The notes under the pieces: generated by a model
Told to the model about the DNA's origin: nothing
What the model saw: the letters and a program-made list of their open reading frames with translations, nothing else
The model's database searches: none
Program-made: the position numbers and the translations under genes
Part shown: positions 1-64,000 of the stretch, piece by piece
Position numbering within the stretch: position 1 is the stretch's first letter
Layout: each line of letters opens with the position of its first letter
Source: a virus
Virus record (IMG/VR): IMGVR_UViG_3300032053_000003
Coordinates: 158,392-222,391 of that record
DNA: 64,000 nucleotides
Reading direction: 5' to 3' (one strand)

Positions 1-605
1 GGCTGTATTCTGTTCTTGTGAACAAATATAGCTATTCGTGGAACAATACCTATAATCCAGCAGGTAAGTTAAATGGCACTGATTACAGACAGTATCTTCA
101 GCTTGGTAACCTGCAGGTTAAAAATTTGGTTAGAACTATTATTGCACCAGGGGATACGAATGATCAGAAAGCTGATAAGATTCTGAAGTGGCTAACAGAG
201 AATATTACTTATACTTCAGATGAAGAACAATATCATTTTAGTGAGTATTGGGCCAAACCCACTGAGATTTTGAAATCGAAGGCAGGGGATTGTGAGGACC
301 AGGCTTTTTTGATACATTCTATGCTCTTGGCTGCTGGAGTACCTGCTGATAGGATTCGTACTTATGGTGGTCTTGTAAAGGCTGGAGCTAATGCTCCATT
401 GGGTGGACATGCCTGGACTGTTTATAAACGAGAGTCAGATAACCAATGGGTTGACCTTGACTACTGTTATTACCCTGACAGCTCCTCTATAACATCCAGG
501 GAGACCTTTAAAGCCCAGGATGAGTATGTTGATGCCTACTGGTGGATGAATGCTTATGGCACGTATGATGAGTATGGTAAATGGGGCATAAACATATATG
601 CATAG
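1..605 (+). CDS. Transglutaminase-like (TGc) cysteine-protease domain protein. Probably 5'-partial, because the frame is open to the window start; the ORF track starts it at GTG 18.
   Basis: Catalytic context KAGDCEDQAFLIHSMLLAAGVPADRIRTYGG ... GGHAWTVY ... D, typical of a TGc Cys-His-Asp core. Confidence 0.6.
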   Translation, partial: LYSVLVNKYSYSWNNTYNPAGKLNGTDYRQYLQLGNLQVKNLVRTIIAPGDTNDQKADKILKWLTENITYTSDEEQYHFSEYWAKPTEILKSKAGDCEDQAFLIHSMLLAAGVPADRIRTYGGLVKAGANAPLGGHAWTVYKRESDNQWVDLDYCYYPDSSSITSRETFKAQDEYVDAYWWMNAYGTYDEYGKWGINIYA

Positions 606-883
606 GAGAGATGATGAAGATAGATAATATAGAGATACAAGAAGGGAAGTTTGTTATTAACCTTACTGGAGATGTATTGTCCTATGAAGATGTTGTTACT
701 GTCATAGTACCCCAATCTGAATTATTTGATAAGATAAAGGAATCATTTATTAAGAGTCCTGGTATTGCAGTTGTAGACTGTACTACGTGTGTGGCTTTTG
801 GGAGGGCTACTGAACCTGGTTTTTTCTGTGCTAAATGTCCAGAGAAGCAGGAGTACTGCAAGTTATATGAAGCAAGGAGGTAA
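581..883 (+). CDS. Hypothetical small zinc-ribbon protein
   Basis: ORF with CTTC...CAKC pairs. Overlaps the previous gene by 25 nt. Confidence 0.4.
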   Translation: MGHKHICIGEMMKIDNIEIQEGKFVINLTGDVLSYEDVVTVIVPQSELFDKIKESFIKSPGIAVVDCTTCVAFGRATEPGFFCAKCPEKQEYCKLYEARR

Positions 884-886
884 ACT

Positions 887-1141
887 ATGGGTGCTGTATG
901 GAACTCTTTGATGAGTGACAAAGTAGGGACCTTATCAGCTACTCGTTTTTCCTTTGTTATGTGTACCTTTATATCAAATTTAACAGTCTTTTTGGTCTGG
1001 GCAGGTTTGAGTGTATCACAATCCAAGATGGTCTTGATTCCTGAGTCTGTTATCTTTTTGTATTGTCTTGCCAATGGGATAACATTTACAGGAAAGATGG
1101 TTCAAAAGCAGATTGAGAGTAAGGGATGTGTAACAAAATGA
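887..1141 (+). CDS. Small hydrophobic (membrane) protein
   Basis: 84-aa ORF with two hydrophobic stretches and a tight operon position. Confidence 0.4.
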   Translation: MGAVWNSLMSDKVGTLSATRFSFVMCTFISNLTVFLVWAGLSVSQSKMVLIPESVIFLYCLANGITFTGKMVQKQIESKGCVTK

Positions 1142-1782
1142 TCGAAGATAATGTACATTTTAATAAGAGAGGTTTTGTTATAGGTGGAGGAGAGTCCATC
1201 AAAAAAATGATAGCTAATGGTTTGGATACTGGAAAATTGATAACTAATGAGATCACGGTAGGCACAAATAAATCATATGAACTGGGTAGGAGTACCTATC
1301 ATGTAGCCATGGACATTGATTACTTCAGAGATGATAAGGAGAACCTGCTAAAACAGAATCTTTATGTGTCAGATAACATTAGAAACGGCTATCCTGATGA
1401 TAAGGCTATTAAAACGATTAAGAAACTCAGTAGGACTCCTAAGATCATTTCAAAGTCTTTTAATGATGGTTTATATTATGGGAGATCCACAGGCTACCTT
1501 GCTATGAATCTAGCTCATGTATTGGGGTGTAATCCAATATACCTTCTTGGAATCGATCTTGTGGGTTTGCACTTTCATAAAGGTTATGGTGCTGAAAAGG
1601 ACCAGAGACTGCCTAGAGAGCATAAGGTAATCGAACAAGAGTTACGAGCAGGGATAAAGTACCTTCAAGATCTTGGAACAGTAGTTATCTCTCTATCCAA
1701 TATTTCTAAGCTCAATGATATTATACCTTACGATCCTTCTATTCTGAAACTTTACGGATACATTGAAGAGGTGGTAGAATAG
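1126..1782 (+). CDS. MptE-like / DUF115-type domain protein, a putative glycan or nucleotide-sugar transferase
   Basis: GGGESIKKM...YYGRSTGYLAMNLAHVLGCNPIYLLGIDL resembles the DUF115/MptE family. Family recall only. Confidence 0.35.
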   Translation: MCNKMIEDNVHFNKRGFVIGGGESIKKMIANGLDTGKLITNEITVGTNKSYELGRSTYHVAMDIDYFRDDKENLLKQNLYVSDNIRNGYPDDKAIKTIKKLSRTPKIISKSFNDGLYYGRSTGYLAMNLAHVLGCNPIYLLGIDLVGLHFHKGYGAEKDQRLPREHKVIEQELRAGIKYLQDLGTVVISLSNISKLNDIIPYDPSILKLYGYIEEVVE

Positions 1783-3308
1783 TGATCATAGTATCCTTTT
1801 ACACCTCTCTATATGAGGAACAGCATCATGTTCTTAAGGCTTCTTTGGAAAAGTTTGGTCTGAAGTATGACATCCAAAGAGTTGCATCAAGAGGCAGCTG
1901 GAAGTCCAACAATCTATACAGAGGTCAGTTCCTCATTAACATGATGAACAAGCACAATGATAATGTTGTATGGTTAGATGCAGATGCTGAAGTTTTGAAG
2001 TACCCTACTTTGCTATATGCTATAAAAGATAATACTGATCTTGCCTGGTATACAAGAGATGGAAGAGGATATCTGCTTGGTACTTCCTACTGGAAGAACT
2101 CTCCTCTGGTTAAACATCTCTTAATGGACTGGGTAGCCACTTGTGATATAAACTCAGCTTCCTTGTCTCAAAGGGACTTTATGAGGCTGTTTCAACAAAA
2201 GTATCAGGGTAAGCTTATTGTGCAGCCTTTACCTGAAGAGTACTGTCATATCTTTGATAATAAATTAGCTACTAGAGAGCCAGTCATAGTACATCATCAG
2301 TTAAGTAGACAGTTCAGGAGTGCTTCTCAGCAGGTTGAAAATGAGGTACCAGTCGATCCTGTTCCTGTTCAACCATCAGTAGTATCTGTACCTCCAGATC
2401 CTCCTCCTTATAAGAGTAACCCTAGTGGGAAGAGAACAGTATTCTTACCTCTCAACCAAAACAACTGGGCCTTTGATGTCAGGTGTACTGCTCTTGAAAG
2501 GCATCTATCCCCCTATTACAATATTCAGAAGGTGAGTGGATTTGATATTGTCAGGAAGGGTCTTGGCTTTCATGCTGATCTTATTTATTGGCCTACCTAT
2601 GAATCTCTGGACAGAATGGGGTGCCATTGCCACCGTGTATGTGCTACCATAGGTGGTCTCGTTGTTCGTTCCTTGGAGGAGTCTCTTAGTCATTTTGGTA
2701 AGGCAGCAGCTATAGCAGTCCCTAATAAGACCTGGTTTGATCAATATGCAAGGAGTAATCTACCTGATACCAAGTTCTTTCTTATCCCAAATGGTGTGAA
2801 CATTAATGTGTTTGTACCTAAGCCTAAGCCTAATGGTTTCGTTATAGGTTGGGCAGGGAATGATCTTCCTGATAGGGCTAAGGTTAAGAGAATAGAAGAG
2901 CTTAGAAAGATCTGTACCAAACAAGGTATCATTCTGATGGAGCAGGGTAGATCAGCACTGGTTGTCCATGATAGGATGCCAGAATTCTACCAAAAGCTTG
3001 ATCTTTATGTGAACCTCAGTACCACTGAAGGATCAAACAATTGTATTCTTGAGGCTGCTGCTTGTGGTGTTCCTATCTTAGGTACCAGAGTAGGTAATAT
3101 TCCTGAGCTTGAGAGTGCAGGTGCTTTTACAGTTGAGCATGATCTGAGTGATCTTGAAGAAAAATTATGCTATATCCGTGATCTGAACAATAGAAGTGAG
3201 ATAGGTGAGAGTATGAGGAATGAGATTGTTCTTCATTACAGTAGTGAGCTAATGGCTATGAGGTACAAAGAGATGTTTGAATATAGTCTCTCTAAAGATA
3301 TCAAATAA
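1782..3308 (+). CDS. Two-domain glycosyltransferase: N-terminal DXD-type nucleotide-sugar transferase domain plus C-terminal GT-B (GT4-like) domain
   Basis: N-terminal VVWLDADAEVLKYP (DXD). C-terminal EAAACGVPILGTRVGNIPEL is the classic GT1/GT4 signature. Confidence 0.65.
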   Translation: MIIVSFYTSLYEEQHHVLKASLEKFGLKYDIQRVASRGSWKSNNLYRGQFLINMMNKHNDNVVWLDADAEVLKYPTLLYAIKDNTDLAWYTRDGRGYLLGTSYWKNSPLVKHLLMDWVATCDINSASLSQRDFMRLFQQKYQGKLIVQPLPEEYCHIFDNKLATREPVIVHHQLSRQFRSASQQVENEVPVDPVPVQPSVVSVPPDPPPYKSNPSGKRTVFLPLNQNNWAFDVRCTALERHLSPYYNIQKVSGFDIVRKGLGFHADLIYWPTYESLDRMGCHCHRVCATIGGLVVRSLEESLSHFGKAAAIAVPNKTWFDQYARSNLPDTKFFLIPNGVNINVFVPKPKPNGFVIGWAGNDLPDRAKVKRIEELRKICTKQGIILMEQGRSALVVHDRMPEFYQKLDLYVNLSTTEGSNNCILEAAACGVPILGTRVGNIPELESAGAFTVEHDLSDLEEKLCYIRDLNNRSEIGESMRNEIVLHYSSELMAMRYKEMFEYSLSKDIK

Positions 3309-3321
3309 TGGAGGTATAACT

Positions 3322-3876
3322 ATGCTTAGCCTTAAATGGAAGGATACCAAGATTAGTGGTAAATTGAACAAAGCAGGTCTTGCTGAAGACCACAAGTACA
3401 GGGACAGAGAAGGTCTTATCAACTTCCAGCAGTCCATCATTGACAGGTATTTGAGTGATTACAAAGACTGTGATCCTATCAAGGTCCTTGATGTATCCAC
3501 AGGTGCAGGTGTCTTTGTGGAGTTGATGAATGACCTTGGACATGCTGCTAAAGGTACTGAGAAGCCTGGTACGCCTTACCAGGTATTCCTCAAGAGCCAG
3601 AAGACCGATGTGATCTACCATGACTCCTCTGAGGTTCCCTTTCCGTTCAAGAAGGGTGAGTTTGATCTGGTGACCTGTATCAGCTCCTTCAATTTTTATC
3701 CTGAAGACTTCTACAAGAAAATTCTCAAAGAACTTTTCAGGATCTCCAAGAAGACTGTTTTTCTGCTTCTTACCAAGAGTGAGTCCTTTGACAAGAACAA
3801 GGAGCTGTTTGATGCCCCTGTAGATGGTTGGACTCTTTCAGTTCAGGGTCCCTACTATCGGTGGGACAAGGTATAA
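3322..3876 (+). CDS. Class I SAM-dependent methyltransferase
   Basis: Motif I VLDVSTGAGVFVEL. Likely start is ATG 3322 behind GGAGG; the ORF track's 3277 start overlaps the GT gene. Confidence 0.55.
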   Translation: MLSLKWKDTKISGKLNKAGLAEDHKYRDREGLINFQQSIIDRYLSDYKDCDPIKVLDVSTGAGVFVELMNDLGHAAKGTEKPGTPYQVFLKSQKTDVIYHDSSEVPFPFKKGEFDLVTCISSFNFYPEDFYKKILKELFRISKKTVFLLLTKSESFDKNKELFDAPVDGWTLSVQGPYYRWDKV

Positions 3877-3896
3877 GCAAGTAAGGTTGATTCAAG

Positions 3897-3934
3897 GTAG
3901 CTACAATCCGTAGCTACTTCTGTCTTCATTTATT
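3897..3934 (+). terminator. Rho-independent terminator after the MTase gene
   Basis: gtagctac-aatcc-gtagctac stem-loop followed by the T-rich ttctgtcttcatttatt. Confidence 0.55.
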
Positions 3935-3947
3935 CGGGAGAATAGCC

Positions 3948-4175
3948 ATGTCTGGAACTAGAGCACTTAGGGTAGAGCTGCATTCAGGACAGGTGGTCCT
4001 GCTTAGCAACATTGATGAGTTTACAAGTGGATACCAGTTCTTCTACGTGAGGCATTTAGACGGAAAGACTGTCTCCTATAATAGAAAGTTGATCAGGGAC
4101 ATCATCCGTCTTCTTCCTAATGGCAGGGAGACTGGTATCTTTCTCAAGAAGGTTAAAACCCCCAGAAGGACTTGA
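3948..4175 (+). CDS. Hypothetical protein (75 aa)
   Basis: ORF with an upstream GGGAGA. Confidence 0.4.
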   Translation: MSGTRALRVELHSGQVVLLSNIDEFTSGYQFFYVRHLDGKTVSYNRKLIRDIIRLLPNGRETGIFLKKVKTPRRT

Positions 4176-4188
4176 GGTCCTTCTGGGT
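4160..4188. terminator. Bidirectional hairpin at the convergence of the rightward and leftward blocks
   Basis: ccccagaaggac-ttgag-gtccttctggg perfect stem, flanked by A-run and T-run. The stops of both convergent genes lie in or next to it. Confidence 0.45.
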
Positions 4189-4226
4189 TGTAAAGCTGTG
4201 ATAGGTTTCAAGTGCTTCTTCATTGC

Positions 4227-4691
4227 TTATTGATTCAAGTGATGCTGCTTTATGCCCATTGCACCAAGCATGTTCATGGGCTTGAAGCTGTTCATGATGT
4301 CATCCTCAAGATCCCTTTTTAGTGAGCTATAAAAGTCCTTTGCTGCACAGACAGTGGCTGCTATGTAGCCGTACATATCCTTTGATGCTCTGGGAAGATC
4401 TTCCCAGCTTACCAGATCAGGGTGGGTTCTACTAGGAAAATCTTCTTTACCCAACTTCCATCCATAAAAGAACATCTGTTGCAAGAAGTCCTGGTGAGCC
4501 TCTTTGTAGTCCATATCCCCATCCTTTATGAAAGGCATATTCTTTGCCATCAAAAACTCGGCAATAGCTGTATCCTCAAAGTCAAATGGGTCCTTTCCTT
4601 GGGCAAATCTAAATGCTGACTGGGTAAGACTTGCAACGTACATGACCATATTGAAAAGCCTTTCCCCTTCTTTTGCTGACATGTTCTTCAT
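4227..4691 (-). CDS. Hypothetical protein
   Basis: 154-aa ORF, first gene of the leftward block. Confidence 0.5.
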   Translation of the reverse strand: MKNMSAKEGERLFNMVMYVASLTQSAFRFAQGKDPFDFEDTAIAEFLMAKNMPFIKDGDMDYKEAHQDFLQQMFFYGWKLGKEDFPSRTHPDLVSWEDLPRASKDMYGYIAATVCAAKDFYSSLKRDLEDDIMNSFKPMNMLGAMGIKQHHLNQ

Positions 4692-4717
4692 TATACACCG
4701 TCCTTAGTCAAGTATAC

Positions 4718-5854
4718 TTAATTAACTGTGAAGGTTCTACTATCACCTGTAGTATTCCAATTTTCAACGTCCATAATAATATTTGAAGTAGCAGGAGTGA
4801 ATGTGTATCCTGTTGCTTTTACAGTAATCGTATAACGTCCACTAGTTAATCCTGAGAAACTGTAGTTCCCACCAGCTATTGTGGTAGTAGTCAGAATAGC
4901 ATTATTGTTATCCAAACAAGTCAAAGTGACAGTTGCACCTACCAGTCCATTTCTTCCAGATCCTAGAGATGCCTCAGGGAAAAGTACAGCTCCGAGTAAA
5001 ATAGAAGGTAAAGGTGTAACAACAGGAGCTGGAGTTGCAACAGGAGTTGGATTAGGAGAGCCATGGAACTGTGTACCTGAGTCATCTCTACCTGTGATAT
5101 TTATCAGTACTATTGTAGGACGAGAGTAATTATCAACAGCCGAAAACCTGTACCCAGTCCTTGAAGCTGTTAAATAATAAGAACCATCTTCTACTGTGAA
5201 TTCAAAATGTCCATCAGTATCAGTGAGGGTTGTTCCTGTTACAGGAATACCTAAACTTGTTAATTTGTCACTTCCATCAGCACCTTTGGAGGCAATACCA
5301 GTCGTACCTGTCAATGTAATCGTAACCCCTGATATAGATCCTTGAACAATGTTAAGAGCTACATGGCTTCCTACCAATCCTGAAATCTTGTACTTACTTG
5401 TTGGTGTTGGGGTAGGTGATGGAGTGGAGGTGTCCCTGGCTGTAAAAGCAGAGGTAGCCACACTCTCATTACTGTCAACAGCAACAGAGGTACTGATAGG
5501 TGTGAAAGAGTAGTCATCCGATGATGGTGTTACTGTGTAAGTACCAGCTGTCAGACCTGAGAAAGAATACTCACCATTTTCATTTGTGGTCGTCTCAGCT
5601 TGACTTCCACTGAAGGCAACAGCTACTGCTGCACTGTGGGCAGAGGGCTTGGTTAAGGTAATGGTTACATCAGACAGGGGTTCCCCATTCTGTGTGAGGA
5701 CACCTGACACTGAGTATGTGATAGCAACAGGAGCAGGTGTGCTGGAACCGGAGTCACTGCTTCCATTGCTTCCACCTCCACCACAACCTGATAACAACAA
5801 ACTGATCAATAATACTACTGCTACAGTTAAATAATTTCTAAACTTTGTACTCAT
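4718..5854 (-). CDS. Lipoprotein with three carboxypeptidase-regulatory-like / Cna-B-like beta-sandwich repeats
   Basis: Signal peptide plus lipobox LLLSGC, then a Gly/Ser linker. Three repeats of the pattern GxTVTLT...NGxYSFSGLTxGxYTVT. AAGGAG SD, and the 35-bp motif lies upstream. Confidence 0.65.
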   Translation of the reverse strand: MSTKFRNYLTVAVVLLISLLLSGCGGGGSNGSSDSGSSTPAPVAITYSVSGVLTQNGEPLSDVTITLTKPSAHSAAVAVAFSGSQAETTTNENGEYSFSGLTAGTYTVTPSSDDYSFTPISTSVAVDSNESVATSAFTARDTSTPSPTPTPTSKYKISGLVGSHVALNIVQGSISGVTITLTGTTGIASKGADGSDKLTSLGIPVTGTTLTDTDGHFEFTVEDGSYYLTASRTGYRFSAVDNYSRPTIVLINITGRDDSGTQFHGSPNPTPVATPAPVVTPLPSILLGAVLFPEASLGSGRNGLVGATVTLTCLDNNNAILTTTTIAGGNYSFSGLTSGRYTITVKATGYTFTPATSNIIMDVENWNTTGDSRTFTVN

Positions 5855-5880
5855 TTGGTACTCCTTTATTAGTTTCTTAT

Positions 5881-5916
5881 CCCTATAACGGTTTTAGGGT
5901 AGGTAGTTTGTACACA
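5881..5916 (-). promoter_or_regulatory. Diverged copy of the conserved 35-bp phage promoter-like motif
   Basis: ccctataacggttttAGGGTAGGTagtttgtacac against the consensus ccctataacggttttcaccccagcagtttgtacaa. 26 nt upstream of the lipoprotein start. Confidence 0.5.
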
Positions 5917-5935
5917 TATTTTTAAAACTCATTGT

Positions 5936-6175
5936 CTATGATGTCAGGTTCTCCTTCCTGAGTGCATACGGCAATTTTGACATACAGGTAGGGTCCTCAT
6001 AGGTGTAACAAATGTCTATGAAGTTCTCATGGTTGAAAGACTTCCTTCTGGGCATCACATCAACAATCCGATGTACCGTGGATTTCCAGGTAAGAAGATC
6101 GTAGGTGGATTTATCCGAGGGTCTTGTCTTTGCCATTGCAATGGCTATCATCTTCATCTCTTTGATTGTTATCAT
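5936..6175 (-). CDS. Hypothetical protein
   Basis: 79-aa ORF. Start and stop overlap (ATGA) with the upstream gene. Confidence 0.4.
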   Translation of the reverse strand: MITIKEMKMIAIAMAKTRPSDKSTYDLLTWKSTVHRIVDVMPRRKSFNHENFIDICYTYEDPTCMSKLPYALRKENLTS

Positions 6176-6705
6176 TACTTCACCTTTCTTGTAGGGAACT
6201 GATTGAACAGCTTACCCAGTTTCGATACATTGATGATCATCTGTGTTTTCCAGTTCTGAGTACCTGAAGCTGTTATAACTTTCAGGACCGAGAAACTCCA
6301 TACATGATTGCCTACCAAAGTGGCCTCTGAAGCCTCTCCGATCTTTCCGATCAGCTTTGCTACAAAAGTATCATACTGAGCAGAAGCATCAGCTTTTGTC
6401 ACACCCATGAACCTCTGGATACGATCTTCTGTGATGTCTACATACTCAGGCTCATTTACTCTTCTGCTACCCTGACGATAGGTTACCAGGGACTGAAACA
6501 ACTGCCTCTTCGACATAGCCATAAAATATTCGGACCTGCTTACCTTTCCTGCTTTGGGATAGGGAGCTACCAATTGAAGGTCATTACCAGCATTCTCAAG
6601 CTCTTTACGGCATTTCTCAATCAATGCCACTGCATGCAGTTCTGCTTTCAGAATAGCATCATTCTTGAGGGGAGCCACTGCTTGTTCAATAGGGTTTATC
6701 TTCAT
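6175..6705 (-). CDS. Hypothetical protein
   Basis: 176-aa ORF. The 35-bp motif ends 5 nt before its ATG. Confidence 0.5.
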   Translation of the reverse strand: MKINPIEQAVAPLKNDAILKAELHAVALIEKCRKELENAGNDLQLVAPYPKAGKVSRSEYFMAMSKRQLFQSLVTYRQGSRRVNEPEYVDITEDRIQRFMGVTKADASAQYDTFVAKLIGKIGEASEATLVGNHVWSFSVLKVITASGTQNWKTQMIINVSKLGKLFNQFPTRKVK

Positions 6706-6710
6706 CTTAT

Positions 6711-6745
6711 CCCTATAACGGTTTTCACCTTAGCAGTTTGTACAA
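6711..6745 (-). promoter_or_regulatory. Conserved 35-bp promoter-like motif, copy 2
   Basis: ccctataacggttttcaccTTagcagtttgtacaa with an A/T tract beyond it. Confidence 0.55.
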
Positions 6746-6824
6746 AAATTTACTTGATTTTAAAAAGAAATGTACTATATTTAAAACTGCGAGTTTCACC
6801 GAATGGGTTTCTTCAAGTTAGAGA

Positions 6825-6852
6825 CGGTCCTGGGATGTGCATACCAGGACCG
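6825..6852. other. Perfect 9-bp inverted repeat with a 10-nt spacer
   Basis: cggtcctgg-gatgtgcata-ccaggaccg, lying between the promoter motif and the 36-bp repeat array. Confidence 0.4.
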
Positions 6853-6880
6853 TTTCGTTAATAAAATGTTTCAATCGTCT

Positions 6881-7060
6881 TATGGGTTTCAATGGATCAT
6901 TGATTCATAGTTCTTTCGTGGGTTTCAATATCTTAATGATTCATAAAGCCATTGTGGGTTTCATTCACTCCTTCATTCATAATCGACTATTGGGTTTCAA
7001 CGTAGTAATGATTCATAAATCACTCGTGGGTTTCATTCTCACTCTGACTTAAAGAAGTTC
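6881..7060. repeat. Five tandem 36-bp direct repeats (iteron-like array)
   Basis: gggtttca starts at 6884, 6920, 6956, 6992 and 7028, exactly 36 bp apart. Each unit pairs it with a second conserved box tgattcata(a). Degenerate half-sites upstream at 6805 and 6868. Confidence 0.8.
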
Positions 7061-7221
7061 TATAGCATCTAAGACCTCCAATGACTCCTCACAGGGGTCG
7101 TTCCTGGTATCATAATCTACAATAGGCAGGGTGTTTCTAATCATCTGCCTGAAGTCAGCATCTGAGAGCTTTTCGTTATCCACATTGACTGCAATCGTAG
7201 CCATGAAGTTGGATGCAGGTA

Positions 7222-7473
7222 TCATTTAGCTTTCCTTATTTTCATCAGAGCATCATGAAGATCTATTGCATCTGAGTATTTGTGCATATTACCTGTGATA
7301 GCCCAGCTTTCTTCTTTGGTTATTCCATACTTTTTACATAGGTTATCATGACATTTGCTTCTTTGAGCATCCATTCCATATATACCTGGATTAGTAGCCA
7401 TAAACTCGTGTATACCCCAGTATTGCCAGGTTACCTGGGGGACTTCTTTTGCATGATGTATACTCATAGTCAC
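7222..7473 (-). CDS. Hypothetical protein
   Basis: 83-aa ORF. Confidence 0.45.
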   Translation of the reverse strand: MTMSIHHAKEVPQVTWQYWGIHEFMATNPGIYGMDAQRSKCHDNLCKKYGITKEESWAITGNMHKYSDAIDLHDALMKIRKAK

Positions 7474-7814
7474 TACAATATTTCACCTTGAAGGTCTGTC
7501 ACAACTGCTTGGAGGTCCACAAGCTTATCCCTTGGTACCCAGACAACAACAGTAACCATGGTCTGTTCTTTCTTCCAATTCAAAAAGGTCTTTTCAAAGT
7601 CAAAGGTGCTGTCATCACCCATTACTATGAAACCACCTTCAAACTCTACAACATCTGTATCTCCAATAATATTTGGTATATCTAGGTCGGGATGTGGAAC
7701 CTTACCGTTTATTTTGAAAGCTACATCATCGTGATAGCAACCATCATCCCAAAATGGATCACTGTAGAACTTCTTGAATTCGGCACCGTTTGTCTTAACC
7801 ATATCAGTATTCAC
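7473..7814 (-). CDS. Hypothetical protein
   Basis: 113-aa ORF. ATGA overlap with the downstream gene. Confidence 0.45.
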   Translation of the reverse strand: MNTDMVKTNGAEFKKFYSDPFWDDGCYHDDVAFKINGKVPHPDLDIPNIIGDTDVVEFEGGFIVMGDDSTFDFEKTFLNWKKEQTMVTVVVWVPRDKLVDLQAVVTDLQGEIL

Positions 7815-7936
7815 TTTTGCCTAACCAGGCCAATCGTGTAATCTCACTAAGAAGGAATCTGAACCATGACCAGTCATGAAAATTAGGAGTGGCTATAGAC
7901 ACTTCTAGTAGTGCTACTGTCTCATAAAATTCCTGT

Positions 7937-8650
7937 TCAATCACGGTCCTTCTCCATACAATCAACCCAGGTACGTTGAGAGTTCACACAGAATAGGACA
8001 TGACCTATTTCAGATATCCTCATGGCTGCTCCATCTACCTTTTCAAACAGAGGACTGCCACCAAGGAGAGAGTGTTCATAAGAGAGGATATAACCGATAT
8101 CCCTACAATCTTTGAACCACAGTGGGTCCCTACGAGGTTCCTTGTCTCTCTGGATATTGTGGGCCGATCTTATGATGTCCCTGTACTTGGCTGATATCGG
8201 GAGGTAGGACAACTCTGAAGATCCCTTCATCCTTGTGCCACGAACATGTACAGCCTTTTTGAAAGCATCGTTTTCCAGGACAATGATATAATCCAGGTTC
8301 TGATCACAATACCCCATGAGTTTGGTGCCTTCCTTCTTGCAGGGGATGTACCATACATAGCTGTCCCCATTACCGTGACCACCCCTGTTCCTCTTGGTGT
8401 GACCGTGGGTCTTGAGGTAGTTATGGACATACTCTGCATCTTCCATCATTTTAGGCATGGCATGAACAAAGAAGTTTTGTATAACTTTACTGAGGAAATC
8501 AGTAAAGCTTTGCTGACTATACTCGTATGCTGCTATGAGACTGGCTATTGGATTCTGGGCATAGGATCTGTTATCTTTTGGAAAGTATTTTGTCATTATT
8601 GCAAGGAGTTCTTGAGTACAAAAGGTTGCTGCTGCTTCTATTTCTTTCAT
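7937..8650 (-). CDS. Hypothetical protein
   Basis: 237-aa ORF, translationally coupled to the Thg1-like gene through a 4-nt overlap. Confidence 0.5.
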   Translation of the reverse strand: MKEIEAAATFCTQELLAIMTKYFPKDNRSYAQNPIASLIAAYEYSQQSFTDFLSKVIQNFFVHAMPKMMEDAEYVHNYLKTHGHTKRNRGGHGNGDSYVWYIPCKKEGTKLMGYCDQNLDYIIVLENDAFKKAVHVRGTRMKGSSELSYLPISAKYRDIIRSAHNIQRDKEPRRDPLWFKDCRDIGYILSYEHSLLGGSPLFEKVDGAAMRISEIGHVLFCVNSQRTWVDCMEKDRD

Positions 8651-9534
8651 GACTTCTCCTTGAGTATTGTTTTAAATTGAAGTCTTAAGTAATTTTGGTC
8701 AACTACTAAAATTTTAGGCTCCTCTCCAAACAGGATGACCTCCACACGGTTCTGGACCTGTGTGATAGGAGGCATATCCAGGATCATCACATCTGTACGT
8801 TCTATCATCAGATCAGGGTTCTTCCTGGCATCATGCTTCTCAGGAAGCTTGTCCAGCTCATCAGTGGTAAATTTCCTGGAGGTCCTCCTCTTCTGAATGT
8901 AGGTGCCCCTCTTGAAAAATGCAGGGTAGTCATTCCAGTTTACACCCTTCTCATGAAGCATCTCCTGCATCTCACTGTTGCTCTTCTTATAGAGGACCTT
9001 GTGAGAGAAGTAATTTTGAGCAGCCATCTCTACACTGTTCCTGGTAGCATCTTTCTCTCTCCAGACAAACATGTTGGCAGCTTCCATCAAGGTAGGTACC
9101 TGCCATACCCTGCAGTCAAAAGCAGCTATTAGGGATGCTTTAGAGGGGATATACTCGGCTTTGTGGGTATTGAAGAAACCAGTAGCATAGGATGCAAGGA
9201 CACTGTTCATCTTCTGGACCTTACCATCAAAGAAGATCTTGCTTTTGTAGTCATTACTGTACCATACCAGGCTGATCTCGTCTGACTGACAGTACCCCAT
9301 GTTGGCCTGGGTTTCCTTCACTAGGTATTTGGCAGTCTGTCTCATGAGATCACAGAAGCCTCCGTCATAGGGACGTTTAAGACCCCTGCAGAAGGTATGG
9401 AAGGTCTTACCGTCTATACGACAACAAATAGGTAATAGAGGCAGAAATCTCTGACCTGCCTCAGCTTGTTCATATTCCTTCATACGTGTGTCTAAGGTAT
9501 CCATTTTTACTTTCATACGTAGTGACTCCCTCAA
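8647..9534 (-). CDS. Thg1-like protein (tRNA-His guanylyltransferase family 3'-5' nucleotidyltransferase)
   Basis: RIDGKTFHTF...KPYD, CQSDEISLV, FDCRVWQVP and VWREKDATRNS...AAQNYF align with Thg1 motifs (RIDGKKFH, GESDEYSF, FDSRCVAYP, SWRYVDTHINNLYNTTFW). Probable true start is MKVKMD behind GAGGGAG. Confidence 0.7.
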   Translation of the reverse strand: MRESLRMKVKMDTLDTRMKEYEQAEAGQRFLPLLPICCRIDGKTFHTFCRGLKRPYDGGFCDLMRQTAKYLVKETQANMGYCQSDEISLVWYSNDYKSKIFFDGKVQKMNSVLASYATGFFNTHKAEYIPSKASLIAAFDCRVWQVPTLMEAANMFVWREKDATRNSVEMAAQNYFSHKVLYKKSNSEMQEMLHEKGVNWNDYPAFFKRGTYIQKRRTSRKFTTDELDKLPEKHDARKNPDLMIERTDVMILDMPPITQVQNRVEVILFGEEPKILVVDQNYLRLQFKTILKEKS

Positions 9535-9587
9535 TTTTCAAGATTAACTAAAGACATGAAATTTAAAAATAATGAAGAAAAGTACAT

Positions 9588-10013
9588 TTAGTATGTAAGA
9601 TCATCCATTTCAGAAGCAGCAACCTGGTCAGTGAAGGAGATGCTCTTATCATCTGCTGTCAGCTCAACAGGCTGTCCACAGGAACAAGTTATCTCAGGCA
9701 TCCAATCCACTCCGTAGAAGCTCTTTTTGTACCGACTTCCACTCTCTTCGATAAGATTGACATCTCCCTCATCAATGGAAAACTCGTGATCACCTTCTAC
9801 GTGACCTTTGATCTCAAACTCTTTCTCAAAGGTAAACGAGGCTTCCTTGATTTCATCACCACAGCATTCCGAATTTCTTACTATCCTGATCTCTCCTGTG
9901 ATGTTGAGGAAGACTTTGCCATTGTCCTCCCTGCTTTCTATCTCCATCTGCTGGACTTCTGGGTCTTGTAACTCCAGACCACAAAATTTGTTGCAACTAG
10001 GACACTTAGCCAT
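9588..10013 (-). CDS. Hypothetical acidic protein with terminal CxxC pairs
   Basis: MAKCPSCNKFC ... CSCGQP. AGGAG SD. Confidence 0.5.
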   Translation of the reverse strand: MAKCPSCNKFCGLELQDPEVQQMEIESREDNGKVFLNITGEIRIVRNSECCGDEIKEASFTFEKEFEIKGHVEGDHEFSIDEGDVNLIEESGSRYKKSFYGVDWMPEITCSCGQPVELTADDKSISFTDQVAASEMDDLTY

Positions 10014-10069
10014 ATCGTACTCCTTTACCGATTTTGTTAATAGATACTATGGTAATCTACTAAGATCAA

Positions 10070-10096
10070 GAGAAAAAGGGGCTTGCAAGCCCCTTG
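10070..10096 (-). terminator. Rho-independent terminator downstream of the RCC1/PASTA gene
   Basis: aggggcttgcaagcccct perfect GC-rich hairpin, followed on the minus strand by TTTTTCTCTT. Confidence 0.6.
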
Positions 10097-10103
10097 ATCC
10101 GTA

Positions 10104-11828
10104 TTATTTCATGTAGGTTACAACAACATCTTTTGAACCACGATTGATGACCTGCACATCAGCATTGACAACAGAGGTATAACCATTCTTGCCTTTGTAG
10201 ATCCAGACCTTACCAGCTTTGTTCAAATAGACAATTACCTTTCCATTGGAATCAGTAGTTGCCTGATAGAGGAAGGAACCGTCCTTATCTTTCAAGGTAA
10301 CAAGGACACCACTCAGAGGATGGTTTTCCTGATTCAGTACTATAATGGTTGCTACAACCTTGCTGGTATCAACAACAGGTGGAGCCACAACCACTGGGGG
10401 TTCAGGAATGACCACTGGTGGAGTCACAACCACTGGAGGTGTCACTATAGGAGTTACCACAACAGGTTCAGGAACCACTACCACTGTCACAGGGGGGACT
10501 ACAGGAGCCACTACTACAACAGGCTCAGGGGTCACTGGAGCAGGAGGAGTCACTATAGGCTCAGGGGTTACTACAGGGGTCACAACTGGCTCAGGAATGA
10601 CAGGAGCTACTGGAGCAACTGGCTCAGGCTCAGGTGTCACGATAGGCTCAAAAACAGGCTCAGGCTCTGGAACTGAAACTGGGGGAGTCTCTACAACTGG
10701 AGGAGTCACAACAGGCTCAGCACCAAGAGAGGTAACGAGAGTAACCTGAGTACCCTTGCTTACAGAAGTACCAGCAGCAGGGTCTTGGCTTATAACTGTA
10801 TTGACAGGAGCATCATTGTAATAGGAATCCCATGCACCCACTGTCAACTTTGAATTCACGATAGTCTGTTCAGCCACAGTATCAGAGAGGCTGACAACAT
10901 TCGGTACTGCAACCTTGTACTCATAGATACCGAGGTTCCAAAGTTCTACACCTTTGTAAGGAACAAAAGTGGTATTGCCACAAGCAACCACAGTACCATC
11001 AGCTTTCAATCCAACAGTGGTATCCTCCCCTGCTGAAACCTGGATAATGTTTGTCCAGCCACTCACGTTGCAGCATCCTTTAAAATTATAACCTACAGCA
11101 ACCACAGTCCCATCAGCTTTCAAGCCAACTGTATGACCAGCACCAGCTGAAACCTGGATAATGTCTGTCCAACTACTTACATTGTTCTGACCTTGTTCAT
11201 AGTCACCAGCAGCCACTACGGTACCATCGGCTTTCAAACCAATTATATGACAATAATATGCAGAGATCTGAGTAATGTCTGTCCAACTAGTTGCATCATG
11301 ACTATTATTACTATTGCCACCAGCAGCCACAACAGTCCCATCATTTTTCAGACCGAAAATGTCAGCTTCACCACTTGATATCTGTTTGATCCCTGTCCAA
11401 GTAAGTGCAGCATTCTGACCATAACCATAGTCTCCTACGATTACCAAGGTCCCATCATCTTTAAGTCCAATGGTATGATCACGCAGTGAGACTTCTATCT
11501 GGATAATGTGTGTCCAACCACTTACATTGCACTGACCTGCATTATTGTATCCAGTAGCTACCACTGTCCCATTGGCTTTCAGACCAGCTGTCACAAGGTA
11601 GTCAGCTGAAACCTGAATGATATCAGTCCAGGCACTTACATTAAGGTTACCTAAAGCAGAAGACCCAACTGCTACTACGGTACCATCCGTTTTGAGTCCT
11701 ACTGTAGAGATTTGTCCAGCGTCTATCTGGGGAGGGACTGCTGCAAAAGCAATGGGTGTCACCAAAAAAACCATTGCAAAAGCCAGGGCTAGAAACTTTA
11801 ATACGTTCACGAATGATAATTTCTTCAT
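10104..11828 (-). CDS. Secreted RCC1-like beta-propeller repeat protein with a PASTA-like domain, a Pro/Thr/Val-rich linker and a C-terminal beta-sandwich domain
   Basis: N-terminal signal peptide (MKKLSF...AFAAVPP). About 7 repeats of GLKxDGTVVAxG...W(T)xIIQVSAG. A PASTA-like segment (VVSLSDTVAEQ...VISQDPAAGTSVSKGTQVTLVTSLG). Roughly 130-aa PT-rich low-complexity linker. Confidence 0.65.
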   Translation of the reverse strand: MKKLSFVNVLKFLALAFAMVFLVTPIAFAAVPPQIDAGQISTVGLKTDGTVVAVGSSALGNLNVSAWTDIIQVSADYLVTAGLKANGTVVATGYNNAGQCNVSGWTHIIQIEVSLRDHTIGLKDDGTLVIVGDYGYGQNAALTWTGIKQISSGEADIFGLKNDGTVVAAGGNSNNSHDATSWTDITQISAYYCHIIGLKADGTVVAAGDYEQGQNNVSSWTDIIQVSAGAGHTVGLKADGTVVAVGYNFKGCCNVSGWTNIIQVSAGEDTTVGLKADGTVVACGNTTFVPYKGVELWNLGIYEYKVAVPNVVSLSDTVAEQTIVNSKLTVGAWDSYYNDAPVNTVISQDPAAGTSVSKGTQVTLVTSLGAEPVVTPPVVETPPVSVPEPEPVFEPIVTPEPEPVAPVAPVIPEPVVTPVVTPEPIVTPPAPVTPEPVVVVAPVVPPVTVVVVPEPVVVTPIVTPPVVVTPPVVIPEPPVVVAPPVVDTSKVVATIIVLNQENHPLSGVLVTLKDKDGSFLYQATTDSNGKVIVYLNKAGKVWIYKGKNGYTSVVNADVQVINRGSKDVVVTYMK

Positions 11829-11952
11829 TTGTTACATCCTACCTTTCATTTTTATTTTAAGGTTGTGATCCCAGCTACTGACTCACACCTTATTTGTCGG
11901 TATAAATCTATATTACCTTAGTGTTATTAGCCTGATCGATTAGATTAGCCAT

Positions 11953-12645
11953 TTATTTTACCAGAATATCATTAACACTGCACCACTTCCAGTATCCCCC
12001 AGCTCCTATCCAGTGAATTGCCCCATTTTTTACATCAGGATTGTTTGCATATCCTCTATCAAAAGAGTGGATGGTTACGGTCAGTATCCTGGTGGTTATT
12101 ATCCCCTCTCTAGGATATTTGGGGTGAGTAGAGTATACAACAGAGCCTCTCTTGATCTGCACACGAATACTCTTCTTGAGCATCTTGACAAAAGTTGAGG
12201 TGAAGGGTCCGACATTTTCTATCTCGGTGATACCTTCCCTCTCCATCCATTGGGCACAAACCAGGGCATTCTGCATCTCGGTATACTTATCGTTCCTGTC
12301 CCTGTTATAGGTTCCTGGAGGATACTCCTCACGAAGTCTGAGATATTCCTTCTCAGCATCAGCAGCCATGTCCAAGAGCATCTGAACTGTATACACTTTG
12401 GTCACCAATGTCTCTATCTCAATCGTAGGGTCATGCTGGTAAACACCTATCCTGTACTCCTTTTCAAGCAGCTCTACGGCTACTTCAAGATTGTTAAGGA
12501 CAAAATCCTGATCACTTTCCTGGTACCCATCTGGACTATCATCATCCAAAGGTCTACGAGGATTGATCCTATAGAAAAGCATCTTCTTGTTCTTCATCTT
12601 CTTGTTCTTCATCACATATCCTTCTGCTGTAAGAGCTTCTTTCAT
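11953..12645 (-). CDS. Hypothetical protein
   Basis: 230-aa ORF. Confidence 0.5.
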   Translation of the reverse strand: MKEALTAEGYVMKNKKMKNKKMLFYRINPRRPLDDDSPDGYQESDQDFVLNNLEVAVELLEKEYRIGVYQHDPTIEIETLVTKVYTVQMLLDMAADAEKEYLRLREEYPPGTYNRDRNDKYTEMQNALVCAQWMEREGITEIENVGPFTSTFVKMLKKSIRVQIKRGSVVYSTHPKYPREGIITTRILTVTIHSFDRGYANNPDVKNGAIHWIGAGGYWKWCSVNDILVK

Positions 12646-12655
12646 AACCTACTCC

Positions 12656-13588
12656 TTATAAGGCAAGGCTGAGATCAGCCTTGTGCTCTTCGTGGATGAT
12701 GCCCTGCATATAATCAGCAGCTTTCTGAGCCTGGGCAGCAGCAAGGACTACCATCTTGGTGTCGGCTTTGATGGTCTTTTTCCAAGAGGCCACATATGCA
12801 GCATTGTTTTCAATAGTATTATTTTCAATACCAGTAATGGCACATAAGAAGGCAGCAGTCATCTCAGCAACCAGTTCTTCTTTGCCATAATCGTTGCTAC
12901 CGAAATAGTTCAGGAAGTTTGAACGATGCAGCCTGGACTCATGACCAGTGCTGTGAGCAGCTTCGTGGAACAGTACACAGTAATACTTTTCCATGCTGGT
13001 GAACTGGTCCTGGTCGGGCATGGTGATTGTATCAGGGTCAGGGGAATAGTAAGCCCTGTTAGAGCCATGGTTGATCTTAGGGCATGTGGCATAAAGAGAC
13101 ATGATGTGCTCACAAGCATTTATTGGAGAGAGATCCTTCACAGGGGACTCATCAACCTTGGCAGCAGGAGCCTCAATGCCATCACACTGTTCGATATTGA
13201 ATACTGAGAAGTACCTGAGCATAGGGACTGTCTTGAACTTGGCATTGCCATCTTTGTTCAGAGCAGGGGTACCATCAGCATTAACGGCTGCTTTGCTAAG
13301 GAACTTCCAGAAGATAACCAATGTGGATTTCTCACCCTTACGGACCTGTCCACCTTTTTCCTGGCACTGCTTGTAGGAGAGCCAGTAAGGAGAGGAGTAA
13401 CCCTTCTCTTCAGCAGTGGCAAGGAGCAACCAGGGGTTAATGCCACGATACGGTTTCTTGGTGATAAAATTATACTGAGAAAAGCCACCGTTTCCAACCT
13501 TGTGGGTCCAGGGACGGTTCCACGGAACAACACCCTTATCAAGTAGTTCGATGATTCTGTTAGTAACGATTTCGTAAACATTAGCCAT
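12656..13588 (-). CDS. ardC: ArdC-like antirestriction protein (N-terminal ssDNA-binding ArdC-N domain plus zincin-like metallopeptidase domain)
   Basis: LDKGVVPWNRPW (ArdC-N) and VLFHEAAHSTGH (HExxH). True start is ATG 13588 behind AAGGAG. The ORF track's GTG 13639 lies inside the promoter motif. Confidence 0.7.
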   Translation of the reverse strand: MANVYEIVTNRIIELLDKGVVPWNRPWTHKVGNGGFSQYNFITKKPYRGINPWLLLATAEEKGYSSPYWLSYKQCQEKGGQVRKGEKSTLVIFWKFLSKAAVNADGTPALNKDGNAKFKTVPMLRYFSVFNIEQCDGIEAPAAKVDESPVKDLSPINACEHIMSLYATCPKINHGSNRAYYSPDPDTITMPDQDQFTSMEKYYCVLFHEAAHSTGHESRLHRSNFLNYFGSNDYGKEELVAEMTAAFLCAITGIENNTIENNAAYVASWKKTIKADTKMVVLAAAQAQKAADYMQGIIHEEHKADLSLAL

Positions 13589-13621
13589 AGGGGTTAGCTC
13601 CTTATTGTTTTGTCTTTCTAT

Positions 13622-13656
13622 CCCTATAACGGTTTTCACCCCAGCAGTTTGTACAA
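13622..13656 (-). promoter_or_regulatory. Conserved 35-bp promoter-like motif, copy 3 (consensus)
   Basis: ccctataacggttttcaccccagcagtttgtacaa followed by ctattttgtttatttt. Confidence 0.55.
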
Positions 13657-13766
13657 CTATTTTGTTTATTTTAAATTATTTCTGTTCTATAAGGTACATG
13701 TGGTGTGGGGTTGGTTGGTCAATATTGAAGTGAAACCCAATTTCCTCTTACAAACCCAACTAACCC

Positions 13767-14012
13767 CTACTTCACAAACTTTACCGTGTATTCGATGTCA
13801 CCTGTTTTAAAGTTATACCTGTCATACTTACAATGCTTGTAAAAACCATGAAACTTACGAGCTGTCCTGTAGGCATTATCACCCACAACCTTCACAGTAC
13901 AACCATGCTTCTTGGCTACCCTTACAAAGGCATCCATGACAGCATCACCAGAAGGGACAGGACTGTTCCCGATATGGAACACATTGTTGAAAATGATATT
14001 AGGAGTAGGCAT
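13767..14012 (-). CDS. Hypothetical protein
   Basis: 81-aa ORF. Confidence 0.45.
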   Translation of the reverse strand: MPTPNIIFNNVFHIGNSPVPSGDAVMDAFVRVAKKHGCTVKVVGDNAYRTARKFHGFYKHCKYDRYNFKTGDIEYTVKFVK

Positions 14013-14013
14013 A

Positions 14014-14283
14014 TTATTCCTTTATGATGGTAAAAGTTTCCTTGAAGGACTTGTCCTTGATAAAGAAGGTGTTGGTCATACCTGTATCATCAGTTATCCA
14101 GACAATAGGAGAGGGCTGAAAGATACCGTTTCTCAGAACGGCTTCATACTCCTTATCTTTTGTCAGATACTGTTCACCATCTGAATAGGGACCTTTTTCC
14201 ATAAAGGCATCAACCTTAGATCTTACTCTCATCACATATCTGCCTGTTGTCTTGTAAGCTCCTCGTGATCTTCCTTCATACAA
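14014..14283 (-). CDS. Hypothetical protein
   Basis: 89-aa ORF. Confidence 0.45.
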   Translation of the reverse strand: MYEGRSRGAYKTTGRYVMRVRSKVDAFMEKGPYSDGEQYLTKDKEYEAVLRNGIFQPSPIVWITDDTGMTNTFFIKDKSFKETFTIIKE

Positions 14284-14686
14284 ATGAGAGCTGCTGACAT
14301 ACCTTAAAGGCTTCCAGCTTATTAGCCAGCTCCTTTTGAAGAGCTTCTATTTCATTCTTACATGCACTGAGTCCCATTTTAGCATCAGCTATATGGGTTT
14401 CTAGGCTAGGGATGAAGCTCACATCAGATTCTACGTGTAAAGGTTTCCTGGGGACTATGCTCTTAATAACCTCATACCCATTATCCTTGCACCACTTACG
14501 AGCATCAAACACAGTCTCCATCCTGAGAGTGGCTCCTTTATCGTCCATGGCATATCGAGGATCAAAATCACCCTCTCTGCTTTTGTGGCATACAATAAGA
14601 ACATTTCTCTGATTGGCACTGTGCATCAGGATAGCTGTCTTCATATTAATAATCCTCTTCTTTCTTCCGTTGTATAGCTTTTCCAT
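14276..14686 (-). CDS. Hypothetical protein
   Basis: 136-aa ORF. The motif lies 3 nt upstream of its ATG. Confidence 0.5.
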   Translation of the reverse strand: MEKLYNGRKKRIINMKTAILMHSANQRNVLIVCHKSREGDFDPRYAMDDKGATLRMETVFDARKWCKDNGYEVIKSIVPRKPLHVESDVSFIPSLETHIADAKMGLSACKNEIEALQKELANKLEAFKVCQQLSFV

Positions 14687-14689
14687 GTA

Positions 14690-14725
14690 CCTATAACGGT
14701 TTTCACCCCAGCAGTTTGTACAACT
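14690..14725 (-). promoter_or_regulatory. Conserved 35-bp promoter-like motif, copy 4
   Basis: acctataacggttttcaccccagcagtttgtacaactattttg. Confidence 0.55.
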
Positions 14726-15395
14726 ATTTTGATTTTTTTAACCTGCTCATCATTTGCTGTCTAAGCTTACTTCTCTTGAATCTATCCCTACACCATCCCT
14801 GGTGTCCTATCTCTCCACCACACAGGCACTTACATACATCAGTTGCTAAACCTTGTGTGTTCATGTGAGTCTTGATCTTCCTTACAGTAGTCTTACTCAC
14901 TCCAGTAGCAGCAGCAATGGTTCTACTGCCATAACCCATTATTATAAGCATCCCTATCTTTTGATACCTGGCTTTTCTTTCTGGGGTACCCTGGTATGCC
15001 CTAGAAGGTATGGGAAAGATGTCAAATTTCTTGAAAACATCCAAAGGAAGCTCTAGTGTTACATCAGTGATCATTATCCCTCCATGTATCGTACATGAGT
15101 GCTCAGCAAAGTTGGATCTCATAGGAATAGCCAGGACAGCCAAGAACCCATACCTGAGTCTCTTATTGTTATAGAGAAGCGTAGCTACCTGCTCAAGGTA
15201 CCTCTCATCATCATCTTCATCTTCAATGGAAAGGAAAGCATCCTCTTCAAAGATTTTAGCCAACTCCTCCTTAGTATGCTCCTCTATGAACTCCTTGAAC
15301 TCTGTTGTAGGATCTCCAAGATCAACAGCAGCTAACCAAAAAAGCTTGGAGATCTGTACCAGGTGGTCTGAGAAAGCTTCAGAGTATAATTCCAT
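14724..15395 (-). CDS. Putative DNA-binding protein (C-terminal HTH plus Cys/His cluster)
   Basis: GYGSRTIAAATGVSKTTVRKIK is HTH-like, followed by CKCLCGGEIGHQGWC. Confidence 0.45.
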   Translation of the reverse strand: MELYSEAFSDHLVQISKLFWLAAVDLGDPTTEFKEFIEEHTKEELAKIFEEDAFLSIEDEDDDERYLEQVATLLYNNKRLRYGFLAVLAIPMRSNFAEHSCTIHGGIMITDVTLELPLDVFKKFDIFPIPSRAYQGTPERKARYQKIGMLIIMGYGSRTIAAATGVSKTTVRKIKTHMNTQGLATDVCKCLCGGEIGHQGWCRDRFKRSKLRQQMMSRLKKSK

Positions 15396-15398
15396 TTC

Positions 15399-15626
15399 TT
15401 ACTCTCCTATACTAGGCCAATAAACGATATAGCCTTTTCCCAAATTATCTCTCTTGGCACCTCTAATCCCTCTGGAGGCAGCTTCCTCTATCAGGGTGTC
15501 AGGGTCATCAGTGGTGATTCCCAGGCAGGTATCTCCATACATATTTCTTCCAGAGTAATCTTCATAGAGTTTACCGTACCCATCATCTGCAAGCTTTTTT
15601 ATGGTCTTCTCTCGTTCTGTAGCCAT
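15399..15626 (-). CDS. Hypothetical protein
   Basis: 75-aa ORF. Confidence 0.4.
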   Translation of the reverse strand: MATEREKTIKKLADDGYGKLYEDYSGRNMYGDTCLGITTDDPDTLIEEAASRGIRGAKRDNLGKGYIVYWPSIGE

Positions 15627-16346
15627 TTAAGCTCCTTCTAAGGTATATATGAACACAGGAACACCCTTACGAATCAAGGTGTCATTGATGATGTATTCTA
15701 TCTTGTTCCAGTCTCCTCCAGCAAGGCCAGCTCCGAAACGAGGACCATGCACTGATGCACCCTCTTCAATAGCAAAATCTGCTACCTTATCCAAAGCCTC
15801 AGTAAGAGCAGAGTACACTATAGGCACCTTGTTGCTTTTGGTCTTGACTCCCTTCTGAGCTACCATATTGGCTATCCACATTGCCCTATCAACATGAATG
15901 AACTGAACATCTCCCAGCTCAAGATCATTACCTAAATAGACTATCTCTGGTTTCTTCCACTTCTCGGAGAGAGCCAGTACAAAACCTGCACCCCACTTTT
16001 TTTCATCGTTGCATATATGGGCAATGATTTTGGGACCCTCACCTTCAGGCTCTGTGGCATCACCTATGAGGTACTGAATTTTGACCTTCTCAGCCTCTTT
16101 GACCTCTTTGATCTCAGAGCAAGTGTAATGGTCAATAATGGTATTGACGTTATCTAGGGTGATGATCTTGTTTTCAAATAGGGTGTTGATAAGCTTTCCT
16201 AGCATCTCTCCAGCCTTGGTCAACTTAGTCTCCATGGCTTCTATTTTGCCCTCACTATAGGAGTTGCAATGGAAGGAATCCTCAACGATCTCCCTTAGTT
16301 CTTTGATGATTTCTAAACCCATTATATCCGTATATTTTACTTTCAC
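15627..16346 (-). CDS. Macro-domain (ADP-ribose binding/processing) protein with an unknown ~100-aa N-terminal domain
   Basis: C-terminal half IQYLIGDATEP...KIIAHICNDEKKWGAGFVLAL ... VHGPRFGAGLAGGDW fits the macro-domain pattern GDIT...IVNAAN..L.GGGGV...GxGxxG. Confidence 0.5.
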   Translation of the reverse strand: MKVKYTDIMGLEIIKELREIVEDSFHCNSYSEGKIEAMETKLTKAGEMLGKLINTLFENKIITLDNVNTIIDHYTCSEIKEVKEAEKVKIQYLIGDATEPEGEGPKIIAHICNDEKKWGAGFVLALSEKWKKPEIVYLGNDLELGDVQFIHVDRAMWIANMVAQKGVKTKSNKVPIVYSALTEALDKVADFAIEEGASVHGPRFGAGLAGGDWNKIEYIINDTLIRKGVPVFIYTLEGA

Positions 16347-16651
16347 TCTTTACCTCCTGTTGTTTTGTCTTGAGAAGCAGGGTCAGCATCTATAGTACTC
16401 AAGATCTTGAATCCTTGGAAATCCATTCTGTGTTGTAGCTGTCCAGCATCCAAGGCTGCTTTACGGTACAGGAATCCATCGTTCCCAAGAAGGTATCCTA
16501 TGGCACTCTTTTTAGGGAAGTAACCATGCCACTTACCTATCTTTGGATCACATTCAGAACACAGTGCATCTTCACCTGTCTTTTTTATCCAGTAAAGGGA
16601 GCCAGCAGTATTTTCTACACATCCACATCTGTTACATCTGAATAACGGCAT
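16343..16651 (-). CDS. Small zinc-ribbon protein
   Basis: CNRCGC ... CSECDP. Confidence 0.45.
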   Translation of the reverse strand: MPLFRCNRCGCVENTAGSLYWIKKTGEDALCSECDPKIGKWHGYFPKKSAIGYLLGNDGFLYRKAALDAGQLQHRMDFQGFKILSTIDADPASQDKTTGGKE

Positions 16652-16674
16652 TTCTACTCCTCTCTTGGTAATAA

Positions 16675-17265
16675 TTAGTTATGAACAAATAAGGTTTTTT
16701 CAACCTTTCTGCAAGTAGGTTTAGGTACAACCTCAAAGACTTCTTTGATGTATTCCCAGTCTGCGTTAAAGATTCTGGAGTTCCAACCAACTTTCTTAAC
16801 AATATCTGTATTCACTATAATTGCTCCACAGTCTATCTCACCCAGTTGTATAGAAGTGTTCATGTACTTTCTATATTGCTGCTGAGGGTGAGAGTGAATC
16901 ATGTCACAAAAAATAACATCTTCTTTTCCAGAGGTCATCTCCTGGATAAAGGAGGGGATATAGTAGTTATCTCCATTAGTGATCAGGGTATATTTAGAGT
17001 AAGGTAATTTAGGAATAGCCATAGCTCTTAAAGAGTGCCCCCAGTCATTAAATCTACTTTCAGAGGACAGACATTCAATCCTGTAATCCAGTACAGAAAA
17101 ATACTTGAGATCACTATCATCCCATGGTCCATCATGGATAAGTAAGAGTCTCCAATTTTCATTTGTTTGAGATAAAATACTTTCAACAAAACATTTCAAC
17201 AAATGACCTTGTTTGTAGGTGACTGCAATGATAGAGAGATCAATAATAACAGAGGGATCGATCAT
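16675..17265 (-). CDS. Family-2 glycosyltransferase (GT-A fold)
   Basis: LSIIAVTYKQGHLLKCFVESILSQTNENWRLLLIHDGPWDD matches the GT2 N-terminal signature (SIIIPTYN...SLLxQT...EIIVVDDGS.D). Confidence 0.6.
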   Translation of the reverse strand: MIDPSVIIDLSIIAVTYKQGHLLKCFVESILSQTNENWRLLLIHDGPWDDSDLKYFSVLDYRIECLSSESRFNDWGHSLRAMAIPKLPYSKYTLITNGDNYYIPSFIQEMTSGKEDVIFCDMIHSHPQQQYRKYMNTSIQLGEIDCGAIIVNTDIVKKVGWNSRIFNADWEYIKEVFEVVPKPTCRKVEKTLFVHN

Positions 17266-17266
17266 T

Positions 17267-17833
17267 CTAAACTCCTATTTTAAACTTTTTAAGCTTTATT
17301 TTCAGTTTAGAGAGTGTTTCCTCTTCGATCTGTCTTATCCTCTCACGAGAGACACCGAACCTATCCCCAAGCTCTTTTAGTGTGTGGGACTCTTTCATGA
17401 TATGATCCACTACTATCTCACGTTCACGTTTCTTTAAGGTTAAAATGGTATTCCTTATTATTTTATTCAGTTGGATCTTCATTAGATCCTCTTCAATAGT
17501 AGGTACACTTGGTGTCAGGTTATAAAGCAGCTCTTCAGGTATATCAACACTGTCAGTCATGTGGCCTTTCATAAGCCTTTGTCTTGTCTTATGACTGTTC
17601 AGATTGAATCTGTCTATGGATATTATTAAACCTTGTATTCCCATGTTGATAGTATCAGTATCGGCATGTTTCAGGGTCTTGGCTATGTAAACAACCAGGG
17701 ACAGGTGAGATAACACAAGGGTATCCCTTGCTTCTTTACTCCCTGATTGAGCAGCCGTTATTAGCTCTTTTTCCTGCTCCCTGCTCAGTACTATTCTTTC
17801 AGTATAATATTTTGGAAGTTCATATTCATACAT
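17267..17833 (-). CDS. Phage-encoded sigma-70-family sigma factor
   Basis: Region-2-like AAQSGSKEARDTLVLSHLSLVVYIAK. Region-4 HTH LKELGDRFGVSRERIRQIEEETLSKLK. Confidence 0.8.
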   Translation of the reverse strand: MYEYELPKYYTERIVLSREQEKELITAAQSGSKEARDTLVLSHLSLVVYIAKTLKHADTDTINMGIQGLIISIDRFNLNSHKTRQRLMKGHMTDSVDIPEELLYNLTPSVPTIEEDLMKIQLNKIIRNTILTLKKREREIVVDHIMKESHTLKELGDRFGVSRERIRQIEEETLSKLKIKLKKFKIGV

Positions 17834-17864
17834 CCTTCATTCCCCATCATCATAAAATTAGAAT

Positions 17865-18542
17865 TTAAAACCTACGACACTTCACTTGCCATACAGAATT
17901 GCTTTTCTCTTTGGTACAGAGTGATAATTTAGCCTGGGGATTCTTAAGAACCAGACCCTCATCTTCAGTGTTTCCAAGAGAGTTGTAGAGGGTCTCAAAT
18001 CCGATGTTATAGTTGTTGGCTATGGTGATATTATCTGAGATTACATCATACTGAGAATGGGACTCCTTCACCCTGAATAAGTTATGGAGAAGGTTGTACC
18101 TGTCAATATACTTGGTCCCTATAAGGTAATTATTGTTGGCTACAAGTAGATCATGGATGAACATGGTGTTCTTGATGTGCTTGGTCTTGCTGTGAAGCAG
18201 CTCAAAACAAAAGTAGTACCATCTGTCAGGAAGAGAGTAGAATGGGTCTAGGATCTCAGCAGGTGGGCTCCACTGCTTATGCTCTGTACCTTGCCTTGTC
18301 TTGAAGATGAATTTCTTATCAGGAGACACAGCCAGGATAGAACCTGTTCCATTCTTCTTAATCTGGGCCACATACCTCTTCTTCTCAAATACATTCAGGG
18401 TATCTGACCTAATGATGTTCTCAGGTCTTGGAGGGAAGAGGAATATGAAACCGTTGTACTTTATAGCTTTCATGCACAAGTTTCCGTGCCTGATCTTACT
18501 TTTAAAAGTTCGTTGCATACACAATCCCTTGCTACACAGCAT
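17865..18542 (-). CDS. Small ATP-dependent ligase-like nucleotidyltransferase (candidate RNA/DNA ligase)
   Basis: KKNG resembles motif I KxNG. EGLVLKNPQAK resembles motif V EGhhhK. Weak similarity only. Confidence 0.4.
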   Translation of the reverse strand: MLCSKGLCMQRTFKSKIRHGNLCMKAIKYNGFIFLFPPRPENIIRSDTLNVFEKKRYVAQIKKNGTGSILAVSPDKKFIFKTRQGTEHKQWSPPAEILDPFYSLPDRWYYFCFELLHSKTKHIKNTMFIHDLLVANNNYLIGTKYIDRYNLLHNLFRVKESHSQYDVISDNITIANNYNIGFETLYNSLGNTEDEGLVLKNPQAKLSLCTKEKSNSVWQVKCRRF

Positions 18543-18709
18543 TTATATTTAGTGCAGTATCTTTTACGCTTTATTACAGGCTTTGTTCTTACGATTTCAA
18601 TGTCACAGTAAACACAGTTTGGACAGGCAAGTTCATTCGTCCTCACCATTCTGTATCCTACTCTTTGAGCCAATGATCCTTTCATTTTTACCCTCACTTT
18701 GTTCTTCAT
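18470..18709 (-). CDS. Possible small Cys-rich protein. Overlaps 18633..18854, so the real start may be later.
   Basis: CPNCVYC...CTKYKCC...CVC. No SD at the annotated start. Confidence 0.25.
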   Translation of the reverse strand: MKNKVRVKMKGSLAQRVGYRMVRTNELACPNCVYCDIEIVRTKPVIKRKRYCTKYKCCVARDCVCNELLKVRSGTETCA

Positions 18710-18854
18710 CAGGTGCTCTGTTATATTTGATTGTGGTTACAATAGAAGAGTTACCACACCCCTCTCTCGCTTCCTCATACGAAAGATGCACATGTTGTGC
18801 TATATAATTAGGATACATGTTCAAATATACTACCTGAACCTTTTTTCTTTCCAT
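18633..18854 (-). CDS. Small hypothetical protein
   Basis: 73-aa ORF with GGAGG 4 nt before the ATG. Confidence 0.4.
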   Translation of the reverse strand: MERKKVQVVYLNMYPNYIAQHVHLSYEEAREGCGNSSIVTTIKYNRAPDEEQSEGKNERIIGSKSRIQNGEDE

Positions 18855-18906
18855 AAAACCTCCAGTAAAACGAGAGTATGGGGTACACCCATACTCTCTG
18901 AAATAT

Positions 18907-19626
18907 TTATTTCTTGGAAGAGAGCTTTAAGCCAGCCTTCTCTACCAGAGCCAAGATGGTCTTGAGGTCAGCATCAGCAGCCATCTTTGCTTTGATTGCT
19001 GGGGTTCCGATGATGTCATAAATCTGCTTCAGGGTAGTAGCATCAGTGATCTTGGCAGCATCAAGGAAAGACTGGTCAGAAACAACCTGAGCAGTTACTG
19101 CATCCTGAGGAGCTGTCCTGAAGATGATGTCCATACCCTTGAGTTCAGAAATACTGCTCAGAGCCTTGGAAACGGCATTTGCCAACTTCGGAGTAGAGAC
19201 GATAGCTGGGTTGATAGAGAAGGTCTCTTCGGTTGCAGGGGTAAGAACTACGGTTTCAACGGTAACATCACTCTGCTTGAGGATGTTCACTTCAGCTTCG
19301 GTCAGAACAGAGGCTGAGGATCTCTTACGAAGTTCACATGAAGCCTCTGACTTGTTGCCAATACCCTTGAAGTTGTCAGGTCTGGACTGGTTATCAATGG
19401 TAGTCTCAACAAACGTATCAACGATCTCATCAACCAGATCACCATGAAGAGTATCCTTGAAGGTCTTGAGGGTCTTGGTGAGAGAGTCAATGGCTGCATA
19501 CTGATCAAGGTTGTCACCCAGAAATACCTCTTCCTTTGCACCCTTCTTCTTCTGTGCAGGAGCAGGAGCAACTGTCTTTGCTGTTGAGAATACGTTAGCT
19601 GTTGAACTATTGGTTGTTTTTGCCAT
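18907..19626 (-). CDS. Hypothetical protein, probably highly expressed
   Basis: 239-aa ORF. AAGGAG SD and a consensus 35-bp motif 29 nt upstream. Confidence 0.55.
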   Translation of the reverse strand: MAKTTNSSTANVFSTAKTVAPAPAQKKKGAKEEVFLGDNLDQYAAIDSLTKTLKTFKDTLHGDLVDEIVDTFVETTIDNQSRPDNFKGIGNKSEASCELRKRSSASVLTEAEVNILKQSDVTVETVVLTPATEETFSINPAIVSTPKLANAVSKALSSISELKGMDIIFRTAPQDAVTAQVVSDQSFLDAAKITDATTLKQIYDIIGTPAIKAKMAADADLKTILALVEKAGLKLSSKK

Positions 19627-19654
19627 GTTTTACTCCTTATTGTTTTATCTTGTA

Positions 19655-19692
19655 TCCCTATAACGGTTTTCACCCCAGCAGTTTGTACAACT
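19655..19692 (-). promoter_or_regulatory. Conserved 35-bp promoter-like motif, copy 5
   Basis: ccctataacggttttcaccccagcagtttgtacaactattttc. Confidence 0.55.
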
Positions 19693-19932
19693 ATTTTCAA
19701 TTATTTTATGTTTCCTTACGTATAATACCTAAATCGATGCCAGGAGTTAAGATAAAAATTTTTACCTTATCCTTCATATTGGCAGGAAGCATGTCATTAA
19801 AGAGGCTTAGTTCTCTCTAAGGAGACCTCATTGCTAAGCTTGATCACCAATAAATCATTCTCCCTTAGCTCCAAGGTCTGCATGCTCTCTACAAGCCTTA
19901 AAGTATCTATATCGGTTCTGTTTAGCTTCATA

Positions 19933-20400
19933 TTAGCTCCATTTTTGATTAGGATATCTTTCCTTGATCTGTTTTTCAGCAAGATCAAGTGTAAGAAACT
20001 TTTCCCAGTAGTCCCCAGTTAATTGAATAAGCTTCTGTATAGCTTCTTTCAGGGTAGGGTTTGTGGACATAAATAACTCAAAAGACATTAGGAGTTGTCT
20101 CTCAGTCTCATTCAGCCTTTTGGAGTATGCTTCTGGGTCCACTAGTCTCTCTATGGCATCCTTGAATTTCTTAGGGACTTCTCTCTCCAAAAGGATACAG
20201 GCTGGGAGATAGTACTTAATCAACTCAAGCCCTTTGTGCTGGAATACCAGGGCAACCTCTTCTATAGTAGGGATCTCTCCTTTGTTCCAAGGGGAAACAA
20301 GATAGTTTGGAAAATTACCCAGAAGTGCCTCATGCACGGTTTTGACCATTTCATCAAAGGTAGGCATAAAGACTCTGTATTTGATATCTTCCAGCTTCAT
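19933..20400 (-). CDS. Hypothetical protein
   Basis: 155-aa ORF. Confidence 0.5.
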   Translation of the reverse strand: MKLEDIKYRVFMPTFDEMVKTVHEALLGNFPNYLVSPWNKGEIPTIEEVALVFQHKGLELIKYYLPACILLEREVPKKFKDAIERLVDPEAYSKRLNETERQLLMSFELFMSTNPTLKEAIQKLIQLTGDYWEKFLTLDLAEKQIKERYPNQKWS

Positions 20401-20627
20401 TTTATCTCCTGAAAAGAGATTTTAGGATCAGCTAACGGATAGTAACAACCAGGCCACACTGCTCTTTCAAGTGGTGCTGTGTCATTTAGAGTTACAGGAG
20501 CTACAAAGTAATGATCAGTAATACATACAGCAACAGCTTTACTCTCGGAATCGTAGACTCCTACAAATTCCCAAGCTGTATTTTTATCACTCTGCTCAAG
20601 CACTTTACCTGCTACCCATAGCTTCAT
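20397..20627 (-). CDS. Hypothetical protein
   Basis: 76-aa ORF, 4-nt overlap with the neighbouring gene. Confidence 0.4.
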   Translation of the reverse strand: MKLWVAGKVLEQSDKNTAWEFVGVYDSESKAVAVCITDHYFVAPVTLNDTAPLERAVWPGCYYPLADPKISFQEIK

Positions 20628-20922
20628 TTTTTATCTCCCCTATAATCCTATCAGTAATAAACCTTAATTGCCATTCAGATATGTAATCACCAGTTAAGGT
20701 CAGATAGCACTCTTCATAACCCTTTTTAAAGGCTTTCCTGACTACCTTATAACCCATCTCCTCTATAGCATCATTGTGCCCTTGATCATAACCTTCATCA
20801 AAATCACTTACTCCTTTTTCTTCTTCAGCTTCAGAGATGCAAGATGCACAAGGAATAATCCTGCCAGCAAGGTTCATGGTTAATTTAGTGCCACATTTGG
20901 CACATCTCAGCTCTATTGCCAC
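20605..20922 (-). CDS. Zinc-ribbon protein
   Basis: CAKCGTKLTMNLAGRIIPCASC. Confidence 0.45.
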   Translation of the reverse strand: MAIELRCAKCGTKLTMNLAGRIIPCASCISEAEEEKGVSDFDEGYDQGHNDAIEEMGYKVVRKAFKKGYEECYLTLTGDYISEWQLRFITDRIIGEIKNEAMGSR

Positions 20923-20932
20923 TGCCCTCTCC

Positions 20933-21289
20933 TTACTTAGCCATAACTTTTTTCAAAAGCTCTACTAACTTACTAGATCCTGTTGACTGCATATTAATCT
21001 GACGAGAAACAAGTCCAAATAATTCCTCGTTAGCCTTCTTATTAACCTTGAAAGGGGGTTGTCTTTTATAATCCTTATTAGGAGTGAGCCAAGGACCAAA
21101 ACGTGAATCATTACAGCTAGAATAACGAAAATCAGAGATCACCTTATCTATCTTTTTACGATCTATGTTATTATTCAGTGCTTCTAATGCACTCAAAGCA
21201 CCATGCTGAAAACCTCTTCGGTAAGACATCTCTGCCATAAAAGCAGCACATTTCAAAATCTGATTCTTTAATCCTTCAGTCATAAACAC
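20933..21289 (-). CDS. Hypothetical protein
   Basis: 118-aa ORF. Confidence 0.45.
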   Translation of the reverse strand: MFMTEGLKNQILKCAAFMAEMSYRRGFQHGALSALEALNNNIDRKKIDKVISDFRYSSCNDSRFGPWLTPNKDYKRQPPFKVNKKANEELFGLVSRQINMQSTGSSKLVELLKKVMAK

Positions 21290-21305
21290 CTCTCATATAA
21301 TTATC

Positions 21306-21971
21306 TCACTTCACATAACCTTGTTTGATAAGTAGGTTAATCATATTCAACTGATGCTTGCACAAGCCTGGAATATTATTCGGGTTCTTCGGAGGGTAAT
21401 TACTTGGAGGCATTACCCTCTTGTACGGCTTGGGCTTTTTTCCATAATAGCACTGTTTATTGAAGTCAGGATAGGCAAAAGTGAAATAAAAATCAGGACA
21501 GGCACAATAAACCCTCACAGGACTATGCCTATAGTCTGGCTGCTTACAGACTACAATGGCATTGGTTTCTGGATTTTCAAACTTCAGCATCCCTCTCTTC
21601 CAGTTATCCTCACCATCGATAAACTCTATGTTGTAGAAGGCAATGACAGTGGGGTACTTTGCTGCTGTGGTCCCAGATAAGGACTTGGCTGTGAAGAGGA
21701 TAGAACTGGTGCCAAAGTAAGGTATGATATTTGAAATCTCAATATCAATGTACTGGGTCCTCTCTACCCTCTTGGCATCATACCGTCTGGTAGCCATAAC
21801 CAGATCGAACAAGGAGGTTTTGTTAGGTACCTTAACCTTTTTGTATACTACAGGCTCTGGTTCTGGAGGCTCAGGCTGTCTATCCTTGTAGTAGGGAGGG
21901 TTCTTGGATCTCGTTTTACTTGGAGCTGCAAATGGAGTCCTGTCTCTACCTTTTCTTGGTATCTTTGCCAT
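21306..21971 (-). CDS. Hypothetical basic, Pro-rich protein with a Cys/aromatic cluster
   Basis: 221-aa ORF. CKQPDYRHSPVRVYCACPDFYF... Confidence 0.5.
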   Translation of the reverse strand: MAKIPRKGRDRTPFAAPSKTRSKNPPYYKDRQPEPPEPEPVVYKKVKVPNKTSLFDLVMATRRYDAKRVERTQYIDIEISNIIPYFGTSSILFTAKSLSGTTAAKYPTVIAFYNIEFIDGEDNWKRGMLKFENPETNAIVVCKQPDYRHSPVRVYCACPDFYFTFAYPDFNKQCYYGKKPKPYKRVMPPSNYPPKNPNNIPGLCKHQLNMINLLIKQGYVK

Positions 21972-22025
21972 CTTAAAACCCCCATAGAAACATTCAATGA
22001 TCGAATTTTAACACAACAATTACCT

Positions 22026-22054
22026 GTTTACAATGAAGATGAATTAGTCTATAT
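22026..22054 (+). promoter_or_regulatory. Candidate sigma-70-type promoter for the rightward acidic-protein gene
   Basis: TTTACA, 17 nt, TATATA, about 300 nt upstream of the 22348 ATG. Confidence 0.3.
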
Positions 22055-22347
22055 ACTATTGGGTAAAGTAGGTTTTTTAGTACTGCTACATGCTGTGAAA
22101 CCCATATCGATGTTGGTACTGGCTTATGAACTTAAGAGACCTGAATACTGTTTTAAAAAGGGGGAGTGCCTCCTAAAAATAGTATATTATGGAAACAGGT
22201 CGGGTGATGGGACAGCTGTTCTCTCACAGGTATCTCTTTAGCTGTCTGCATCACAAACCAAGAGAACAGTGAAACCCATGGAGTGGCTGCTTCAAAGCAA
22301 AAAGAATCAACAAGCTTATAGAAAATAAATTAAAGAGGAGGTAGTTA

Positions 22348-23100
22348 ATGAGTAGTATACTGGAAAGGATCAAGGATGCGTTGGATGACATAGCTGATGA
22401 CCTGGATGATGATGCCCTGAAGGAGGCAGTAGCTGAGCACATTGATTCCTCTGATATCATTGGTGAGCTGATAAAAGAAGATGAGAATATCCAGAATGCT
22501 TTGAAAAAGAAGTTCAAGGAACTGCTTATCAAAGACATTGAAGACATCAATGACTCCGATGATTTGGAGGGTTATATGGATGGCTCATGGGGTGATAAGA
22601 CCGAGAACATCTTTGGTGACGAAAATATCAAAAATATTATTGAAGAGCTAACTGAGGACACTAAAGTTCAGGATATGCTCAAGAAAAAGGTTAAGGAACT
22701 CATCGTATCCCAGATGGATGATATGAGTACAGATGACCTCCCTGTGAATATCTGGGATAAGGAAGAAATTGCTGATCGTATAAAGATCATCATGGCTGAT
22801 CATACCTTCCTTGGAGAGTACACTGAGATGTTCAATAAAGCTTTGAAGAAGGTCATTGTAAGTATGACCAAGGAGAATGATCGTTCCTTTGAGAAGTTTA
22901 TCAAGGAGCACCCCCAGACCCAGTTTATGCTTCAAAACAGGGTAGAGAGTATGATGCAGGATAATGCTTTCCTGGAGGATCTTAGGAAGGCTTTAGTAGT
23001 CAGGGTAAAAGATACTCCAGACTTGCAGAAGACCCTGCTCAATCTGTTGTTTAACAAAACAGCTGAGCATTTGGTAGAGTTGATGTTCAAAAAGGTATAA
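22348..23100 (+). CDS. Highly acidic hypothetical protein, a lone rightward gene inside the leftward block
   Basis: 250 aa, Asp/Glu-rich N-terminus. GAGGAGG SD. Confidence 0.55.
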   Translation: MSSILERIKDALDDIADDLDDDALKEAVAEHIDSSDIIGELIKEDENIQNALKKKFKELLIKDIEDINDSDDLEGYMDGSWGDKTENIFGDENIKNIIEELTEDTKVQDMLKKKVKELIVSQMDDMSTDDLPVNIWDKEEIADRIKIIMADHTFLGEYTEMFNKALKKVIVSMTKENDRSFEKFIKEHPQTQFMLQNRVESMMQDNAFLEDLRKALVVRVKDTPDLQKTLLNLLFNKTAEHLVELMFKKV

Positions 23101-23193
23101 TGTATAAGGAGACCTACAAGACTCACTCCTTTAATGAAACCCAGGATATCATTGAAGAGAGACAGGATAAGCCCCAGTGCCTGTCTCTCTTTC

Positions 23194-23451
23194 TTAAGAA
23201 GTAAGGGCATCAATAAGTTGCTTATATAAAACATTAGCTAAGATCTTATCCTCTTTGCCCTCAAAGGCTTCAGCCTTGTTCTTAGTGAGTCTCCATTTCT
23301 CAAGGACCTCTTCAGCCTCTTTTTCATACATACCCCTATGTATTTCTGATCCTGGTATGTCCTCTTCGTTATTGTAGGGGCATCTCCAGCTATCACACTG
23401 CTCATGTAAGCAACTGGAGCACTTGTCCCCATTACCTTTCATTTCGTTCAT
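23194..23451 (-). CDS. Hypothetical protein
   Basis: 85-aa ORF containing CSSCLHEQC. Confidence 0.4.
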   Translation of the reverse strand: MNEMKGNGDKCSSCLHEQCDSWRCPYNNEEDIPGSEIHRGMYEKEAEEVLEKWRLTKNKAEAFEGKEDKILANVLYKQLIDALTS

Positions 23452-23738
23452 CTCAAGAACCCCTTCGATGTCCTGTCCTGGACATTCTCTCTCCAGTCAT
23501 TAAACATAGTACTGCTACAGGCTATATCGATAGCCAGTTCTTCCCTGTAATCTATACCTTGTTGTCCCTTCAAGAGGGCCAGTTTGCACCAGTGCCTATT
23601 GGCCTCCTCATCCCACACAAGTCCTGGACAAAGACCTTTTAAGATATTGTAAGCACGTTGACCAGGAATACAGATTGCTACCGAGCAGCAGTATCCACAA
23701 CCAATACATGAAGGATCTCTAGTCATATCAGTCCTCAT
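23448..23738 (-). CDS. Cys-rich hypothetical protein
   Basis: CIGCGYCCSVAIC. Confidence 0.45.
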   Translation of the reverse strand: MRTDMTRDPSCIGCGYCCSVAICIPGQRAYNILKGLCPGLVWDEEANRHWCKLALLKGQQGIDYREELAIDIACSSTMFNDWRENVQDRTSKGFLR

Positions 23739-24056
23739 GGTTTACTCTCCTACTTACATGATTTACAGGTATAGCTCTCATCCTTAACAATCTTATATTT
23801 ACCTTTAGGCAGGTAGAGATCAGCAACTATCTTTTTGATTACCTTTTTATTGTTGTAGATACAGGGATCAAGATGGATATAAAACATTCCTTTATCATAG
23901 AGGACTCTTCCTCTAGGGTAGTAATCATAAGGTAATCCCTTGAATTCTGGAACTTGATACTGTAAGGCACTCCAAAGACTTCGGTGATCAGCTCCACTTG
24001 TTAAGAATCTGCCCCGTTCTACAGCAAACTCAACAGGTTCTTTATATATAAAAATA

Positions 24057-24380
24057 TTGTCATCCGAAAAGATGTATATAACACCTAAGGCTAAAGTAGG
24101 TGAGTTTTCCGATGGTATTGTATTCGTTAACTCAGAGGATCACGATCCTCCCCATGTTCATTATATCAAAGATGGGAAGCTCGTAGCAAAAGTGGAGATT
24201 CCTGTTAAAGATATTAAGAATAAGTCTGAATTGGCTGTTATGACTGAAGGGACAGCTTATCAGGACTATCTGCTAACATCTCTTGCCAAATGGTTTAATC
24301 AGGTTTCTGTAAAAGGTGGAGTAAAAGGTAAAAACTGGCAGATAGCCAAGTTTCTTTGGGACAGTGTGCATAATATCTAG
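24057..24380 (+). CDS. DUF4160-family protein
   Basis: GIVFVNSEDHDPPHVHY matches the DUF4160 hallmark (YGIVI...NDHNPPHFH). Confidence 0.55.
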   Translation: MSSEKMYITPKAKVGEFSDGIVFVNSEDHDPPHVHYIKDGKLVAKVEIPVKDIKNKSELAVMTEGTAYQDYLLTSLAKWFNQVSVKGGVKGKNWQIAKFLWDSVHNI

Positions 24381-24388
24381 GAGGTTTT

Positions 24389-24838
24389 ATGAGTAATGCC
24401 AAACGATTAATCAATAAGCTTAGACACTCTGCAGCCTTCCTGAAAACTGAAAATTATAGAGTCTGCTGAAGCTGATGTAGCTATTAAAGCTATCACACAC
24501 TCAAAACCTACTTTGGTTTTCTGGATATCTCCTACAGGCATATTATAGATGCCAAGGAAGCCCACCATGAAAACCCTCCTGATGGGGATCGGTCAGTCCT
24601 GTCTGATAAGATCCATAAGGGATTCATAAGAGGCAGAGCAGCATTTATAGGTGATGTCCTTTACATAGTGATTTATGGAGAAGACAGTGGACAGATCTCA
24701 AAAAGACAGCTTGCTCTTCTACGAAGATCTTACCCAAGAGTATTACGATATTTGATAGAGCAAAAGGACTTGACACAATCCCAAGTGGATTCAGCTAATT
24801 TTATTGATGAACAAGGGAATGAGATGATTTTGTAAAGA
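24389..24838 (+). pseudogene. Possible disrupted (frameshifted) gene downstream of DUF4160
   Basis: A strong AGGAGG-ATG start at 24389 gives only 26 codons. Hand translation suggests the coding potential continues in the two other frames up to about 24838. The ORF track shows no ORF of 60 aa or more here. Confidence 0.25.
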
Positions 24839-25071
24839 GCTACTGTAAACTGAAGGAGCTAACATGATTAAAGACTATGGTAAATCAAAAGCCAGAGAGG
24901 TTATTGATGCTGTACATGATGTTAATAAACGTAAAGCAGAGCTGGAAGAGAGTAGAGCTATCCATGTCTCATATCGAGCCAGACACTGTTTGATAATATC
25001 GACATCGGCAGCGCCACATTTAGGGTTGTTAATTGCTGCAAGCAACTTATCTTTGTGAGGGGTATGCAACA

Positions 25072-26271
25072 TCAAATCACTCCTTTTATACTGAAAATAG
25101 GCGATGCAGAAATCGTGTATAAATCTGAAAGTGTTGTTATTATGTTATCACGTGGCTCGCCTTCTGCACGATTCAAAGCATCTTTCAGGTATCGCTCAGA
25201 AATCTGGTGTGCAGCCCTCTGAATAGGAATATTGCCTGTAAATTTCAGAATAAGTATATCTTCTCTGATAGACTTACCAAAGCGATTGACAAATATCCGA
25301 TAGCGTTCACCTTTCAGGTGAAAGCATCCAAGTGATTCAGCAATATCACGAAGGATTCCTGAGTTGCTGAAGGAGATGCCTCGAACATTAGATTCGTGAC
25401 CAACGACAAGAACTAGAGTACCACCCTCTTTGAGTGTCATGCAAAAACTAACAAGGCATTGCTCCATATCGAGAGCGTATTGAACAACAGTCCGGAATCT
25501 GTTGCCCCGGTTCTTTCTATTAGATCCAATTTCACTTTCAGCAACTTTCAATAAATTAAAACCAAGGACCTCCAACAATGCACGGAAATTCTGATGATAG
25601 TTAAAAACATTGATATACGGAGGACTTGTAATAATGAGATCAGCAGACGCACGGCATTTCTCATGAGTCATTCGAGCATCACATAATTCAACATCAATCT
25701 TCTTGTCTGAGAATGGCAAATTGTATAGATATTCGCGAACGGACATGCATGCTTTATTGAGTGTAGACGACAAGTCTCCGTGTCCGTTGCTTTCTGCACG
25801 CATCAAAATAATGAGTGCTAGTAACATCTGTCTCTTGTTATCCATTGCATCAAATAGAGCGGAGGCACAATCCAAGAGATTCTTGTATTTTTTTCTAAAG
25901 TCATCGCTCACTTCAAACAGGGGCAAGTTATTATAAGACCTGGCTAAACGTGAAACCTTGTCTTGAACTCCATGGAAAAGCTGTGCTCGCTGGTTTATTT
26001 GGAGATTTCCGAAACCTATGAATTTAGACATCGCATAAGCTGCAGGATTTATCTCGCACCCAAGAGAGGGCATTTGCTTAGCGGAGGCCTCCAACAGAAC
26101 AGTGCCGCTACCGCAAAACGGATCAACAATTAGTGAACTGTGTGACGTTAAAGAATCAAGAAGATACTCGATTAGTTGAGGCGTGAATTGACCACGCCAG
26201 TTAAAAATATTAGACCTGCTCTTTGCTGATACATCAAGCATAGTCTGTTCAAGAAGTTCAGCATGCATCAT
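25072..26271 (-). CDS. Orphan amino-DNA methyltransferase (m6A or m4C), alpha-class motif order
   Basis: Motif I DPFCGSGTVLLEA near the N-terminus and motif IV IITSPPY about 165 aa later. No adjacent endonuclease. The gene is visibly CpG-richer than its surroundings. Confidence 0.75.
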   Translation of the reverse strand: MMHAELLEQTMLDVSAKSRSNIFNWRGQFTPQLIEYLLDSLTSHSSLIVDPFCGSGTVLLEASAKQMPSLGCEINPAAYAMSKFIGFGNLQINQRAQLFHGVQDKVSRLARSYNNLPLFEVSDDFRKKYKNLLDCASALFDAMDNKRQMLLALIILMRAESNGHGDLSSTLNKACMSVREYLYNLPFSDKKIDVELCDARMTHEKCRASADLIITSPPYINVFNYHQNFRALLEVLGFNLLKVAESEIGSNRKNRGNRFRTVVQYALDMEQCLVSFCMTLKEGGTLVLVVGHESNVRGISFSNSGILRDIAESLGCFHLKGERYRIFVNRFGKSIREDILILKFTGNIPIQRAAHQISERYLKDALNRAEGEPRDNIITTLSDLYTISASPIFSIKGVI

Positions 26272-26528
26272 TGACTACCTTTATTTAGATAAGGCAACAT
26301 ATTGTCAATATACCATTTCATAATCGAGTGCCCATAAAAGATCTAAAGTAACGTATTATTATGATTTAATTAATTTATTTACTAGAATACTCAATGTTGT
26401 ATTTTCTTTTCATCTTGTTCAAGAACTACAGGGTCTGAAAGGGTAGAGTAGGAAACTGACCTCGTCAAGAGACATCAGATGCTCAAGTAGGGATTTAGTT
26501 TTACTCATTTCCTTTTGGACCCCTCCAT

Positions 26529-26590
26529 TAGCTAAACTTAGCTGTACTTTAGCTAAACTTAGCTATACTTTTTAGTTATACTTTAGCTAT
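26529..26590. repeat. Tandem direct repeats TAGCTAAACTTAGCTRTACTT (x2 plus a partial third)
   Basis: 26529-26549 and 26550-26570 are near-identical 21-mers, followed by tttagttatactttagctat. Confidence 0.6.
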
Positions 26591-35285: not shown

Positions 35286-35627
35286 GTGATGATGAATTCT
35301 GAAGAGAGGCTTATAAAGAAATGCATGGATACTGTGAAGTGGTGGTCAAGAGAGGTCTTGTCCAAGCTTATGCAGAGGCTTTACCATGGAGACTGGGAGA
35401 AGAGAAGTATTTACGAAATATTTGAATGGGCTGAAAAGGAAATGCAGGAACTAAAAGATGAGGTTCACAAGGTTATCCATGTGGATGCTGATACAATATG
35501 CAATGTGGATCTTCAGAGAACAAACTTGAGTCAGATTATAGATGAGTGCCGTGATGTATCGGCAACAACAATGATGTTGGCTCAGAAGTGTAAGGATCTT
35601 AAGGATTTTCAGGATGGTAAAAGATAA
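35286..35627 (+). CDS. Hypothetical protein, possibly a MazG-like NTP pyrophosphohydrolase
   Basis: Acidic helix EIFEWAEKEMQELKDEV. Weak. Confidence 0.3.
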   Translation: MMMNSEERLIKKCMDTVKWWSREVLSKLMQRLYHGDWEKRSIYEIFEWAEKEMQELKDEVHKVIHVDADTICNVDLQRTNLSQIIDECRDVSATTMMLAQKCKDLKDFQDGKR

Positions 35628-36172
35628 TGGGTATAGATACAACTGTTGATGTACCTGATGGTGTCAGTGGGGACTGGAGAGTAGAGACTTTTGAGGTAGA
35701 GAAGCCTTCAATCTATCTTCTTCTCAAAGGAAGACCTGTTGAACCAGGAACATACAAAAGGCTCATGTTCAAAAATGAGGTGATCATGAGTAACACCCCT
35801 GCTGAGGTTCGAGACTTCATGTACTTTGTCTGGAAAGCAAAAGGTAACGTGTTAATAAACGGTCTTGGTCTTGGAGTGGTCCTGAAAGCTGTCTTACAAA
35901 TGCCAGTGAGATCTGTCACTGTGATAGAGATCTCGGAAGATGTCATAAAGCTGGTGGCTCCTATCTTCAATGATCCAAGAGTAACAATAATTCAGGCTGA
36001 TGCCATGACCTGGAAACCCCCTAGTGGCATGTACTATAATGCAGTCTGGCATGACATCTGGACCTCCATCTGTGAAACAAACCTTGATGATATGAAGTTT
36101 TTACATAGAAGGTATGGTAAGAGGTGTGACTGGCAAGCCTCATGGTGTAGAGAGGAACTGGATAGGTATTGA
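35627..36172 (+). CDS. Rossmann-fold class I SAM-methyltransferase-like protein
   Basis: VLINGLGLGVV, VIEIS, TIIQADA, YNAVWHDIW. TAATG coupling to the previous gene. Confidence 0.4.
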   Translation: MGIDTTVDVPDGVSGDWRVETFEVEKPSIYLLLKGRPVEPGTYKRLMFKNEVIMSNTPAEVRDFMYFVWKAKGNVLINGLGLGVVLKAVLQMPVRSVTVIEISEDVIKLVAPIFNDPRVTIIQADAMTWKPPSGMYYNAVWHDIWTSICETNLDDMKFLHRRYGKRCDWQASWCREELDRY

Positions 36173-36189
36173 ATTTTTAAAATTAATAG

Positions 36190-36381
36190 CTAATCATCAG
36201 CCTTCAAATTTGTTAGAGGTGCTCCGTAGAAAAGTTTGCCACAAGTAGTACAGGAGATGTTCTTGTACTTCAAAGGAATATAGAACCACAGTATCTTTTT
36301 ACCCTCTGAGTATGTACAGGCACTATGTAGGTGAACCAAACAGTGACACCATCGAAGAAAAAAAGCCTTTAGTATTATCAT
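36190..36381 (-). CDS. Hypothetical small protein
   Basis: 63-aa ORF. Confidence 0.3.
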   Translation of the reverse strand: MIILKAFFLRWCHCLVHLHSACTYSEGKKILWFYIPLKYKNISCTTCGKLFYGAPLTNLKADD

Positions 36382-36638
36382 AATCTCTCCATAGTTTTAA
36401 CCAGCTTCTTTTTGCAAAACTCGTCATGCATGAACCTGCTCATGTCTGATGATGAGTACCTTTCTGACAGGTAGAAGGTCTTCTCATCAATCTTATTTAT
36501 TACCCAGTCACCTACCTCTATTGTTTCATCAACAGGTGTTTCTACAATAATACAAAGAACAAAGTTTACGATATCAGATAAGTCATTGGTAGTAATGTTC
36601 TTTGCAGGGAGGTCTTTAACTAAGTTCTTTAAATTCAT
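36378..36638 (-). CDS. Hypothetical protein
   Basis: 86-aa ORF. Confidence 0.4.
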   Translation of the reverse strand: MNLKNLVKDLPAKNITTNDLSDIVNFVLCIIVETPVDETIEVGDWVINKIDEKTFYLSERYSSSDMSRFMHDEFCKKKLVKTMERL

Positions 36639-36643
36639 GGATA

Positions 36644-37006
36644 CTATCTTAGAATAGGAAACACATATTTAGTCAATCCTTTTTCAGTGGCTACTTCAAT
36701 CATGTTGGTTGTTCCAGGGCTTCTCTTATCATAATCATAAAGGGCAAGGAGTGCTCCTTCCTTACCTACATAGTTAGCCATCCTAGCATTTCGTATCATC
36801 CCAGCCTTCTTGCCCCAGCCCTTCCAATCAGCATCAAATCTCTTTATGGGTATGTTGTGCTCTTTAGCCCACCTCTCACCCATGGTGTCAACTCCACGAG
36901 CACCTCCACTGACCACCTCAGTTATCTCCCATGTAATTTGTTCAATAGCCAGTAACAGATCCTCATAATTATTGTAGTCTCTAGGTCCTGCAATTATAGT
37001 ACGCAT
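36644..37006 (-). CDS. SLOG-superfamily (DUF2493-like) protein
   Basis: SGGARGVDTMGERWAKEHNIP...ADW...AGMIRN..M...ALLALYD. Confidence 0.45.
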   Translation of the reverse strand: MRTIIAGPRDYNNYEDLLLAIEQITWEITEVVSGGARGVDTMGERWAKEHNIPIKRFDADWKGWGKKAGMIRNARMANYVGKEGALLALYDYDKRSPGTTNMIEVATEKGLTKYVFPILR

Positions 37007-37221
37007 TGCTCCCTCTTTTTAATACTCTCTTTGAGATCCAATGTAACACCTAACCTCTTAGCTTCCCTTTCCAAGGCACTTTTTACTATATACCATTTTA
37101 CTCCCCATCTTGCAGCAATCTGATATGCTGTCATGCCTTTTTTGAACTGACTATACATTTTTGAATCTCTGTCTGCCCTATAGATTTTTGTACCTTGTAG
37201 ATCAAGAGCAGCATTCATCAT
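36994..37221 (-). CDS. Hypothetical protein
   Basis: 75-aa ORF. Confidence 0.4.
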   Translation of the reverse strand: MMNAALDLQGTKIYRADRDSKMYSQFKKGMTAYQIAARWGVKWYIVKSALEREAKRLGVTLDLKESIKKREQCVL

Positions 37222-37235
37222 TACAATAGTACCTC

Positions 37236-37529
37236 CTATTTTGAATAATGCTGATGCTTTCTAGGACACACCAGCCTTGCAAGATCGTGAGATAGGGGTT
37301 CTAGGGGTTCTATACCTGCTTCCTTAGCAGCTCTTGTCATCCCAGCAAGTGACAAAGATGATATAGGACAGAAATCACACCTACAATCACCCATCTCACT
37401 ACCCTCACAGGAGGGATTAGTAACAGAACAGTAATGCAACCAGAGGATCTTATGAGCCTGTTTCAAAGCTTCATAATCATCCTTTGAAACCAGAGCATTC
37501 CATTCTTCCTCGGTCAGGATGTACTGCAC
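37236..37529 (-). CDS. Cys-rich hypothetical protein
   Basis: CSVTNPSCEGSEMGDCRCDFCP. Confidence 0.4.
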   Translation of the reverse strand: MQYILTEEEWNALVSKDDYEALKQAHKILWLHYCSVTNPSCEGSEMGDCRCDFCPISSLSLAGMTRAAKEAGIEPLEPLSHDLARLVCPRKHQHYSK

Positions 37530-37720
37530 TATTCACTACTCTTTATAGCTGCATGGCTTTCAGGATCTGTAGAGAACCATCTGACGTTACCTACGAGAGG
37601 GATAGTCCTGTTCTGCCCATTCATCAGCTTCATCCAAAGGATATGACCACCTTGTCTCACCTCTGAGCATTCAAAAGATTCCAGATACCCATCCCACCAT
37701 CTTACATTGACTAGGATCAT
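37529..37720 (-). CDS. Hypothetical protein
   Basis: 63-aa ORF. Confidence 0.35.
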   Translation of the reverse strand: MILVNVRWWDGYLESFECSEVRQGGHILWMKLMNGQNRTIPLVGNVRWFSTDPESHAAIKSSE

Positions 37721-37738
37721 AAACTTACCTCCTTGTGC

Positions 37739-37996
37739 TTAAGCATCCTTAATCAAGTGACCAAAGACTCTTTCAAGAACATCAGGTAACCCCCATGACT
37801 CTACCTTTAGAGCAGCTTCCACTTCAGTAAGGGATTCAAAGGAGTTGGCACCCTCTTGGTAGGTGAACCAGTTATTATTGGCTGTTCTGCAGAGGACAAC
37901 GTGGTCATATCCCTGACCAAAACTTGTAACCTCAGTTGCCATATCAGTGTCATACCTTACGAGCTTCTGAATAGTCTTCATTTCACCCCCCATCAA
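37739..37996 (-). CDS. Hypothetical protein
   Basis: 85-aa ORF. Confidence 0.4.
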   Translation of the reverse strand: MMGGEMKTIQKLVRYDTDMATEVTSFGQGYDHVVLCRTANNNWFTYQEGANSFESLTEVEAALKVESWGLPDVLERVFGHLIKDA

Positions 37997-39531
37997 ATTT
38001 GAATTTCCACGTTCCAGTTATATCGATCCCTTATCACCTTGTCCCTTGGCTGTTTGTCCTCAGGTATCTCTTCTTCACTGAGGATCTTGTGGTCCCACTT
38101 GTAAGCCTTCTCAGCATCATTGAACAACATCCTAAAGTCCTTCCTTAACCCTTCCTTACATTTCAGAACTATGCCAGTGTCAGTGTACACAACATCGAAG
38201 TCCAGACATCCACCCCAGCTTGTTCCCAGAGTGAAGTCCACAACTATAGGACATTCAATCCAAGGATACAGTCTAAGATTTTCTGTCTCACAGATGTGCT
38301 TAACCATTTTAATTAAGAGAGGCAGCTCACCAGGATAGATATCAAACAAAATACTGTCATGGACACTGCCTACTATGATAGATTTCAGACCCTTCCTCTT
38401 CATAGCCTTATAGAGTCTTCCTATAGAGTCTGATACAAGATCAGAGGCAGGACTTTGAATTTTATAGTTGACTGCCCTTCTGTGATTGGCTTCTTTATCT
38501 TCTTCACCTTTGAAGTTTATCATGTTGATAGGGATGATTCTGCCAAACACAGTTTCTACCGTGTGACTAGCATCTACCTCATTGTAGCACTCCTGGAAGT
38601 ACTCACTCAGACTTGTGCACCCTGAAAACAGACCATCCTTGATCTTCTTAGCTGCTTTTGTTGTGATATTGAGCTGCTCACCAAGGCTCTTATCGGAGAG
38701 GCCATAGATCAATCCGAAATTAACCGTTTTAGCCTCTTTCCTCTGTTTTTGTGTAACCTTATCAAGCTTTACCCCAAAGCAAACAGCAGCCGTAGCAGCA
38801 TGAATATCCACACCATTTTTAAAGGCTGTCAGCCACTTCTCTTCATGGGATAGAGAAGCTATTATTCTCAACTCCACCTGGGAAAAGTCAAAGCACCCAA
38901 ATAGACCTCCTACTTTTGCCCATCGGGATATAAAGAGTCTTTTAATATCTGAAACTTTGGGGAGGGTGTGAAATCCTGAAGAATGTCTGCCAGTTATAGT
39001 TCCATTTATTTGATAATTTGGATGATAGATGTTACCATCAAGATTATCACTGGCATTATCAAGATATGAGGATATTAGTTTCCTTAGTCCAGTATAAGCT
39101 GAGAGTGCAATAAGGAATTCCTTGGCATCAGCACTTGTATCCTTGTGTCTGATTAAGGCTTCGATAACATCCTTGTCAGTAGAGGGTGCAGATTTGCCCT
39201 CTTTAACTGATGTCATTTTGAAAAAGTCATCAAACAATATGCTCACTCTTTGCTGTGTGCTTCCAGGATTAAAGACTTTCTTTTCTAGCTCTTCCATGGA
39301 TAGTGGCTTCTTCTTTTTTGCATTATCTATGATGGCACTCTTCATACGAGGACGTATCCAATCTTCTATGAGACTAGCCATGGTGCCCCACTCACCTTTT
39401 GCCATCTCCTCATAAGCATTTTTTATGTAGTCAAAATTGTCTAAGTCAAACCAGATACCCTTAGTCTCAGCCTCGATAAACACAGGCAGTATGTTGTGAA
39501 GTATATCGATAACAACTTTACTCTTGCTCAT
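37993..39531 (-). CDS. Family-A DNA polymerase, polymerase (palm/fingers) subunit
   Basis: Motif A DFSQVELRIIA, motif B RKEAKTVNFGLIYG, motif C VHDSILFD. Confidence 0.85.
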   Translation of the reverse strand: MSKSKVVIDILHNILPVFIEAETKGIWFDLDNFDYIKNAYEEMAKGEWGTMASLIEDWIRPRMKSAIIDNAKKKKPLSMEELEKKVFNPGSTQQRVSILFDDFFKMTSVKEGKSAPSTDKDVIEALIRHKDTSADAKEFLIALSAYTGLRKLISSYLDNASDNLDGNIYHPNYQINGTITGRHSSGFHTLPKVSDIKRLFISRWAKVGGLFGCFDFSQVELRIIASLSHEEKWLTAFKNGVDIHAATAAVCFGVKLDKVTQKQRKEAKTVNFGLIYGLSDKSLGEQLNITTKAAKKIKDGLFSGCTSLSEYFQECYNEVDASHTVETVFGRIIPINMINFKGEEDKEANHRRAVNYKIQSPASDLVSDSIGRLYKAMKRKGLKSIIVGSVHDSILFDIYPGELPLLIKMVKHICETENLRLYPWIECPIVVDFTLGTSWGGCLDFDVVYTDTGIVLKCKEGLRKDFRMLFNDAEKAYKWDHKILSEEEIPEDKQPRDKVIRDRYNWNVEIQI

Positions 39532-40798
39532 TTGTTATCCTCTCATCAAGAGCAGTAAATAAGGCATCATTATAAAAAGTATCCAGAGCAGCATACTCAC
39601 CAAGAATAGAAGTGGGAATGTTGGCATAAGTACGATCCTCTATCTTACGAAACATCTTTATGTAGGTACTTACTGGAAGCTCCCAATTTGGAACACCAAA
39701 CCACTTCGTACAGAGTGTTTTTAGATCAAGATAACCAAAGGTCTGTCTTCCTATCAGTATGTGGGCAAGCAGCAGAGTATCATAGTAAACCCTGATCTTA
39801 TCTAGCTTTGCGATACCCATTGCTATAGCAAAATCTATGTCGAATTTAAGATTGTGGCCCACAATAGGTACAGTCTCTATCATCTCTCCTATAGCATGAT
39901 TAATCCTTACAATATTTTTGGCAGAGAGATCGATATTGATAGGATAGAACTTATTCATATATGGGTAATCCTCATGGTGCATGATGTTAGATATATGAAT
40001 AGGAACTGCTAAGGACTTTTTATTTACCAAGTTATTGTAAAAGGAGTACATGATGATCTTGTGTTTCCATGGAAGGAATCCACTAGTCTCACAGTCATAT
40101 AAAACATACTGAATAGCCTTGTCCTTGTAAGCTTCCACAATAAGCTTGGACTCTTTGATAGCCAAGGAGGGTTCAGCTATCACCCACTTCCTATCTTCCA
40201 CAGGCTCCTCTTTATCATGGTTAAGAGCCTCTCTGACTACGTTACGAAACTCCTTATCTGTTGTTGTGCCTATCTTGCCCCTGATAATATAAGAAGGGTG
40301 GTAGTTGGGGAAGAGCTTCCATACTCTGCCCTCTATGGTTACAAACTGTATATTACCTATCTCTTTTTCAATCCCTTTGTGCTTACCGATGAGGGATGTG
40401 AGAGGGCTGTTACCAAGGGACATGATTGCTGTCTCTTTAGGATTAAAGAGAGACAGCTCTTTATACAAGAAAGGTCGGCACCATTCTATTTCTTGGTTAG
40501 ACGGTTTTCTGGGACCTCGTTCATAATCAAAAGGATCTAGGTAAGGACAACACTTCACTGTGTTGGTTATGTATACAAGACCCTCCTCTTCCCCAAGAAC
40601 TTCTGATAAGAGCTGTCCCGATCTCCCAATGAAGACCTCACCTTCTAAGTCTTCAATTTTGCCAGGAGCCTCACCGATGATAATCAGCTTAGGATGATCA
40701 ATATTACCCCTAGCTCTTATCCTGGGTTTATTACAAAGCCTATGTAGGCCACATGCACCGCAATTATTTTCCATATTGCCCTTACCCTTTTGAAACAA
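39518..40798 (-). CDS. Family-A DNA polymerase N-terminal subunit: family-4 UDG-like domain plus 3'-5' exonuclease
   Basis: UDG-4 motifs IIGEAPG and GRSGQLL with N-terminal Cys residues. Exo I LYDCETSGF, Exo II HNLKFD, Exo III YAALD. Confidence 0.8.
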   Translation of the reverse strand: MFQKGKGNMENNCGACGLHRLCNKPRIRARGNIDHPKLIIIGEAPGKIEDLEGEVFIGRSGQLLSEVLGEEEGLVYITNTVKCCPYLDPFDYERGPRKPSNQEIEWCRPFLYKELSLFNPKETAIMSLGNSPLTSLIGKHKGIEKEIGNIQFVTIEGRVWKLFPNYHPSYIIRGKIGTTTDKEFRNVVREALNHDKEEPVEDRKWVIAEPSLAIKESKLIVEAYKDKAIQYVLYDCETSGFLPWKHKIIMYSFYNNLVNKKSLAVPIHISNIMHHEDYPYMNKFYPINIDLSAKNIVRINHAIGEMIETVPIVGHNLKFDIDFAIAMGIAKLDKIRVYYDTLLLAHILIGRQTFGYLDLKTLCTKWFGVPNWELPVSTYIKMFRKIEDRTYANIPTSILGEYAALDTFYNDALFTALDERITNEQE

Positions 40799-40826
40799 TT
40801 ACAACTTAATCACAATATGGTAGTTG

Positions 40827-41114
40827 CTATCCTTTGACCTTTTTCAAAGCATGTACTGCGTTTACTGCTTTCTTGAGCCTCTCAGTGAACCCTTCTGTTT
40901 TAACCTGTACCTTTTCTGGTACAAATGAAAGCTTAACCTGGATTTCATTGACTGTGAGATCGTCTGTGGGGAGTATAGTAGCTCCCAATGTTAACTTCAG
41001 GCCCTTCTCACTCATCATTCCTACAGCTTTTACCAGGTTATCCTGTTCCTCATCCAGAGCTTCACCAATAAAAGTAATTAGCCCATTTCTAATTTCCTCA
41101 TATGGAGCCGACAT
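40827..41114 (-). CDS. Hypothetical protein
   Basis: 95-aa ORF. Confidence 0.45.
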   Translation of the reverse strand: MSAPYEEIRNGLITFIGEALDEEQDNLVKAVGMMSEKGLKLTLGATILPTDDLTVNEIQVKLSFVPEKVQVKTEGFTERLKKAVNAVHALKKVKG

Positions 41115-41124
41115 TGCAACCTCC

Positions 41125-41568
41125 TCATTTCTTTCTAGTTCTTGGTTTAGGGTTATCCCTCTTGATATATCTTCGTTTGCCGTTAAGATCCCTTTCTACC
41201 TCTTTGAAAAGCTCCCTTAGCCTACTCTCATCTTTGTCTAACCATGTTCCAGGTATCTCTCCATTATGGCTCCAGAAGTGCATGATAGACATGTCTACAG
41301 AGAGAAACCGTTTGAAAGCCATCTTGGTAGCTTCCTGGTCTTCGTCATCACCTACTGTAGCCAGGATCAGTAACAGGTTTCTGTGAGCATTCAGTTCCCT
41401 TTCTATGAAGAAGGATTGGATTTTTGAGAAAGCATCCTTAACATCAGAGGGTACTTGACTATAGGCAGCACTCAAGGTCTCCAATAAGGCTAAAGACTTC
41501 TCAGCGTATTTTACGTGAGATAATACCTTAGTCCGTAAAGCCTTCTGTTCCTCTTCCCTATTTATCAT
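41125..41568 (-). CDS. Hypothetical protein
   Basis: 147-aa ORF. Confidence 0.45.
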   Translation of the reverse strand: MINREEEQKALRTKVLSHVKYAEKSLALLETLSAAYSQVPSDVKDAFSKIQSFFIERELNAHRNLLLILATVGDDEDQEATKMAFKRFLSVDMSIMHFWSHNGEIPGTWLDKDESRLRELFKEVERDLNGKRRYIKRDNPKPRTRKK

Positions 41569-41812
41569 TTTTATCCTTGAGTGCTAAAAGTTTTTCAATG
41601 AGAAGATCTACGGACCTCTCTGTTTTGAATCCTACAACAAGGTCATAACTGTCTATAATGGCTGTCTCACCCTTCTTATACATCATTTCATTATTGCTGA
41701 AAACTATAGCCTTGTAATCCAAGAGACCATCATCGTTTATTATCTCAACAGGGGTAAGAACGGTATCTGTATCACCTAGTAAGTAGACATCTTTCCCCTC
41801 TTCTTTTATCAT
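41558..41812 (-). CDS. Hypothetical protein
   Basis: 84-aa ORF. Confidence 0.4.
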   Translation of the reverse strand: MIKEEGKDVYLLGDTDTVLTPVEIINDDGLLDYKAIVFSNNEMMYKKGETAIIDSYDLVVGFKTERSVDLLIEKLLALKDKNDK

Positions 41813-42177
41813 TTGAGGTCTCTTTTTTCCAGTTTTGATTTAAAGGTTACCTCCCTCAAAATACCATCCTCAGAGCTGATAAATACAAGAGAGTCACCTA
41901 TAAGGATGTTCATTATGGTGTTGATGATGCCAATGGGATTGACACCCCAGTATCCGAACTCCTCACTGAAGACTATATTGATCATGTTATTGTTAGTTTC
42001 CATACTCTGTACCTTCTCACTATCCCCCTCCAGGAAGCTGGTGAGAATATATTTGTTGATTGGTACTGCATTGAGAATGGCATTGAGTGCTTGGAGTAAC
42101 TTTTCCTTCTCTTCCATAATACCTCCTAGAATGGCAGCTTCTTTGTAGCAAAGCCAGCTGCTGATTTGTGACCACAA
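41809..42177 (-). CDS. Hypothetical protein
   Basis: 122-aa ORF. Confidence 0.4.
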   Translation of the reverse strand: MWSQISSWLCYKEAAILGGIMEEKEKLLQALNAILNAVPINKYILTSFLEGDSEKVQSMETNNNMINIVFSEEFGYWGVNPIGIINTIMNILIGDSLVFISSEDGILREVTFKSKLEKRDLK

Positions 42178-42992
42178 CCACCATACTCTTTGGCAATGAT
42201 CGATACATCTATGTGTTCATTATTCGTGTATAAGGACACTATCCACTTAACTTTTTGCCTATTAAATAGGAGGAGACCATCAGCTTCTATCTTGAACTTT
42301 TTAAAATCAAGTTTTCTCAGGGCAGTGTTGCTGGTGTCTGTATTGATAGCCAGGAATTTATGACCCCCTAGAGTAACATGGAAAGAGCAGTTAAAGAGGA
42401 GATCGTATACCCTGCTCTCTTGGTATTTAAGGATAATGTGACCCATTGTACAGATATTGTCTACAAACATTTTTGAATCACGTTTTGATTTGGTAGAGGG
42501 GTCGAGTAGTACTTCCCAGATAGATGATTCTGGGTTCAGATCAAACATTGAGGACCCTATATGGAACAGCATGGTTTTGTCTCCATACTTGTACTTCCAC
42601 TCATCATAATTGCTGACCAGATTAATCACATAAGGAGGTTTCATACCTGCTCTGTAGTAATTCCATACCAGAAGACAAGCTCCACCCTCACCAGACTTAA
42701 AGACATAATCAAGTTCTTCTTTGTCTATTTGATCTACTATGTCTATTGTGGTCTTATGATGATCAATCCAGGTCACAGTCTTCGTTATACTTCTGAGCTT
42801 ATTGTAAACTCCAAGAGGTATAGACAGGTCTACAAGGATAACATGATCATCACTCTCTATCTTTGAAAAATTTGGATCTGAAATATTGGAATTGTTAACA
42901 GGGATGAACTGAATACCAGGGTACTCCTGTTTTACTATGGCTGCTGCACATTTACCATCAGAGTCATTATGATAATAACAATATTGTCTCAC
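42126..42992 (-). CDS. DHH/DHHA1 phosphoesterase (NrnA/RecJ-like nuclease or phosphodiesterase)
   Basis: HNDSDG, ILVDLS, WIDHHKT (DHH), C-terminal GGCGHKSAAGF (DHHA1 GGGH motif). Confidence 0.7.
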   Translation of the reverse strand: MRQYCYYHNDSDGKCAAAIVKQEYPGIQFIPVNNSNISDPNFSKIESDDHVILVDLSIPLGVYNKLRSITKTVTWIDHHKTTIDIVDQIDKEELDYVFKSGEGGACLLVWNYYRAGMKPPYVINLVSNYDEWKYKYGDKTMLFHIGSSMFDLNPESSIWEVLLDPSTKSKRDSKMFVDNICTMGHIILKYQESRVYDLLFNCSFHVTLGGHKFLAINTDTSNTALRKLDFKKFKIEADGLLLFNRQKVKWIVSLYTNNEHIDVSIIAKEYGGCGHKSAAGFATKKLPF

Positions 42993-43180
42993 AGTGATTC
43001 CAGTTTATCAATAAGTTTGGTTAAATTAATATTAGATGCTCTTATCTCTCGTAAGAGGTCCCTTTTCTTTATGATCAGTATGAAATTTTCCCCACCAGAG
43101 TTGATCTCCATTAAAATTAGTTTTAATTTATTACCCTGTGTTTCCACTTTATCAAGATACAGTTCTTTCATAGAGTACAC
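42989..43180 (-). CDS. Hypothetical small protein
   Basis: 63-aa ORF. Confidence 0.35.
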   Translation of the reverse strand: MYSMKELYLDKVETQGNKLKLILMEINSGGENFILIIKKRDLLREIRASNINLTKLIDKLESL

Positions 43181-43497
43181 CTTGATAATGTAACAGTAAA
43201 ATCAGCCTTTCCAGGGGATACTCTTTGAACAAGGAACGTCCCTAATGGGTGGATTCTAATTGTTTTGTTTATGGCTTCAAGGTCATCATCATAGGCACCT
43301 ATTACTTTCTTACCCTTGATGACAATGACACGACCATTATAGACAGGTATAAAAGCTTCCTGATTTTTCAAGTAGAAATTGAACTCCTCCAACAGAGGTA
43401 TGTTGGGTTCTGCTTTAAACTTAAGGGCATACCTGATCTGTTTAGGTGTACCAAGTTTTTTGTACTCCTCAAGAAGAGCTGCATCGGATGCTACCAT
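43168..43497 (-). CDS. Hypothetical protein
   Basis: 109-aa ORF. Confidence 0.45.
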   Translation of the reverse strand: MVASDAALLEEYKKLGTPKQIRYALKFKAEPNIPLLEEFNFYLKNQEAFIPVYNGRVIVIKGKKVIGAYDDDLEAINKTIRIHPLGTFLVQRVSPGKADFTVTLSRCTL

Positions 43498-43589
43498 AAA
43501 ACCCCCATCTGTTACTTAACAAAAATAAACCAACTATTAATTGTTCATAGCATATCATGATCAGAAAGGACAGTAAAGAAGGAAGTTAA

Positions 43590-43610
43590 ACAAAAACCCC
43601 AGAACTGGGG
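43590..43610 (-). terminator. Rho-independent terminator
   Basis: ccccagaactgggg hairpin followed on the minus strand by TTTTTG. Confidence 0.5.
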
Positions 43611-43711
43611 GATTCTGAGGTTCTTGATGTGTCCATATGGTCTAATGTGACCAACACACTATCTTTGTTAGTAATTAGTAATTACATTCTATTCTTTTGT
43701 CAAGCACTGAT

Positions 43712-43921
43712 TTAGATAAGTTCCTTATCAATAGCTAGTTTTTCAGGAATACTAATGCTGATGATATTGCCCTTTCCAGCATTTTCTAGTTCATCCTCAT
43801 CATACTCTATTGCTATTTTAGGTAGCCAGACTTGGGCACCATCTATATTAACAAGGACAGCACCTTCTGTCTGGTGGATATACTTAGCCTCAAAAGGAAT
43901 CATATTAGCATGTCTACTCAT
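43712..43921 (-). CDS. Hypothetical protein
   Basis: 69-aa ORF. Confidence 0.4.
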   Translation of the reverse strand: MSRHANMIPFEAKYIHQTEGAVLVNIDGAQVWLPKIAIEYDEDELENAGKGNIISISIPEKLAIDKELI

Positions 43922-43924
43922 ATT

Positions 43925-44437
43925 CTACTTCTTTTTACTGGCTTTCAGCTTTGCAGAGAGTCCTGATAATTCCTTCCTCTTTACTTTTGATTGAGGTGGT
44001 TGATCAGTTGTTGTCCTCTTCTTCCTCTTTACTTTTGGTTGAGGTTGTTCAGCTACAACATCAGGCTTTGTACCATCAGGCTCTATGTCCACAGGTTCAT
44101 CGATCAGTTCATTCAAGTCCAGGAGTTTAGGATTTGAATGAGGGAGTTCTGTTCTAGGCATATTGTGGATAGCCTCTATGATAGCATTGGATGCTTTCCT
44201 TACAAACAGCCTCTGCCCTCTAAGCAGATCTATTACCTCTTCCAAGGTTGTTGCTTCACTCTCCTTGATACCCCTCTCAAGCATCTTATGAAAAATCGGT
44301 TCTATGGAGGTATAGTATCCAAGGAGTACCTTTGACTCTTCACTTTTAGCAAGAGGTCCCTCTGGTTTCTTAAATTCATAAAGAATATACTGAAGTTTAT
44401 CTGATGATATTAAAAACTGATCTACCTTAAGTTCCAT
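43925..44437 (-). CDS. Hypothetical protein with a basic Lys/Arg-rich C-terminal tail
   Basis: 170-aa ORF. Confidence 0.5.
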   Translation of the reverse strand: MELKVDQFLISSDKLQYILYEFKKPEGPLAKSEESKVLLGYYTSIEPIFHKMLERGIKESEATTLEEVIDLLRGQRLFVRKASNAIIEAIHNMPRTELPHSNPKLLDLNELIDEPVDIEPDGTKPDVVAEQPQPKVKRKKRTTTDQPPQSKVKRKELSGLSAKLKASKKK

Positions 44438-44487
44438 ACAAAAACCTCCTGTCTTTACCTCTTAATATCAGATTTTTCAAAACAATA

Positions 44488-45012
44488 CTATCCTAGCTTT
44501 TGTACAAGCTCAAAGATGATGTCTGGTATATCATTTTTAATGAAAATCCCTTCGTAGTCCTTGTTATCAATGTTTGATTTGTACCTATATATATCAGATC
44601 CATTAATGTTTACAGTCAGATACTCATTATGCTTAATCCATTCAAGAGTAATACTGCCATCTATCTCTGCTCCCAACATAGGGAGATTATGTACAAATAC
44701 ATTAATGAATATTGATAGTTTCTCATAAATATCAAGAGGTATAGGTACTGCTTCCCTGTTGTCCCAACCATGCTTTGAACATTTATTAACAAGTGTGAGC
44801 ATATTTTTACTCATGATATACATACTAACTACTTCACATCTAGGCCCAAACCCTATCTCTGGATTATCATCGTAGTGAGGAAGACTTTTGACTGTTCCAT
44901 CCTCATCTATGAAGTTAAAAGAGTTTGTAGCAGTGTTCCACTTACCTATAAAGGTATTGTGGCCTGTACCAAAGTAGTAAAGTTCGTTTCTGAGTTCACT
45001 CTTTTTAATCAT
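44488..45012 (-). CDS. Hypothetical protein
   Basis: 174-aa ORF. Confidence 0.5.
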   Translation of the reverse strand: MIKKSELRNELYYFGTGHNTFIGKWNTATNSFNFIDEDGTVKSLPHYDDNPEIGFGPRCEVVSMYIMSKNMLTLVNKCSKHGWDNREAVPIPLDIYEKLSIFINVFVHNLPMLGAEIDGSITLEWIKHNEYLTVNINGSDIYRYKSNIDNKDYEGIFIKNDIPDIIFELVQKLG

Positions 45013-46309
45013 CTAAGTAGGTACTACTATCCTTTTCACCAAAGTATGAACGAGCCAGATCACGTTCCATGGTTATGTATACACCATCTTCCCCTCTTCT
45101 GCACTTGTCTATAAATAGCTTACCTTTTTTTGCTCCCTTTTTAAAGTTAATACTTGTTACCGAGTATGCTTTATGGGCTTTCTTTGCACTGTGAGCCAAA
45201 TGGTGAGATTGGATTACTTCACCCTCTGGAAGATCCCATGCATCCCTTCTAGGCTGTGCAAAGGTCACTATAGGGCATTTAAAGTAGTCTGCTACTTGAA
45301 TCAGCTCCCCATAAATGTTACCTGCATCTTCATACATATCATTGGTGGTTCCACCAACAGGAAGAAGGCAATCATCGTAGTCAAGTATGATAAGATCAGG
45401 ACTTACTCCAAGGGTAGATCTGTGTTGGGCTACCCAGGCTCTTATGGTCATAGCATTTGCTGTTTTTTCAGGCCAATAGTTTACAAATAAATTATTTTCA
45501 AACTTCTTGAACTTCTCCATCTTCTTTTTCCATGTCTCATTATCCACGGTCAAGAAGGATGCATGAGTAAGCCCTGTGACCCTGAGTGCATAATGCTTGA
45601 GCACATCTATATCTTTGATTTCTAAGGTAGCATGAAATACTATTTTACCTATAGCTATATTATAAGCTCCTATGTTGCAACCAAATGTGGACTTACCAGA
45701 TCCTGGAGGTCCCATAAACATATGAAGTTCCCCAGGAGCCATACCTCCCATCAATGCCTGATCATATCTTCCAAATCCTGTCTTGATAAGCTTTGCAGGA
45801 TCATACTTATCACGGTATTTTTCAGGGAGATTGATCAGATCCTGAAGGGTTTTGGTCTCTTGTGCCCCTGAGCCAATTGAGATAGCCTTATCTATCATTT
45901 TTAAAACAGGCTCATAGTCATCACTTCTTTCGAGGATGGTTATGGAGTCCTCAATGGCTTTCTTAAGAGCTTGCTTCCTTACAAACTGAACAACTTTGTT
46001 GACTATAAAGGGCTCATTTTTAGGCTTGGACAGGTAAATATCTCTCACTTCATCTCTAAATATTTTAAGAGACTCAGATCCCCAACCCTTATTACTAACA
46101 AAATCCTCTATAAGGATAAGAAGATCCTTGCGTTCAAGCTCAACCTCATACAGCATCATATGTTGATTGATGAGGCTAAATATAGCTTTCATAGGGGCTA
46201 AGTCAAAGCTGTCCTCTTGTAATAAGCAGCCATAGTTAGTGGCAAATACTACATTGTTGGCTAACGTATATAATACTTCACGTTGAAACTCATGGGAGTA
46301 TAATGGCAT
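45005..46309 (-). CDS. Replicative DNA helicase (DnaB/gp4-like RecA-fold)
   Basis: Walker A GPPGSGKST, Walker B LIILDYDD, ATLEIKD resembling the DnaB SLEM box. Confidence 0.7.
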   Translation of the reverse strand: MPLYSHEFQREVLYTLANNVVFATNYGCLLQEDSFDLAPMKAIFSLINQHMMLYEVELERKDLLILIEDFVSNKGWGSESLKIFRDEVRDIYLSKPKNEPFIVNKVVQFVRKQALKKAIEDSITILERSDDYEPVLKMIDKAISIGSGAQETKTLQDLINLPEKYRDKYDPAKLIKTGFGRYDQALMGGMAPGELHMFMGPPGSGKSTFGCNIGAYNIAIGKIVFHATLEIKDIDVLKHYALRVTGLTHASFLTVDNETWKKKMEKFKKFENNLFVNYWPEKTANAMTIRAWVAQHRSTLGVSPDLIILDYDDCLLPVGGTTNDMYEDAGNIYGELIQVADYFKCPIVTFAQPRRDAWDLPEGEVIQSHHLAHSAKKAHKAYSVTSINFKKGAKKGKLFIDKCRRGEDGVYITMERDLARSYFGEKDSSTYLDD

Positions 46310-46327
46310 AGTGCCTCAATATATCAA

Positions 46328-47332
46328 TTATTTTTTACTCAATAAATTAGTCAACCACTTAGACCCTGCTGTTTGAAGTCCAAGCTCATAAAATATTTTC
46401 TTTACGTAAGGGAAATCAAGTACAGCCTCATCTTTTGCTTCCTCAAAAAGTTGTATGACTTCATCCTCGTCTACCTCAATATATTCAAGATCCATTAGCC
46501 TTATATTACGTTTGATAACCTTGAAGTGCTGTATTACAGCCTGATGCTTTTTGTCATCACTGCCACTACAGAAATCGAAGAGAGCAGATAGTGTGGGTTC
46601 ACTGAGACTGTTTATTATCTTTGTAGCATTCACCTTACCTATGCCAGGTACACCTCCTATGTTATCAGAGGTGTCTCCTTTCATAGCTTTGTACAAAGTG
46701 AACCCATCTAATCCAAACTTATACTTACTCTTGAAGTTGTTGGCAGTGAGGTGTTCATCTTGTCTGTAGAGGTATACAGAGGCTCCAAGCTTTACCATTT
46801 GTACAAAATCTTCATCACTGGTAACGCAATAAACACTGGATTCTTTGGTAAGTAACTTGGTAAGCACATAAATGATATCATCAGCTTCTTCATTAGGTAT
46901 CCGAAGGGATGGTATTCCCATAGCAGGTAAGAGTACATCCAGTGTTTTAAAAGCAAAACCTTTCATATTTTCTATCATCTCTTTCTTATCAAGCTCTTCT
47001 TCAGTCATCATAATGCCAGTGGCATCCTTGCCCTTACCCTTACCCTTGTCCCTATTTTTGTAATCAGGGTAGAGCTTGTTCCTAAAGGCTGCATGGCCCC
47101 CATCAAATACAACAATCATACTTCCTTGGATCTTTTGGTTTATCCCCCAGAGGGTATTAAGGAATACATGAAGGGCACCAGTGGGCTCTCCATGAGGACC
47201 TTGGAGATCAGCCACTGCTGCATGAGAGGCATAATTTACAAAGTAGTTACCATCTACTATACAAACAATAGATTTCATTTGGAGATTCTCCAATAAAATT
47301 TTATAGGTACTTAACTCTTGATGCTTTATCAA
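46328..47332 (-). CDS. 5'-3' exonuclease / flap endonuclease (Pol I 5'-exo-like)
   Basis: VCIVDGNY, VVFDGG, EADDII, TSDEDF, H3TH GDTSDNIGGVPGIGKVNATKII. Confidence 0.85.
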   Translation of the reverse strand: MIKHQELSTYKILLENLQMKSIVCIVDGNYFVNYASHAAVADLQGPHGEPTGALHVFLNTLWGINQKIQGSMIVVFDGGHAAFRNKLYPDYKNRDKGKGKGKDATGIMMTEEELDKKEMIENMKGFAFKTLDVLLPAMGIPSLRIPNEEADDIIYVLTKLLTKESSVYCVTSDEDFVQMVKLGASVYLYRQDEHLTANNFKSKYKFGLDGFTLYKAMKGDTSDNIGGVPGIGKVNATKIINSLSEPTLSALFDFCSGSDDKKHQAVIQHFKVIKRNIRLMDLEYIEVDEDEVIQLFEEAKDEAVLDFPYVKKIFYELGLQTAGSKWLTNLLSKK

Positions 47333-48197
47333 AATACTTCATGTACTCATCTCCAAGATCATCTGGATCATCCTCACCAGGTAGGTCTACTCTCCACACC
47401 TCAGCAAATCCAGCTTTCATAAGAGATCTTGAAACTGCTTTGACTTGACCTTCAGGTACACCACCATCAAGAGACATCCAAACCCTATCAGCTCTTGTCC
47501 TTATCTTGTATAATTGGAGAGGTGATATGGTTTTACCAAGGAGGCATACGGCACTTACACCTGTGGTTTTTTCAGCACTTACTGCTGATAGGAAGCCTTC
47601 ACAGATAATGCACTCTCTATTTTTGATCTTATCAACTCCATATACGATGTTACTTTTGGGTACGTCTACATTGATGTACTTACGGTCATCACCCATGTAG
47701 GTTCTTCCAATAGCATAGACACATATTCCATCCTCATAGAAAGGGAATATAACTCTACCAGTCCACTTATTTATCAACCTATCATCTTCTTTGTAGGACT
47801 TACCTGAACGTATGTCATACTTTTGGATGTCTTCCATAGTAAGACCACGATCATTGAGAAGGTAGTTGGTTGATCTGGGGTGTCTTTTGGGATTAATAGG
47901 TTCTGAAAACTTATCAATATCTACTCCTGTTGTCTGAATAAGAGGTCTATCAAATACTTTGTGAAGTGCAGTTCTTAGTTCATCAAGGCTCTTATTTGAA
48001 GTTACCTCTTCAGAGGATAATATGAACTCAGAACCAAGCTTGATGTGCTTATCCATGCAGACAAAGCAGATCCCCATCCTTGTCTTGATATCAAAATAGA
48101 AATGTTCTTCCTTGTTGCAGAACGGACAATCTGTTTTAAATCTGTTTTTGTTGGTTGCATGTGCTGGAACGGCATTTCTCATTAAATCGTGAACCAT
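47301..48197 (-). CDS. DNA primase (zinc-finger plus TOPRIM)
   Basis: CPFCNK...CFVC zinc ribbon. TOPRIM-like ECIICEGFLSAVS and SLDGG. Confidence 0.65.
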   Translation of the reverse strand: MVHDLMRNAVPAHATNKNRFKTDCPFCNKEEHFYFDIKTRMGICFVCMDKHIKLGSEFILSSEEVTSNKSLDELRTALHKVFDRPLIQTTGVDIDKFSEPINPKRHPRSTNYLLNDRGLTMEDIQKYDIRSGKSYKEDDRLINKWTGRVIFPFYEDGICVYAIGRTYMGDDRKYINVDVPKSNIVYGVDKIKNRECIICEGFLSAVSAEKTTGVSAVCLLGKTISPLQLYKIRTRADRVWMSLDGGVPEGQVKAVSRSLMKAGFAEVWRVDLPGEDDPDDLGDEYMKYFDKASRVKYL

Positions 48198-48239
48198 TAT
48201 AACCCCCCAGTTATAATTACATCATTAATAATATGATGC

Positions 48240-48809
48240 CTAATTTATGGAGAACTCTTCTACATGATCATCTTTGTCTAATATGTAGATTGTGTTGCAG
48301 GATCTTCCGTAGGTTTTAATAGCAGTTTTGGTTATTCTTTGGGTAAGCTCTTTGAATCTGACAGGTGACATCCAATCCAGGTAACTTTTGTATAGTGGGA
48401 TAGTATGAATACGATATTTCTTTTGGTCCTGAGCCAACACAAGAACTATGTCTTGGCACATGTTAATGAGAATACTTCTTTCGTGTTCTCTCCATTGATC
48501 ATAATGGAAGACTATCCCTCTCCAAGGTTTTGGTTTCAGGTGTGCCTCAATACTACTTTGAAGCCTCTTAGACATAGTCATCCAAGATCTGTAGTCTACC
48601 CAGCACATGCATCCTTCAAGATCATAGCCACATATGTCCTTGATTACAGTTTGGTACTCGTCTTCTTTTTGTTTCTCACAGATGTCTTTGGGCTTGGTTT
48701 TTACTAAAGCAGCTTGTTTTAATCTTTGACCAATTACAGTAGTAGTTGTTTCAGTGCTGAAGATATAATCTACTACTGCATTGACATTTTGTGACACTAA
48801 AACCCCCAA
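48240..48809 (-). CDS. Hypothetical protein
   Basis: 189-aa ORF. Confidence 0.5.
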   Translation of the reverse strand: MGVLVSQNVNAVVDYIFSTETTTTVIGQRLKQAALVKTKPKDICEKQKEDEYQTVIKDICGYDLEGCMCWVDYRSWMTMSKRLQSSIEAHLKPKPWRGIVFHYDQWREHERSILINMCQDIVLVLAQDQKKYRIHTIPLYKSYLDWMSPVRFKELTQRITKTAIKTYGRSCNTIYILDKDDHVEEFSIN

Positions 48810-48894
48810 GGCTACAAATCATTAGACAGTGTTATAATATAAGCTCATCAAGATCAGGAAGCAAGAATTTTTTTAAGTCACAGACCTCGTTTTG

Positions 48895-49401
48895 TCATAG
48901 CTTCTTTAATCCTTTAAGGAAAATCTTTTTAAAGGCACTCCAGGTTATCATGACGATAGGCTCACCTAGAATCTTACGTTTGTGTATGACCATCCAGTCA
49001 TAAGATTCTATCATATTAGCCTCAGCCTGATGGATAGCCCCTACGAAATCAAGACTTTCAGTAGCCTTAGTCTCTATGTTGAAGGGGAACAGCTTCTGAG
49101 CTTTGCCTCTTAGGACTACATCCACACCAGACTGTCCCATTTCCCTGTTGTGAATAAGACAATCATCGTCTTCCTGATCATAAGGTATGTCCAGCATCTC
49201 ACTGATTTGCTGACAGATGTACTTCTGAAGACCCCTACCCTTACCCTTCCTGCTGGATATCTTGATGGTCTTGAGATTGTTCTTCATCTTTCGGAGTACG
49301 TTTTCGTACCTAGTTTGCCAGTTAGTAGTCTTACTGGTTTCAAGAGCCTCTATGATTAGCTCTATGTCCTTTGTGTCAAGATTGATGGTTCTCTTAGCCA
49401 T
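48895..49401 (-). CDS. Possible Hjc-like (PD-(D/E)xK) Holliday-junction resolvase
   Basis: GQSGVDVV...FNIETKAT resembles the Hjc SGxxxD...IExK core. Weak. Confidence 0.35.
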   Translation of the reverse strand: MAKRTINLDTKDIELIIEALETSKTTNWQTRYENVLRKMKNNLKTIKISSRKGKGRGLQKYICQQISEMLDIPYDQEDDDCLIHNREMGQSGVDVVLRGKAQKLFPFNIETKATESLDFVGAIHQAEANMIESYDWMVIHKRKILGEPIVMITWSAFKKIFLKGLKKL

Positions 49402-49682
49402 TAAATACCTTCCTCTATCGGGTCTGGGAAAAATCTCTTAATATTGTCCTGGTTAGATATCAGTATCCCACCACCATTATTGGAGATAAGCTTGGCAACC
49501 TCCCTAAGGTTCTCCTCAAGTACTTCTATGTCTCCGTTTGGGTATCTCATTTTAGTCCTAGTACCGTCCATAAAGAACACAATATTTGAATCCACAGGCA
49601 CTAGAATAGGGGATAGTTCAGGCACAATTTTGCCACCCTTCTTAACGCCACTATTCCTAGAAGCAGTTAGACAAACATACAT
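49401..49682 (-). CDS. Hypothetical protein
   Basis: 93-aa ORF. Confidence 0.4.
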   Translation of the reverse strand: MYVCLTASRNSGVKKGGKIVPELSPILVPVDSNIVFFMDGTRTKMRYPNGDIEVLEENLREVAKLISNNGGGILISNQDNIKRFFPDPIEEGI

Positions 49683-49692
49683 AAGCTATCTC

Positions 49693-50202
49693 TTAGTACT
49701 TAGGGTTTCTCATACTGGTAGGATTCTTCATAGGTCCACCAGGGTTCTTTACCTTTTTCTTTTCCTCCTGGATCTTCCCTTCCTTACCTCTTTTGACCAG
49801 AGCCACCTGATTCATTGGGAACCACTGCTCTTCAACAGGATGCCCTTCTTTATTGAGTTCTTTACTCTGAATGCCTATCCTTACACATCCGTTGATCCAG
49901 AACCCATGGCCTATTACAGAGCCTTTGAATGCACCTACTTTGTCCTTGACCTCATCACTGAGCTGAATATCTATCTCAGGGAATTCAGGAGCCTCAAGGT
50001 CTGTAGCCTCTATGAACTTGAGAGAGGTACCATCGAAGAAGACAGGCTCAATAGGTCTCCCTTCATGAAGCTCTCTGCTCCTCACTCCATACCTATCCTG
50101 ATTGTAAAGGTAGCGTAAGTGTACCACTATCACTCCTTTAAACTCCGTTATGACATCCTGTACAACATCTCCGAGTTTGAAATCATAGCTTTCATTATTC
50201 AT
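49693..50202 (-). CDS. Hypothetical protein
   Basis: 169-aa ORF. Confidence 0.5.
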   Translation of the reverse strand: MNNESYDFKLGDVVQDVITEFKGVIVVHLRYLYNQDRYGVRSRELHEGRPIEPVFFDGTSLKFIEATDLEAPEFPEIDIQLSDEVKDKVGAFKGSVIGHGFWINGCVRIGIQSKELNKEGHPVEEQWFPMNQVALVKRGKEGKIQEEKKKVKNPGGPMKNPTSMRNPKY

Positions 50203-50918
50203 ATATCCTCCTTTGGATACTCTTTTGGTCTTGATAACAAATTTGGTTTAAAATACACTTTGCAATTGGACTTACGTGCTGCAATGAGCAAATTCTCTAC
50301 CCAGATCCATTCTGGTTGTCCTGCTGGCATCTTGGTAGATCTGCTTCTTCCTCCAATGATAACCCAATCAAACATAGACAGGTTAGGTACTCCCATGTCT
50401 TCTTCTAGAGGCTCAAAGGAAACAAATTTGACAGGAGCTTTAATCTTCATGAAGATTTGTCTGGTAGAATCCAGTCTGTCTTTTACATCAATAGTGGCTC
50501 CTACCCATACATTCTCAGGGAAGACGAATTCAAGATATCTTTCTGGGTTTTTTGTAAGTAGCAAATAATTCCATTGTGGGGATTTGGCACATATACCTAA
50601 AACCCTATCGATCCATTTTTTAGGGACCCACTTACCAAACAGATCACCCATAGAACATACAAATACGTTCTTATCACTGAGACTGTTTATCTTCTTGGGT
50701 GGCTTGCTGTTAACAGGTGCATTCAGCCTATTAGCATGGAAGGTAGGTTTGAACCCTTGGGGGTAGAATCTGGCAGCTATGTCACGAGCATAGCAATAGG
50801 TACAGCCATGGTTACACCCTGTGACAGGATTCCAAGACCACCGTGCCCACTCAATCTTGGCTCCTTCCTTACCCTCATTACTTTCATTGAATACACTTGT
50901 TGACTTTGAAGCCATCAT
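50199..50918 (-). CDS. Phage Gp37/Gp68 (DUF5131) family protein, radical-SAM-like
   Basis: WSWNPVTGCNHGCTYCYARD, with a CxxxCxxC motif. Confidence 0.7.
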   Translation of the reverse strand: MMASKSTSVFNESNEGKEGAKIEWARWSWNPVTGCNHGCTYCYARDIAARFYPQGFKPTFHANRLNAPVNSKPPKKINSLSDKNVFVCSMGDLFGKWVPKKWIDRVLGICAKSPQWNYLLLTKNPERYLEFVFPENVWVGATIDVKDRLDSTRQIFMKIKAPVKFVSFEPLEEDMGVPNLSMFDWVIIGGRSRSTKMPAGQPEWIWVENLLIAARKSNCKVYFKPNLLSRPKEYPKEDI

Positions 50919-51958
50919 ATCTCTTCCATTGTGCCCATCCCCATCTCTATGTCCTCTTCCTCATTGTCCTCCATCTCCATATTTTTCAGGTGTTCATCAA
51001 GCATTTCTTTATAGTCATCAAGCTCTTGCTTTGAAATAAAATCATCTAAATCCATCTTTCTTATCTGCTCTTTTGTATATTCTGATAAGAGGTATATTGC
51101 TTTCCCCTTCTCTGTTTTCTGGGAGTAAAACCCTGCATTCTCAAACTCATCCATGTTTGGCATATTGGTACAGATGAACATAACCCATTGGTGAATACCA
51201 TAAGTAAACCTGTTACACATGTAGTCCTTATGGAGCTTATTTAATATGTTCTTACCCAGGTGGTAGTTCTTATAATCAAACTTAGACCCTGAAAGTTTAC
51301 CTCCTTTTGAAACCCCCCTGCACCTCTTTATGGTGTTTACAGGTAAATTCATAAGTAGGTCTACCTTTTTAAACCTCTTAATTTTAAACAATTCTGGAAG
51401 GGCAGCAGGTCTGAAATCTGCAATCTCATTTTCATCGTCTTCATTATCTTTACCATAGACCATCTTAATCATTCCATTAGGGTCTATATAGACAAGACCA
51501 CGTTGAGTAGGCAGGTACCTCTGGTTTTTCTTACTCTCCTCTTGTACATAGTTTGTTACAAAGTCTATATAGTTCCCATGAATGATCTTAATATCAAACT
51601 GATCCCTACTAAACTCCAGGTGCTCTGAAAAGTACTGATCCAGGTTCTTTTTTAGTTCCTCACAGACCTCTCTGTCTTTATCAATAAACCTACATACAAA
51701 CTTCATCTCTTTGAGGTACTGAGCCTGAAAGTTAGGGTGATGATGTACAGTATCTAAAAAGATAAGAGGACTTCCGTATTTGCCATCTTCCTCTCTTCCA
51801 TAACCAGCACACAAATCCCAATAAATAAATGGTCTACTCCAAGTGTTCCATCTCCATTTTTTAAAGATGAGGCTGTTAACCCTCAATATCTCTGTTAGGG
51901 CTATAGTATACGTTTTATGTTTTACAGGTGTGACCTCAGAATAATATCTTCTTTTCAC
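50915..51958 (-). CDS. Candidate partner of Gp37/Gp68 (TcmP-like three-Cys-motif protein?)
   Basis: 347-aa ORF translationally coupled (4-nt overlap) to the DUF5131 gene. Several conserved Cys residues. The assignment rests on the known co-occurrence of the pair. Confidence 0.3.
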   Translation of the reverse strand: MKRRYYSEVTPVKHKTYTIALTEILRVNSLIFKKWRWNTWSRPFIYWDLCAGYGREEDGKYGSPLIFLDTVHHHPNFQAQYLKEMKFVCRFIDKDREVCEELKKNLDQYFSEHLEFSRDQFDIKIIHGNYIDFVTNYVQEESKKNQRYLPTQRGLVYIDPNGMIKMVYGKDNEDDENEIADFRPAALPELFKIKRFKKVDLLMNLPVNTIKRCRGVSKGGKLSGSKFDYKNYHLGKNILNKLHKDYMCNRFTYGIHQWVMFICTNMPNMDEFENAGFYSQKTEKGKAIYLLSEYTKEQIRKMDLDDFISKQELDDYKEMLDEHLKNMEMEDNEEEDIEMGMGTMEEI

Positions 51959-51971
51959 AGTACTCCCCCAG

Positions 51972-53657
51972 TTATTGTTGAACTACACTTGATATCTCGT
52001 TAACTTTTTCCACCTCAATAATGGATTCAAAGCTGGTTTTAAAGTCATTCTTATGGGTGATGATATAAATGCACAGGTTCTCATCAAAGATCATGTCAAT
52101 GCAGTTCAGGATCATCTGTATCCCTGTGTTGTCCAGGCTGTCAAAGATCTCATCGAAGACAAGGAGGTTTGTGCTTACACCAGCACACTCCAGTAGGAAC
52201 CTCTGAAGACTCAGGATGATGATTATATCGGCCCTTCTCTTCTCTCCACCAGAGAGTGACTTATAGCCTCTTTTGCCATCGTTTATTTGGATATCCACAC
52301 CACTCTCTTTCTGGCTTACACATAGAGAGATGATCATACTGTCAAGGATACTTGGTGATATCTCTGCAAGGATAGTGTTTACGAAGCTCAAATACTTCTC
52401 CAGTACCCTGGTTCTGAAAGGTGAAGAGGGTAGAAGCAGGGAAAGGATATAACTCACACCATTCAACTTTACTTCCATGTCCTTGAGCTGGGCATTGAGG
52501 TCATTTACTTCTGCAACCAGTTCATTCAGTTCTTTCTGTGTGTCACTGATCGATTCAGTAGTCTCCTCAGTTTGATCATCCATTCTGGCAATAATACCAC
52601 CCAAGTTATTGTTTAAGATCCTCAGTTCCCTTTTAGCTGCATAGATATCATTATCCATGAGGTTAATGCCATCCAGCAGTGATTCTAAGCCTCTTACCTT
52701 GGACTTCATCTTAGGAAGCTTGTCATCATAAGCTTCCAGCTTCATCCTGGCATCGGCTACCATGGAGACAGGATAGTTTTGACCACAGGTAGGACAGATA
52801 CCGTCTTCAATAAGATCAATCAAGGTCTTCATCTGCTCCTCAATGATAGAGCAGGATGATTTAATAGTGTCCAGGCTCTCACGTAGAGTAACAGGCTCTT
52901 CTGTACTGCACATTTCCCTCTTACTCTCAAGGTAATTGAGATTAGACCTTGCCTCACTGAGCTGTTTCTTTATCTCACGAAGCTCATCCTTGAAGTTGTT
53001 GTTGGCCTTTCCAGTGGCTGTCCTAAGGGTCTCCACCTCTGAATTTTTGGCAATCATTTTGCCTTCAACTACAGAGTACTGATTATCAAGTTCAGAGTGT
53101 GTTGCTAAGAGTAACTGCTTTTCCTTCTGGAACAGCTTATTAAAACTATCCCAACTATTTAGGCCCATCATGTCCTCAAGAACTCCCTTACGAATGGTAG
53201 GGGTCATGGTACTGAGGTTAATAGGCAAGCCTTGAATGACGGTTACTACTATGACAAATAAATCATAAGGGATTCCTATGATCCTATCTATAACATCTTC
53301 GATATTCTCTGTGTTTCTTGGTGAGATGTTCTCACCATTACAGCTTACTTTAACTTTGTTGGAGTCCTTTTTATCGTAGGTTCTAATGATCTCGTAGAGA
53401 TCGTCCTCTATAGAGAACTCAACACCTACAAGACATTTGCCTTTACCATCTCTTGATATATTTTTCTCTCTGAGAGTTCTCTTATAGAAGCACCAAGATA
53501 TGCTTTCAAAGAGGTGACTCTTCCCAGCACCATTGGACTCAGAGAAGTTGGTATCCCGATTAATGCCTGATACCATGTGCTTCCCCGATTCAAAGGGAAA
53601 GTCAAACTCTGCAAAGCTCCCAAAATTTGTACCCCATACTCTCTTAAATACAATCAT
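51972..53657 (-). CDS. sbcC: SbcC/Rad50-like ATPase
   Basis: Walker A SNGAGKSHLFESI, zinc-hook CPTCGQ, signature LSGGEKRR, Walker B LLVFDEIFDSLD. Confidence 0.8.
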   Translation of the reverse strand: MIVFKRVWGTNFGSFAEFDFPFESGKHMVSGINRDTNFSESNGAGKSHLFESISWCFYKRTLREKNISRDGKGKCLVGVEFSIEDDLYEIIRTYDKKDSNKVKVSCNGENISPRNTENIEDVIDRIIGIPYDLFVIVVTVIQGLPINLSTMTPTIRKGVLEDMMGLNSWDSFNKLFQKEKQLLLATHSELDNQYSVVEGKMIAKNSEVETLRTATGKANNNFKDELREIKKQLSEARSNLNYLESKREMCSTEEPVTLRESLDTIKSSCSIIEEQMKTLIDLIEDGICPTCGQNYPVSMVADARMKLEAYDDKLPKMKSKVRGLESLLDGINLMDNDIYAAKRELRILNNNLGGIIARMDDQTEETTESISDTQKELNELVAEVNDLNAQLKDMEVKLNGVSYILSLLLPSSPFRTRVLEKYLSFVNTILAEISPSILDSMIISLCVSQKESGVDIQINDGKRGYKSLSGGEKRRADIIIILSLQRFLLECAGVSTNLLVFDEIFDSLDNTGIQMILNCIDMIFDENLCIYIITHKNDFKTSFESIIEVEKVNEISSVVQQ

Positions 53658-53671
53658 TATAACCTCAATAA

Positions 53672-53899
53672 TTACTTCAATTCAGGGTGTGTATGATTCA
53701 AAGCTTCCTTAAATACAAAATCAATCTCTACTGCATCAGGTCTGCAAAGTTCCCAGCCTTCACACTCAATCTCCTTGATAAGATCCAGATAGAAATAATA
53801 TCTGGCTGTTTCATCGGGAAACCACTTCTTAGCACTCTTTACCAGTTTAAATATTAGCCCCTTCTCTTTTATAAAACTTGTCATAAACACTCCTCTCAT
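53672..53899 (-). CDS. Hypothetical protein
   Basis: 75-aa ORF. Confidence 0.4.
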   Translation of the reverse strand: MRGVFMTSFIKEKGLIFKLVKSAKKWFPDETARYYFYLDLIKEIECEGWELCRPDAVEIDFVFKEALNHTHPELK

Positions 53900-53938
53900 A
53901 GAGCAGAGCTACATACCCTGTTACCTCGATACACTTAT

Positions 53939-54445
53939 TCAACTCATTGACATCAAAAGAGTCTCAAAATCCATATAAATAAGCTCATTGGCTTCATCTT
54001 CCAGTCCAGATTCCATGTAGATCTTATGGGTCTTTTCAAAATAAGCTTTCACCCTGACAGCTTCTCCAAATTTGAGCAGAGTGGCCCTGATAGATCCCAT
54101 CTCAGGATGATAGGAGAAGCATATTGCTGGTTTTGTTATAGGGTAGTCATACTGACCATCGTTAGTCATATACCACCCACTTGTTTTCTTTTCCTCTATC
54201 TTCTCATAAGTAGCTTCAAAAATATCGGGTTTGCAGGGATAGTAGTGTTCCCCATCAGGCTCAGGTATAATCCAGTCTCCTACTTCCAAGAGAACTACCT
54301 GGTTATTGTGTATAGTATGTACATGAGGCTCACTGTTACCTGATGTATAACAGGATATGGAATTACACATACCCTTTACTAAACCACCATATTTCACATA
54401 CTGAATAGCCTCAATAACTATTGGTTTCTTACGATACTTACTCAC
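53939..54445 (-). CDS. Hypothetical protein
   Basis: 168-aa ORF. Confidence 0.5.
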   Translation of the reverse strand: MSKYRKKPIVIEAIQYVKYGGLVKGMCNSISCYTSGNSEPHVHTIHNNQVVLLEVGDWIIPEPDGEHYYPCKPDIFEATYEKIEEKKTSGWYMTNDGQYDYPITKPAICFSYHPEMGSIRATLLKFGEAVRVKAYFEKTHKIYMESGLEDEANELIYMDFETLLMSMS

Positions 54446-54459
54446 AATATTTTACCCCT

Positions 54460-55484
54460 TTATTTTATGACACCATCGTATATTTCAACATACTCAGGCT
54501 TGTTCTCTATAATAAAATCACGTAACATTTTTTCTGGCTTGTCTATCTCATTCCTAATGAGGTTTTGAGCAGCCTCATCCTTGTTCTTGGAGGTAATGAA
54601 CATGTACTGAAACCCTTCAAGCATCCCCTGTACATCATCTTCAGGAAGCTCAGAATAGACTTTTAAGATACACCTGTCAGGGTCCATAAACTTAAGTTTG
54701 TTAAGATCCTTCACTTTGATAAAGTGTTTTGATAGGTCATTCTGGATGATCTCATACTCATTGCTATCTGTATCATAGATCAGAACACCACCAGCATCTT
54801 CAAGATGCTCTCTTGTAAACCTTCCCTGTATGAGGGACCCAGGATAGATAACAGATCCTACAACTTGCTGAAGATGGATGTGACCACAGATAACAGGAAC
54901 AGCTACATTGGAATCAAGACCCACCTCTACTGGATGATTATTATCATGAACAGCTCCAAGGAAATCGATATGAGCTGCTATCAAATCATAATGAGATCCT
55001 TCAAGGATTCCTTGATAAGCTTCTTCAAGACTATCGGTAAAAGGTACCAGGAAGATGTTGAAGCCAGCCTTACCTCTCTTACCTAGAGAGTAGTTCATAT
55101 TTTCGGTTACAAGGATACCATGAGCTTCAAGAGAACAGATACTAGTTATCTTAGAACCATCAGATTCATTAACAGCATAAATATCATGATTACCTACAAG
55201 GATCAAATGATCAATACCCATCATCTTACAGATTGAGGAGATCCTACCCATTCCAAGAGAAGCTGCATGAAGAGTTCTTACAGATACAGTATTATCCTTA
55301 TGGTAAGTATCTCCAAGATCTATTACCAGATTAGGTTCATACTCTTCTATTCTGGATCTTATGAAATCAAAACCAAGGAGGATATTATTAAGCTCTCCTG
55401 TTAATCCATTTTCTTGGACCCTGTTAAAAGGAGGATAGGAAGAAGTCTCACGAAAATGTGGATCAGCATAGAACAAAATTTTCA
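54460..55484 (-). CDS. sbcD: SbcD/Mre11-like nuclease
   Basis: ADPHF, DLGDT, GNHD, GHIH. Likely start is MKILFYADPHF behind GGGGAG. Confidence 0.8.

Positions 55485-64000: not shown

Follow-up and report, generated by a model that had tools for sequence, protein, structure and literature searches.

An uncultured jumbo phage with a genome of around 231 kb carries an intact bacterial-type Thg1-like protein (TLP) gene, as confirmed by profile searches, active-site alignments and a structural model, and the most likely function of its product, which we propose with moderate confidence, is the repair of 5′-truncated tRNAs during infection by a stand-alone 3′-5′ RNA polymerase. To our knowledge, TLPs are the sole polymerases that make RNA in the 3′-5′ direction. 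The gene lies at 8647..9516 on the minus strand of the window, i.e., the whole stretch of 64,000 nucleotides that was analysed, and its product is a typical intact member of a family for which annotations exist in considerably more than a hundred large phages.

The longest open reading frame at this locus, 8647..9534 on the minus strand, encodes 295 amino acids counted from a TTG codon, and all residue numbers given here refer to this frame. Translation most likely begins at the ATG of 9516..9514 (M7 of the TTG frame), which would give a protein of 289 amino acids: A Shine-Dalgarno-like GGGAG can be read directly 9 nt upstream of this ATG at 9526..9530 on the minus strand, and the gene call of the source contig is also 289 amino acids long. 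The first-pass annotation had recognised a Thg1-like gene in the longer frame by the motifs RIDGKTFH, SDEISLV, FDCRVWQVP, and WREKDATRN...NYF. All of these are present in the frame, with a resemblance far above chance, and database searches bear the assignment out. Pfam PF04446 (Thg1) matches over profile positions 2-130 of 130 with E = 3.2e-29 and 101.9 bits (gathering score 29.2), PHROG 4717 (“tRNA-His guanylyltransferase”) matches with E = 5.5e-84, and the closest solved structure by sequence is the TLP of Bacillus thuringiensis (BtTLP; PDB 4KGK, E = 1.2e-38), ahead of archaeal MaTLP (E = 2.5e-14) and Thg1 proteins (E = 1.6e-11 to 3.1e-6). For the Thg1 C-terminal domain, the Pfam Thg1C profile on its own scores 18.5 bits and stays under its threshold of 26.3, whereas the C-terminal fold is present in an AlphaFold model of the protein (pLDDT 93.2). 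The best 32 matches of this model in a Foldseek search against the PDB are all Thg1 or TLP proteins, and BtTLP is again placed ahead of Thg1 (TM 0.89-0.91, rmsd 2.3-2.9 Å over ~260 columns).

The active site is complete when the protein is aligned with BtTLP, for which residue roles have been described (PMC3701042), and with 14 (alignment A1) or 54 (alignment A9) homologues. The first metal-binding aspartate, D41 of the RIDG motif (codon 9412..9414, minus strand), corresponds to BtTLP D30, and the SDE motif provides the second one, D85, together with the third carboxylate, E86 (codons 9277..9282, minus strand), which correspond to BtTLP D75 and E76; the equivalents in human Thg1 are D29, D76, and E77. 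All three codons were confirmed by translation, and the Asp/Asp/Glu set is present in a proper alignment as the first-pass annotation had anticipated. Beyond these, E22, R39, S84, K108, R142, and R159 align with BtTLP E12, R28, S74, K99, R131, and R147, respectively, so that E12 and the basic residues holding the NTP in BtTLP (R28, K99, R131, and R147) are all matched, and these six residues are, like the three carboxylates, invariant across the 14 and the 54 homologues. The lysine used by BtTLP for ATP activation (K43) aligns with Arg54, and this arginine is nearly invariant in the subfamily. Relatives with 74-89% identity retain every one of these functional residues (A1), which argues that the gene is under purifying selection.

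Several features are of the TLP rather than the Thg1 type. The HINNLYN motif with the anticodon-reading His154 and the activation Asn161 was not found in the phage protein when aligned with Thg1: At its position, the phage TLP reads DATRNSVEM as compared to DTHINNLYNTTFW in S. cerevisiae Thg1 (5XOX), and the position of the Thg1 asparagine is taken by Met170, as it is by M158 in BtTLP. The absence of this motif marks the protein as a template-dependent TLP and therefore not a true tRNA-His guanylyltransferase, and calling these phage genes “tRNA-His guanylyltransferase”, as databases do, is probably incorrect. Another conserved segment, FTTDELDKLPEKHDARKNPDL (residues 222-242; 8809..8871, minus strand), forms the tip of a long beta-hairpin arm in the model, in which strands 211-221 and 243-252 are separated by two short helices, and L230, P231, H234, and A236 within it are invariant among the 14 homologues of A1. 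The equivalent arm of archaeal MaTLP touches the tRNA T-arm (PMC6471195), and by analogy the arm of the phage TLP may be in contact with tRNA as well.

Two neighbours of the TLP gene had been described as co-transcribed with it, and both do exist on the same strand, but they are not conserved partners. The upstream gene (9588..10013, minus strand) encodes a protein of 141 amino acids with a zinc-ribbon-like cysteine pattern and an acidic C-terminal tail that has no match in Pfam, PHROG, or PADLOC. A 76% identical copy is found upstream of the TLP gene in loci L003-L006, and the two genes occur together only in relatives whose TLPs are 87% identical; the family of the upstream gene comprises 548 representative clusters, and where its homologues occur on other viral contigs, their surroundings are devoid of a TLP. 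The downstream gene (7937..8650, minus strand; 237 amino acids) overlaps the TLP stop codon with its ATG by 4 nt (ATGA) and is preceded by AAGGAG inside the 3′ end of the TLP gene, an arrangement from which we read the TLP gene as translationally coupled to it. Its product is a near-orphan, as a database of 5.8 billion proteins contains no more than 3 clusters of it, and the gene is absent from relatives L003-L009, while its one distant homologue, on a contig of 246.8 kb, has no TLP within 10 kb. Neither gene is thus supported as a functional partner of the TLP. A terminator-like hairpin at 10076..10095 (minus strand; 8 bp with 5 G-C pairs and a T-rich tail, from a consensus scan) sits after an RCC1/PASTA gene and may represent the upstream edge of the TLP transcription unit.

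Farther away, the macro-domain gene reported at 15627..16346 was confirmed (PDB 5e3b, E = 6.5e-44), and a ligase-type domain is indeed encoded at 17865..18542, but an RNA-ligase character of this gene is not supported. Its product of 202 amino acids consists of a nucleotidyltransferase domain alone, of the ATP-dependent DNA-ligase type, and its high-confidence model matches DNA-ligase adenylation domains, so that no RNA-repair kit is evident in the window. In line with this, no tRNA, Pnkp, RtcB, RNA ligase, or CCA-adding enzyme came up among those window proteins that were scanned, no tRNA gene (including tRNA-His) was found in the 81 kb of the phage genome that were examined, which span positions 74.3-155.6 kb of the 230,776-bp source contig (ENA ERZ27247916, k141_351042), and Rfam gave no match in the window and no structured RNA family near the TLP gene. 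As for a part in a known defence system, the TLP itself has no PADLOC match. The region around it is a mosaic accessory region in which flanking genes vary between close relatives.

The family as a whole is found in 162 isolate phage records, at least 20 of which are from phages of Caulobacter or Brevundimonas, and in at least 568 IMG/VR contigs, and among isolated phages the window has no close DNA match. The general idea of phage TLPs as an RNA-repair countermeasure is not new, since Iyer et al. listed Thg1 among the RNA-repair genes of jumbo phages in 2021 and proposed a role in 5′-end RNA repair (PMC7824862). In the literature, we found no assay of any phage TLP and no source of 5′-truncated tRNAs during infection, and the defence tRNases that were checked cut elsewhere.

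Viral TLP loci at large (n = 72 or 80) were compared to loci of NAMPT as a control (n = 75). A tRNA gene is found within 10 kb in 29/80 TLP loci, with up to 28 tRNAs in a single locus, versus 21/75 control loci (p = 0.31), and a specific embedding of TLPs in tRNA arrays was therefore rejected; 51 of the 80 TLP loci have no tRNA gene within this distance. At 300 bp or less, tRNA genes adjoin the TLP in 6/72 loci compared to 0/75 in the control (p = 0.012), which is a weak but nominally significant signal of tight linkage that comprises 6-8 loci, depends on phylogenetically non-independent contigs, and was obtained with several thresholds tried. The most recurrent neighbour is an RNA ligase (PF09414), which is encoded within 10 kb at 10/72 TLP loci (5/75 in the control; p = 0.18, not significant), lies immediately next to the TLP at 3 loci, and is located now on one side of it and now on the other. 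No family dominates among the immediate neighbours at 76 TLP loci, and neither all-against-all clustering of the open reading frames from 85 loci nor Pfam searches with the 150 immediately flanking genes revealed a family in more than ~13% of loci, so that a conserved operon partner was rejected, too. The lack of an obligatory partner fits an enzyme that acts alone, like the characterised TLPs.

The tRNAs encoded next to viral TLPs were also inspected for 5′ mismatches. Initiator tRNA normally has a mismatch at 1:72, and 5 of the 9 mismatches at acceptor pairs 1-3 among the 187 tRNAs adjoining viral TLPs are of this kind in initiator tRNA-Met. The frequency of mismatches at pairs 1-3 does not exceed that at pairs 4-7, and a 5′-editing of phage tRNAs in the style of amoebal mitochondria was rejected for want of such an excess.

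Taken together, we infer that the phage TLP is catalytically active, that tRNA is its substrate in vivo, and that the phage benefits from this activity. Either a 5′ phosphate on the RNA would be activated by the enzyme with ATP or GTP, or a 5′ triphosphate would be used directly, and nucleotides would then be added to the 5′ end by Watson-Crick templating on the 3′ strand of the tRNA acceptor stem. Missing 5′ nucleotides of tRNAs could be restored during infection in this way, which would keep the tRNA pool fit for phage translation. Host tRNAs are the probable substrates, given that the examined part of the phage genome has no tRNA gene. It is conceivable, if rather improbable, that phage TLPs answer an undescribed kind of damage in which the 5′ strand of the acceptor stem is trimmed by a host defence or by phage-induced RNA turnover; the tight linkage to tRNA genes (6/72 versus 0/75 within 300 bp) and the occasional fusion-like adjacency of an RNA ligase agree with such 5′-trimming but do not prove it.

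Among the alternatives, the TLP might add or restore G-1 on host or phage tRNA-His with C73 as template, in accordance with its database name, which we consider unlikely though credible. Bacterial TLPs are capable of G-1 addition opposite C73 in vitro, and a yeast thg1 deletion strain grows with the support of BtTLP (PMC6471195); furthermore, the TLP of locus L022 has a phage tRNA-His gene immediately upstream, and C73 is present in 3 of the 4 distinct phage tRNA-His genes near TLPs. However, the G at position -1 is already encoded in all five tRNA-His genes near viral TLPs (four of them distinct), like in bacterial genes, which makes a post-transcriptional addition unneeded, and the idea that a TLP is required because phage tRNA-His genes lack G-1 was rejected on these grounds. 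The phage TLP also has no equivalent of the anticodon-recognition motif of true Thg1, a tRNA-His gene is missing from the 81 kb examined, and all TLPs that have been tested favour the repair of 5′-truncated tRNAs over G-1 addition (PMC6471195). In addition, Caulobacter tRNA-His is reported to be devoid of any G-1 (PMC3064791), and phages infecting Caulobacter or Brevundimonas make up at least 20 of the 162 TLP-bearing records.

An activity on base-paired RNAs other than tRNAs, such as small RNAs of phage or host, rRNA, or primers whose 5′ ends would be extended or repaired, appears quite improbable to us. TLPs recognise their substrates more loosely than Thg1 and independently of the tRNA-His anticodon, and BtTLP takes an externally supplied template oligonucleotide (PMC6471195); such a role would also suit the 51/80 viral TLP loci that are tRNA-free within 10 kb and the window with its lack of tRNA and Rfam matches. 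Nevertheless, no candidate RNA was found, nor any structured RNA family near the TLP gene, and the beta-hairpin arm would be the counterpart of the element by which MaTLP contacts the T-arm of tRNA (PMC6471195), which points towards tRNA-shaped substrates.

The first-pass annotation had proposed yet another role, i.e., that the TLP counters tRNA-cleaving defences like PrrC, RloC, colicin-like nucleases, retron effectors, or PARIS. Phages do evade tRNA-targeting immunity, be it through Pnkp/Rnl1 of T4 or through phage tRNAs in case of retron Eco7 and PARIS (PMC11555353), and in some viral contigs the TLP is found among genes of the counter-defence type (NAD-salvage NAMPT/NAPRT, NUDIX, and RNA ligase), besides the inclusion of Thg1 in the jumbo-phage RNA-repair genes by Iyer et al. 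(PMC7824862). We nonetheless consider this explanation very unlikely and cannot uphold it in the form in which it was put forward. According to the literature, those of these defences (or their relatives) that we checked cleave tRNAs in the anticodon loop or stem, in the D-loop, in the T-loop, or in the acceptor-stem 3′ strand at 6-7 nt from the CCA end, and a TLP cannot mend loop or 3′-strand lesions because it needs an intact 3′ strand together with a shortened 5′ strand; no defence that trims tRNA 5′ ends was found there. Loop breaks are instead repaired by end-healing and ligation, for which the window contains no Pnkp, RtcB, or RNA ligase, and PADLOC does not match the TLP. The popular idea of phage TLPs as an answer to anticodon nucleases is thus at odds with the chemistry of the enzyme. 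Finally, a recent acquisition that is carried along as a passenger and plays no part in infection would suit the mosaic surroundings with flanks that differ between close relatives and the greater proximity of bacterial chromosomal TLPs (58-63% identity) than of isolated-phage TLPs (51-53%), but is hardly credible for a gene whose functional residues are all intact, that is retained at 64-89% identity in several related, otherwise rearranged phage contigs, whose family extends to at least 568 viral contigs, and that has a good ribosome-binding site as well as translational coupling to the next gene.

If phage TLPs do answer such an undescribed 5′-trimming of tRNAs, this would be the first case of reverse (3′-5′) polymerisation in the arms race of phages and their hosts, and bacterial TLPs would gain a physiological function. 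The in vivo role of the latter is still open (PMC6471195), and phage TLPs offer a practical route to it because they are abundant and encoded in genomes that lend themselves to single-gene deletion and tRNA-end sequencing, such as those of 201phi2-1, the Caulobacter jumbo phages, and the Bacillus phages. The copy in the window adds little to this on its own, with no special partner genes and a mostly negative outcome of the analysis.

BtTLP (PDB 4KGK/4KGM) is the closest solved relative of the phage TLP both by sequence and by fold and has the three carboxylates, the NTP-contacting Arg/Lys residues, and the methionine in place of the Thg1 asparagine in common with it. Unlike BtTLP, the phage protein has its beta-hairpin arm tipped by a strongly conserved LPxKHxARxNP, carries a C-terminal helix that is specific to its lineage, is ~45 residues longer, has Arg54 where BtTLP has Lys43 for ATP activation, and is encoded by a phage. 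BtTLP is a biochemically characterised tRNA 5′-end repair enzyme (PMC6471195). Eukaryotic Thg1 proteins (S. cerevisiae, human, and C. albicans) share the palm-domain fold and the two-metal active site, but their similarity to the phage protein is far weaker, and the latter has neither the HINNLYN motif nor an equivalent of N161. Functionally, Thg1 reads the His anticodon and adds a non-templated G-1 opposite A73, whereas TLPs perform templated additions on any tRNA (PMC6471195).

The bacterial chromosomal TLPs with 58-63% identity include those of Myxococcota, Ca. Vecturithrix, a 7.3-Mb contig, and GCA_964580585, and the TLPs of isolated phages, at 51-53% identity for the best ones, are more distant. 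By this similarity and its TLP-type active-site variants, the phage protein belongs to the bacterial type, of which the tRNA 5′-end repair enzymes BtTLP and MxTLP are examples. A rough neighbour-joining tree groups the window TLP with a few metagenomic phage contigs and bacterial TLPs, apart from most IMG/VR copies. The phage TLPs of PHROG 4717, e.g., gp319 of Pseudomonas phage 201phi2-1, gp143 of Bacillus phage Bc431v3, and the one of Caulobacter phage CcrColossus, are 38-53% identical to the window TLP over ~90% of its length, come mainly from large or jumbo phages, were annotated by homology only, and have neighbour genes unlike those in the window.

Dictyostelium TLP3 and the 5′-editing in amoebal mitochondria rebuild 1-3 nucleotides at the start of the acceptor stem with the 3′ strand as template (PMC6471195), but there the process is called for by 5′ mismatches that are encoded in the tRNA genes; such mismatches are rare in the tRNAs next to viral TLPs. 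With Pnkp and Rnl1 of phage T4, which counter PrrC, the phage TLP would have in common the principle that an enzyme encoded by the phage mends damaged tRNAs and thereby keeps translation going. The difference lies in the lesion: Pnkp and Rnl1 heal and reseal a break in the anticodon loop, whereas a TLP extends a shortened 5′ end by polymerisation and has no means of sealing a nick.

An intact and conserved gene for a bacterial-type Thg1-like protein (TLP) is present in an uncultured jumbo phage. The minus-strand open reading frame at 8647..9534, which the first-pass annotation had recognized as Thg1-like from its motifs, translates into 295 amino acids and contains every one of these motifs (residues are numbered here from its TTG start). 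At the level of sequence, its membership in the Thg1/TLP family is beyond doubt: PF04446 (Thg1) matches over the entire profile with 101.9 bits (gathering score 29.2; E=3.2e-29), PHROG 4717 “tRNA-His guanylyltransferase” is matched in a profile search with E=5.5e-84, and the closest solved relative is the TLP of Bacillus thuringiensis (BtTLP; PDB 4KGK; E=1.2e-38). At the 5′ end, read directly, a GGGAG Shine-Dalgarno motif (9530..9526) is overlapped by the TTG at 9534, and an ATG (9516..9514) lies 9 nt past the motif, so that the gene most likely spans 8647..9516 (minus strand) and encodes 289 amino acids from this ATG, the same length as the gene called on a 230,776-bp contig. Its stop codon shares nucleotides with the ATG that starts the following ORF (ATGA), with AAGGAG shortly upstream.

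Exact protein matches put the window at about 82.5–146.5 kb of this metagenomic contig (ENA ERZ27247916, k141_351042), which is also present in a 237,444-bp version; at about 231 kb, the phage thus counts as a jumbo phage, and no close DNA match to the window was found in 50,697 isolated-phage records. Its replication and accessory region, contained in the window, encodes an NAD-dependent DNA ligase, a split family-A polymerase, a DnaB-like helicase, an SbcC-like protein, a UvsX-like recombinase, other helicases, an ArdC-like protein, and a protein with a sigma-70 region 4 domain. The ArdC-like anti-restriction protein (12656..13639, minus strand) combines ArdC N-terminal and zincin-like metallopeptidase domains (each E about 1e-37), and the placement of its gene relative to the TLP differs in 2 related contigs (L003 and L005). 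Also encoded are a DUF5131 protein (50199..50918, minus strand; E=1.6e-43) and a small calcineurin-like phosphoesterase (29726..30286, minus strand) adjoining the NAD-dependent ligase. An 892-aa protein (30581..33259, minus strand) without a PHROG match scores above the cut-offs for the major vault protein shoulder domain (PF11978; 72.3 bits against 25; E=4.4e-20) and for a vault repeat (PF17795; 34.7 against 28.8), and such a vault-protein-like gene is unusual in a jumbo phage. No tRNA genes were found in the window or within 10 kb past either end, and no Rfam families in the window.

Relatives of the TLP were detected by tblastn in 162 isolated-phage records, mainly of large or jumbo phages and including those of Bacillus (44), Prevotella (15), Caulobacter (13), Mycobacterium (11), and Brevundimonas (7). 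A scan of IMG/VR gave at least 568 confirmed viral contigs, and a large protein database contains 2,902 relatives (E<=1e-20). Among the copies in isolated phages, many already bear the name “tRNA-His guanylyltransferase” or “putative Thg1” (201phi2-1 gp319 is 51% identical), and the TLP studied here is a further member of this known family. Its closest relatives (74–89% identical) lie on short metagenomic contigs, and TLPs of bacterial chromosomes (58–63% identical) are closer to it than isolated-phage copies. In a rough neighbor-joining tree, it clusters with a few phage-like contigs in a clade that also contains named bacterial TLPs, while 56 of 58 IMG/VR copies fall outside; this pattern, in a tree that carries no support values, suggests repeated exchange of TLP genes between bacteria and phages.

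The first-pass annotation had placed the TLP in one transcript with 2 flanking genes, neither of which proved to be a conserved partner. In 4 related contigs that share the RCC1/PASTA gene too, the gene preceding the TLP is 76% identical to the upstream 141-aa gene (9588..10013, minus strand), and members of the large uncharacterized family to which the 141-aa gene belongs (548 representative clusters) were found in other viral contigs without a TLP nearby. The 141-aa product ends in an acidic tail that looks invariant (D-x-V-A-A-S-x-M-D-E-L), has conserved cysteines in CxxC, CC, and CxC arrangements, and matches no Pfam, PHROG, or PADLOC model. The RCC1/PASTA protein (10104..11828, minus strand), with a hydrophobic N-terminus, six RCC1 repeats, a PASTA domain, a long Pro/Val-rich linker, and a carboxypeptidase-regulatory-like domain, is probably secreted judging from these features; a terminator-like hairpin (10095..10076) follows its gene, and another protein with CarboxypepD_reg-type domains is encoded at 4718..5854. 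The downstream 237-aa gene has no more than three clusters among 5.8 billion proteins and is replaced by unrelated genes in close relatives, and its lone distant homolog, on a related 246.8-kb phage contig (L094), has no TLP within 10 kb. This homolog (10019..10710 of L094) matches as two overlapping pieces with 57% and 75% identity, which suggests that it is frameshifted or split; 1.5 kb downstream of it is a gene with a PARP domain.

A more distant relative (L007; TLP 64% identical) shares with the window the order of four genes (ligase-like, macro-domain, TLP, and PHROG 4687), with different genes in between, and this common order is backbone synteny of a phage lineage, not an operon. Clustering of all ORFs from 85 loci found every neighbor family in at most 10 loci, and a Pfam scan of 150 directly flanking genes from 76 nonredundant loci found every family at most 3 times; since no conserved neighbor emerged across loci, the TLP behaves as a stand-alone accessory gene. 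Within 10 kb of viral TLP genes, NAD-salvage genes turn up repeatedly (NAMPT in 7 loci and NAPRTase in 6), as do NUDIX genes in 9 loci (among others in L014, L045, L061, L077–L079, L011, L027, and L028), and a TLP is present in 5 of 80 NAMPT-anchored loci, so that TLP and NAD-salvage genes seem to share accessory regions.

Two further genes of the same block had been singled out earlier. The ligase-like gene (17865..18542, minus strand; true start about 18473, M24) does encode a ligase-type adenylation domain, though of the DNA-ligase rather than the RNA-ligase type: the model of the 202-aa protein from the internal methionine (pLDDT 97.3) matches adenylation domains of ATP-dependent DNA ligases (TM 0.65–0.72), with the KxNG lysine motif and conserved motif residues in place and the OB domain absent. 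It falls short in size of the minimal Lig E ligase chain among its fold matches (256 residues) and is represented by about 76 protein clusters, mainly on large phage contigs; the phage also encodes a full NAD-dependent ligase (27791..29671). The macro-domain gene (15627..16346, minus strand) is real, with the domain at residues 87–236 behind an N-terminal extension of about 85 aa and matches to PDB 5e3b (E=6.5e-44), BT1257 (E=5.6e-39), and, weakly, a DarG-like PADLOC model. It is kept in L007 (43% identity), and its putative product could reverse ADP-ribosylation by host defenses; it lies 6 kb from the TLP, and nothing was found to connect the two.

Across viral loci, a tRNA lies within 10 kb of the TLP in 29 of 80 and five or more tRNAs in 12 of 80, which does not differ from 75 control loci anchored on the unrelated accessory gene NAMPT and free of TLP (21, p=0.31, and 9, p=0.64, respectively), so that a specific location of TLP genes within tRNA arrays was rejected. 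Tight adjacency is more frequent than in the control (within 300 bp, 6/72 versus 0/75, p=0.012; within 1 kb, 8/72 versus 1/75, p=0.016), a weak signal given several thresholds tried, one control family, and related contigs. The commonest recurring neighbor is a PF09414 RNA ligase on the same strand (10/72 loci versus 5/75 control loci, p=0.18), found on either side and abutting or overlapping the longest TLP ORF in three loci. CUA-anticodon tRNAs (amber suppressors, which ARAGORN labels tRNA-Pyl) are located next to the TLP in L027 (7429..7503), L028 (10942..11016), and L071 (16202..16276), and these phages may have reassigned TAG from a stop to a sense codon; the TLP of L027 and L028 also adjoins an RNA ligase and NAPRTase. 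Editing of phage tRNA 5′ ends was likewise discarded, because 187 tRNAs near viral TLPs show acceptor mismatches at pairs 1, 2, and 3 in only 6, 2, and 1 cases, and five of the six at pair 1 are normal initiator-type tRNA-Met.

We slightly favor the interpretation that the TLP would perform templated 3′–5′ addition on 5′-shortened tRNAs during infection, its substrates probably being host tRNAs. All TLPs tested prefer repair of 5′-truncated tRNAs over addition of G-1, the extra 5′ guanylate of tRNA-His, whatever the tRNA identity (2019 family review, PMC6471195). That the phage protein instead maintains G-1 is unlikely: all five tRNA-His genes near viral TLPs (four distinct, three of these with C73) encode G at -1, so that posttranscriptional addition is unneeded, and Caulobacter tRNA-His lacks G-1 entirely (PMC3064791), yet a TLP is present in 13 phage records of Caulobacter and 7 of Brevundimonas. 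Action on non-tRNA substrates appears still less probable. The first-pass annotation had proposed a countermeasure against known tRNA-cleaving defenses, which we consider very improbable. A TLP extends a shortened 5′ strand on an intact 3′ strand and can neither seal nicks nor rebuild loops, but PrrC and RloC cut the anticodon loop, and among the defense tRNases whose cut sites were checked in the literature, PARIS and Cas13 cut anticodon stems or loops, type I-A retrons D-loops, and a prokaryotic Schlafen enzyme T-loops, while retron Eco2 nicks the acceptor stem 6–7 nt from the 3′ CCA; tRNAs cleaved by any of these defenses offer no substrate to a TLP. Moreover, no Pnkp, RtcB, RNA ligase, or CCA-adding enzyme was detected among the scanned window proteins. 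A mere passenger gene is the least probable explanation of all.

Phage TLPs have been discussed before: the Bc431v3 genome paper of 2013 flagged a putative tRNA-His guanylyltransferase as unusual and possibly modifying phage or host tRNAs (PMC3601020), and Iyer et al. (2021) listed Thg1 among RNA-repair enzymes of jumbo phages that restore 5′ nucleotides and are present “sporadically” (PMC7824862). Our literature search found no paper with an assay of a phage TLP, and the cellular role of bacterial TLPs is not established according to our reading of the 2019 review (PMC6471195). Our finding is of interest only insofar as it bears on the role of TLPs in bacteria and phages.

Compared with characterized relatives, the phage protein belongs with the bacterial-type TLPs rather than the genuine tRNA-His guanylyltransferases, because it lacks the eukaryotic HINNLYN motif, has Met170, and resembles BtTLP in active site and fold. 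Eukaryotic Thg1 reads the His anticodon with HINNLYN (PMC6471195); the phage TLP has DATRNSVEM there, with Met170 at the Thg1 Asn position as in BtTLP. In its AlphaFold model (54 homologs; pLDDT 93.2, pTM 0.86), a strongly conserved subfamily segment, FTTDELDKLPEKHDARKNPDL (8809..8871), is located at the tip of a long β-hairpin arm, whose equivalent in an archaeal TLP (MaTLP) contacts the tRNA T-arm (PMC6471195). The best 32 PDB matches of the model are all Thg1/TLP proteins, with BtTLP first (TM 0.89–0.91; rmsd 2.3–2.9 Å). The catalytic carboxylates are all present in a HMMER alignment to 4KGK, with residue roles taken from BtTLP (PMC3701042): D41 and D85 are the metal-binding aspartates and E86 the third carboxylate, joined by incoming-NTP residues R39, K108, R142, and R159 and supporting residues E22 and S84. 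Alignments of 14 and 54 sequences show no variation at any of these positions, and the codons were checked. One difference from BtTLP is at its ATP-activation lysine K43, which is replaced by Arg54 in the phage TLP and by Arg almost throughout its subfamily.

Follow-up and report, generated by a model that had tools for sequence, protein, structure and literature searches.

A predicted exported jumbo-phage protein combining a BLIP-II-type propeller with PASTA and CnaB-like domains

Gene structure and genomic setting

The window (the whole 64 kb stretch of DNA that was analyzed) carries a complete gene for a protein built from a predicted signal peptide, a seven-bladed beta-propeller, a single PASTA domain, a Pro/Val-rich spacer, and a C-terminal beta-sandwich (hereafter, the propeller–PASTA gene; Table 1). 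The identical protein is present on three metagenomic contigs, one of which is 230,776 bp long, and the encoding phage is a jumbo phage (~231 kb) with wastewater sludge as source material. ArdC and Thg1 flank the gene, which is part of a replication/early-type block, and its neighbors also include a split DNA polymerase, DnaB, SbcCD, an NAD-dependent ligase, and RecA; its position on the 230,776-bp contig amid these phage replication genes bears out the phage origin proposed in the initial annotation. No recognizable structural genes were found within the window.

Table 1 Features of the propeller–PASTA locus, numbered from the first position of the window
Feature	Coordinates	Strand	Basis
Complete gene (574 codons and TAA stop at 10104-10106)	10104..11828	-	ORF list
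Shine-Dalgarno / translation-initiation block, AAGGTAGGATGTAAC	11831..11845	-	Sequence
Signal peptide, residues 1–29, MKKLSFVNVLKFLALAFAMVFLVTPIAFA/A (predicted)	11742..11828	-	Hydrophobicity maximum, conserved AxA-type site
Seven-bladed beta-propeller, RCC1_2 / BLIP-II type, residues 30–298	10935..11741	-	Pfam, blade register, AlphaFold, fold match
Single PASTA domain, residues 303–372	10713..10922	-	Pfam, PDB sequence matches, model
Pro/Val-rich spacer, residues 376–492	10353..10703	-	Composition, alignment, low pLDDT
Prealbumin-like / CnaB-type beta-sandwich (probable), residues 493–574	10107..10352	-	Profiles, fold, model
Two overlapping antisense ORFs (10320..10676 and 10345..10749)	10320..10749	+	ORF list
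Intrinsic (rho-independent) terminator	10066..10095	-	Terminator scan and sequence

The ORF starts with an ATG that is preceded by AAGGTAGGA, and the Shine-Dalgarno core (GGAGGATGTAAC) is kept in three other phage lineages, based on an alignment of four upstream regions. At the other end, AAGGGGCTTGCAAGCCCCTT followed by a T-tract (10095..10076 on the minus strand), 8 nt past the stop codon, forms the terminator (8-bp stem with 5 G-C pairs, 4-nt loop); the terminator scan and the sequence agree on a terminator belonging to this gene, which had been placed earlier at 10070-10096. With its own terminator and a strong, conserved Shine-Dalgarno, the gene looks monocistronic. A second exported protein is encoded 4 kb away; this lipoprotein carries both CarboxypepD_reg/SdrD_B domains and Pro/Thr-rich linkers, and its C-terminal module is variable in a related 247-kb phage. 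Neither the sigma-factor scan nor the cluster names gave a host taxon; the domain types described below suggest a host with a thick Gram-positive wall.

Modules of the encoded protein

The N-terminus (MKK and K11, an 18-residue hydrophobic core, and AFA/AV) has the layout of a Sec (type I) signal peptide, with a positive n-region, a hydrophobic h-region, and small residues at -3 and -1, and the top Kyte-Doolittle window of the protein spans residues 5–31. A small-residue -3/-1 site is retained in six relatives (AVA, FSA, FSA, AIA, VYA), although the signal-peptide sequences are merely 35–42% identical between most relatives despite the shared n-h-c layout. Regular-expression scans of the protein and five relatives revealed neither a lipobox ([LVI][ASTVI][GAS]C) nor an LPXTG-like motif followed by a hydrophobic segment. 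The protein is thus predicted from its sequence to be exported by Sec and cleaved, whereas the N-terminus could alternatively be an uncleaved signal anchor. The initial annotation had also read a signal peptide here, and it had named in advance two findings that would count against it, a cytoplasmic location and the absence of RCC1 or PASTA profile matches: the n-h-c pattern and conserved cleavage site were seen, a signal peptide is predicted rather than a cytoplasmic location, and both profiles matched.

The propeller contains exactly seven GLKxDGT motifs (residues 44, 82, 121, 159, 197, 235, and 273) with a period of 38 aa, and Pfam RCC1_2 (PF13540) matches six stretches of it (E 1.7e-33, 114 bits vs. 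a gathering cutoff of 22). Residues 30–290 are modeled by AlphaFold with pLDDT >90 as 21 strands in seven groups of three; the roughly seven RCC1-type blades noticed at the outset are therefore recovered in the motifs, the profile, and the modeled propeller. In this model, the propeller is of the compact BLIP-II type with three strands per blade, and its top PDB fold match is BLIP-II (3qi0/1jtd: E 2.5e-20, TM 0.76–0.80, rmsd 2.7 Å), with an E-value that beats those of classical RCC1 proteins by seven orders of magnitude in the PDB fold search. The canonical RCC1 profile (PF00415), which describes four-stranded blades of 51–68 aa, was rejected (E 0.7, 10.9 bits vs. a cutoff of 21.7), as was a canonical RCC1-type propeller, given that the RCC1, UVR8, and HERC folds match less well (TM 0.45–0.61).

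BLIP-II from Streptomyces exfoliatus (PDB 1jtd, 3qi0, 3qhy) resembles the phage protein in being secreted (predicted here) and non-enzymatic, in having seven short blades of ~38–40 aa, and in the common RCC1/BLIP-II propeller lineage (PMC9218822). However, the similarity is at the fold level only (26% identity to the phage propeller), with no relation detected at the sequence level by phmmer or the family profile, and BLIP-II is a bacterial protein that stands alone and lacks the PASTA, spacer, and CnaB modules, whereas the protein described here is phage-encoded. RCC1_2 propellers have thousands of bacterial homologs with varied fusion partners (kinases, TIR, TPR, Flg_new). Clostridiales Ser/Thr kinases, with propeller regions that are 45–53% identical, are among the closest propeller homologs by sequence, but this level of identity is typical of the whole family of consensus-like repeats and therefore marks no specific relationship. 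One such kinase, P0055 (989 aa, ‘protein kinase [Clostridiales bacterium]’), has ~14 blade repeats that are placed after the transmembrane segment and therefore outside the cell. In contrast to the phage protein, these RCC1_2 kinases are receptors anchored in the membrane, with the kinase domain in the cytoplasm, and none of those listed has PASTA. Variation among blades and variation among orthologs peak at the same loop positions of the propeller (register 8–9 and 25–31), and the strand cores are near-invariant in both comparisons.

The PASTA-like module of the initial annotation is a PASTA domain by profile, sequence, and model. Pfam PASTA (PF03793) matches residues 306–367 across profile positions 1–63 of 64 (E 1e-11, 45 bits vs. 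a gathering cutoff of 23.2), and PDB sequence matches (3py9, 3m9g, 2kud) include S. aureus Stk1 and M. tuberculosis PknB, to whose PASTA domains it is 24–36% identical. The model (pLDDT 91–98) has the PASTA fold, i.e., one helix against a three-stranded sheet, and superposes on PASTA3 of PknB (3ouv) with an rmsd of 1.1 Å and a TM of 0.89 and on Stk1 (3m9g) with an rmsd of 1.4 Å; fold matches also include the PASTA domains of PBP2x and S. aureus PBP1. Fold, sequence family, and (predicted) extracytoplasmic site are thus shared with the PASTA ectodomains of PknB/PrkC/Stk1/StkP and of class B PBPs. Those proteins differ in carrying 2–4 tandem PASTA domains compared to one in the phage protein, which is also devoid of kinase, transpeptidase, or transmembrane anchor and has its PASTA placed between the propeller and the CnaB-like domain. 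Pfam identified no kinase domain, and the PknB-type PASTA kinase model (NF033483) was rejected after a local match to model positions 362–441 (40 bits vs. a cutoff of 450). Not every PASTA domain binds peptidoglycan, and a lone PASTA may act solely as a spacer. PASTA ectodomains recognize muropeptides, and ligand binding varies by PASTA domain and by species (PMC6448482). Judging from its sequence, the PASTA of the phage protein may bind peptidoglycan.

The spacer that follows was described initially as a 130-aa Pro/Thr/Val linker; a low-complexity linker is present, but it is 117 aa long, Pro/Val-rich (V42 [36%], P38 [32%], E11 [9%], T11 [9%]), and a lineage-specific insertion, missing from all orthologs (alignment A1) and unique to this phage. 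It has no secondary structure in the model (pLDDT ~50–64, and <52 in the full-length model) and is predicted to be disordered or extended. The two ORFs opposite the spacer, which have low-complexity G/T/H/R-rich translations, are spurious. Whereas nucleotide repeats had been held responsible for them, Tandem Repeats Finder identified just two short arrays in the spacer (18 bp x 1.9 and 9 bp x 2.2), and codon composition accounts for the ORFs instead: they stay open because the spacer contains only one sense codon that reads as a stop on the opposite strand (TTA/CTA/TCA), compared to 12 in the rest of the gene.

The C-terminal beta-sandwich that had been noted previously appears to have a CnaB/CarboxypepD_reg-like fold, with profile scores under the Pfam cutoffs: CarboxypepD_reg (PF13620) reached 28.8 bits (E 1.6e-6; gathering cutoff 32.3), and other families of the prealbumin fold scored weakly (SpaA: 15.7 vs. 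23.1; SdrD_B: 16.4 vs. 29.7). The 82 residues of this domain match the CnaB2 domain of 8bdw by profile (E 7e-4) and in a Foldseek search (E 2.4e-4, TM 0.65), which also returned BcpA and SdrD B domains. The first five strands are modeled with pLDDT 79–88 and the last 30 residues with pLDDT <50 (a full sandwich has seven strands). CnaB domains such as these fold matches are the stalks of pilins and MSCRAMM adhesins, and the likeness to them (8bdw CnaB2, BcpA 3kpt, SdrD B) lies in both profile and fold. Unlike the stalks of Gram-positive pilins and MSCRAMM adhesins, the phage domain has no sortase motif, and the isopeptide Lys of some CnaB domains is apparently not conserved between this protein and its orthologs, as judged by eye in alignment A1.

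Family members and exchange of the propeller head

The protein has a new domain architecture assembled from known domains. At 50% identity, its family falls into a single cluster out of 1.84 billion representatives, with ~7–8 distinct members; accordingly, evolutionary comparisons among these seven or eight are descriptive. All members with readable flanking genes are in phage-like or jumbo-phage contexts, and the gene position is kept in two or more jumbo-phage lineages whose DNA is just 65–80% identical. No copy in a bacterial genome was found among GTDB species representatives, in a scan with poor patterns.

One relative, P0338 (584 aa, Logan ERR14064716; locus L015), retains the signal-peptide type, PASTA, beta-sandwich, and Lys-rich tail along with the flanking genes, but its head is an SBBP propeller (PF06739; Pfam E 8.4e-18) of ~390 aa that is unrelated in sequence to the RCC1_2 propeller, and the Pro/Val-rich spacer is missing. 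Comparison of L015 with L004 at the DNA level revealed homology from upstream of the gene to about codon 18, none across the propeller, and homology again from PASTA into the downstream genes. This is a clean replacement of an RCC1-type by an unrelated SBBP propeller at an orthologous locus, in which the 5'UTR, signal peptide, PASTA, and C-terminus were kept. The modules are also mosaic among orthologs: signal peptides are 89% identical between P0094 and P0120 and 39% between P0074 and P0094, whereas propellers are 70% identical in the former pair and 88% in the latter.

Proposed role and rival explanations

The three folded domains are all of types that monoderm bacteria use extracellularly, and no catalytic domain was found in Pfam, NCBIfam, PHROGs, or PADLOC. 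We consider it likely that the protein is an exported, envelope-associated binder. The initial annotation had put forward three roles, namely interference with wall sensing, receptor-blocking superinfection exclusion, and anchoring to peptidoglycan, all of which are still hypotheses. Head exchange with the signal peptide, PASTA, and CnaB-like domain kept is consistent with a specificity head mounted on an anchor and hence with a protein that binds or blocks; pure muropeptide sequestration is a poorer fit. Such a division of labor between head and anchor, as read from these comparisons, is somewhat favored. Once the signal peptide is cleaved, the mature protein would be located on the outer side of the infected cell's cytoplasmic membrane, where PASTA and the CnaB-like sandwich would form a conserved scaffold that tethers or targets it to peptidoglycan or nascent wall; in orthologs, the Lys-rich C-terminal tail may contribute electrostatic binding to wall or membrane. 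The BLIP-II-type propeller would act as the specificity head and recognize a protein or glycan that is located at the wall surface or within the wall. Fully extended, the 117-residue spacer could reach up to ~35 nm, enough for a thick wall, so that the two ends would be able to act at different depths. The surface component occupied or neutralized in this way may be the receptor used by the phage itself, the machinery with which a competing phage penetrates the wall, or a wall enzyme of the penicillin-binding fold. Taken as a whole, a Sec-exported, non-catalytic, modular cell-envelope-binding jumbo-phage protein that alters the infected-cell surface is the account to which we give slightly better than even chances.

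Receptor masking or superinfection exclusion specifically is doubtful. T5 Llp, T4 Sp (spackle) and Imm, and Ltp of Streptococcus phage TP-J34 are encoded outside structural modules, are Sec-exported, and act at the envelope, where they bind a receptor or the machinery by which an incoming phage enters. They are proposed as functional analogs only, with no sequence or fold relation to the propeller–PASTA protein (no PHROG match), and Llp and Ltp are lipoproteins, whereas the propeller–PASTA protein has no lipobox. No homology to known exclusion proteins was detected, with PHROGs returning an RCC1-type family and a weak tail match; among known defense systems, PADLOC gave PASTA-level local matches to PD-T4-6 models alone.

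Two of the alternatives take one of the folded domains as a guide to function. The propeller might act in the manner of BLIP-II and inhibit either an enzyme of the penicillin-binding fold (PBP transpeptidase, DD-carboxypeptidase, or beta-lactamase-like) or the peptidoglycan hydrolase of an incoming tail, with PASTA concentrating the protein at sites of wall synthesis, such that the wall is reprogrammed or protected during the long jumbo-phage cycle. T4 Sp provides a precedent for a phage-exported inhibitor of tail lysozyme, and class B PBPs carry appended PASTA domains, those of PBP2x and S. aureus PBP1 being among the fold matches. BLIP-II, the top PDB fold match, has the unusual three-strand, ~38-aa blades in common with the phage propeller and is itself a secreted binder (PMC9218822). 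Nevertheless, RCC1_2 propellers are so numerous and have so many partners that the fold does not imply BLIP-II function, a sequence-level relation to BLIP-II is absent, and the SBBP head swap is hard to square with one conserved target unless targets differ between phages; we regard enzyme inhibition as improbable. It overlaps with the preferred envelope-binder account as one specific target class. Alternatively, a secreted PASTA joined to a propeller like those of kinase ectodomains could be a decoy that sequesters muropeptides or other ligands and blunts signaling by PASTA or RCC1 kinases in stress, dormancy, or germination. This would agree with the sequence identity and close superposition of PASTA with Stk1 and PknB, with the propeller identity to many Clostridiales Ser/Thr kinases (including P0055 and its repeats beyond the transmembrane segment), and with muropeptide sensing by PASTA kinases, under whose control exit from dormancy lies (PMC6448482). 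However, the high propeller identity reflects consensus repeats found throughout RCC1_2, and non-kinase proteins score higher; the kinases have 3–4 PASTA domains in tandem rather than one, and neither head replacement by SBBP nor a C-terminus resembling a wall anchor suits a soluble ligand sponge, making a decoy highly improbable.

The other two alternatives concern where the protein belongs. As a virion component (a tail-fiber, decoration, or adhesion protein), it would bind the wall through propeller and PASTA at adsorption, and the hydrophobic N-terminus would serve in assembly or membrane association instead of being cleaved off as a signal peptide. BFVD fold matches include a ‘tail tubular protein Gp11’ (uncultured phage) and a virion structural protein of Pseudomonas phage Noxifer, a tail protein gave the weak PHROG match (phrog_13857, E 7.8e-4), receptor-binding proteins typically exchange head modules too, and virions do carry CnaB-like/Ig-like domains and modules that bind peptidoglycan. 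This possibility has only a slim chance given a signal peptide of canonical n-h-c layout whose AxA site is conserved in all relatives, whereas virions assemble in the cytoplasm; in addition, the gene lies in the replication/early-type block between ArdC and Thg1 with structural genes absent within 64 kb, looks monocistronic with its own terminator, and encodes no N-terminal tail-attachment domain. Little probability is likewise left for a passenger gene from a bacterium, i.e., a surface adhesin or biofilm protein of host type with no infection-specific role beyond a possible effect on host fitness. Every domain is of a bacterial surface-protein type, the propeller has its thousands of bacterial homologs, and a translation-initiation region and terminator of its own make the gene moron-like, but the complete architecture was found only in phage-like contexts and forms the single cluster described above, the GTDB scan, with its poor patterns, yielded no bacterial copy, and the position is conserved between divergent jumbo-phage lineages.

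Extending the preferred binder model, we speculate, with a rather low expectation that it holds in full, that a conserved cassette (signal peptide plus PASTA/CnaB-like anchor) displays exchangeable propeller heads, to date of BLIP-II and SBBP types, on the wall of infected monoderm cells and represents an undescribed class of jumbo-phage ‘surface takeover’ proteins. Each head would block or inhibit a different target with high affinity (receptor, wall-degrading tail enzyme of a competitor, or host PBP), recombination would swap the heads as phages wage an arms race against one another, and the neighboring lipoprotein would be a second member of the toolkit.

Exported phage proteins that remodel the cell surface are well known from a few model phages of Gram-negative bacteria (Llp, Cor, Sp, Imm) and from a few prophages of lactic acid bacteria (Ltp, Sie2009); to our knowledge, almost nothing is known about such proteins in jumbo phages or for environmental monoderm hosts, and no description of a PASTA protein encoded by a phage came up in our literature search. 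Should the head-and-anchor model prove wrong, the locus encodes a secreted repeat protein with an unassigned role, of a kind common in large phage genomes. If it is true, the family would supply a natural, modular scaffold on which binders could be displayed on peptidoglycan and, with two head types at one locus, a tractable case of phage-phage or phage-wall conflict, as well as a possible source of new high-affinity, BLIP-II-like inhibitors of wall enzymes.

Domain anatomy of the phage protein

The ORF proposed by the initial annotation is real, and we show that this phage gene encodes a non-catalytic protein in which three extracellular-type binding or stalk domains stand behind a Sec-type signal. 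The anatomy read from the sequence was right, with each named domain recovered by the profile search that had been suggested for the RCC1, PASTA and CarboxypepD_reg domains: RCC1_2 (E 1.7e-33), PASTA (E 1e-11) and, below threshold, CarboxypepD_reg (E 1.6e-6; 28.8 bits, where the cutoff is 32.3). The claimed signal peptide is also predicted here, based on a Sec-type n-h-c layout at the N-terminus (MKK...K11, a hydrophobic core of 18 residues, AFA/AV), and this segment is the sole strongly hydrophobic stretch of the protein. Sortase or lipoprotein anchoring was rejected, given that neither a lipobox nor an LPXTG motif is present in the protein. A heuristic scan of all ORFs of the 64-kb window for export signals returned only two genuine proteins, the window protein and a neighboring 378-aa lipoprotein.

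About seven RCC1-type blades had been claimed, and the GLKxDGT motif occurs exactly seven times, at residues 44, 82, 121, 159, 197, 235, and 273 (spacing of 38 residues), with a mean inter-blade identity of 46%; the RCC1_2 profile scored six stretches. In the AlphaFold model of the full protein, residues 30–290 have pLDDT >90 and comprise 21 strands, i.e., seven groups of three. The top PDB fold match (Foldseek) was BLIP-II (beta-lactamase inhibitor protein II; 3qi0, 1jtd, 3qhy; E 2.5e-20, TM 0.76–0.80, rmsd 2.7 A, 26% identity), a likeness at the fold level only, given that sequence searches did not detect BLIP-II. Because BLIP-II outranks the classical RCC1-type propellers (UVR8, HERC1/2, RCC1, and RPGR; E ~1e-13 to 1e-10, TM 0.45–0.61), the propeller is assigned to the compact BLIP-II subtype, which lies within the RCC1/BLIP-II propeller lineage (PMC9218822). 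Variation across blades and across orthologues has its maxima at shared loop positions (register 8-9 and 25-31), and the strand cores are near-invariant. In PHROGs, the protein matched an RCC1-type family and, weakly, a tail protein, and nothing else.

The PASTA-like module of the initial annotation was recovered at residues 306–367 with 45 bits (Pfam profile; gathering cutoff 23.2), and a PknB-type kinase model of NCBIfam matched over the PASTA portion only. In the full-protein model, built on a 16-sequence alignment, PASTA and the C-terminal half have pLDDT values of 30–50; in a second AlphaFold run on residues 299–574, with the alignment enriched by 45 trimmed PASTA domains, the PASTA domain reached 91–98. 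This model superposes on PASTA of S. aureus Stk1 (rmsd 1.4 A, 33% identity) and PASTA3 of M. tuberculosis PknB (TM 0.89, rmsd 1.1 A), with further fold matches to StkP, PonA2, PBP1, and PBP2x. Membership in the PD-T4-6 defense system was rejected, because the PADLOC match (E 1.5e-10) is confined to the PASTA region (residues 304–380), which implies that some PD-T4-6 models contain a PASTA-like segment.

The C-terminal beta-sandwich, as initially named, corresponds to the sub-threshold CarboxypepD_reg match at residues 496–571, accompanied by weak matches to other prealbumin-fold families (bMG3, SdrD_B, SpaA, and MG4). It is only partly well modeled in the second run (first five strands, pLDDT 79–88). 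Its fold matches are CnaB2 (8bdw, TM 0.65), the BcpA pilin, SdrD B domains, and carboxypeptidase regulatory domains, and the family profile reaches 8bdw at E 7e-4. Homology with the domains of the neighboring lipoprotein was rejected, with a match of only 16 residues.

Between PASTA and the C-terminal domain lies a low-complexity spacer, which had been described as a Pro/Thr/Val linker of about 130 residues. The segment exists, but it spans 117 residues (376–492) and is Pro/Val-rich by composition (V 36%, P 32%, E 9%, T 9%); it is unstructured in the second model. The antisense ORFs opposite the spacer are spurious, as had been noted, but their attribution to nucleotide repeats did not hold, with Tandem Repeats Finder detecting only two short arrays within the spacer. 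They stay open because, of the sense codons that give a stop when reverse-complemented, only one occurs in the spacer, versus 12 in the remaining gene. Given that no relative has the spacer, it is an insertion specific to the window phage, and its position implies that contact between PASTA and the C-terminal domain is not required. Assuming ~0.3 nm per residue in a polyproline-II-like chain, the 117 residues could extend to roughly 35 nm.

Gene boundaries and genomic setting

Features in the window
Feature	Position	Strand	Remarks
Window-protein ORF	10104..11828	-	574 residues
Intrinsic terminator, AAGGGGCTTGCAAGCCCCTT + T-tract	10095..10076	-	8 nt past the ORF end
Antisense ORFs opposite the spacer	10320..10676 and 10345..10749	+	Low-complexity translations
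Thg1-like tRNA-His guanylyltransferase homologue	8647..9534	-	Pfam E 3.2e-29; flanks the locus; syntenic in L009 and L010
ArdC-type anti-restriction/zincin protein	12656..13639	-	Flanks the locus; syntenic with gene in L009 and L010
Predicted lipoprotein, 378 aa	4718..5854	-	MSTKFRNYLTVAVVLLISLLLSG/C (LLSG/C lipobox); CarboxypepD_reg/SdrD_B/SpaA-type beta-sandwiches with Pro/Thr-rich linkers between
MVP-type protein, 892 aa	30581..33259	-	Major Vault Protein shoulder domain PF11978 (E 4.4e-20); Vault_3 repeat (E 2e-8)
DNA polymerase, two adjacent, slightly overlapping ORFs	37993..39531 and 39518..40798	-	phrog_17 positions 478-829 and 834-1299, consecutive

An identical protein is encoded on three metagenomic contigs, the longest of which (230,776 bp; ENA ERZ27247916, k141_351042) includes the window at approximately positions 82.5–146.5 kb. 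In addition to the DNA polymerase, which is either split or interrupted by a frameshift, the window encodes DnaB, an exonuclease, SbcCD, an NAD-dependent ligase, a methyltransferase, a RecA-like protein, SF2 helicases, and a small phage sigma factor of generic type; no structural genes were recognized and no tRNA was found in the 64 kb. This gene content identifies the window as a replication/early-type region of a jumbo phage. The MVP-type protein lies inside the replication block and has no PHROG match; viral MVP homologues have been reported from gut phages in a 2023 preprint (10.1101/2023.11.10.566534).

The gene of the window protein is co-oriented with the replication/early-type block, yet it has its own intrinsic terminator, as the initial annotation had claimed. 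The ATG start is preceded by AAGGTAGGA, and the translation-initiation block GGAGGATGTAAC is kept in four lineages. The 5′ untranslated block CATGAAACGGAGGATGTAAC abutting the start codon is nearly invariant in four phage lineages (window 11826..11960, minus strand; 247-kb phage L010, 9870-10003; L004, the locus of orthologue P0120, 9870-10003; L015, the locus of sister protein P0338, 4344-4477), and, outside it, the intergenic region diverges among them, as does the sequence coding for the signal peptide. The CATGAAACGGAGGATGTAAC block is a strong Shine-Dalgarno sequence and possibly a regulatory element as well. A sigma-70 promoter scan found no sigma-70-like promoter upstream of the gene, with site counts in the region at chance level, and Rfam gave no match over window positions 9000–13000.

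In L003, a contig carrying the identical protein, the upstream 230-aa gene (2621..3313, equal to window 11953..12645) was called as two fragments of 41 and 142 aa, suggesting either that the gene is disrupted in this variant or that the assemblies differ. A conserved pairing with the downstream 141-aa Cys-rich ORF was rejected: this ORF is kept only in the closest lineage (L009, 76%) and is unrelated in L004. At its left end, the window has on the opposite strand a group of genes (1..3876, plus strand, and 16675..17265, minus strand) whose products are a GT1 glycosyltransferase, a cysteine protease of the transglutaminase-like type, and methyltransferase-like proteins. The group is syntenic in the 247-kb phage; one idea is that its products glycosylate the Pro/Thr/Val-rich exported proteins.

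A conserved scaffold with an exchangeable propeller head

Taken by itself, the propeller has homologues in the thousands (45–55% identity), among them Clostridiales Ser/Thr kinases and proteins that carry Flg_new, TIR, or TPR modules; identity of this level reflects consensus-like repeats and no specific relationship. In the one kinase inspected (P0055, 989 aa), the RCC1_2 repeats follow a transmembrane segment and are therefore an ectodomain. The complete architecture is rare. Four RCC1-headed orthologues (P0074, P0094, P0120, and P0122; 482–490 aa) have the signal peptide, propeller, PASTA, and beta-sandwich, and a scan of JGI/ENA metagenomes added a few members, one of them on a contig labeled "activated sludge metagenome", a name that points to wastewater sludge as a habitat. 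When 1.84 billion representatives at 50% identity were searched exhaustively with HMMER, poly-PASTA proteins swamped the output and a single representative (P0074) spanned the whole PASTA plus C-terminal profile; the same profile found no relatives in IMG/VR. Among GenBank phages, megablast with window positions 8000–14000 gave no match, and tblastn with the protein gave three propeller-only matches (25–49% identity), none with the complete architecture. A GTDB genome scan with uninformative peptide patterns, technically weak for bacterial copies, yielded three matches in all, each to the linker or PASTA and each spurious, and nothing relevant was found in the literature on phage, PASTA, and RCC1 combinations. 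The family comprises about seven or eight distinct members.

All members with readable flanking genes are in phage-like contexts. P0074 adjoins Thg1 and ArdC as in the window, P0122 lies on contig Ga0501914_00005 of 246,837 bp, where ligase-like, sigma, ArdC, methyltransferase, and glycosyltransferase genes are syntenic with those of the window, and the neighbors of P0120 are DUF5131, resolvase, Nmad3, and DUF2779 genes. The C-termini of P0074, P0094, P0120, and P0338 have a Lys-rich tail (...TAKKKK) and that of P0122 a Cys/Lys-rich tail (KDCKKDCKKDNCKKNCKHDCKKSCKHSHN); the window protein lacks the Lys-rich tail and has the Pro/Val-rich spacer instead. Electrostatic binding to the wall or the membrane is one possible role for such a tail.

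A cluster look-up identified P0338 (584 aa), which shares the signal-peptide type, PASTA, beta-sandwich, and Lys-rich tail with its RCC1-headed relatives and carries as its head an SBBP beta-propeller (PF06739, E 8.4e-18) that is unrelated in sequence to RCC1_2. P0338 and P0120 occupy one locus: blastn homology between L015 and L004 extends from ~380 bp upstream to roughly codon 18 (74% identity), is absent over the propeller, and resumes from the PASTA start into the downstream genes (78% identity). These comparisons show a conserved scaffold of signal peptide, PASTA, and CnaB-like domain with an exchangeable propeller head. The RCC1-type orthologues are themselves mosaics, in that pairwise identities differ from module to module, as seen in the signal peptide (P0094-P0120, 89%; P0074-P0094, 39%), propeller (P0074-P0094, 88%; P0094-P0120, 70%), and C-terminal domain (P0074-P0120, 90%; P0074-P0094, 72%). 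The neighboring lipoprotein, likewise predicted to be exported, follows the same pattern of module exchange as the window protein: its N-terminal part is kept in the 247-kb phage (L010 14057-15385), and its C-terminal modules differ (beta-sandwiches in the window, an NHL/SGL-type propeller in L010).

Proposed function and rival explanations

The window protein is predicted to be exported and processed, and PASTA, possibly together with the C-terminal domain and basic tail, may tether it to peptidoglycan; muropeptides are recognized by PASTA ectodomains (PMC6448482). The propeller head would then bind a variable target, and the most economical function would be modification of the infected cell's surface through binding or blocking. 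Candidate roles are masking of the receptor that this phage uses, neutralization of a competitor phage's entry apparatus, or a BLIP-II-like inhibition of a wall enzyme. T5 Llp and T4 Sp are known functional analogues without homology.

Several rival explanations interpret the same domains differently. The propeller could make the protein a BLIP-II-like inhibitor of a PBP-fold enzyme, or PASTA could make it a decoy for host wall-sensing kinases. A soluble muropeptide sponge fits poorly with the exchange of heads and with a C-terminus that resembles an anchor. A role as a virion adhesin draws on the presence of RCC1-like propellers in some phage virion proteins, but the signal peptide's conservation and the gene's position away from structural genes speak against a virion role. 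The gene may also be a passenger that encodes an adhesin.

Modification of the infected cell's surface is the function we favor among these. The domains are known ones; their arrangement, in which PASTA and a CnaB-like domain are joined to a compact propeller of the RCC1/BLIP-II lineage, is new, and so is their use by a phage. The protein belongs to a small family, associated with jumbo phages, in which the head module is exchanged. A minority reading, which we regard as unlikely, places the window protein in a new, modular class of phage factors for surface takeover or exclusion; if true, it would be a considerably more interesting finding.

Follow-up and report, generated by a model that had tools for sequence, protein, structure and literature searches.

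Results

The DNA under study comes from a large, uncultured phage (contig of ~237 kb) whose replicative enzyme is a family-A DNA polymerase. We analyzed a 64-kb stretch of this contig, hereafter the window, in which a first-pass annotation had placed the enzyme on two overlapping ORFs. Both ORFs are present at the positions given there, on the minus strand. Gene 1 (39518..40774, minus strand) encodes a UDG-exonuclease subunit of 418 aa (100% identical to P0001, 418 aa), and gene 2 (37993..39531, minus strand) encodes a polymerase subunit of 512 aa (100% identical to P0121), giving a combined length of 930 aa. The start of gene 1 had to be amended: the ORF reaches a TTG at 40798, from which the product would comprise 426 aa, but the start is most likely the ATG at 40774, which has AAGGG upstream and is picked by gene callers in three sources. 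Pfam searches and sequence motifs confirm the proposed distribution of domains, with a uracil-DNA glycosylase (UDG) of family 4 and an exonuclease on one ORF and the polymerase on the other.

The UDG domain (40220..40774, minus strand) was defined by Pfam (E 2.4e-23, aa 31-189 of the 39518..40798 product), by alignment to Thermotoga TM0511 (1L9G, E 4.6e-18), by a motif census and by AF2 modeling combined with Foldseek. All family-4 catalytic motifs are intact (GEAPGKIED, FIGRSGQLL, TNTVKCC, and YHPSYIIRG). The four [4Fe-4S] ligands (Cys-5, Cys-8, Cys-75, and Cys-99 in P0001 numbering), found in CxxC, VKCC, and WC contexts, match the TM0511 cysteines and are invariant in our alignment. Foldseek matched the AF2 model of the UDG-exonuclease subunit to family-4 UDGs and UdgX, with the UDG-PolA of phage phiLo (9QHS) as the top hit. 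None of the catalytic or Fe-S residues that characterize family-4 UDGs is missing from the window enzyme, and from these motifs the subunit is predicted to be an active uracil glycosylase. The first-pass annotation had also raised the alternative of a degenerate domain used for DNA binding. This does not fit the window enzyme, with its intact motifs, but it does fit the relatives P0004, P0005, and P0242-P0244; in these, as in P0300 and P0363, catalytic residues are lost, whereas the cysteines are mostly retained. Since several relatives carry decayed UDG motifs, the family does not depend on glycosylase activity.

The UDG is followed by a DnaQ-like 3'-5' proofreading exonuclease domain (39539..40123, minus strand; Pfam DNA_pol_A_exo1, E 2.3e-8, aa 226-420 of the 39518..40798 product), for which Foldseek returned matches to the Klenow exonuclease. 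It contains the Exo I (DCETSG), Exo II (HNLKFD), and Exo III (YAALD) motifs, and residues Asp-227, Glu-229, Asn-308, Phe-311, Tyr-394, and Asp-398 are invariant among nine aligned sequences; in a distant clade the acidic residue of Exo II is Glu in place of Asp. In gene 2, the Pfam match to the family-A polymerase core (38212..39297, minus strand; DNA_pol_A, E 2.9e-73, aa 79-440) covers part of the thumb, the palm, and the fingers, and the 78 residues ahead of it form the start of the polymerase domain. Motif A (DFSQVELR, with Asp-215 and Glu-220), motif B (RKEAKTVNFGLIYG, with Arg-264, Lys-268, Phe-272, and Tyr-276), and motif C (VHDS, with His-391 and Asp-392) are all present, so that none of the exonuclease and polymerase motifs named earlier is missing. 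The AF2 model of the polymerase subunit has a mean pLDDT of 90.6; neither phiLo nor YerA41 appears among its top 50 Foldseek matches. Past the canonical PolA end lies a C-terminal domain (aa 441-512; 37996..38211, minus strand), predicted to fold into a β-hairpin, a helix, a strand, a 15-residue basic loop (EIPEDKQPRDKVIRD), and a further strand. Searched alone, this domain returned no significant sequence match in the PDB.

The two genes overlap by 14 nt (ATGAGCAAGAGTAA; 39518..39531, minus strand), between the ATG of the polymerase gene (39529..39531) and the TAA of the exonuclease gene (39518..39520). A Shine-Dalgarno sequence, GAGAGG (39539..39544, minus strand), is located 7 nt upstream of this ATG, inside the coding tail of the exonuclease. 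The junction reads ...GAT GAG AGG ATA ACA AAT GAG CAA GAG TAA in the exonuclease frame and ATG AGC AAG AGT AAA in the polymerase frame; the latter is +1 relative to the former, and a TAA precedes its ATG by two codons. The claimed overlap in different frames and the GAGAGG element are thus confirmed at the sequence level. Purine-rich boxes occupy the equivalent place in close relatives (GGGAGGG in L001, GAGAGG in L002, and AGAGGG in L005); the encoded tail peptides differ, and the embedded Shine-Dalgarno sequence is retained across the close clade despite this variability. A scan for promoters and terminators between the two genes found nothing above shuffled expectation. With stop and start codons that overlap or nearly abut, and with a ribosome-binding site kept in the exonuclease tail, translational coupling of the second gene to the first, as suggested in the first-pass annotation, appears plausible.

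Continuous ORFs of ~925 aa that are collinear with the two genes across the junction exist in P0241 and P0242 (58-68% identity) and in P0244 (47-53% identity, same synteny, 927 aa), and a small indel could explain the difference. The split might accordingly be a sequencing or assembly artefact, or a recent pseudogenizing frameshift in a single-chain polymerase, an explanation that we regard as close to negligible. Three other assemblies match the region with zero mismatches over 1.5-2.8 kb, junction and overlap included, and the sequence at 39518-39545 contains no homopolymer. Catalytic motifs are complete in both halves, and the second half has its ATG and Shine-Dalgarno sequence in place. 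Two genes with different junctions are retained in relatives at 55-78% identity, and the split is present in all of the closer relatives (74-78%, 69-78%, and 63-71% identity), again with different junction sequences. In addition, 81 of the 150 best family representatives are UDG-exonuclease-only proteins that end right after Exo III. The first-pass annotation had stated that single-ORF relatives would speak against a genuine split if a single-base indel explained the difference; such relatives were found but do not refute it, because closer relatives keep two genes. From their collinearity across the junction, it follows that nothing was lost through the split.

The geometry of the junction varies within the family. 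In the close clade, L002 has a 14-nt overlap of other sequence, L001 a 4-nt ATGA overlap, and L005 a 5-nt gap; a split was found in every close relative with context available. The distant clade is split as well, with a 1-nt overlap and gaps of 7 nt and 1 nt, and in L015, a member of this clade, a 102-aa ORF lies between the UDG-exonuclease and polymerase genes. The polymerase frame is +1 in four junctions and -1 in three, and this variation implies that there is no conserved frameshift site. Alignment with PolA relatives, which the first-pass annotation had proposed, hence shows a split that is conserved in close relatives, though labile, and that apparently arose when a fused ancestor acquired a small indel.

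We also considered whether the two ORFs yield one fused polymerase, by programmed +1 frameshifting or by split-intein trans-splicing. The ORFs do overlap in different frames, programmed frameshifts are known in phages, and inteins are common in the family (P0241, P0242, P0243, P0246, P0125, and the DnaB genes of relatives). However, the TAA in the polymerase frame confines a shift to about 17 nt, a stretch that lacks any known slippery motif for a +1 or -1 shift; the direction needed differs among relatives; and a whole ORF separates the genes in L015. As to inteins, the exonuclease tail and the polymerase head deviate by no more than a few residues from collinearity with the fused relatives, with no room for intein halves, and neither product has an intein match in Pfam. 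We rejected both mechanisms on the grounds of the lacking slippery motif, the variable direction and the lacking intein, and consider a fused product very improbable.

Parsimony on a rough neighbor-joining tree requires at least 19 fission/fusion state changes in the family, and the close clade shows two or more (bootstrap 75-94%). Together with the separated genes of L015, such turnover points to a lack of strong constraint on covalent linkage and perhaps also on strict 1:1 assembly. Both observations would be in line with independent products, namely a UDG-exonuclease acting as a free nuclease-glycosylase in repair or host-DNA processing, and a polymerase lacking an exonuclease, with separate regulation of its fidelity or stoichiometry. 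Nevertheless, the two genes adjoin or neighbor each other in the same order in all eight different split contexts examined, and in the close clade they appear to be translationally coupled. It has been reported that PolAs depend on their exonuclease domain for stability, and reassembly is predicted for the split T7-like enzyme (PMC10201439). Independence of the two products is thus unlikely in our view.

When the 2.8-kb region was compared by megablast with 50,697 phage records, no match was obtained, and scanning IMG/VR with a back-translated pattern of the polymerase subunit gave no confirmed relative. With the distant-clade UDG-exonuclease P0012 as query, tblastn identified no split enzyme in a deposited phage and returned only distant fused enzymes or free UDGs.

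Discussion

Our analysis supports a genuine split, with the same junction in several assemblies and other geometries in relatives. We consider it likely that a UDG-PolA has undergone fission at its exonuclease/polymerase linker, that the resulting genes are co-transcribed and translationally coupled, and that their products reassemble with the UDG positioned ahead of the polymerase. According to this model, gene 1 would provide the 418-aa [4Fe-4S] family-4 UDG and 3'-5' proofreading subunit, and gene 2 the 512-aa subunit with thumb, palm, fingers, and a ~70-aa C-terminal domain. Both would be carried on one transcript, with gene 2 translated from its own ATG using the Shine-Dalgarno sequence inside gene 1. 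The two products would re-associate non-covalently into an equivalent of the single-chain relatives. In the way that has been demonstrated for the fused enzymes of phiLo and YerA41, the UDG may scan the template, while single-stranded, ahead of the polymerase site and remove uracil; the polymerase could then bypass the abasic site, perhaps with the aid of the C-terminal domain, and phage or host enzymes would complete the repair.

That a UDG-like domain on a replicase might couple uracil processing to replication had been proposed for the window enzyme from its sequence, and in fused homologues such coupling has been demonstrated biochemically and by cryo-EM: the UDG of fused UDG-PolAs is active and reads dU ahead of the fork, abasic sites are bypassed, and a ligase co-occurs (bioRxiv 10.1101/2025.03.26.645540). 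An NAD-dependent ligase is encoded at 27791..29671, about 8 kb from the polymerase genes. Pfam searches of about 50 ORFs in the 64-kb window of the ~237-kb contig found no PolX, AP endonuclease, thymidylate-synthase-like, dUTPase, or dCMP-deaminase gene, and no thymidine-modification genes were found within the window. The part of the published model that concerns repair thus lacks support here, as the window, which covers about one quarter of the genome, holds neither a PolX nor an AP endonuclease.

Both ingredients of this arrangement are known, and it does not represent a new principle: UDG-PolA fusions have been published for SPO1, SP-15, YerA41, phiLo, and N4, and exonuclease/polymerase gene fission for T7-like cyanophages. 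We found no description in the literature of the two combined; the papers on phages 0305phi8-36 and PaBG do not describe a split UDG-PolA. Tentatively, the two-subunit form may even predominate in a very large uncultured UDG-PolA branch, in which it would have been made and reverted many times at one linker, with glycosylase catalysis repeatedly lost and the Fe-S scaffold kept. If so, these enzymes would be a natural PolA counterpart of multi-subunit replicases of the α/ε or DP2/DP1 type, with a repair/proofreading module that could be dosed or exchanged separately. Only recently have UDG-fused phage polymerases been shown to excise template uracil ahead of the fork, and a natural split version would be a ready-made system for studying how the glycosylase-proofreading module docks on the polymerase. 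It would also allow the value of covalent linkage to be tested, for example in protection from Ugi-type inhibitors, a role suggested for the cis arrangement by Missoury et al. (bioRxiv 10.1101/2025.03.26.645540). The family further raises the question of why the UDG domain persists when its catalytic function is lost time and again. For annotation, a metagenomic "uracil-DNA glycosylase family 4" protein of ~410 aa encoded beside an exonuclease-less PolA would be half of one replicase, and this affects polA-based virome surveys.

The SP15-like enzymes (SP-15, YerA41, phiLo, and RP13; 9QHS and 9QLH; bioRxiv 10.1101/2025.03.26.645540) share with the window enzyme the order of family-4 UDG, exonuclease, polymerase, and extra C-terminal domain, intact UDG catalytic motifs, and a DNA ligase nearby. 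Their C-terminal domain, to which that of the window enzyme may correspond, comprises ~80 aa with a β/long basic loop/β motif (bioRxiv 10.1101/2025.03.26.645540). They are, however, single polypeptides of 1175-1306 aa compared with 930 aa in two chains here, and their large Insert 1 (exonuclease) and Insert 2 (thumb) are absent from the window enzyme, as judged from AF2 models and alignments. Sequence affinity to 9QHS is weak (phmmer E 6e-8 and 5e-32), with bacterial UDGs and Klenow scoring better, and the PolX and thymidine-hypermodification genes of SP15-like phages have no counterpart in the window. An SP-15 match obtained with the UDG-exonuclease subunit proved to be a stand-alone UDG gene rather than the SP-15 polymerase.

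SPO1-like enzymes (SPO1, SP-10, CP-51, and YungSlug; Bacillus/Herelleviridae) likewise have a catalytic-type UDG upstream of exonuclease and polymerase, and among deposited phages they gave the best full-length tblastn matches to the UDG-exonuclease subunit (24-26% identity, 93% coverage). They are single-chain and have no C-terminal domain (Missoury et al., bioRxiv 10.1101/2025.03.26.645540), whereas the window enzyme is split and has one; SPO1-like hosts and genomes use 5-hydroxymethyluracil, of which there is no sign here. The N4-like UDG-PolAs (cluster 17, Czernecki et al.) are single-chain too, but keep the UDG as a structural module with catalytic residues replaced or deleted and without the His-bearing hairpin, whereas the window enzyme keeps all catalytic residues. 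Their catalytic loss is paralleled by the relatives with decayed UDG motifs described above.

In T7-like cyanophages, the S-SBP1-like split PolAs have undergone the same event at the same exonuclease/polymerase linker (Czernecki et al., NAR 2023, PMC10201439). There, as here, a frameshift leaves an overlapping stop/start and two adjacent genes, and fused close relatives exist; according to prediction, the termini face the solvent and the complex is preserved (PMC10201439). The PolA subfamily differs, having Tyr at motif-B position 3, a thioredoxin-binding region, no UDG, and no C-terminal domain, and the window enzyme falls outside the T7-like cluster that is marked by this Tyr, a thioredoxin-binding-domain remnant, and the lack of a UDG. 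In the window enzyme the exonuclease subunit also bears the glycosylase, and fission is repeated across a very large metagenomic family with ~1,800 representatives. Poxvirus E4/D4 with its family-B polymerase, the α and ε subunits of Pol III, and DP1/DP2 of PolD offer an analogy in that glycosylase and/or proofreading reside on a separate polypeptide; their polymerases belong to unrelated families, whereas the separation seen here represents a recent, reversible fission of a single-chain ancestor.

Two Overlapping Genes Encode the UDG-Exonuclease and Polymerase Subunits

Two open reading frames lie on the minus strand exactly where the first-pass annotation had placed them. Gene 1 (39518..40798) matches the Pfam UDG (E = 2.4e-23) and PolA 3'-5' exonuclease (E = 2.3e-8) families, and gene 2 (37993..39531) matches DNA_pol_A (E = 2.9e-73). 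The most probable start of gene 1 is the ATG at 40774, which is preceded by AAGGG and yields a 418-aa product, rather than at the TTG at 40798. The genes overlap by 14 nt: the exonuclease frame ends ...GAG AGG ATA ACA AAT GAG CAA GAG TAA, and the polymerase frame begins ATG AGC AAG AGT AAA..., with a TAA two codons 5' of its ATG. The proposed Shine-Dalgarno (SD) sequence of gene 2, GAGAGG, is present 7 nt 5' of this ATG. We found no promoter- or terminator-like signal above chance between the two genes.

The split of the polymerase gene is real. Three other ENA assemblies contain both genes without a single mismatch over 1.5-2.8 kb including the junction, and the closest relatives of the gene 1 product are UDG-exonuclease proteins of 415-445 aa (74, 69, 63, and 55% identity). 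In the three close relatives whose contigs we examined, a separate polymerase gene (512-519 aa) then follows. Their junctions comprise a 14-nt overlap unlike the window's in sequence (contig L002), a 4-nt ATGA overlap (L001), and a 5-nt gap (L005), and the purine-rich SD box inside the exonuclease tail is conserved despite a varying tail peptide. Separate genes also occur in a distant clade (24-29% identity), where the junction is a 1-nt overlap or a gap (7 or 1 nt). In the relative L015, which also carries a Mom-like gene upstream, a 102-aa zinc-ribbon-like ORF (6196-6504, two CxxC pairs) separates the two genes. The identical junction in three assemblies and the different junctions of split relatives bear out a genuine split as opposed to a sequencing frameshift, and the overlap together with the conserved SD box supports the translational coupling that had been proposed.

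Programmed frameshifting to a single product is very unlikely, as the usable stretch of ∼17 nt holds no slippery motif, the required direction of shift varies between relatives, and in one lineage another gene lies between the two. At four junctions the polymerase frame is +1 relative to the exonuclease frame and at three it is -1, so that no conserved frameshift site is possible.

Fused Relatives Point to Gene Fission

A profile of nine UDG-exonuclease subunits, searched against 1.84 billion cluster representatives, returned 1,810 proteins at E <= 1e-30. Of the 150 best, 81 stop within a few residues of Exo III at lengths below 480 aa and represent the split form; another 43 are fused enzymes of 800-999 aa, and 12 are longer than 999 aa, those checked being fused enzymes with inteins. 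Beyond the window's own cluster, the nearest relatives are fused enzymes, namely P0241 (1336 aa, 62-68% identity), P0242 (1478 aa, 58-67% identity), P0244 (927 aa, 47 and 53% identity), and P0245 (923 aa). P0244 shares the neighborhood of the window enzyme, an intein-bearing DnaB upstream and a YAcAr gene downstream. Continuous ORFs, which the first-pass annotation had held to speak against a split if a small indel explained the difference, thus do exist among relatives; the split still stands, being conserved in the closest relatives and in the distant clade.

The fused sequences align collinearly with the exonuclease tail and polymerase head of the window (P0242, ...LFTLLEKDINETTKVSIDLLHNILPVF; window, ...LFTALDERITNEQE* / MSKSKVVIDILHNILPVF). 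This collinearity argues that the gene was split by a small indel that changed the frame in the linker between the domains, where a start codon and SD sequence would have been recruited in place. Joining of the two products by split-intein trans-splicing is excluded, because the collinear junction could not accommodate intein halves and neither product has a Pfam intein match.

In a neighbor-joining tree of the UDG-exonuclease region, the split proteins of the window, P0002, P0003, and P0004 group together (82% bootstrap) as sister to the fused pair P0241 and P0242 (joint clade, 94%), and the split P0005 falls outside both groups (75%), a topology that requires two or more changes of state within this small clade. 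Parsimony on a rough neighbor-joining tree of 149 representatives gives at least 19 split/fused changes, an estimate biased upward by tree error. Together with the share of split proteins among the best matches, this indicates that the state is labile across the family and that the two-gene form is common.

Several of these genes carry insertions. The insertion within Exo II of P0241 (L013 819-4829) is an intein that contains a LAGLIDADG endonuclease, and P0246 has a long insertion within the UDG GEAPG motif. Long insertions also occur in the polymerase domains of P0242 (two, probably inteins), P0243, and P0125 (a confirmed intein), and the DnaB genes neighboring the polymerase in L001 and L002 contain inteins. 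The window copies of polymerase and DnaB are intein-free.

UDG Motifs Are Kept in the Window and Lost in Several Relatives

Aligned to the solved Thermotoga family-4 UDG (1L9G, E = 4.6e-18), the window domain keeps all its catalytic residues (GEAPG..ED, F-GRSGQLL, the Asn that precedes VKC, and HPSY) as well as the four Fe-S cysteines. The exonuclease motifs (Exo I, II, and III) and the polymerase motifs (A, B, and C) are intact and do not vary among relatives; motif B has Phe at the Klenow-762 position. All UDG motifs are also present in P0002, P0003, P0241, P0245, P0246, P0249, P0302, and P0375. P0004 (on L001), P0005 (on L005), P0242, P0243, P0244, P0300, and P0363 have lost the motif A Glu/Pro-Gly, the Asn, and/or the His; the Fe-S cysteines are mostly retained. 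The suggested degenerate domain therefore does not apply to the window enzyme and does describe several relatives. Decay is independent in several close relatives, split and fused alike. Judged from these motifs, UDG activity seems facultative across the family, the glycosylase activity being dispensable and the domain itself not. Decay with retention of the domain parallels the catalytic decay in N4-like enzymes and argues for an additional structural or DNA-guiding role of the UDG domain.

Predicted Structures and the C-terminal Domain

The polymerase subunit model is confident (pLDDT 90.6) and takes in a 72-aa C-terminal domain, which closes with two strands joined by a 15-residue basic loop. 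Foldseek places Bst, Klenow, and Taq on top (∼438 columns); the C-terminal domain alone has no PDB sequence match. For the UDG-exonuclease model (pLDDT 81.5), the best hit is phiLo 9QHS, followed by family-4 UDGs and UdgX and then the Klenow exonuclease. Members of the close clade and their fused relatives have the C-terminal domain; the distant split clade lacks it. The domain also occurs in fused exonuclease-polymerases with no recognizable UDG domain, entirely in P0126 (L012 350-2761) and, over the ∼first 30 residues covered by BLAST, in Pseudomonas phage QdP_Psa3 (L014 2115-5315, 1066 aa). Both carry the signature TGRxSSGFHxxP..SDIKxLFIS, and among cultured phages it was found in QdP_Psa3 alone.

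Genomic Context

The window encodes a replication and recombination module that comprises a DnaB-like helicase, a separate FEN/5'-3' exonuclease, an SbcC-like protein, NAD-dependent ligase, a DHH phosphoesterase, a DNA methylase, RecA, and two superfamily-2 helicases. Among ∼50 of its ORFs we found neither PolX nor thymidine-modification enzymes; hypermodified thymidine is thus without evidence here, and the published model's downstream repair steps lack local support.

Further minus-strand genes include an 892-aa ORF (30581..33259) with MVP_shoulder (E = 4.4e-20, aa 564-648) and Vault_3 (E = 2e-8) matches, an unusual vault-protein-like gene for a phage replication module; a Thg1-like tRNA-His guanylyltransferase of the 3'-5' polymerase family (8647..9534, E = 3.2e-29); an ArdC-N anti-restriction domain fused to a zincin-like metallopeptidase (MPTase-PolyVal; 12656..13639, both E < 1e-36); a sigma-70 region-4 protein (17267..17833); a short ATP-dependent ligase-like protein besides the NAD-dependent one (17865..18542); a DUF5131 protein (50199..50918); and a YAcAr/SLOG protein (36644..37006), syntenic 3' of the polymerase in L001 and the P0244 contig. 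Two large proteins, one with RCC1 repeats, PASTA, and carboxypeptidase-regulatory-like domains (10104..11828) and one with SdrD-B/prealbumin-like folds (4718..5854), are probably host-recognition or surface proteins. The distant split-polymerase phages carry GTP cyclohydrolase I and QueC just 5' of the polymerase (L006 2839-3411; L008 1474-2764; L009 279-863), which suggests 7-deazaguanine DNA modification, and clamp-loader-like AAA+ and RecA genes downstream.

Comparison with Known UDG-Polymerases

Taken together, these two translationally coupled genes encode a UDG-exonuclease/polymerase-CTD replicase that arose by gene fission; the first-pass annotation is correct in both observation and interpretation. 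A split UDG-PolA is mentioned neither by Missoury et al. (bioRxiv 10.1101/2025.03.26.645540) nor by Czernecki et al. (NAR 2023, PMC10201439), and none occurs among deposited phage genomes (50,697-record collection). Each ingredient, UDG-PolA fusion and exo/pol fission, has been published; their combination, its metagenome abundance, the repeated fission/fusion, and the recurrent UDG decay have no description in the literature searched.

Missoury et al. defined the SP15-like UDG-fused PolAs (SP-15, YerA41, phiLo) and, by cryo-EM and assays, found that the UDG domain reads template dU before it reaches the active site. The polymerase then bypasses the abasic site, and they assigned a role in this bypass to an ∼80-aa C-terminal domain; they also noted that PolX and ligase genes co-occur with these enzymes. 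PDB 9QHS matches both halves of the window enzyme by sequence. The large inserts of SP15-like enzymes are absent from the window enzyme, as its combined length of 930 aa indicates. Czernecki et al. reported an active-type UDG in the UDG-PolAs of SPO1, SP-10, and SP-15, and an exo/pol fission by frameshift with overlapping stop/start in T7-like cyanophages, the same fission mechanism as in the window. By analogy with this T7-like split and with the fused homologues, the two subunits would reassemble into one enzyme whose UDG domain may scan the template and excise uracil.

Follow-up and report, generated by a model that had tools for sequence, protein, structure and literature searches.

Two adjacent genes in the genome of an uncultured phage, about 237 kb in size, one encoding a DUF5131 (Gp37/Gp68) protein and the other a TcmP-like partner, constitute a new example of a gene pair that is already catalogued and uncharacterized. 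Our favored reading, put forward tentatively, is of a module of two enzymes, complete in itself and coupled in translation, by which DNA is modified after replication. In the literature we searched, no functional study of either DUF5131 or TcmP was found, both being mentioned only at the level of annotation.

The window considered here is a stretch of 64,000 nucleotides from the genome (IMG/VR record IMGVR_UViG_3300032053_000003). Both open reading frames lie on the minus strand, where an initial annotation made from the letters of the sequence had placed them. The TcmP-like gene (50915..51958; 347 aa, with a predicted RlmJ-related class-I SAM-methyltransferase fold) begins with a GTG at 51958, 6 nt downstream of a Shine-Dalgarno sequence, GGGGGAG, read on the same strand at 51963..51969. 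The DUF5131 gene (50199..50918; 239 aa, a short form with a predicted minimal radical-SAM core) follows it head to tail, and the stop codon of the first shares with the start codon of the second the four nucleotides ATGA (50915..50918, minus strand), the overlap that the initial annotation had pointed out. Such an overlap implies translational coupling. It is not peculiar to the window: TcmP and DUF5131 overlap by 4 nt in the P0035 loci, by 8 nt in Leptolyngbya (L061), and by 11 nt in the closest related contig (L128).

Directly upstream of the TcmP-like gene is a gene for an SbcC-like ATPase (51972..53657, minus strand; phrog_77, E 9e-79), and the wider surroundings, with SbcCD, RecA-like, helicase, and exonuclease genes packed into a replication/recombination block of overlapping genes, are much as first described. 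Apart from the window, SbcC stands beside the pair only in the closest related contig and is not conserved across the other 60 pair loci. A functional tie between the pair and SbcCD was therefore rejected; the proximity is a consequence of a tightly packed phage replication module rather than of a conserved functional link, and SbcC is context only, outside the conserved module. Clustering of the 60 pair loci revealed no conserved third gene that accompanies the pair. In Leptolyngbya, a gene encoding a cysteine desulfurase lies upstream of the pair, a family that does not recur in the clustering.

What is conserved is the pair itself. Of the 24 viral loci found by way of DUF5131, 22 have TcmP beside it in the same orientation, and in all seven viral loci found by way of TcmP (a search that used a tighter sub-alignment, A3), DUF5131 lies directly downstream. 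The closest related contig has the same order as the window, SbcC-TcmP-DUF5131, so the coupling that had been proposed for the two genes extends to their relatives. As in most relatives from the two families (PF07505/COG4422 and TIGR04474), the window genes overlap as neighbors on one strand, and they carry the CxxxCxxC motif and all of the family-invariant residues. The canonical form of TcmP adjoins DUF5131 in two isolated phages, Gordonia phage Jablanski (gp42/gp43) and Synechococcus phage Ssp-JY39, and one protein (P0002) is a natural fusion of TcmP with a radical-SAM domain. In phages, prophages, and cellular islands, TcmP and DUF5131 travel as a pair. TcmP is present in about half (22/40) of the well-flanked DUF5131 loci of cellular genomes, and since the remaining DUF5131 genes have no detectable TcmP, DUF5131 can function by itself or with a different partner. 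Leptolyngbya sp. PCC 6406 and strains of Streptomyces are among the cellular carriers of the pair. The DUF5131 family is very abundant: at E ≤ 1e-10 its cluster representatives number at least 7,900, and it occurs in 140 isolated phage genomes. When 50,697 phage records were searched, neither megablast with the window locus nor tblastn with the partner protein gave a match, and no isolated close relative of the locus came to light.

The two proteins have diverged to different degrees. Between the window and the closest related contig, identity amounts to 83% for SbcC, 67% for DUF5131, and 30% for TcmP, and over 74 pair loci, a DUF5131 identity of 50-60% is accompanied by a median TcmP identity of 26%. 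By these comparisons, the rate of evolution of TcmP is about twice that of DUF5131.

The company kept by the pair bears on what its substrate might be. Long-form DUF5131 proteins have N-terminal domains that are either ParB-like ('IDGH(N/T)RY') or DUF3102, the ParB-like label depending on a precomputed Pfam match plus the motif (our own Pfam scan fell short of E 0.01). In some loci without TcmP, DUF5131 has instead a neighbor with the sequence 'DGQ(N/H)RL', a family (alignment A4) with no NCBIfam match that is called ParB-like from this motif only. An HNH nuclease domain forms the C-terminus of some TcmP proteins, and the fused homolog adjoins an Eco57I-type (that is, restriction-type) methylase and an SNF2/PLD helicase. 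Finally, the window pair, as adjacent genes, matches both components of the PADLOC candidate systems PDC-M30 and PDC-M41, DUF5131 matching the B components with 143-145 bits and TcmP matching PDC-M30A with 43 bits and PDC-M41A with 21 bits. In the literature searched, these systems are named in genome surveys only. The ParB-like and HNH fusions, the restriction-type neighbors, and the PDC matches point to DNA as the probable substrate. The inference, made at the outset, that the pair acts in DNA or nucleotide modification is strengthened by these DNA-binding fusions and neighbors and by the folds predicted for both proteins.

Much of the same evidence could be taken to mean that the pair serves in defense or superinfection exclusion, a phage-borne copy of PDC-M30/PDC-M41 that is directed at competing phages or plasmids, for instance by damaging or marking their nucleic acid, and does not protect the DNA of the phage itself. 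Both proteins match the candidate-system models, the HNH domains and the restriction-type methylase and helicase beside the fused homolog are what one might look for, and in S. meliloti a TcmP gene lies within a putative hna defense transcriptional unit (PMC12445080). However, the PDC systems are themselves predictions from genomic association, and mobile modification genes likewise gather in defense islands. In the window, moreover, neither TcmP nor DUF5131 carries a nuclease or other effector domain, and the pair sits with its overlapping genes inside a phage replication/recombination block. A role in defense strikes us as unlikely.

The identity of the DUF5131 protein is secure. The initial annotation had recognized the family from a hallmark motif that includes CxxxCxxC, and PF07505 matches the 239-aa product with E 1.6e-43 and 149.4 bits (cut-off 28.9) over model positions 2-213 of 243; phrog_2045 matches it with E 4.9e-52. 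The protein contains WNPVTGCNHGCTYCYA (C35-x3-C39-x2-C42), and C35-x3-C39-x-Y41-C42, whose codons lie at 50793..50816 on the minus strand, is the motif predicted to bind a [4Fe-4S] cluster and SAM. The three cysteines are invariant in 120 of 120 database homologs and in every aligned copy from the loci, and Y41 is conserved in 119 of the 120. The hallmarks of the family (the WNPxxGC-x3-C-x-Y-C cluster, SM.D, TK, S.EP, and a lysine near the C-terminus) are all present, as are the family-invariant residues C35, C39, Y41, C42, S89, M90, D92, T122, K123, S167, E169, P170, and K224. What the window protein does not have is the N-terminal DNA-binding extension common among its viral relatives. Its structure model has the features of a radical-SAM enzyme, namely a partial TIM barrel whose first strand-loop bears the CxxxCxxC, and on this model DUF5131 is a minimal radical-SAM barrel, predicted to bind [4Fe-4S] and cleave SAM. 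The general Pfam model for radical-SAM proteins, PF04055, falls below its gathering score (20 bits vs 29.5) and touches residues 30-53 only, while the superfamily listing at RadicalSAM.org includes DUF5131 as a separate Pfam family. Searching PDB sequences with DUF5131 alone gave nothing meaningful, and with a profile gave only spurious immunoglobulin and MHC matches.

Outside the cluster triad, DUF5131 has no invariant cysteine. Position 88 is cysteine in about 90% of homologs, and position 168 is variable, with cysteine in about half of the relatives and phenylalanine here. We considered whether Phe168 might be the sign of an inactive enzyme and rejected the idea, since across the wider family only about one homolog in two has cysteine there. 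A two-cysteine methyl transfer of the RlmN/Cfr type is also unlikely, there being no invariant cysteine beyond the triad.

Among solved structures, the fold closest to the DUF5131 model is that of spore photoproduct lyase (SplB; PDB 4fhc), a DNA repair enzyme. The resemblance is distant: identity is 12%, DUF5131 is shorter by about 100 residues, and it matches none of the family models for spore photoproduct lyase. RadicalSAM.org assigns DUF5131 to Megacluster-5-2 and spore photoproduct lyase to Megacluster-5-3. Models of the PA0069 and Rv2578c types match only the cluster-binding stretch of DUF5131, with 20-27 bits against cut-offs of 360-430. The two enzymes also differ in their company, as spore photoproduct lyase acts without a methyltransferase-like partner, whereas DUF5131 needs or travels with one. 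Another relative does come in a pair. DUF5131 is homologous over most of its length to TIGR04471, radical SAM mobile pair protein A (E 5e-25), but is not a member of that family (88.1 bits vs a cut-off of 355). The radical SAM mobile pair (TIGR04471/TIGR04470) is also a two-gene mobile cassette with a radical-SAM gene, but its partner is a second radical-SAM enzyme, while that in the window is a protein with a methyltransferase fold.

To our knowledge, very few radical-SAM enzymes act on DNA, namely spore photoproduct lyase and gp53 of phage M6. The latter, a radical-SAM isomerase of the spore photoproduct lyase type, functions in the hypermodification of thymidine in post-replicative DNA (PMC8989533). 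Of the systems compared, it comes nearest in function to the mechanism proposed below. M6 gp53 operates within a 5-hmdU/kinase/PLP-enzyme gene cluster, in contrast to the window pair, which none of those genes accompanies.

Perhaps, then, the pair repairs DNA, with DUF5131 reversing a lesion by radical chemistry and TcmP recognizing the lesion and flipping the base. The nearest fold, the membership of both enzymes in Megacluster-5, and the presence of the window pair amid SbcCD, RecA-like, helicase, and exonuclease genes are consistent with such a role. However, the link to SbcC is not conserved beyond the closest relative, and DUF5131 homologs have no conserved second cysteine to serve as hydrogen donor, as there is in spore photoproduct lyase, the candidates at positions 88 and 168 both falling short. 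The rapid evolution of TcmP fits an arms race or a changing specificity better than it does a fixed lesion, and associations with defense islands, HNH domains, and restriction-type enzymes are not expected of a repair enzyme. We judge repair to be improbable.

The partner was harder to place. The profile for TcmP, TIGR04474, matches the 347-aa protein with E 3.8e-16 and 59.8 bits against a cut-off of 53, a borderline pass in that the match is confined to positions 20-140 of the 263 in the model; together with the matches to PDC-M30A and PDC-M41A, it upholds the initial proposal that the partner is TcmP. A Pfam scan of the protein matched no family, and a search of PDB sequences with the protein alone gave nothing meaningful. 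A word-indexed protein search found only the partner itself and one fusion protein, and with a 40-sequence alignment as query only four proteins; it was an exhaustive HMMER search that recovered the TcmP-like family. In the resulting alignment (A1), residues 6-305 of the partner align over the full length of TcmP-like proteins of about 260 aa, and the acidic C-terminal tail that follows (approximately residues 305-347) is absent from homologs. An iterated HMM joins the clade of the window protein to canonical TcmPs, those that Jablanski and Ssp-JY39 encode. Members of that clade score 45-63 bits with TIGR04474, versus 117-216 bits for the canonical phage TcmPs, and the window TcmP is a member of a divergent clade at the edge of the family model. 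Taking the structure model into account, the partner is a divergent TcmP with a predicted class-I SAM-methyltransferase fold. The initial annotation had seen in it several conserved cysteines; in this it was mistaken, as no cysteine is conserved in alignment A1. The 'three-Cys motif' in the name of the TcmP family refers to the DUF5131 protein, not to TcmP. The residues that are invariant in the alignment are K13, G52, S63, L102, G154, Y157, D159, and K211.

Among characterized enzymes, the best guide to TcmP is RlmJ (YhiR), the m6A2030 methyltransferase of 23S rRNA, which does not act on single-stranded DNA of identical sequence and has defined roles for several residues, including K18, S100, E118, and the catalytic D164 (PMC3814359). 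Chains of RlmJ and its homolog LPL1258 (PDB 6qe5, 4blu, and 2oo3) were the only PDB sequences found by a TcmP profile, at E about 1. Comparison by hhalign gave a probability of 86%, aligning motif IV and the IKR motif. The TcmP model shows a Rossmann fold of the RlmJ type, motif X forming a helix at the N-terminus, and a Foldseek comparison of the model with the PDB returned generic class-I methyltransferases only, without singling out RlmJ. We infer that TcmP is probably a distant relative of RlmJ, the sequence similarity being marginal.

The correspondence of residues, established by alignment and inspection, follows the active site. K18 of RlmJ is K13 of TcmP, a lysine on the N-terminal helix. 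Motif I, 'YxD..AGxG', is common to both: in the window TcmP it is D48-L-C-A-G52-Y-G54 (51797..51817, minus strand; family consensus YxDLNAGxG in alignment A1), corresponding to 'LDTHAGAG' of RlmJ in both HMM and hhalign alignments. The serine of 'GSPLI' (S100 in RlmJ) is S63, the counterpart of E118 is the likewise acidic D93, where strand 2 ends, and 'IKR' follows strand 5 in both proteins. Motif IV of TcmP, D159-P-N-G (51473..51484, minus strand; consensus GLxYxDPNG), has an invariant aspartate, and hhalign places GLVYIDPNG on GLILIDPPYE of RlmJ, so that D159 falls on D164 of the catalytic D164-P-P-Y. K13, D48/G52/G54, S63, and D159 vary little or not at all within TcmP. There are also differences. 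Motif IV reads DPPY in RlmJ but DPNG in the window protein and the family consensus; TcmP may therefore catalyze no methyl transfer. The helical subdomain of about 47 residues by which RlmJ recognizes rRNA, between motif I and GSPLI, is absent from TcmP, where the spacing is about 10 residues rather than about 50. And RlmJ acts alone on rRNA, whereas TcmP always comes with a radical-SAM partner.

Since RlmJ is an RNA enzyme, the target of TcmP might also be RNA. TcmP might bind rRNA or tRNA, its radical-SAM partner altering the RNA of host or phage and so retuning translation. The activity of its closest characterized relative on 23S rRNA and not on single-stranded DNA would fit, and a Thg1-like tRNA enzyme is encoded elsewhere in the window. 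However, the part of RlmJ used to engage rRNA helix 72 is just the subdomain that TcmP lacks, the fusions and neighbors of the pair are of DNA-associated types (ParB-like, HNH, restriction methylase), the fast divergence of TcmP would go unexplained if its RNA target were fixed, and there are no tRNA genes in the window. An RNA target seems to us quite improbable. Least probable of all is an action on free nucleotides, with DUF5131 working on an NTP in the manner of viperin and TcmP methylating it to yield a modified dNTP or a chain-terminating antiviral nucleotide: nucleotide metabolism was raised in the initial annotation, and CTP is bound by domains of the ParB type, to which some DUF5131 proteins are fused. 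But the resemblance to viperin is one that any radical-SAM core would show, and that to spore photoproduct lyase scores higher; genes for nucleotide kinases, the dNTP pathway, or synthases are not among conserved companions of the pair, and the closest relatives of TcmP act on polynucleotides.

If the pair is instead a module for the modification of DNA after replication, its parts might be assigned as follows. TcmP would bind nucleic acid, flip out the target base, and set the specificity. It would retain the RlmJ-type residues that hold the amino acid of SAM along with the catalytic Asp-Lys residues (K13, D48/G52/G54, S63, the acidic end of strand 2, and D159). A function as the specificity subunit would also explain the roughly twofold faster evolution of TcmP relative to its partner. 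DUF5131, which is only 239 aa long and has no substrate-binding domain of its own, is proposed to dock on TcmP. Binding a [4Fe-4S] cluster through C35, C39, and C42, it would cleave a second SAM to give the 5'-deoxyadenosyl radical, which would abstract a hydrogen atom from the base or from a group just installed by TcmP. In the phage, the modified base would shield replicating DNA from host nucleases.

A bolder version of this proposal is possible, though we hold it to be rather doubtful: that the pair installs an undescribed base modification dependent on radical-SAM chemistry, a fast-evolving RlmJ-like subunit picking the target base or sequence and the conserved DUF5131 performing the chemistry, with phages escaping restriction by this means and the cellular versions, of which some have HNH nucleases or restriction-type neighbors, constituting a new class of modification-based immunity.

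In any event, what was a DUF plus a partner is now a model open to test, in which a radical-SAM core akin to photoproduct lyase would dock on a fast-evolving, RlmJ-like, SAM-binding specificity subunit. The residues to mutate can be named (C35, C39, and C42 of DUF5131; K13, S63, and D159 of TcmP), and Gordonia phage Jablanski and Synechococcus phage Ssp-JY39 are culturable carriers of the canonical pair. If the model is wrong, the pair is an ordinary domain pair, already catalogued. If it is right, it would provide a new route to DNA modification and at the same time an explanation of two PADLOC candidate systems.

The two genes lie on the minus strand, in a tightly packed block spanning roughly 55.5 to 43.9 kb of the window. 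An SbcC-like ATPase (51972-53657(-); phrog_77, E 9e-79) is followed after 13 nt by a 347-aa TcmP-like ORF (50915-51958(-)), which starts with GTG, preceded at 6 nt by the Shine-Dalgarno sequence GGGGGAG. Its stop codon overlaps the ATG of a 239-aa DUF5131 ORF (50199-50918(-)); the junction reads ATGA, as expected from the 4-nt overlap given in the initial annotation. A 169-aa ORF on the same strand (phrog_16275), lying downstream, in turn overlaps the DUF5131 ORF by 4 nt. Transcribed divergently from the SbcD-SbcC-TcmP-DUF5131 block is a DinG/XPD-type helicase (56371-58020(+); Helicase_C_2, 95 bits), in which a four-cysteine stretch, C-x10-C-x5-C-x5-C, suggests an Fe-S cluster. The window comes from an uncultured phage contig of about 237 kb (JGI; about 231 kb in the ENA copy), and no nucleotide-level relatives of it were found among 50,697 deposited phage genomes.

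The 239-aa protein is unambiguously a member of the DUF5131 (Gp37/Gp68) family by sequence (149.4 bits with PF07505, whose cut-off is 28.9), which upholds the initial identification. Among the matches listed, thousands of homologues are 55-67% identical to it. The cluster motif C35-x3-C39-x-Y41-C42 and the remaining family-invariant residues are all kept. The cluster cysteines are the only three that are invariant amongst the homologues: position 88 is cysteine in about 90% of them, and position 168 in about half (phenylalanine here). No auxiliary cluster is therefore to be expected, nor a cysteine indispensable as hydrogen donor or methyl carrier. The structure is predicted with confidence (pLDDT 90.7), and in RadicalSAM.org DUF5131 and spore photoproduct lyase are sub-clusters of one megacluster. 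Most viral relatives are of a long form whose N-terminal extension carries either a ParB-like IDGH(N/T)RY motif (a precomputed PF02195 match, a weak assignment) or DUF3102.

The partner is harder to place. Pfam and PHROG scans of the 347-aa protein gave no match, and the NCBIfam model for TcmP (TIGR04474) is passed narrowly, over the N-terminal half only (59.8 bits against 53). The proposal that the partner is a TcmP thus stands, but not the several conserved cysteines ascribed to it, as none is conserved in the TcmP alignment. Searched exhaustively with HMMER, 1.84 billion representatives yielded just 186 relatives at E<=1e-3, with residues 6-305 aligning to the entire length of relatives of about 260 aa. 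Since the clade of the window protein scores 45-63 bits with TIGR04474, as against 117-216 bits for canonical phage TcmPs, it belongs to a divergent TcmP clade. Residues from about 305 to 347 (50915-51043(-)) form a helical, strongly acidic C-terminal tail, ...EMEDNEEEDIEMGMGTMEEI, which is absent from the aligned homologues; some TcmP proteins carry an HNH nuclease domain at this end.

The assignment of TcmP, whose predicted structure has pLDDT 83 and pTM 0.84, to the class-I SAM-methyltransferase fold is solid. The only PDB sequences reached by the TcmP profile were chains of RlmJ, a 23S rRNA m6A methyltransferase (E about 1), and hhalign of a 116-sequence profile with E. coli RlmJ (100% identical to PDB 4blu) gave a probability of 86%, pairing GLVYIDPNG with GLILIDPPYE and NTIKR with QQIKR. 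In RlmJ, S100 and D164 grip the amino-acid moiety of SAM, E118 grips the ribose, K18 and D164 form the catalytic pair, and the DPPY tyrosine, Y167, makes no stacking contact with the base (PMC3814359). TcmP keeps equivalents at K13, D48, G52 and G54 of motif I, S63 (in GSPLI), D159 and an acidic residue that closes strand 2. It differs from RlmJ, however, in carrying DPNG rather than DPPY and in lacking the helical subdomain by which RlmJ reads rRNA helix 72. Because Foldseek with the TcmP model did not single out RlmJ, the specific kinship is moderately supported.

The pairing of DUF5131 with TcmP is real, and the expectation that it would be conserved in relatives was borne out. The DUF5131 protein led to 24 IMG/VR loci, and in 22 of them a TcmP gene adjoins DUF5131 on the same strand; in all 7 IMG/VR loci found with the TcmP alignment, DUF5131 lies immediately 3' of TcmP. 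Among GTDB species genomes the pair occurs in 38 of 79 loci (22 of the 40 whose flanks both reach 2.5 kb or more), without exception with TcmP upstream on the same strand. Two isolated phages, Gordonia phage Jablanski (where gp43, annotated "methyltransferase", adjoins gp42) and Synechococcus phage Ssp-JY39, have a canonical TcmP beside DUF5131 in convergent orientation. There is also a natural fusion, P0002, TcmP-like in its N-terminal half and radical-SAM in its C-terminal half. When all genes neighbouring the pair in 60 loci were clustered, no third gene proved to be conserved with it; the cassette is autonomous, and its SbcCD surroundings are incidental. In Leptolyngbya sp. PCC 6406 (L061 5703-8765), the pair is immediately preceded on the same strand by a class-V aminotransferase of cysteine-desulfurase type (PF00266, 289 bits), with an IS66 transposase alongside; the aminotransferase family did not recur in that clustering.

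Roughly half of cellular loci have DUF5131 without TcmP. In a few of these the neighbour is a protein of about 290-340 aa bearing a ParB-like DGQ(N/H)RL motif (L048 6498-7370, L051 6432-7364, L054 6348-7370, L098 2086-3075, L035 9569-10522). This family, for which NCBIfam gave no match, may be an alternative partner.

The two genes evolve unequally. In the closest related contig (L128), where the order SbcC-TcmP-DUF5131 is the same, identity to the window is 83% for the SbcC C-terminus and 67% for DUF5131 but only 30% for TcmP. Over 74 pair loci, where DUF5131 identity is 50-60% the median for TcmP is 26%, and TcmP is the more divergent of the two in 93% to 100% of comparisons, according to the identity band. 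Such a pattern would be expected of a constrained catalytic core (DUF5131) paired with a specificity or arms-race subunit (TcmP).

Several other genes of the window deserve mention. A vault-like shell protein, unusual in a phage of this size, is encoded at 30581-33259(-) (892 aa; Major Vault Protein shoulder PF11978, 72 bits; vault repeat PF17795, 35 bits). A Thg1-like tRNA-His guanylyltransferase of the 3'-5' polymerase family (8647-9534(-); PF04446, 102 bits) is present despite there being no tRNA genes in the window. The family-A DNA polymerase (37993-40798(-)) is split into a 426-aa protein, a uracil-DNA-glycosylase-superfamily domain fused to a 3'-5' exonuclease, and an overlapping, downstream 512-aa polymerase-domain protein. 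An ArdC-like protein (12656-13639(-); ArdC N-terminal domain PF08401, 128 bits; zincin metallopeptidase PF18818, 131 bits) is a candidate anti-restriction factor. Finally, a 399-aa protein (25072-26271(-)), of which residues 17-82 alone match the C-terminal part of PF01555 (N6/N4 DNA methylase, 52 bits), may represent a second DNA methyltransferase, of conventional type.

What might the pair act upon? No experimental work on DUF5131 or TcmP was found in the literature searched. Pointing to DNA are the predicted lyase-type fold of DUF5131, the ParB-like or DUF3102 extensions of its long form and the HNH domains on some TcmPs, and, by analogy, M6 gp53, a phage radical-SAM enzyme of spore-photoproduct-lyase type that edits DNA post-replication (PMC8989533). 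Against a firm conclusion, RlmJ is an RNA enzyme and the ParB assignment is weak. The most likely mechanism, tentatively held, is a two-enzyme complex making a modified DNA base. The overlapping genes would yield TcmP and DUF5131 in equal amounts, which would then form a complex. TcmP would bind SAM and DNA and present the target base, while DUF5131, as a minimal radical-SAM subunit, would bind a [4Fe-4S] cluster and a second SAM and make a 5'-deoxyadenosyl radical, abstracting hydrogen either from the base itself or from a moiety freshly transferred by TcmP. The modified base would shield phage DNA against host nucleases.

Also pointing to DNA are two observations that bring to mind defence. 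The 347-aa protein matches PDC-M30A and PDC-M41A, and its neighbour PDC-M30B and PDC-M41B, of two candidate defence systems listed by PADLOC. Furthermore, P0002 (584 aa) belongs to a three-gene island (L002/L003 1-7755), its genes overlapping or abutting, with a helicase of SNF2/PLD type (at least 1117 aa) and an N6-methylase of Eco57I type (about 1130 aa) that carries a TaqI_C domain; the island looks like a restriction-type defence system incorporating the fused pair. That the pair is itself a phage-borne defence or exclusion system is unlikely. Lesion repair, in keeping with the relationship to spore photoproduct lyase, is less likely again. Modification of RNA, the substrate of RlmJ, is improbable for a protein without the subdomain that reads rRNA, and free-nucleotide chemistry is the most doubtful reading.

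The domain pair is already catalogued, through the name TIGR04474 and as PDC-M30/PDC-M41, and that of the window is a divergent addition to a known, functionally uncharacterised pair. New here are the readings of TcmP as RlmJ-like and of DUF5131 as photoproduct-lyase-like, the asymmetry of evolutionary rates, the list of DNA-linked fusions and the candidate culturable phages. In one sense the pair is an ordinary annotation, yet it offers a good entry to what may be a new DNA-modification chemistry.
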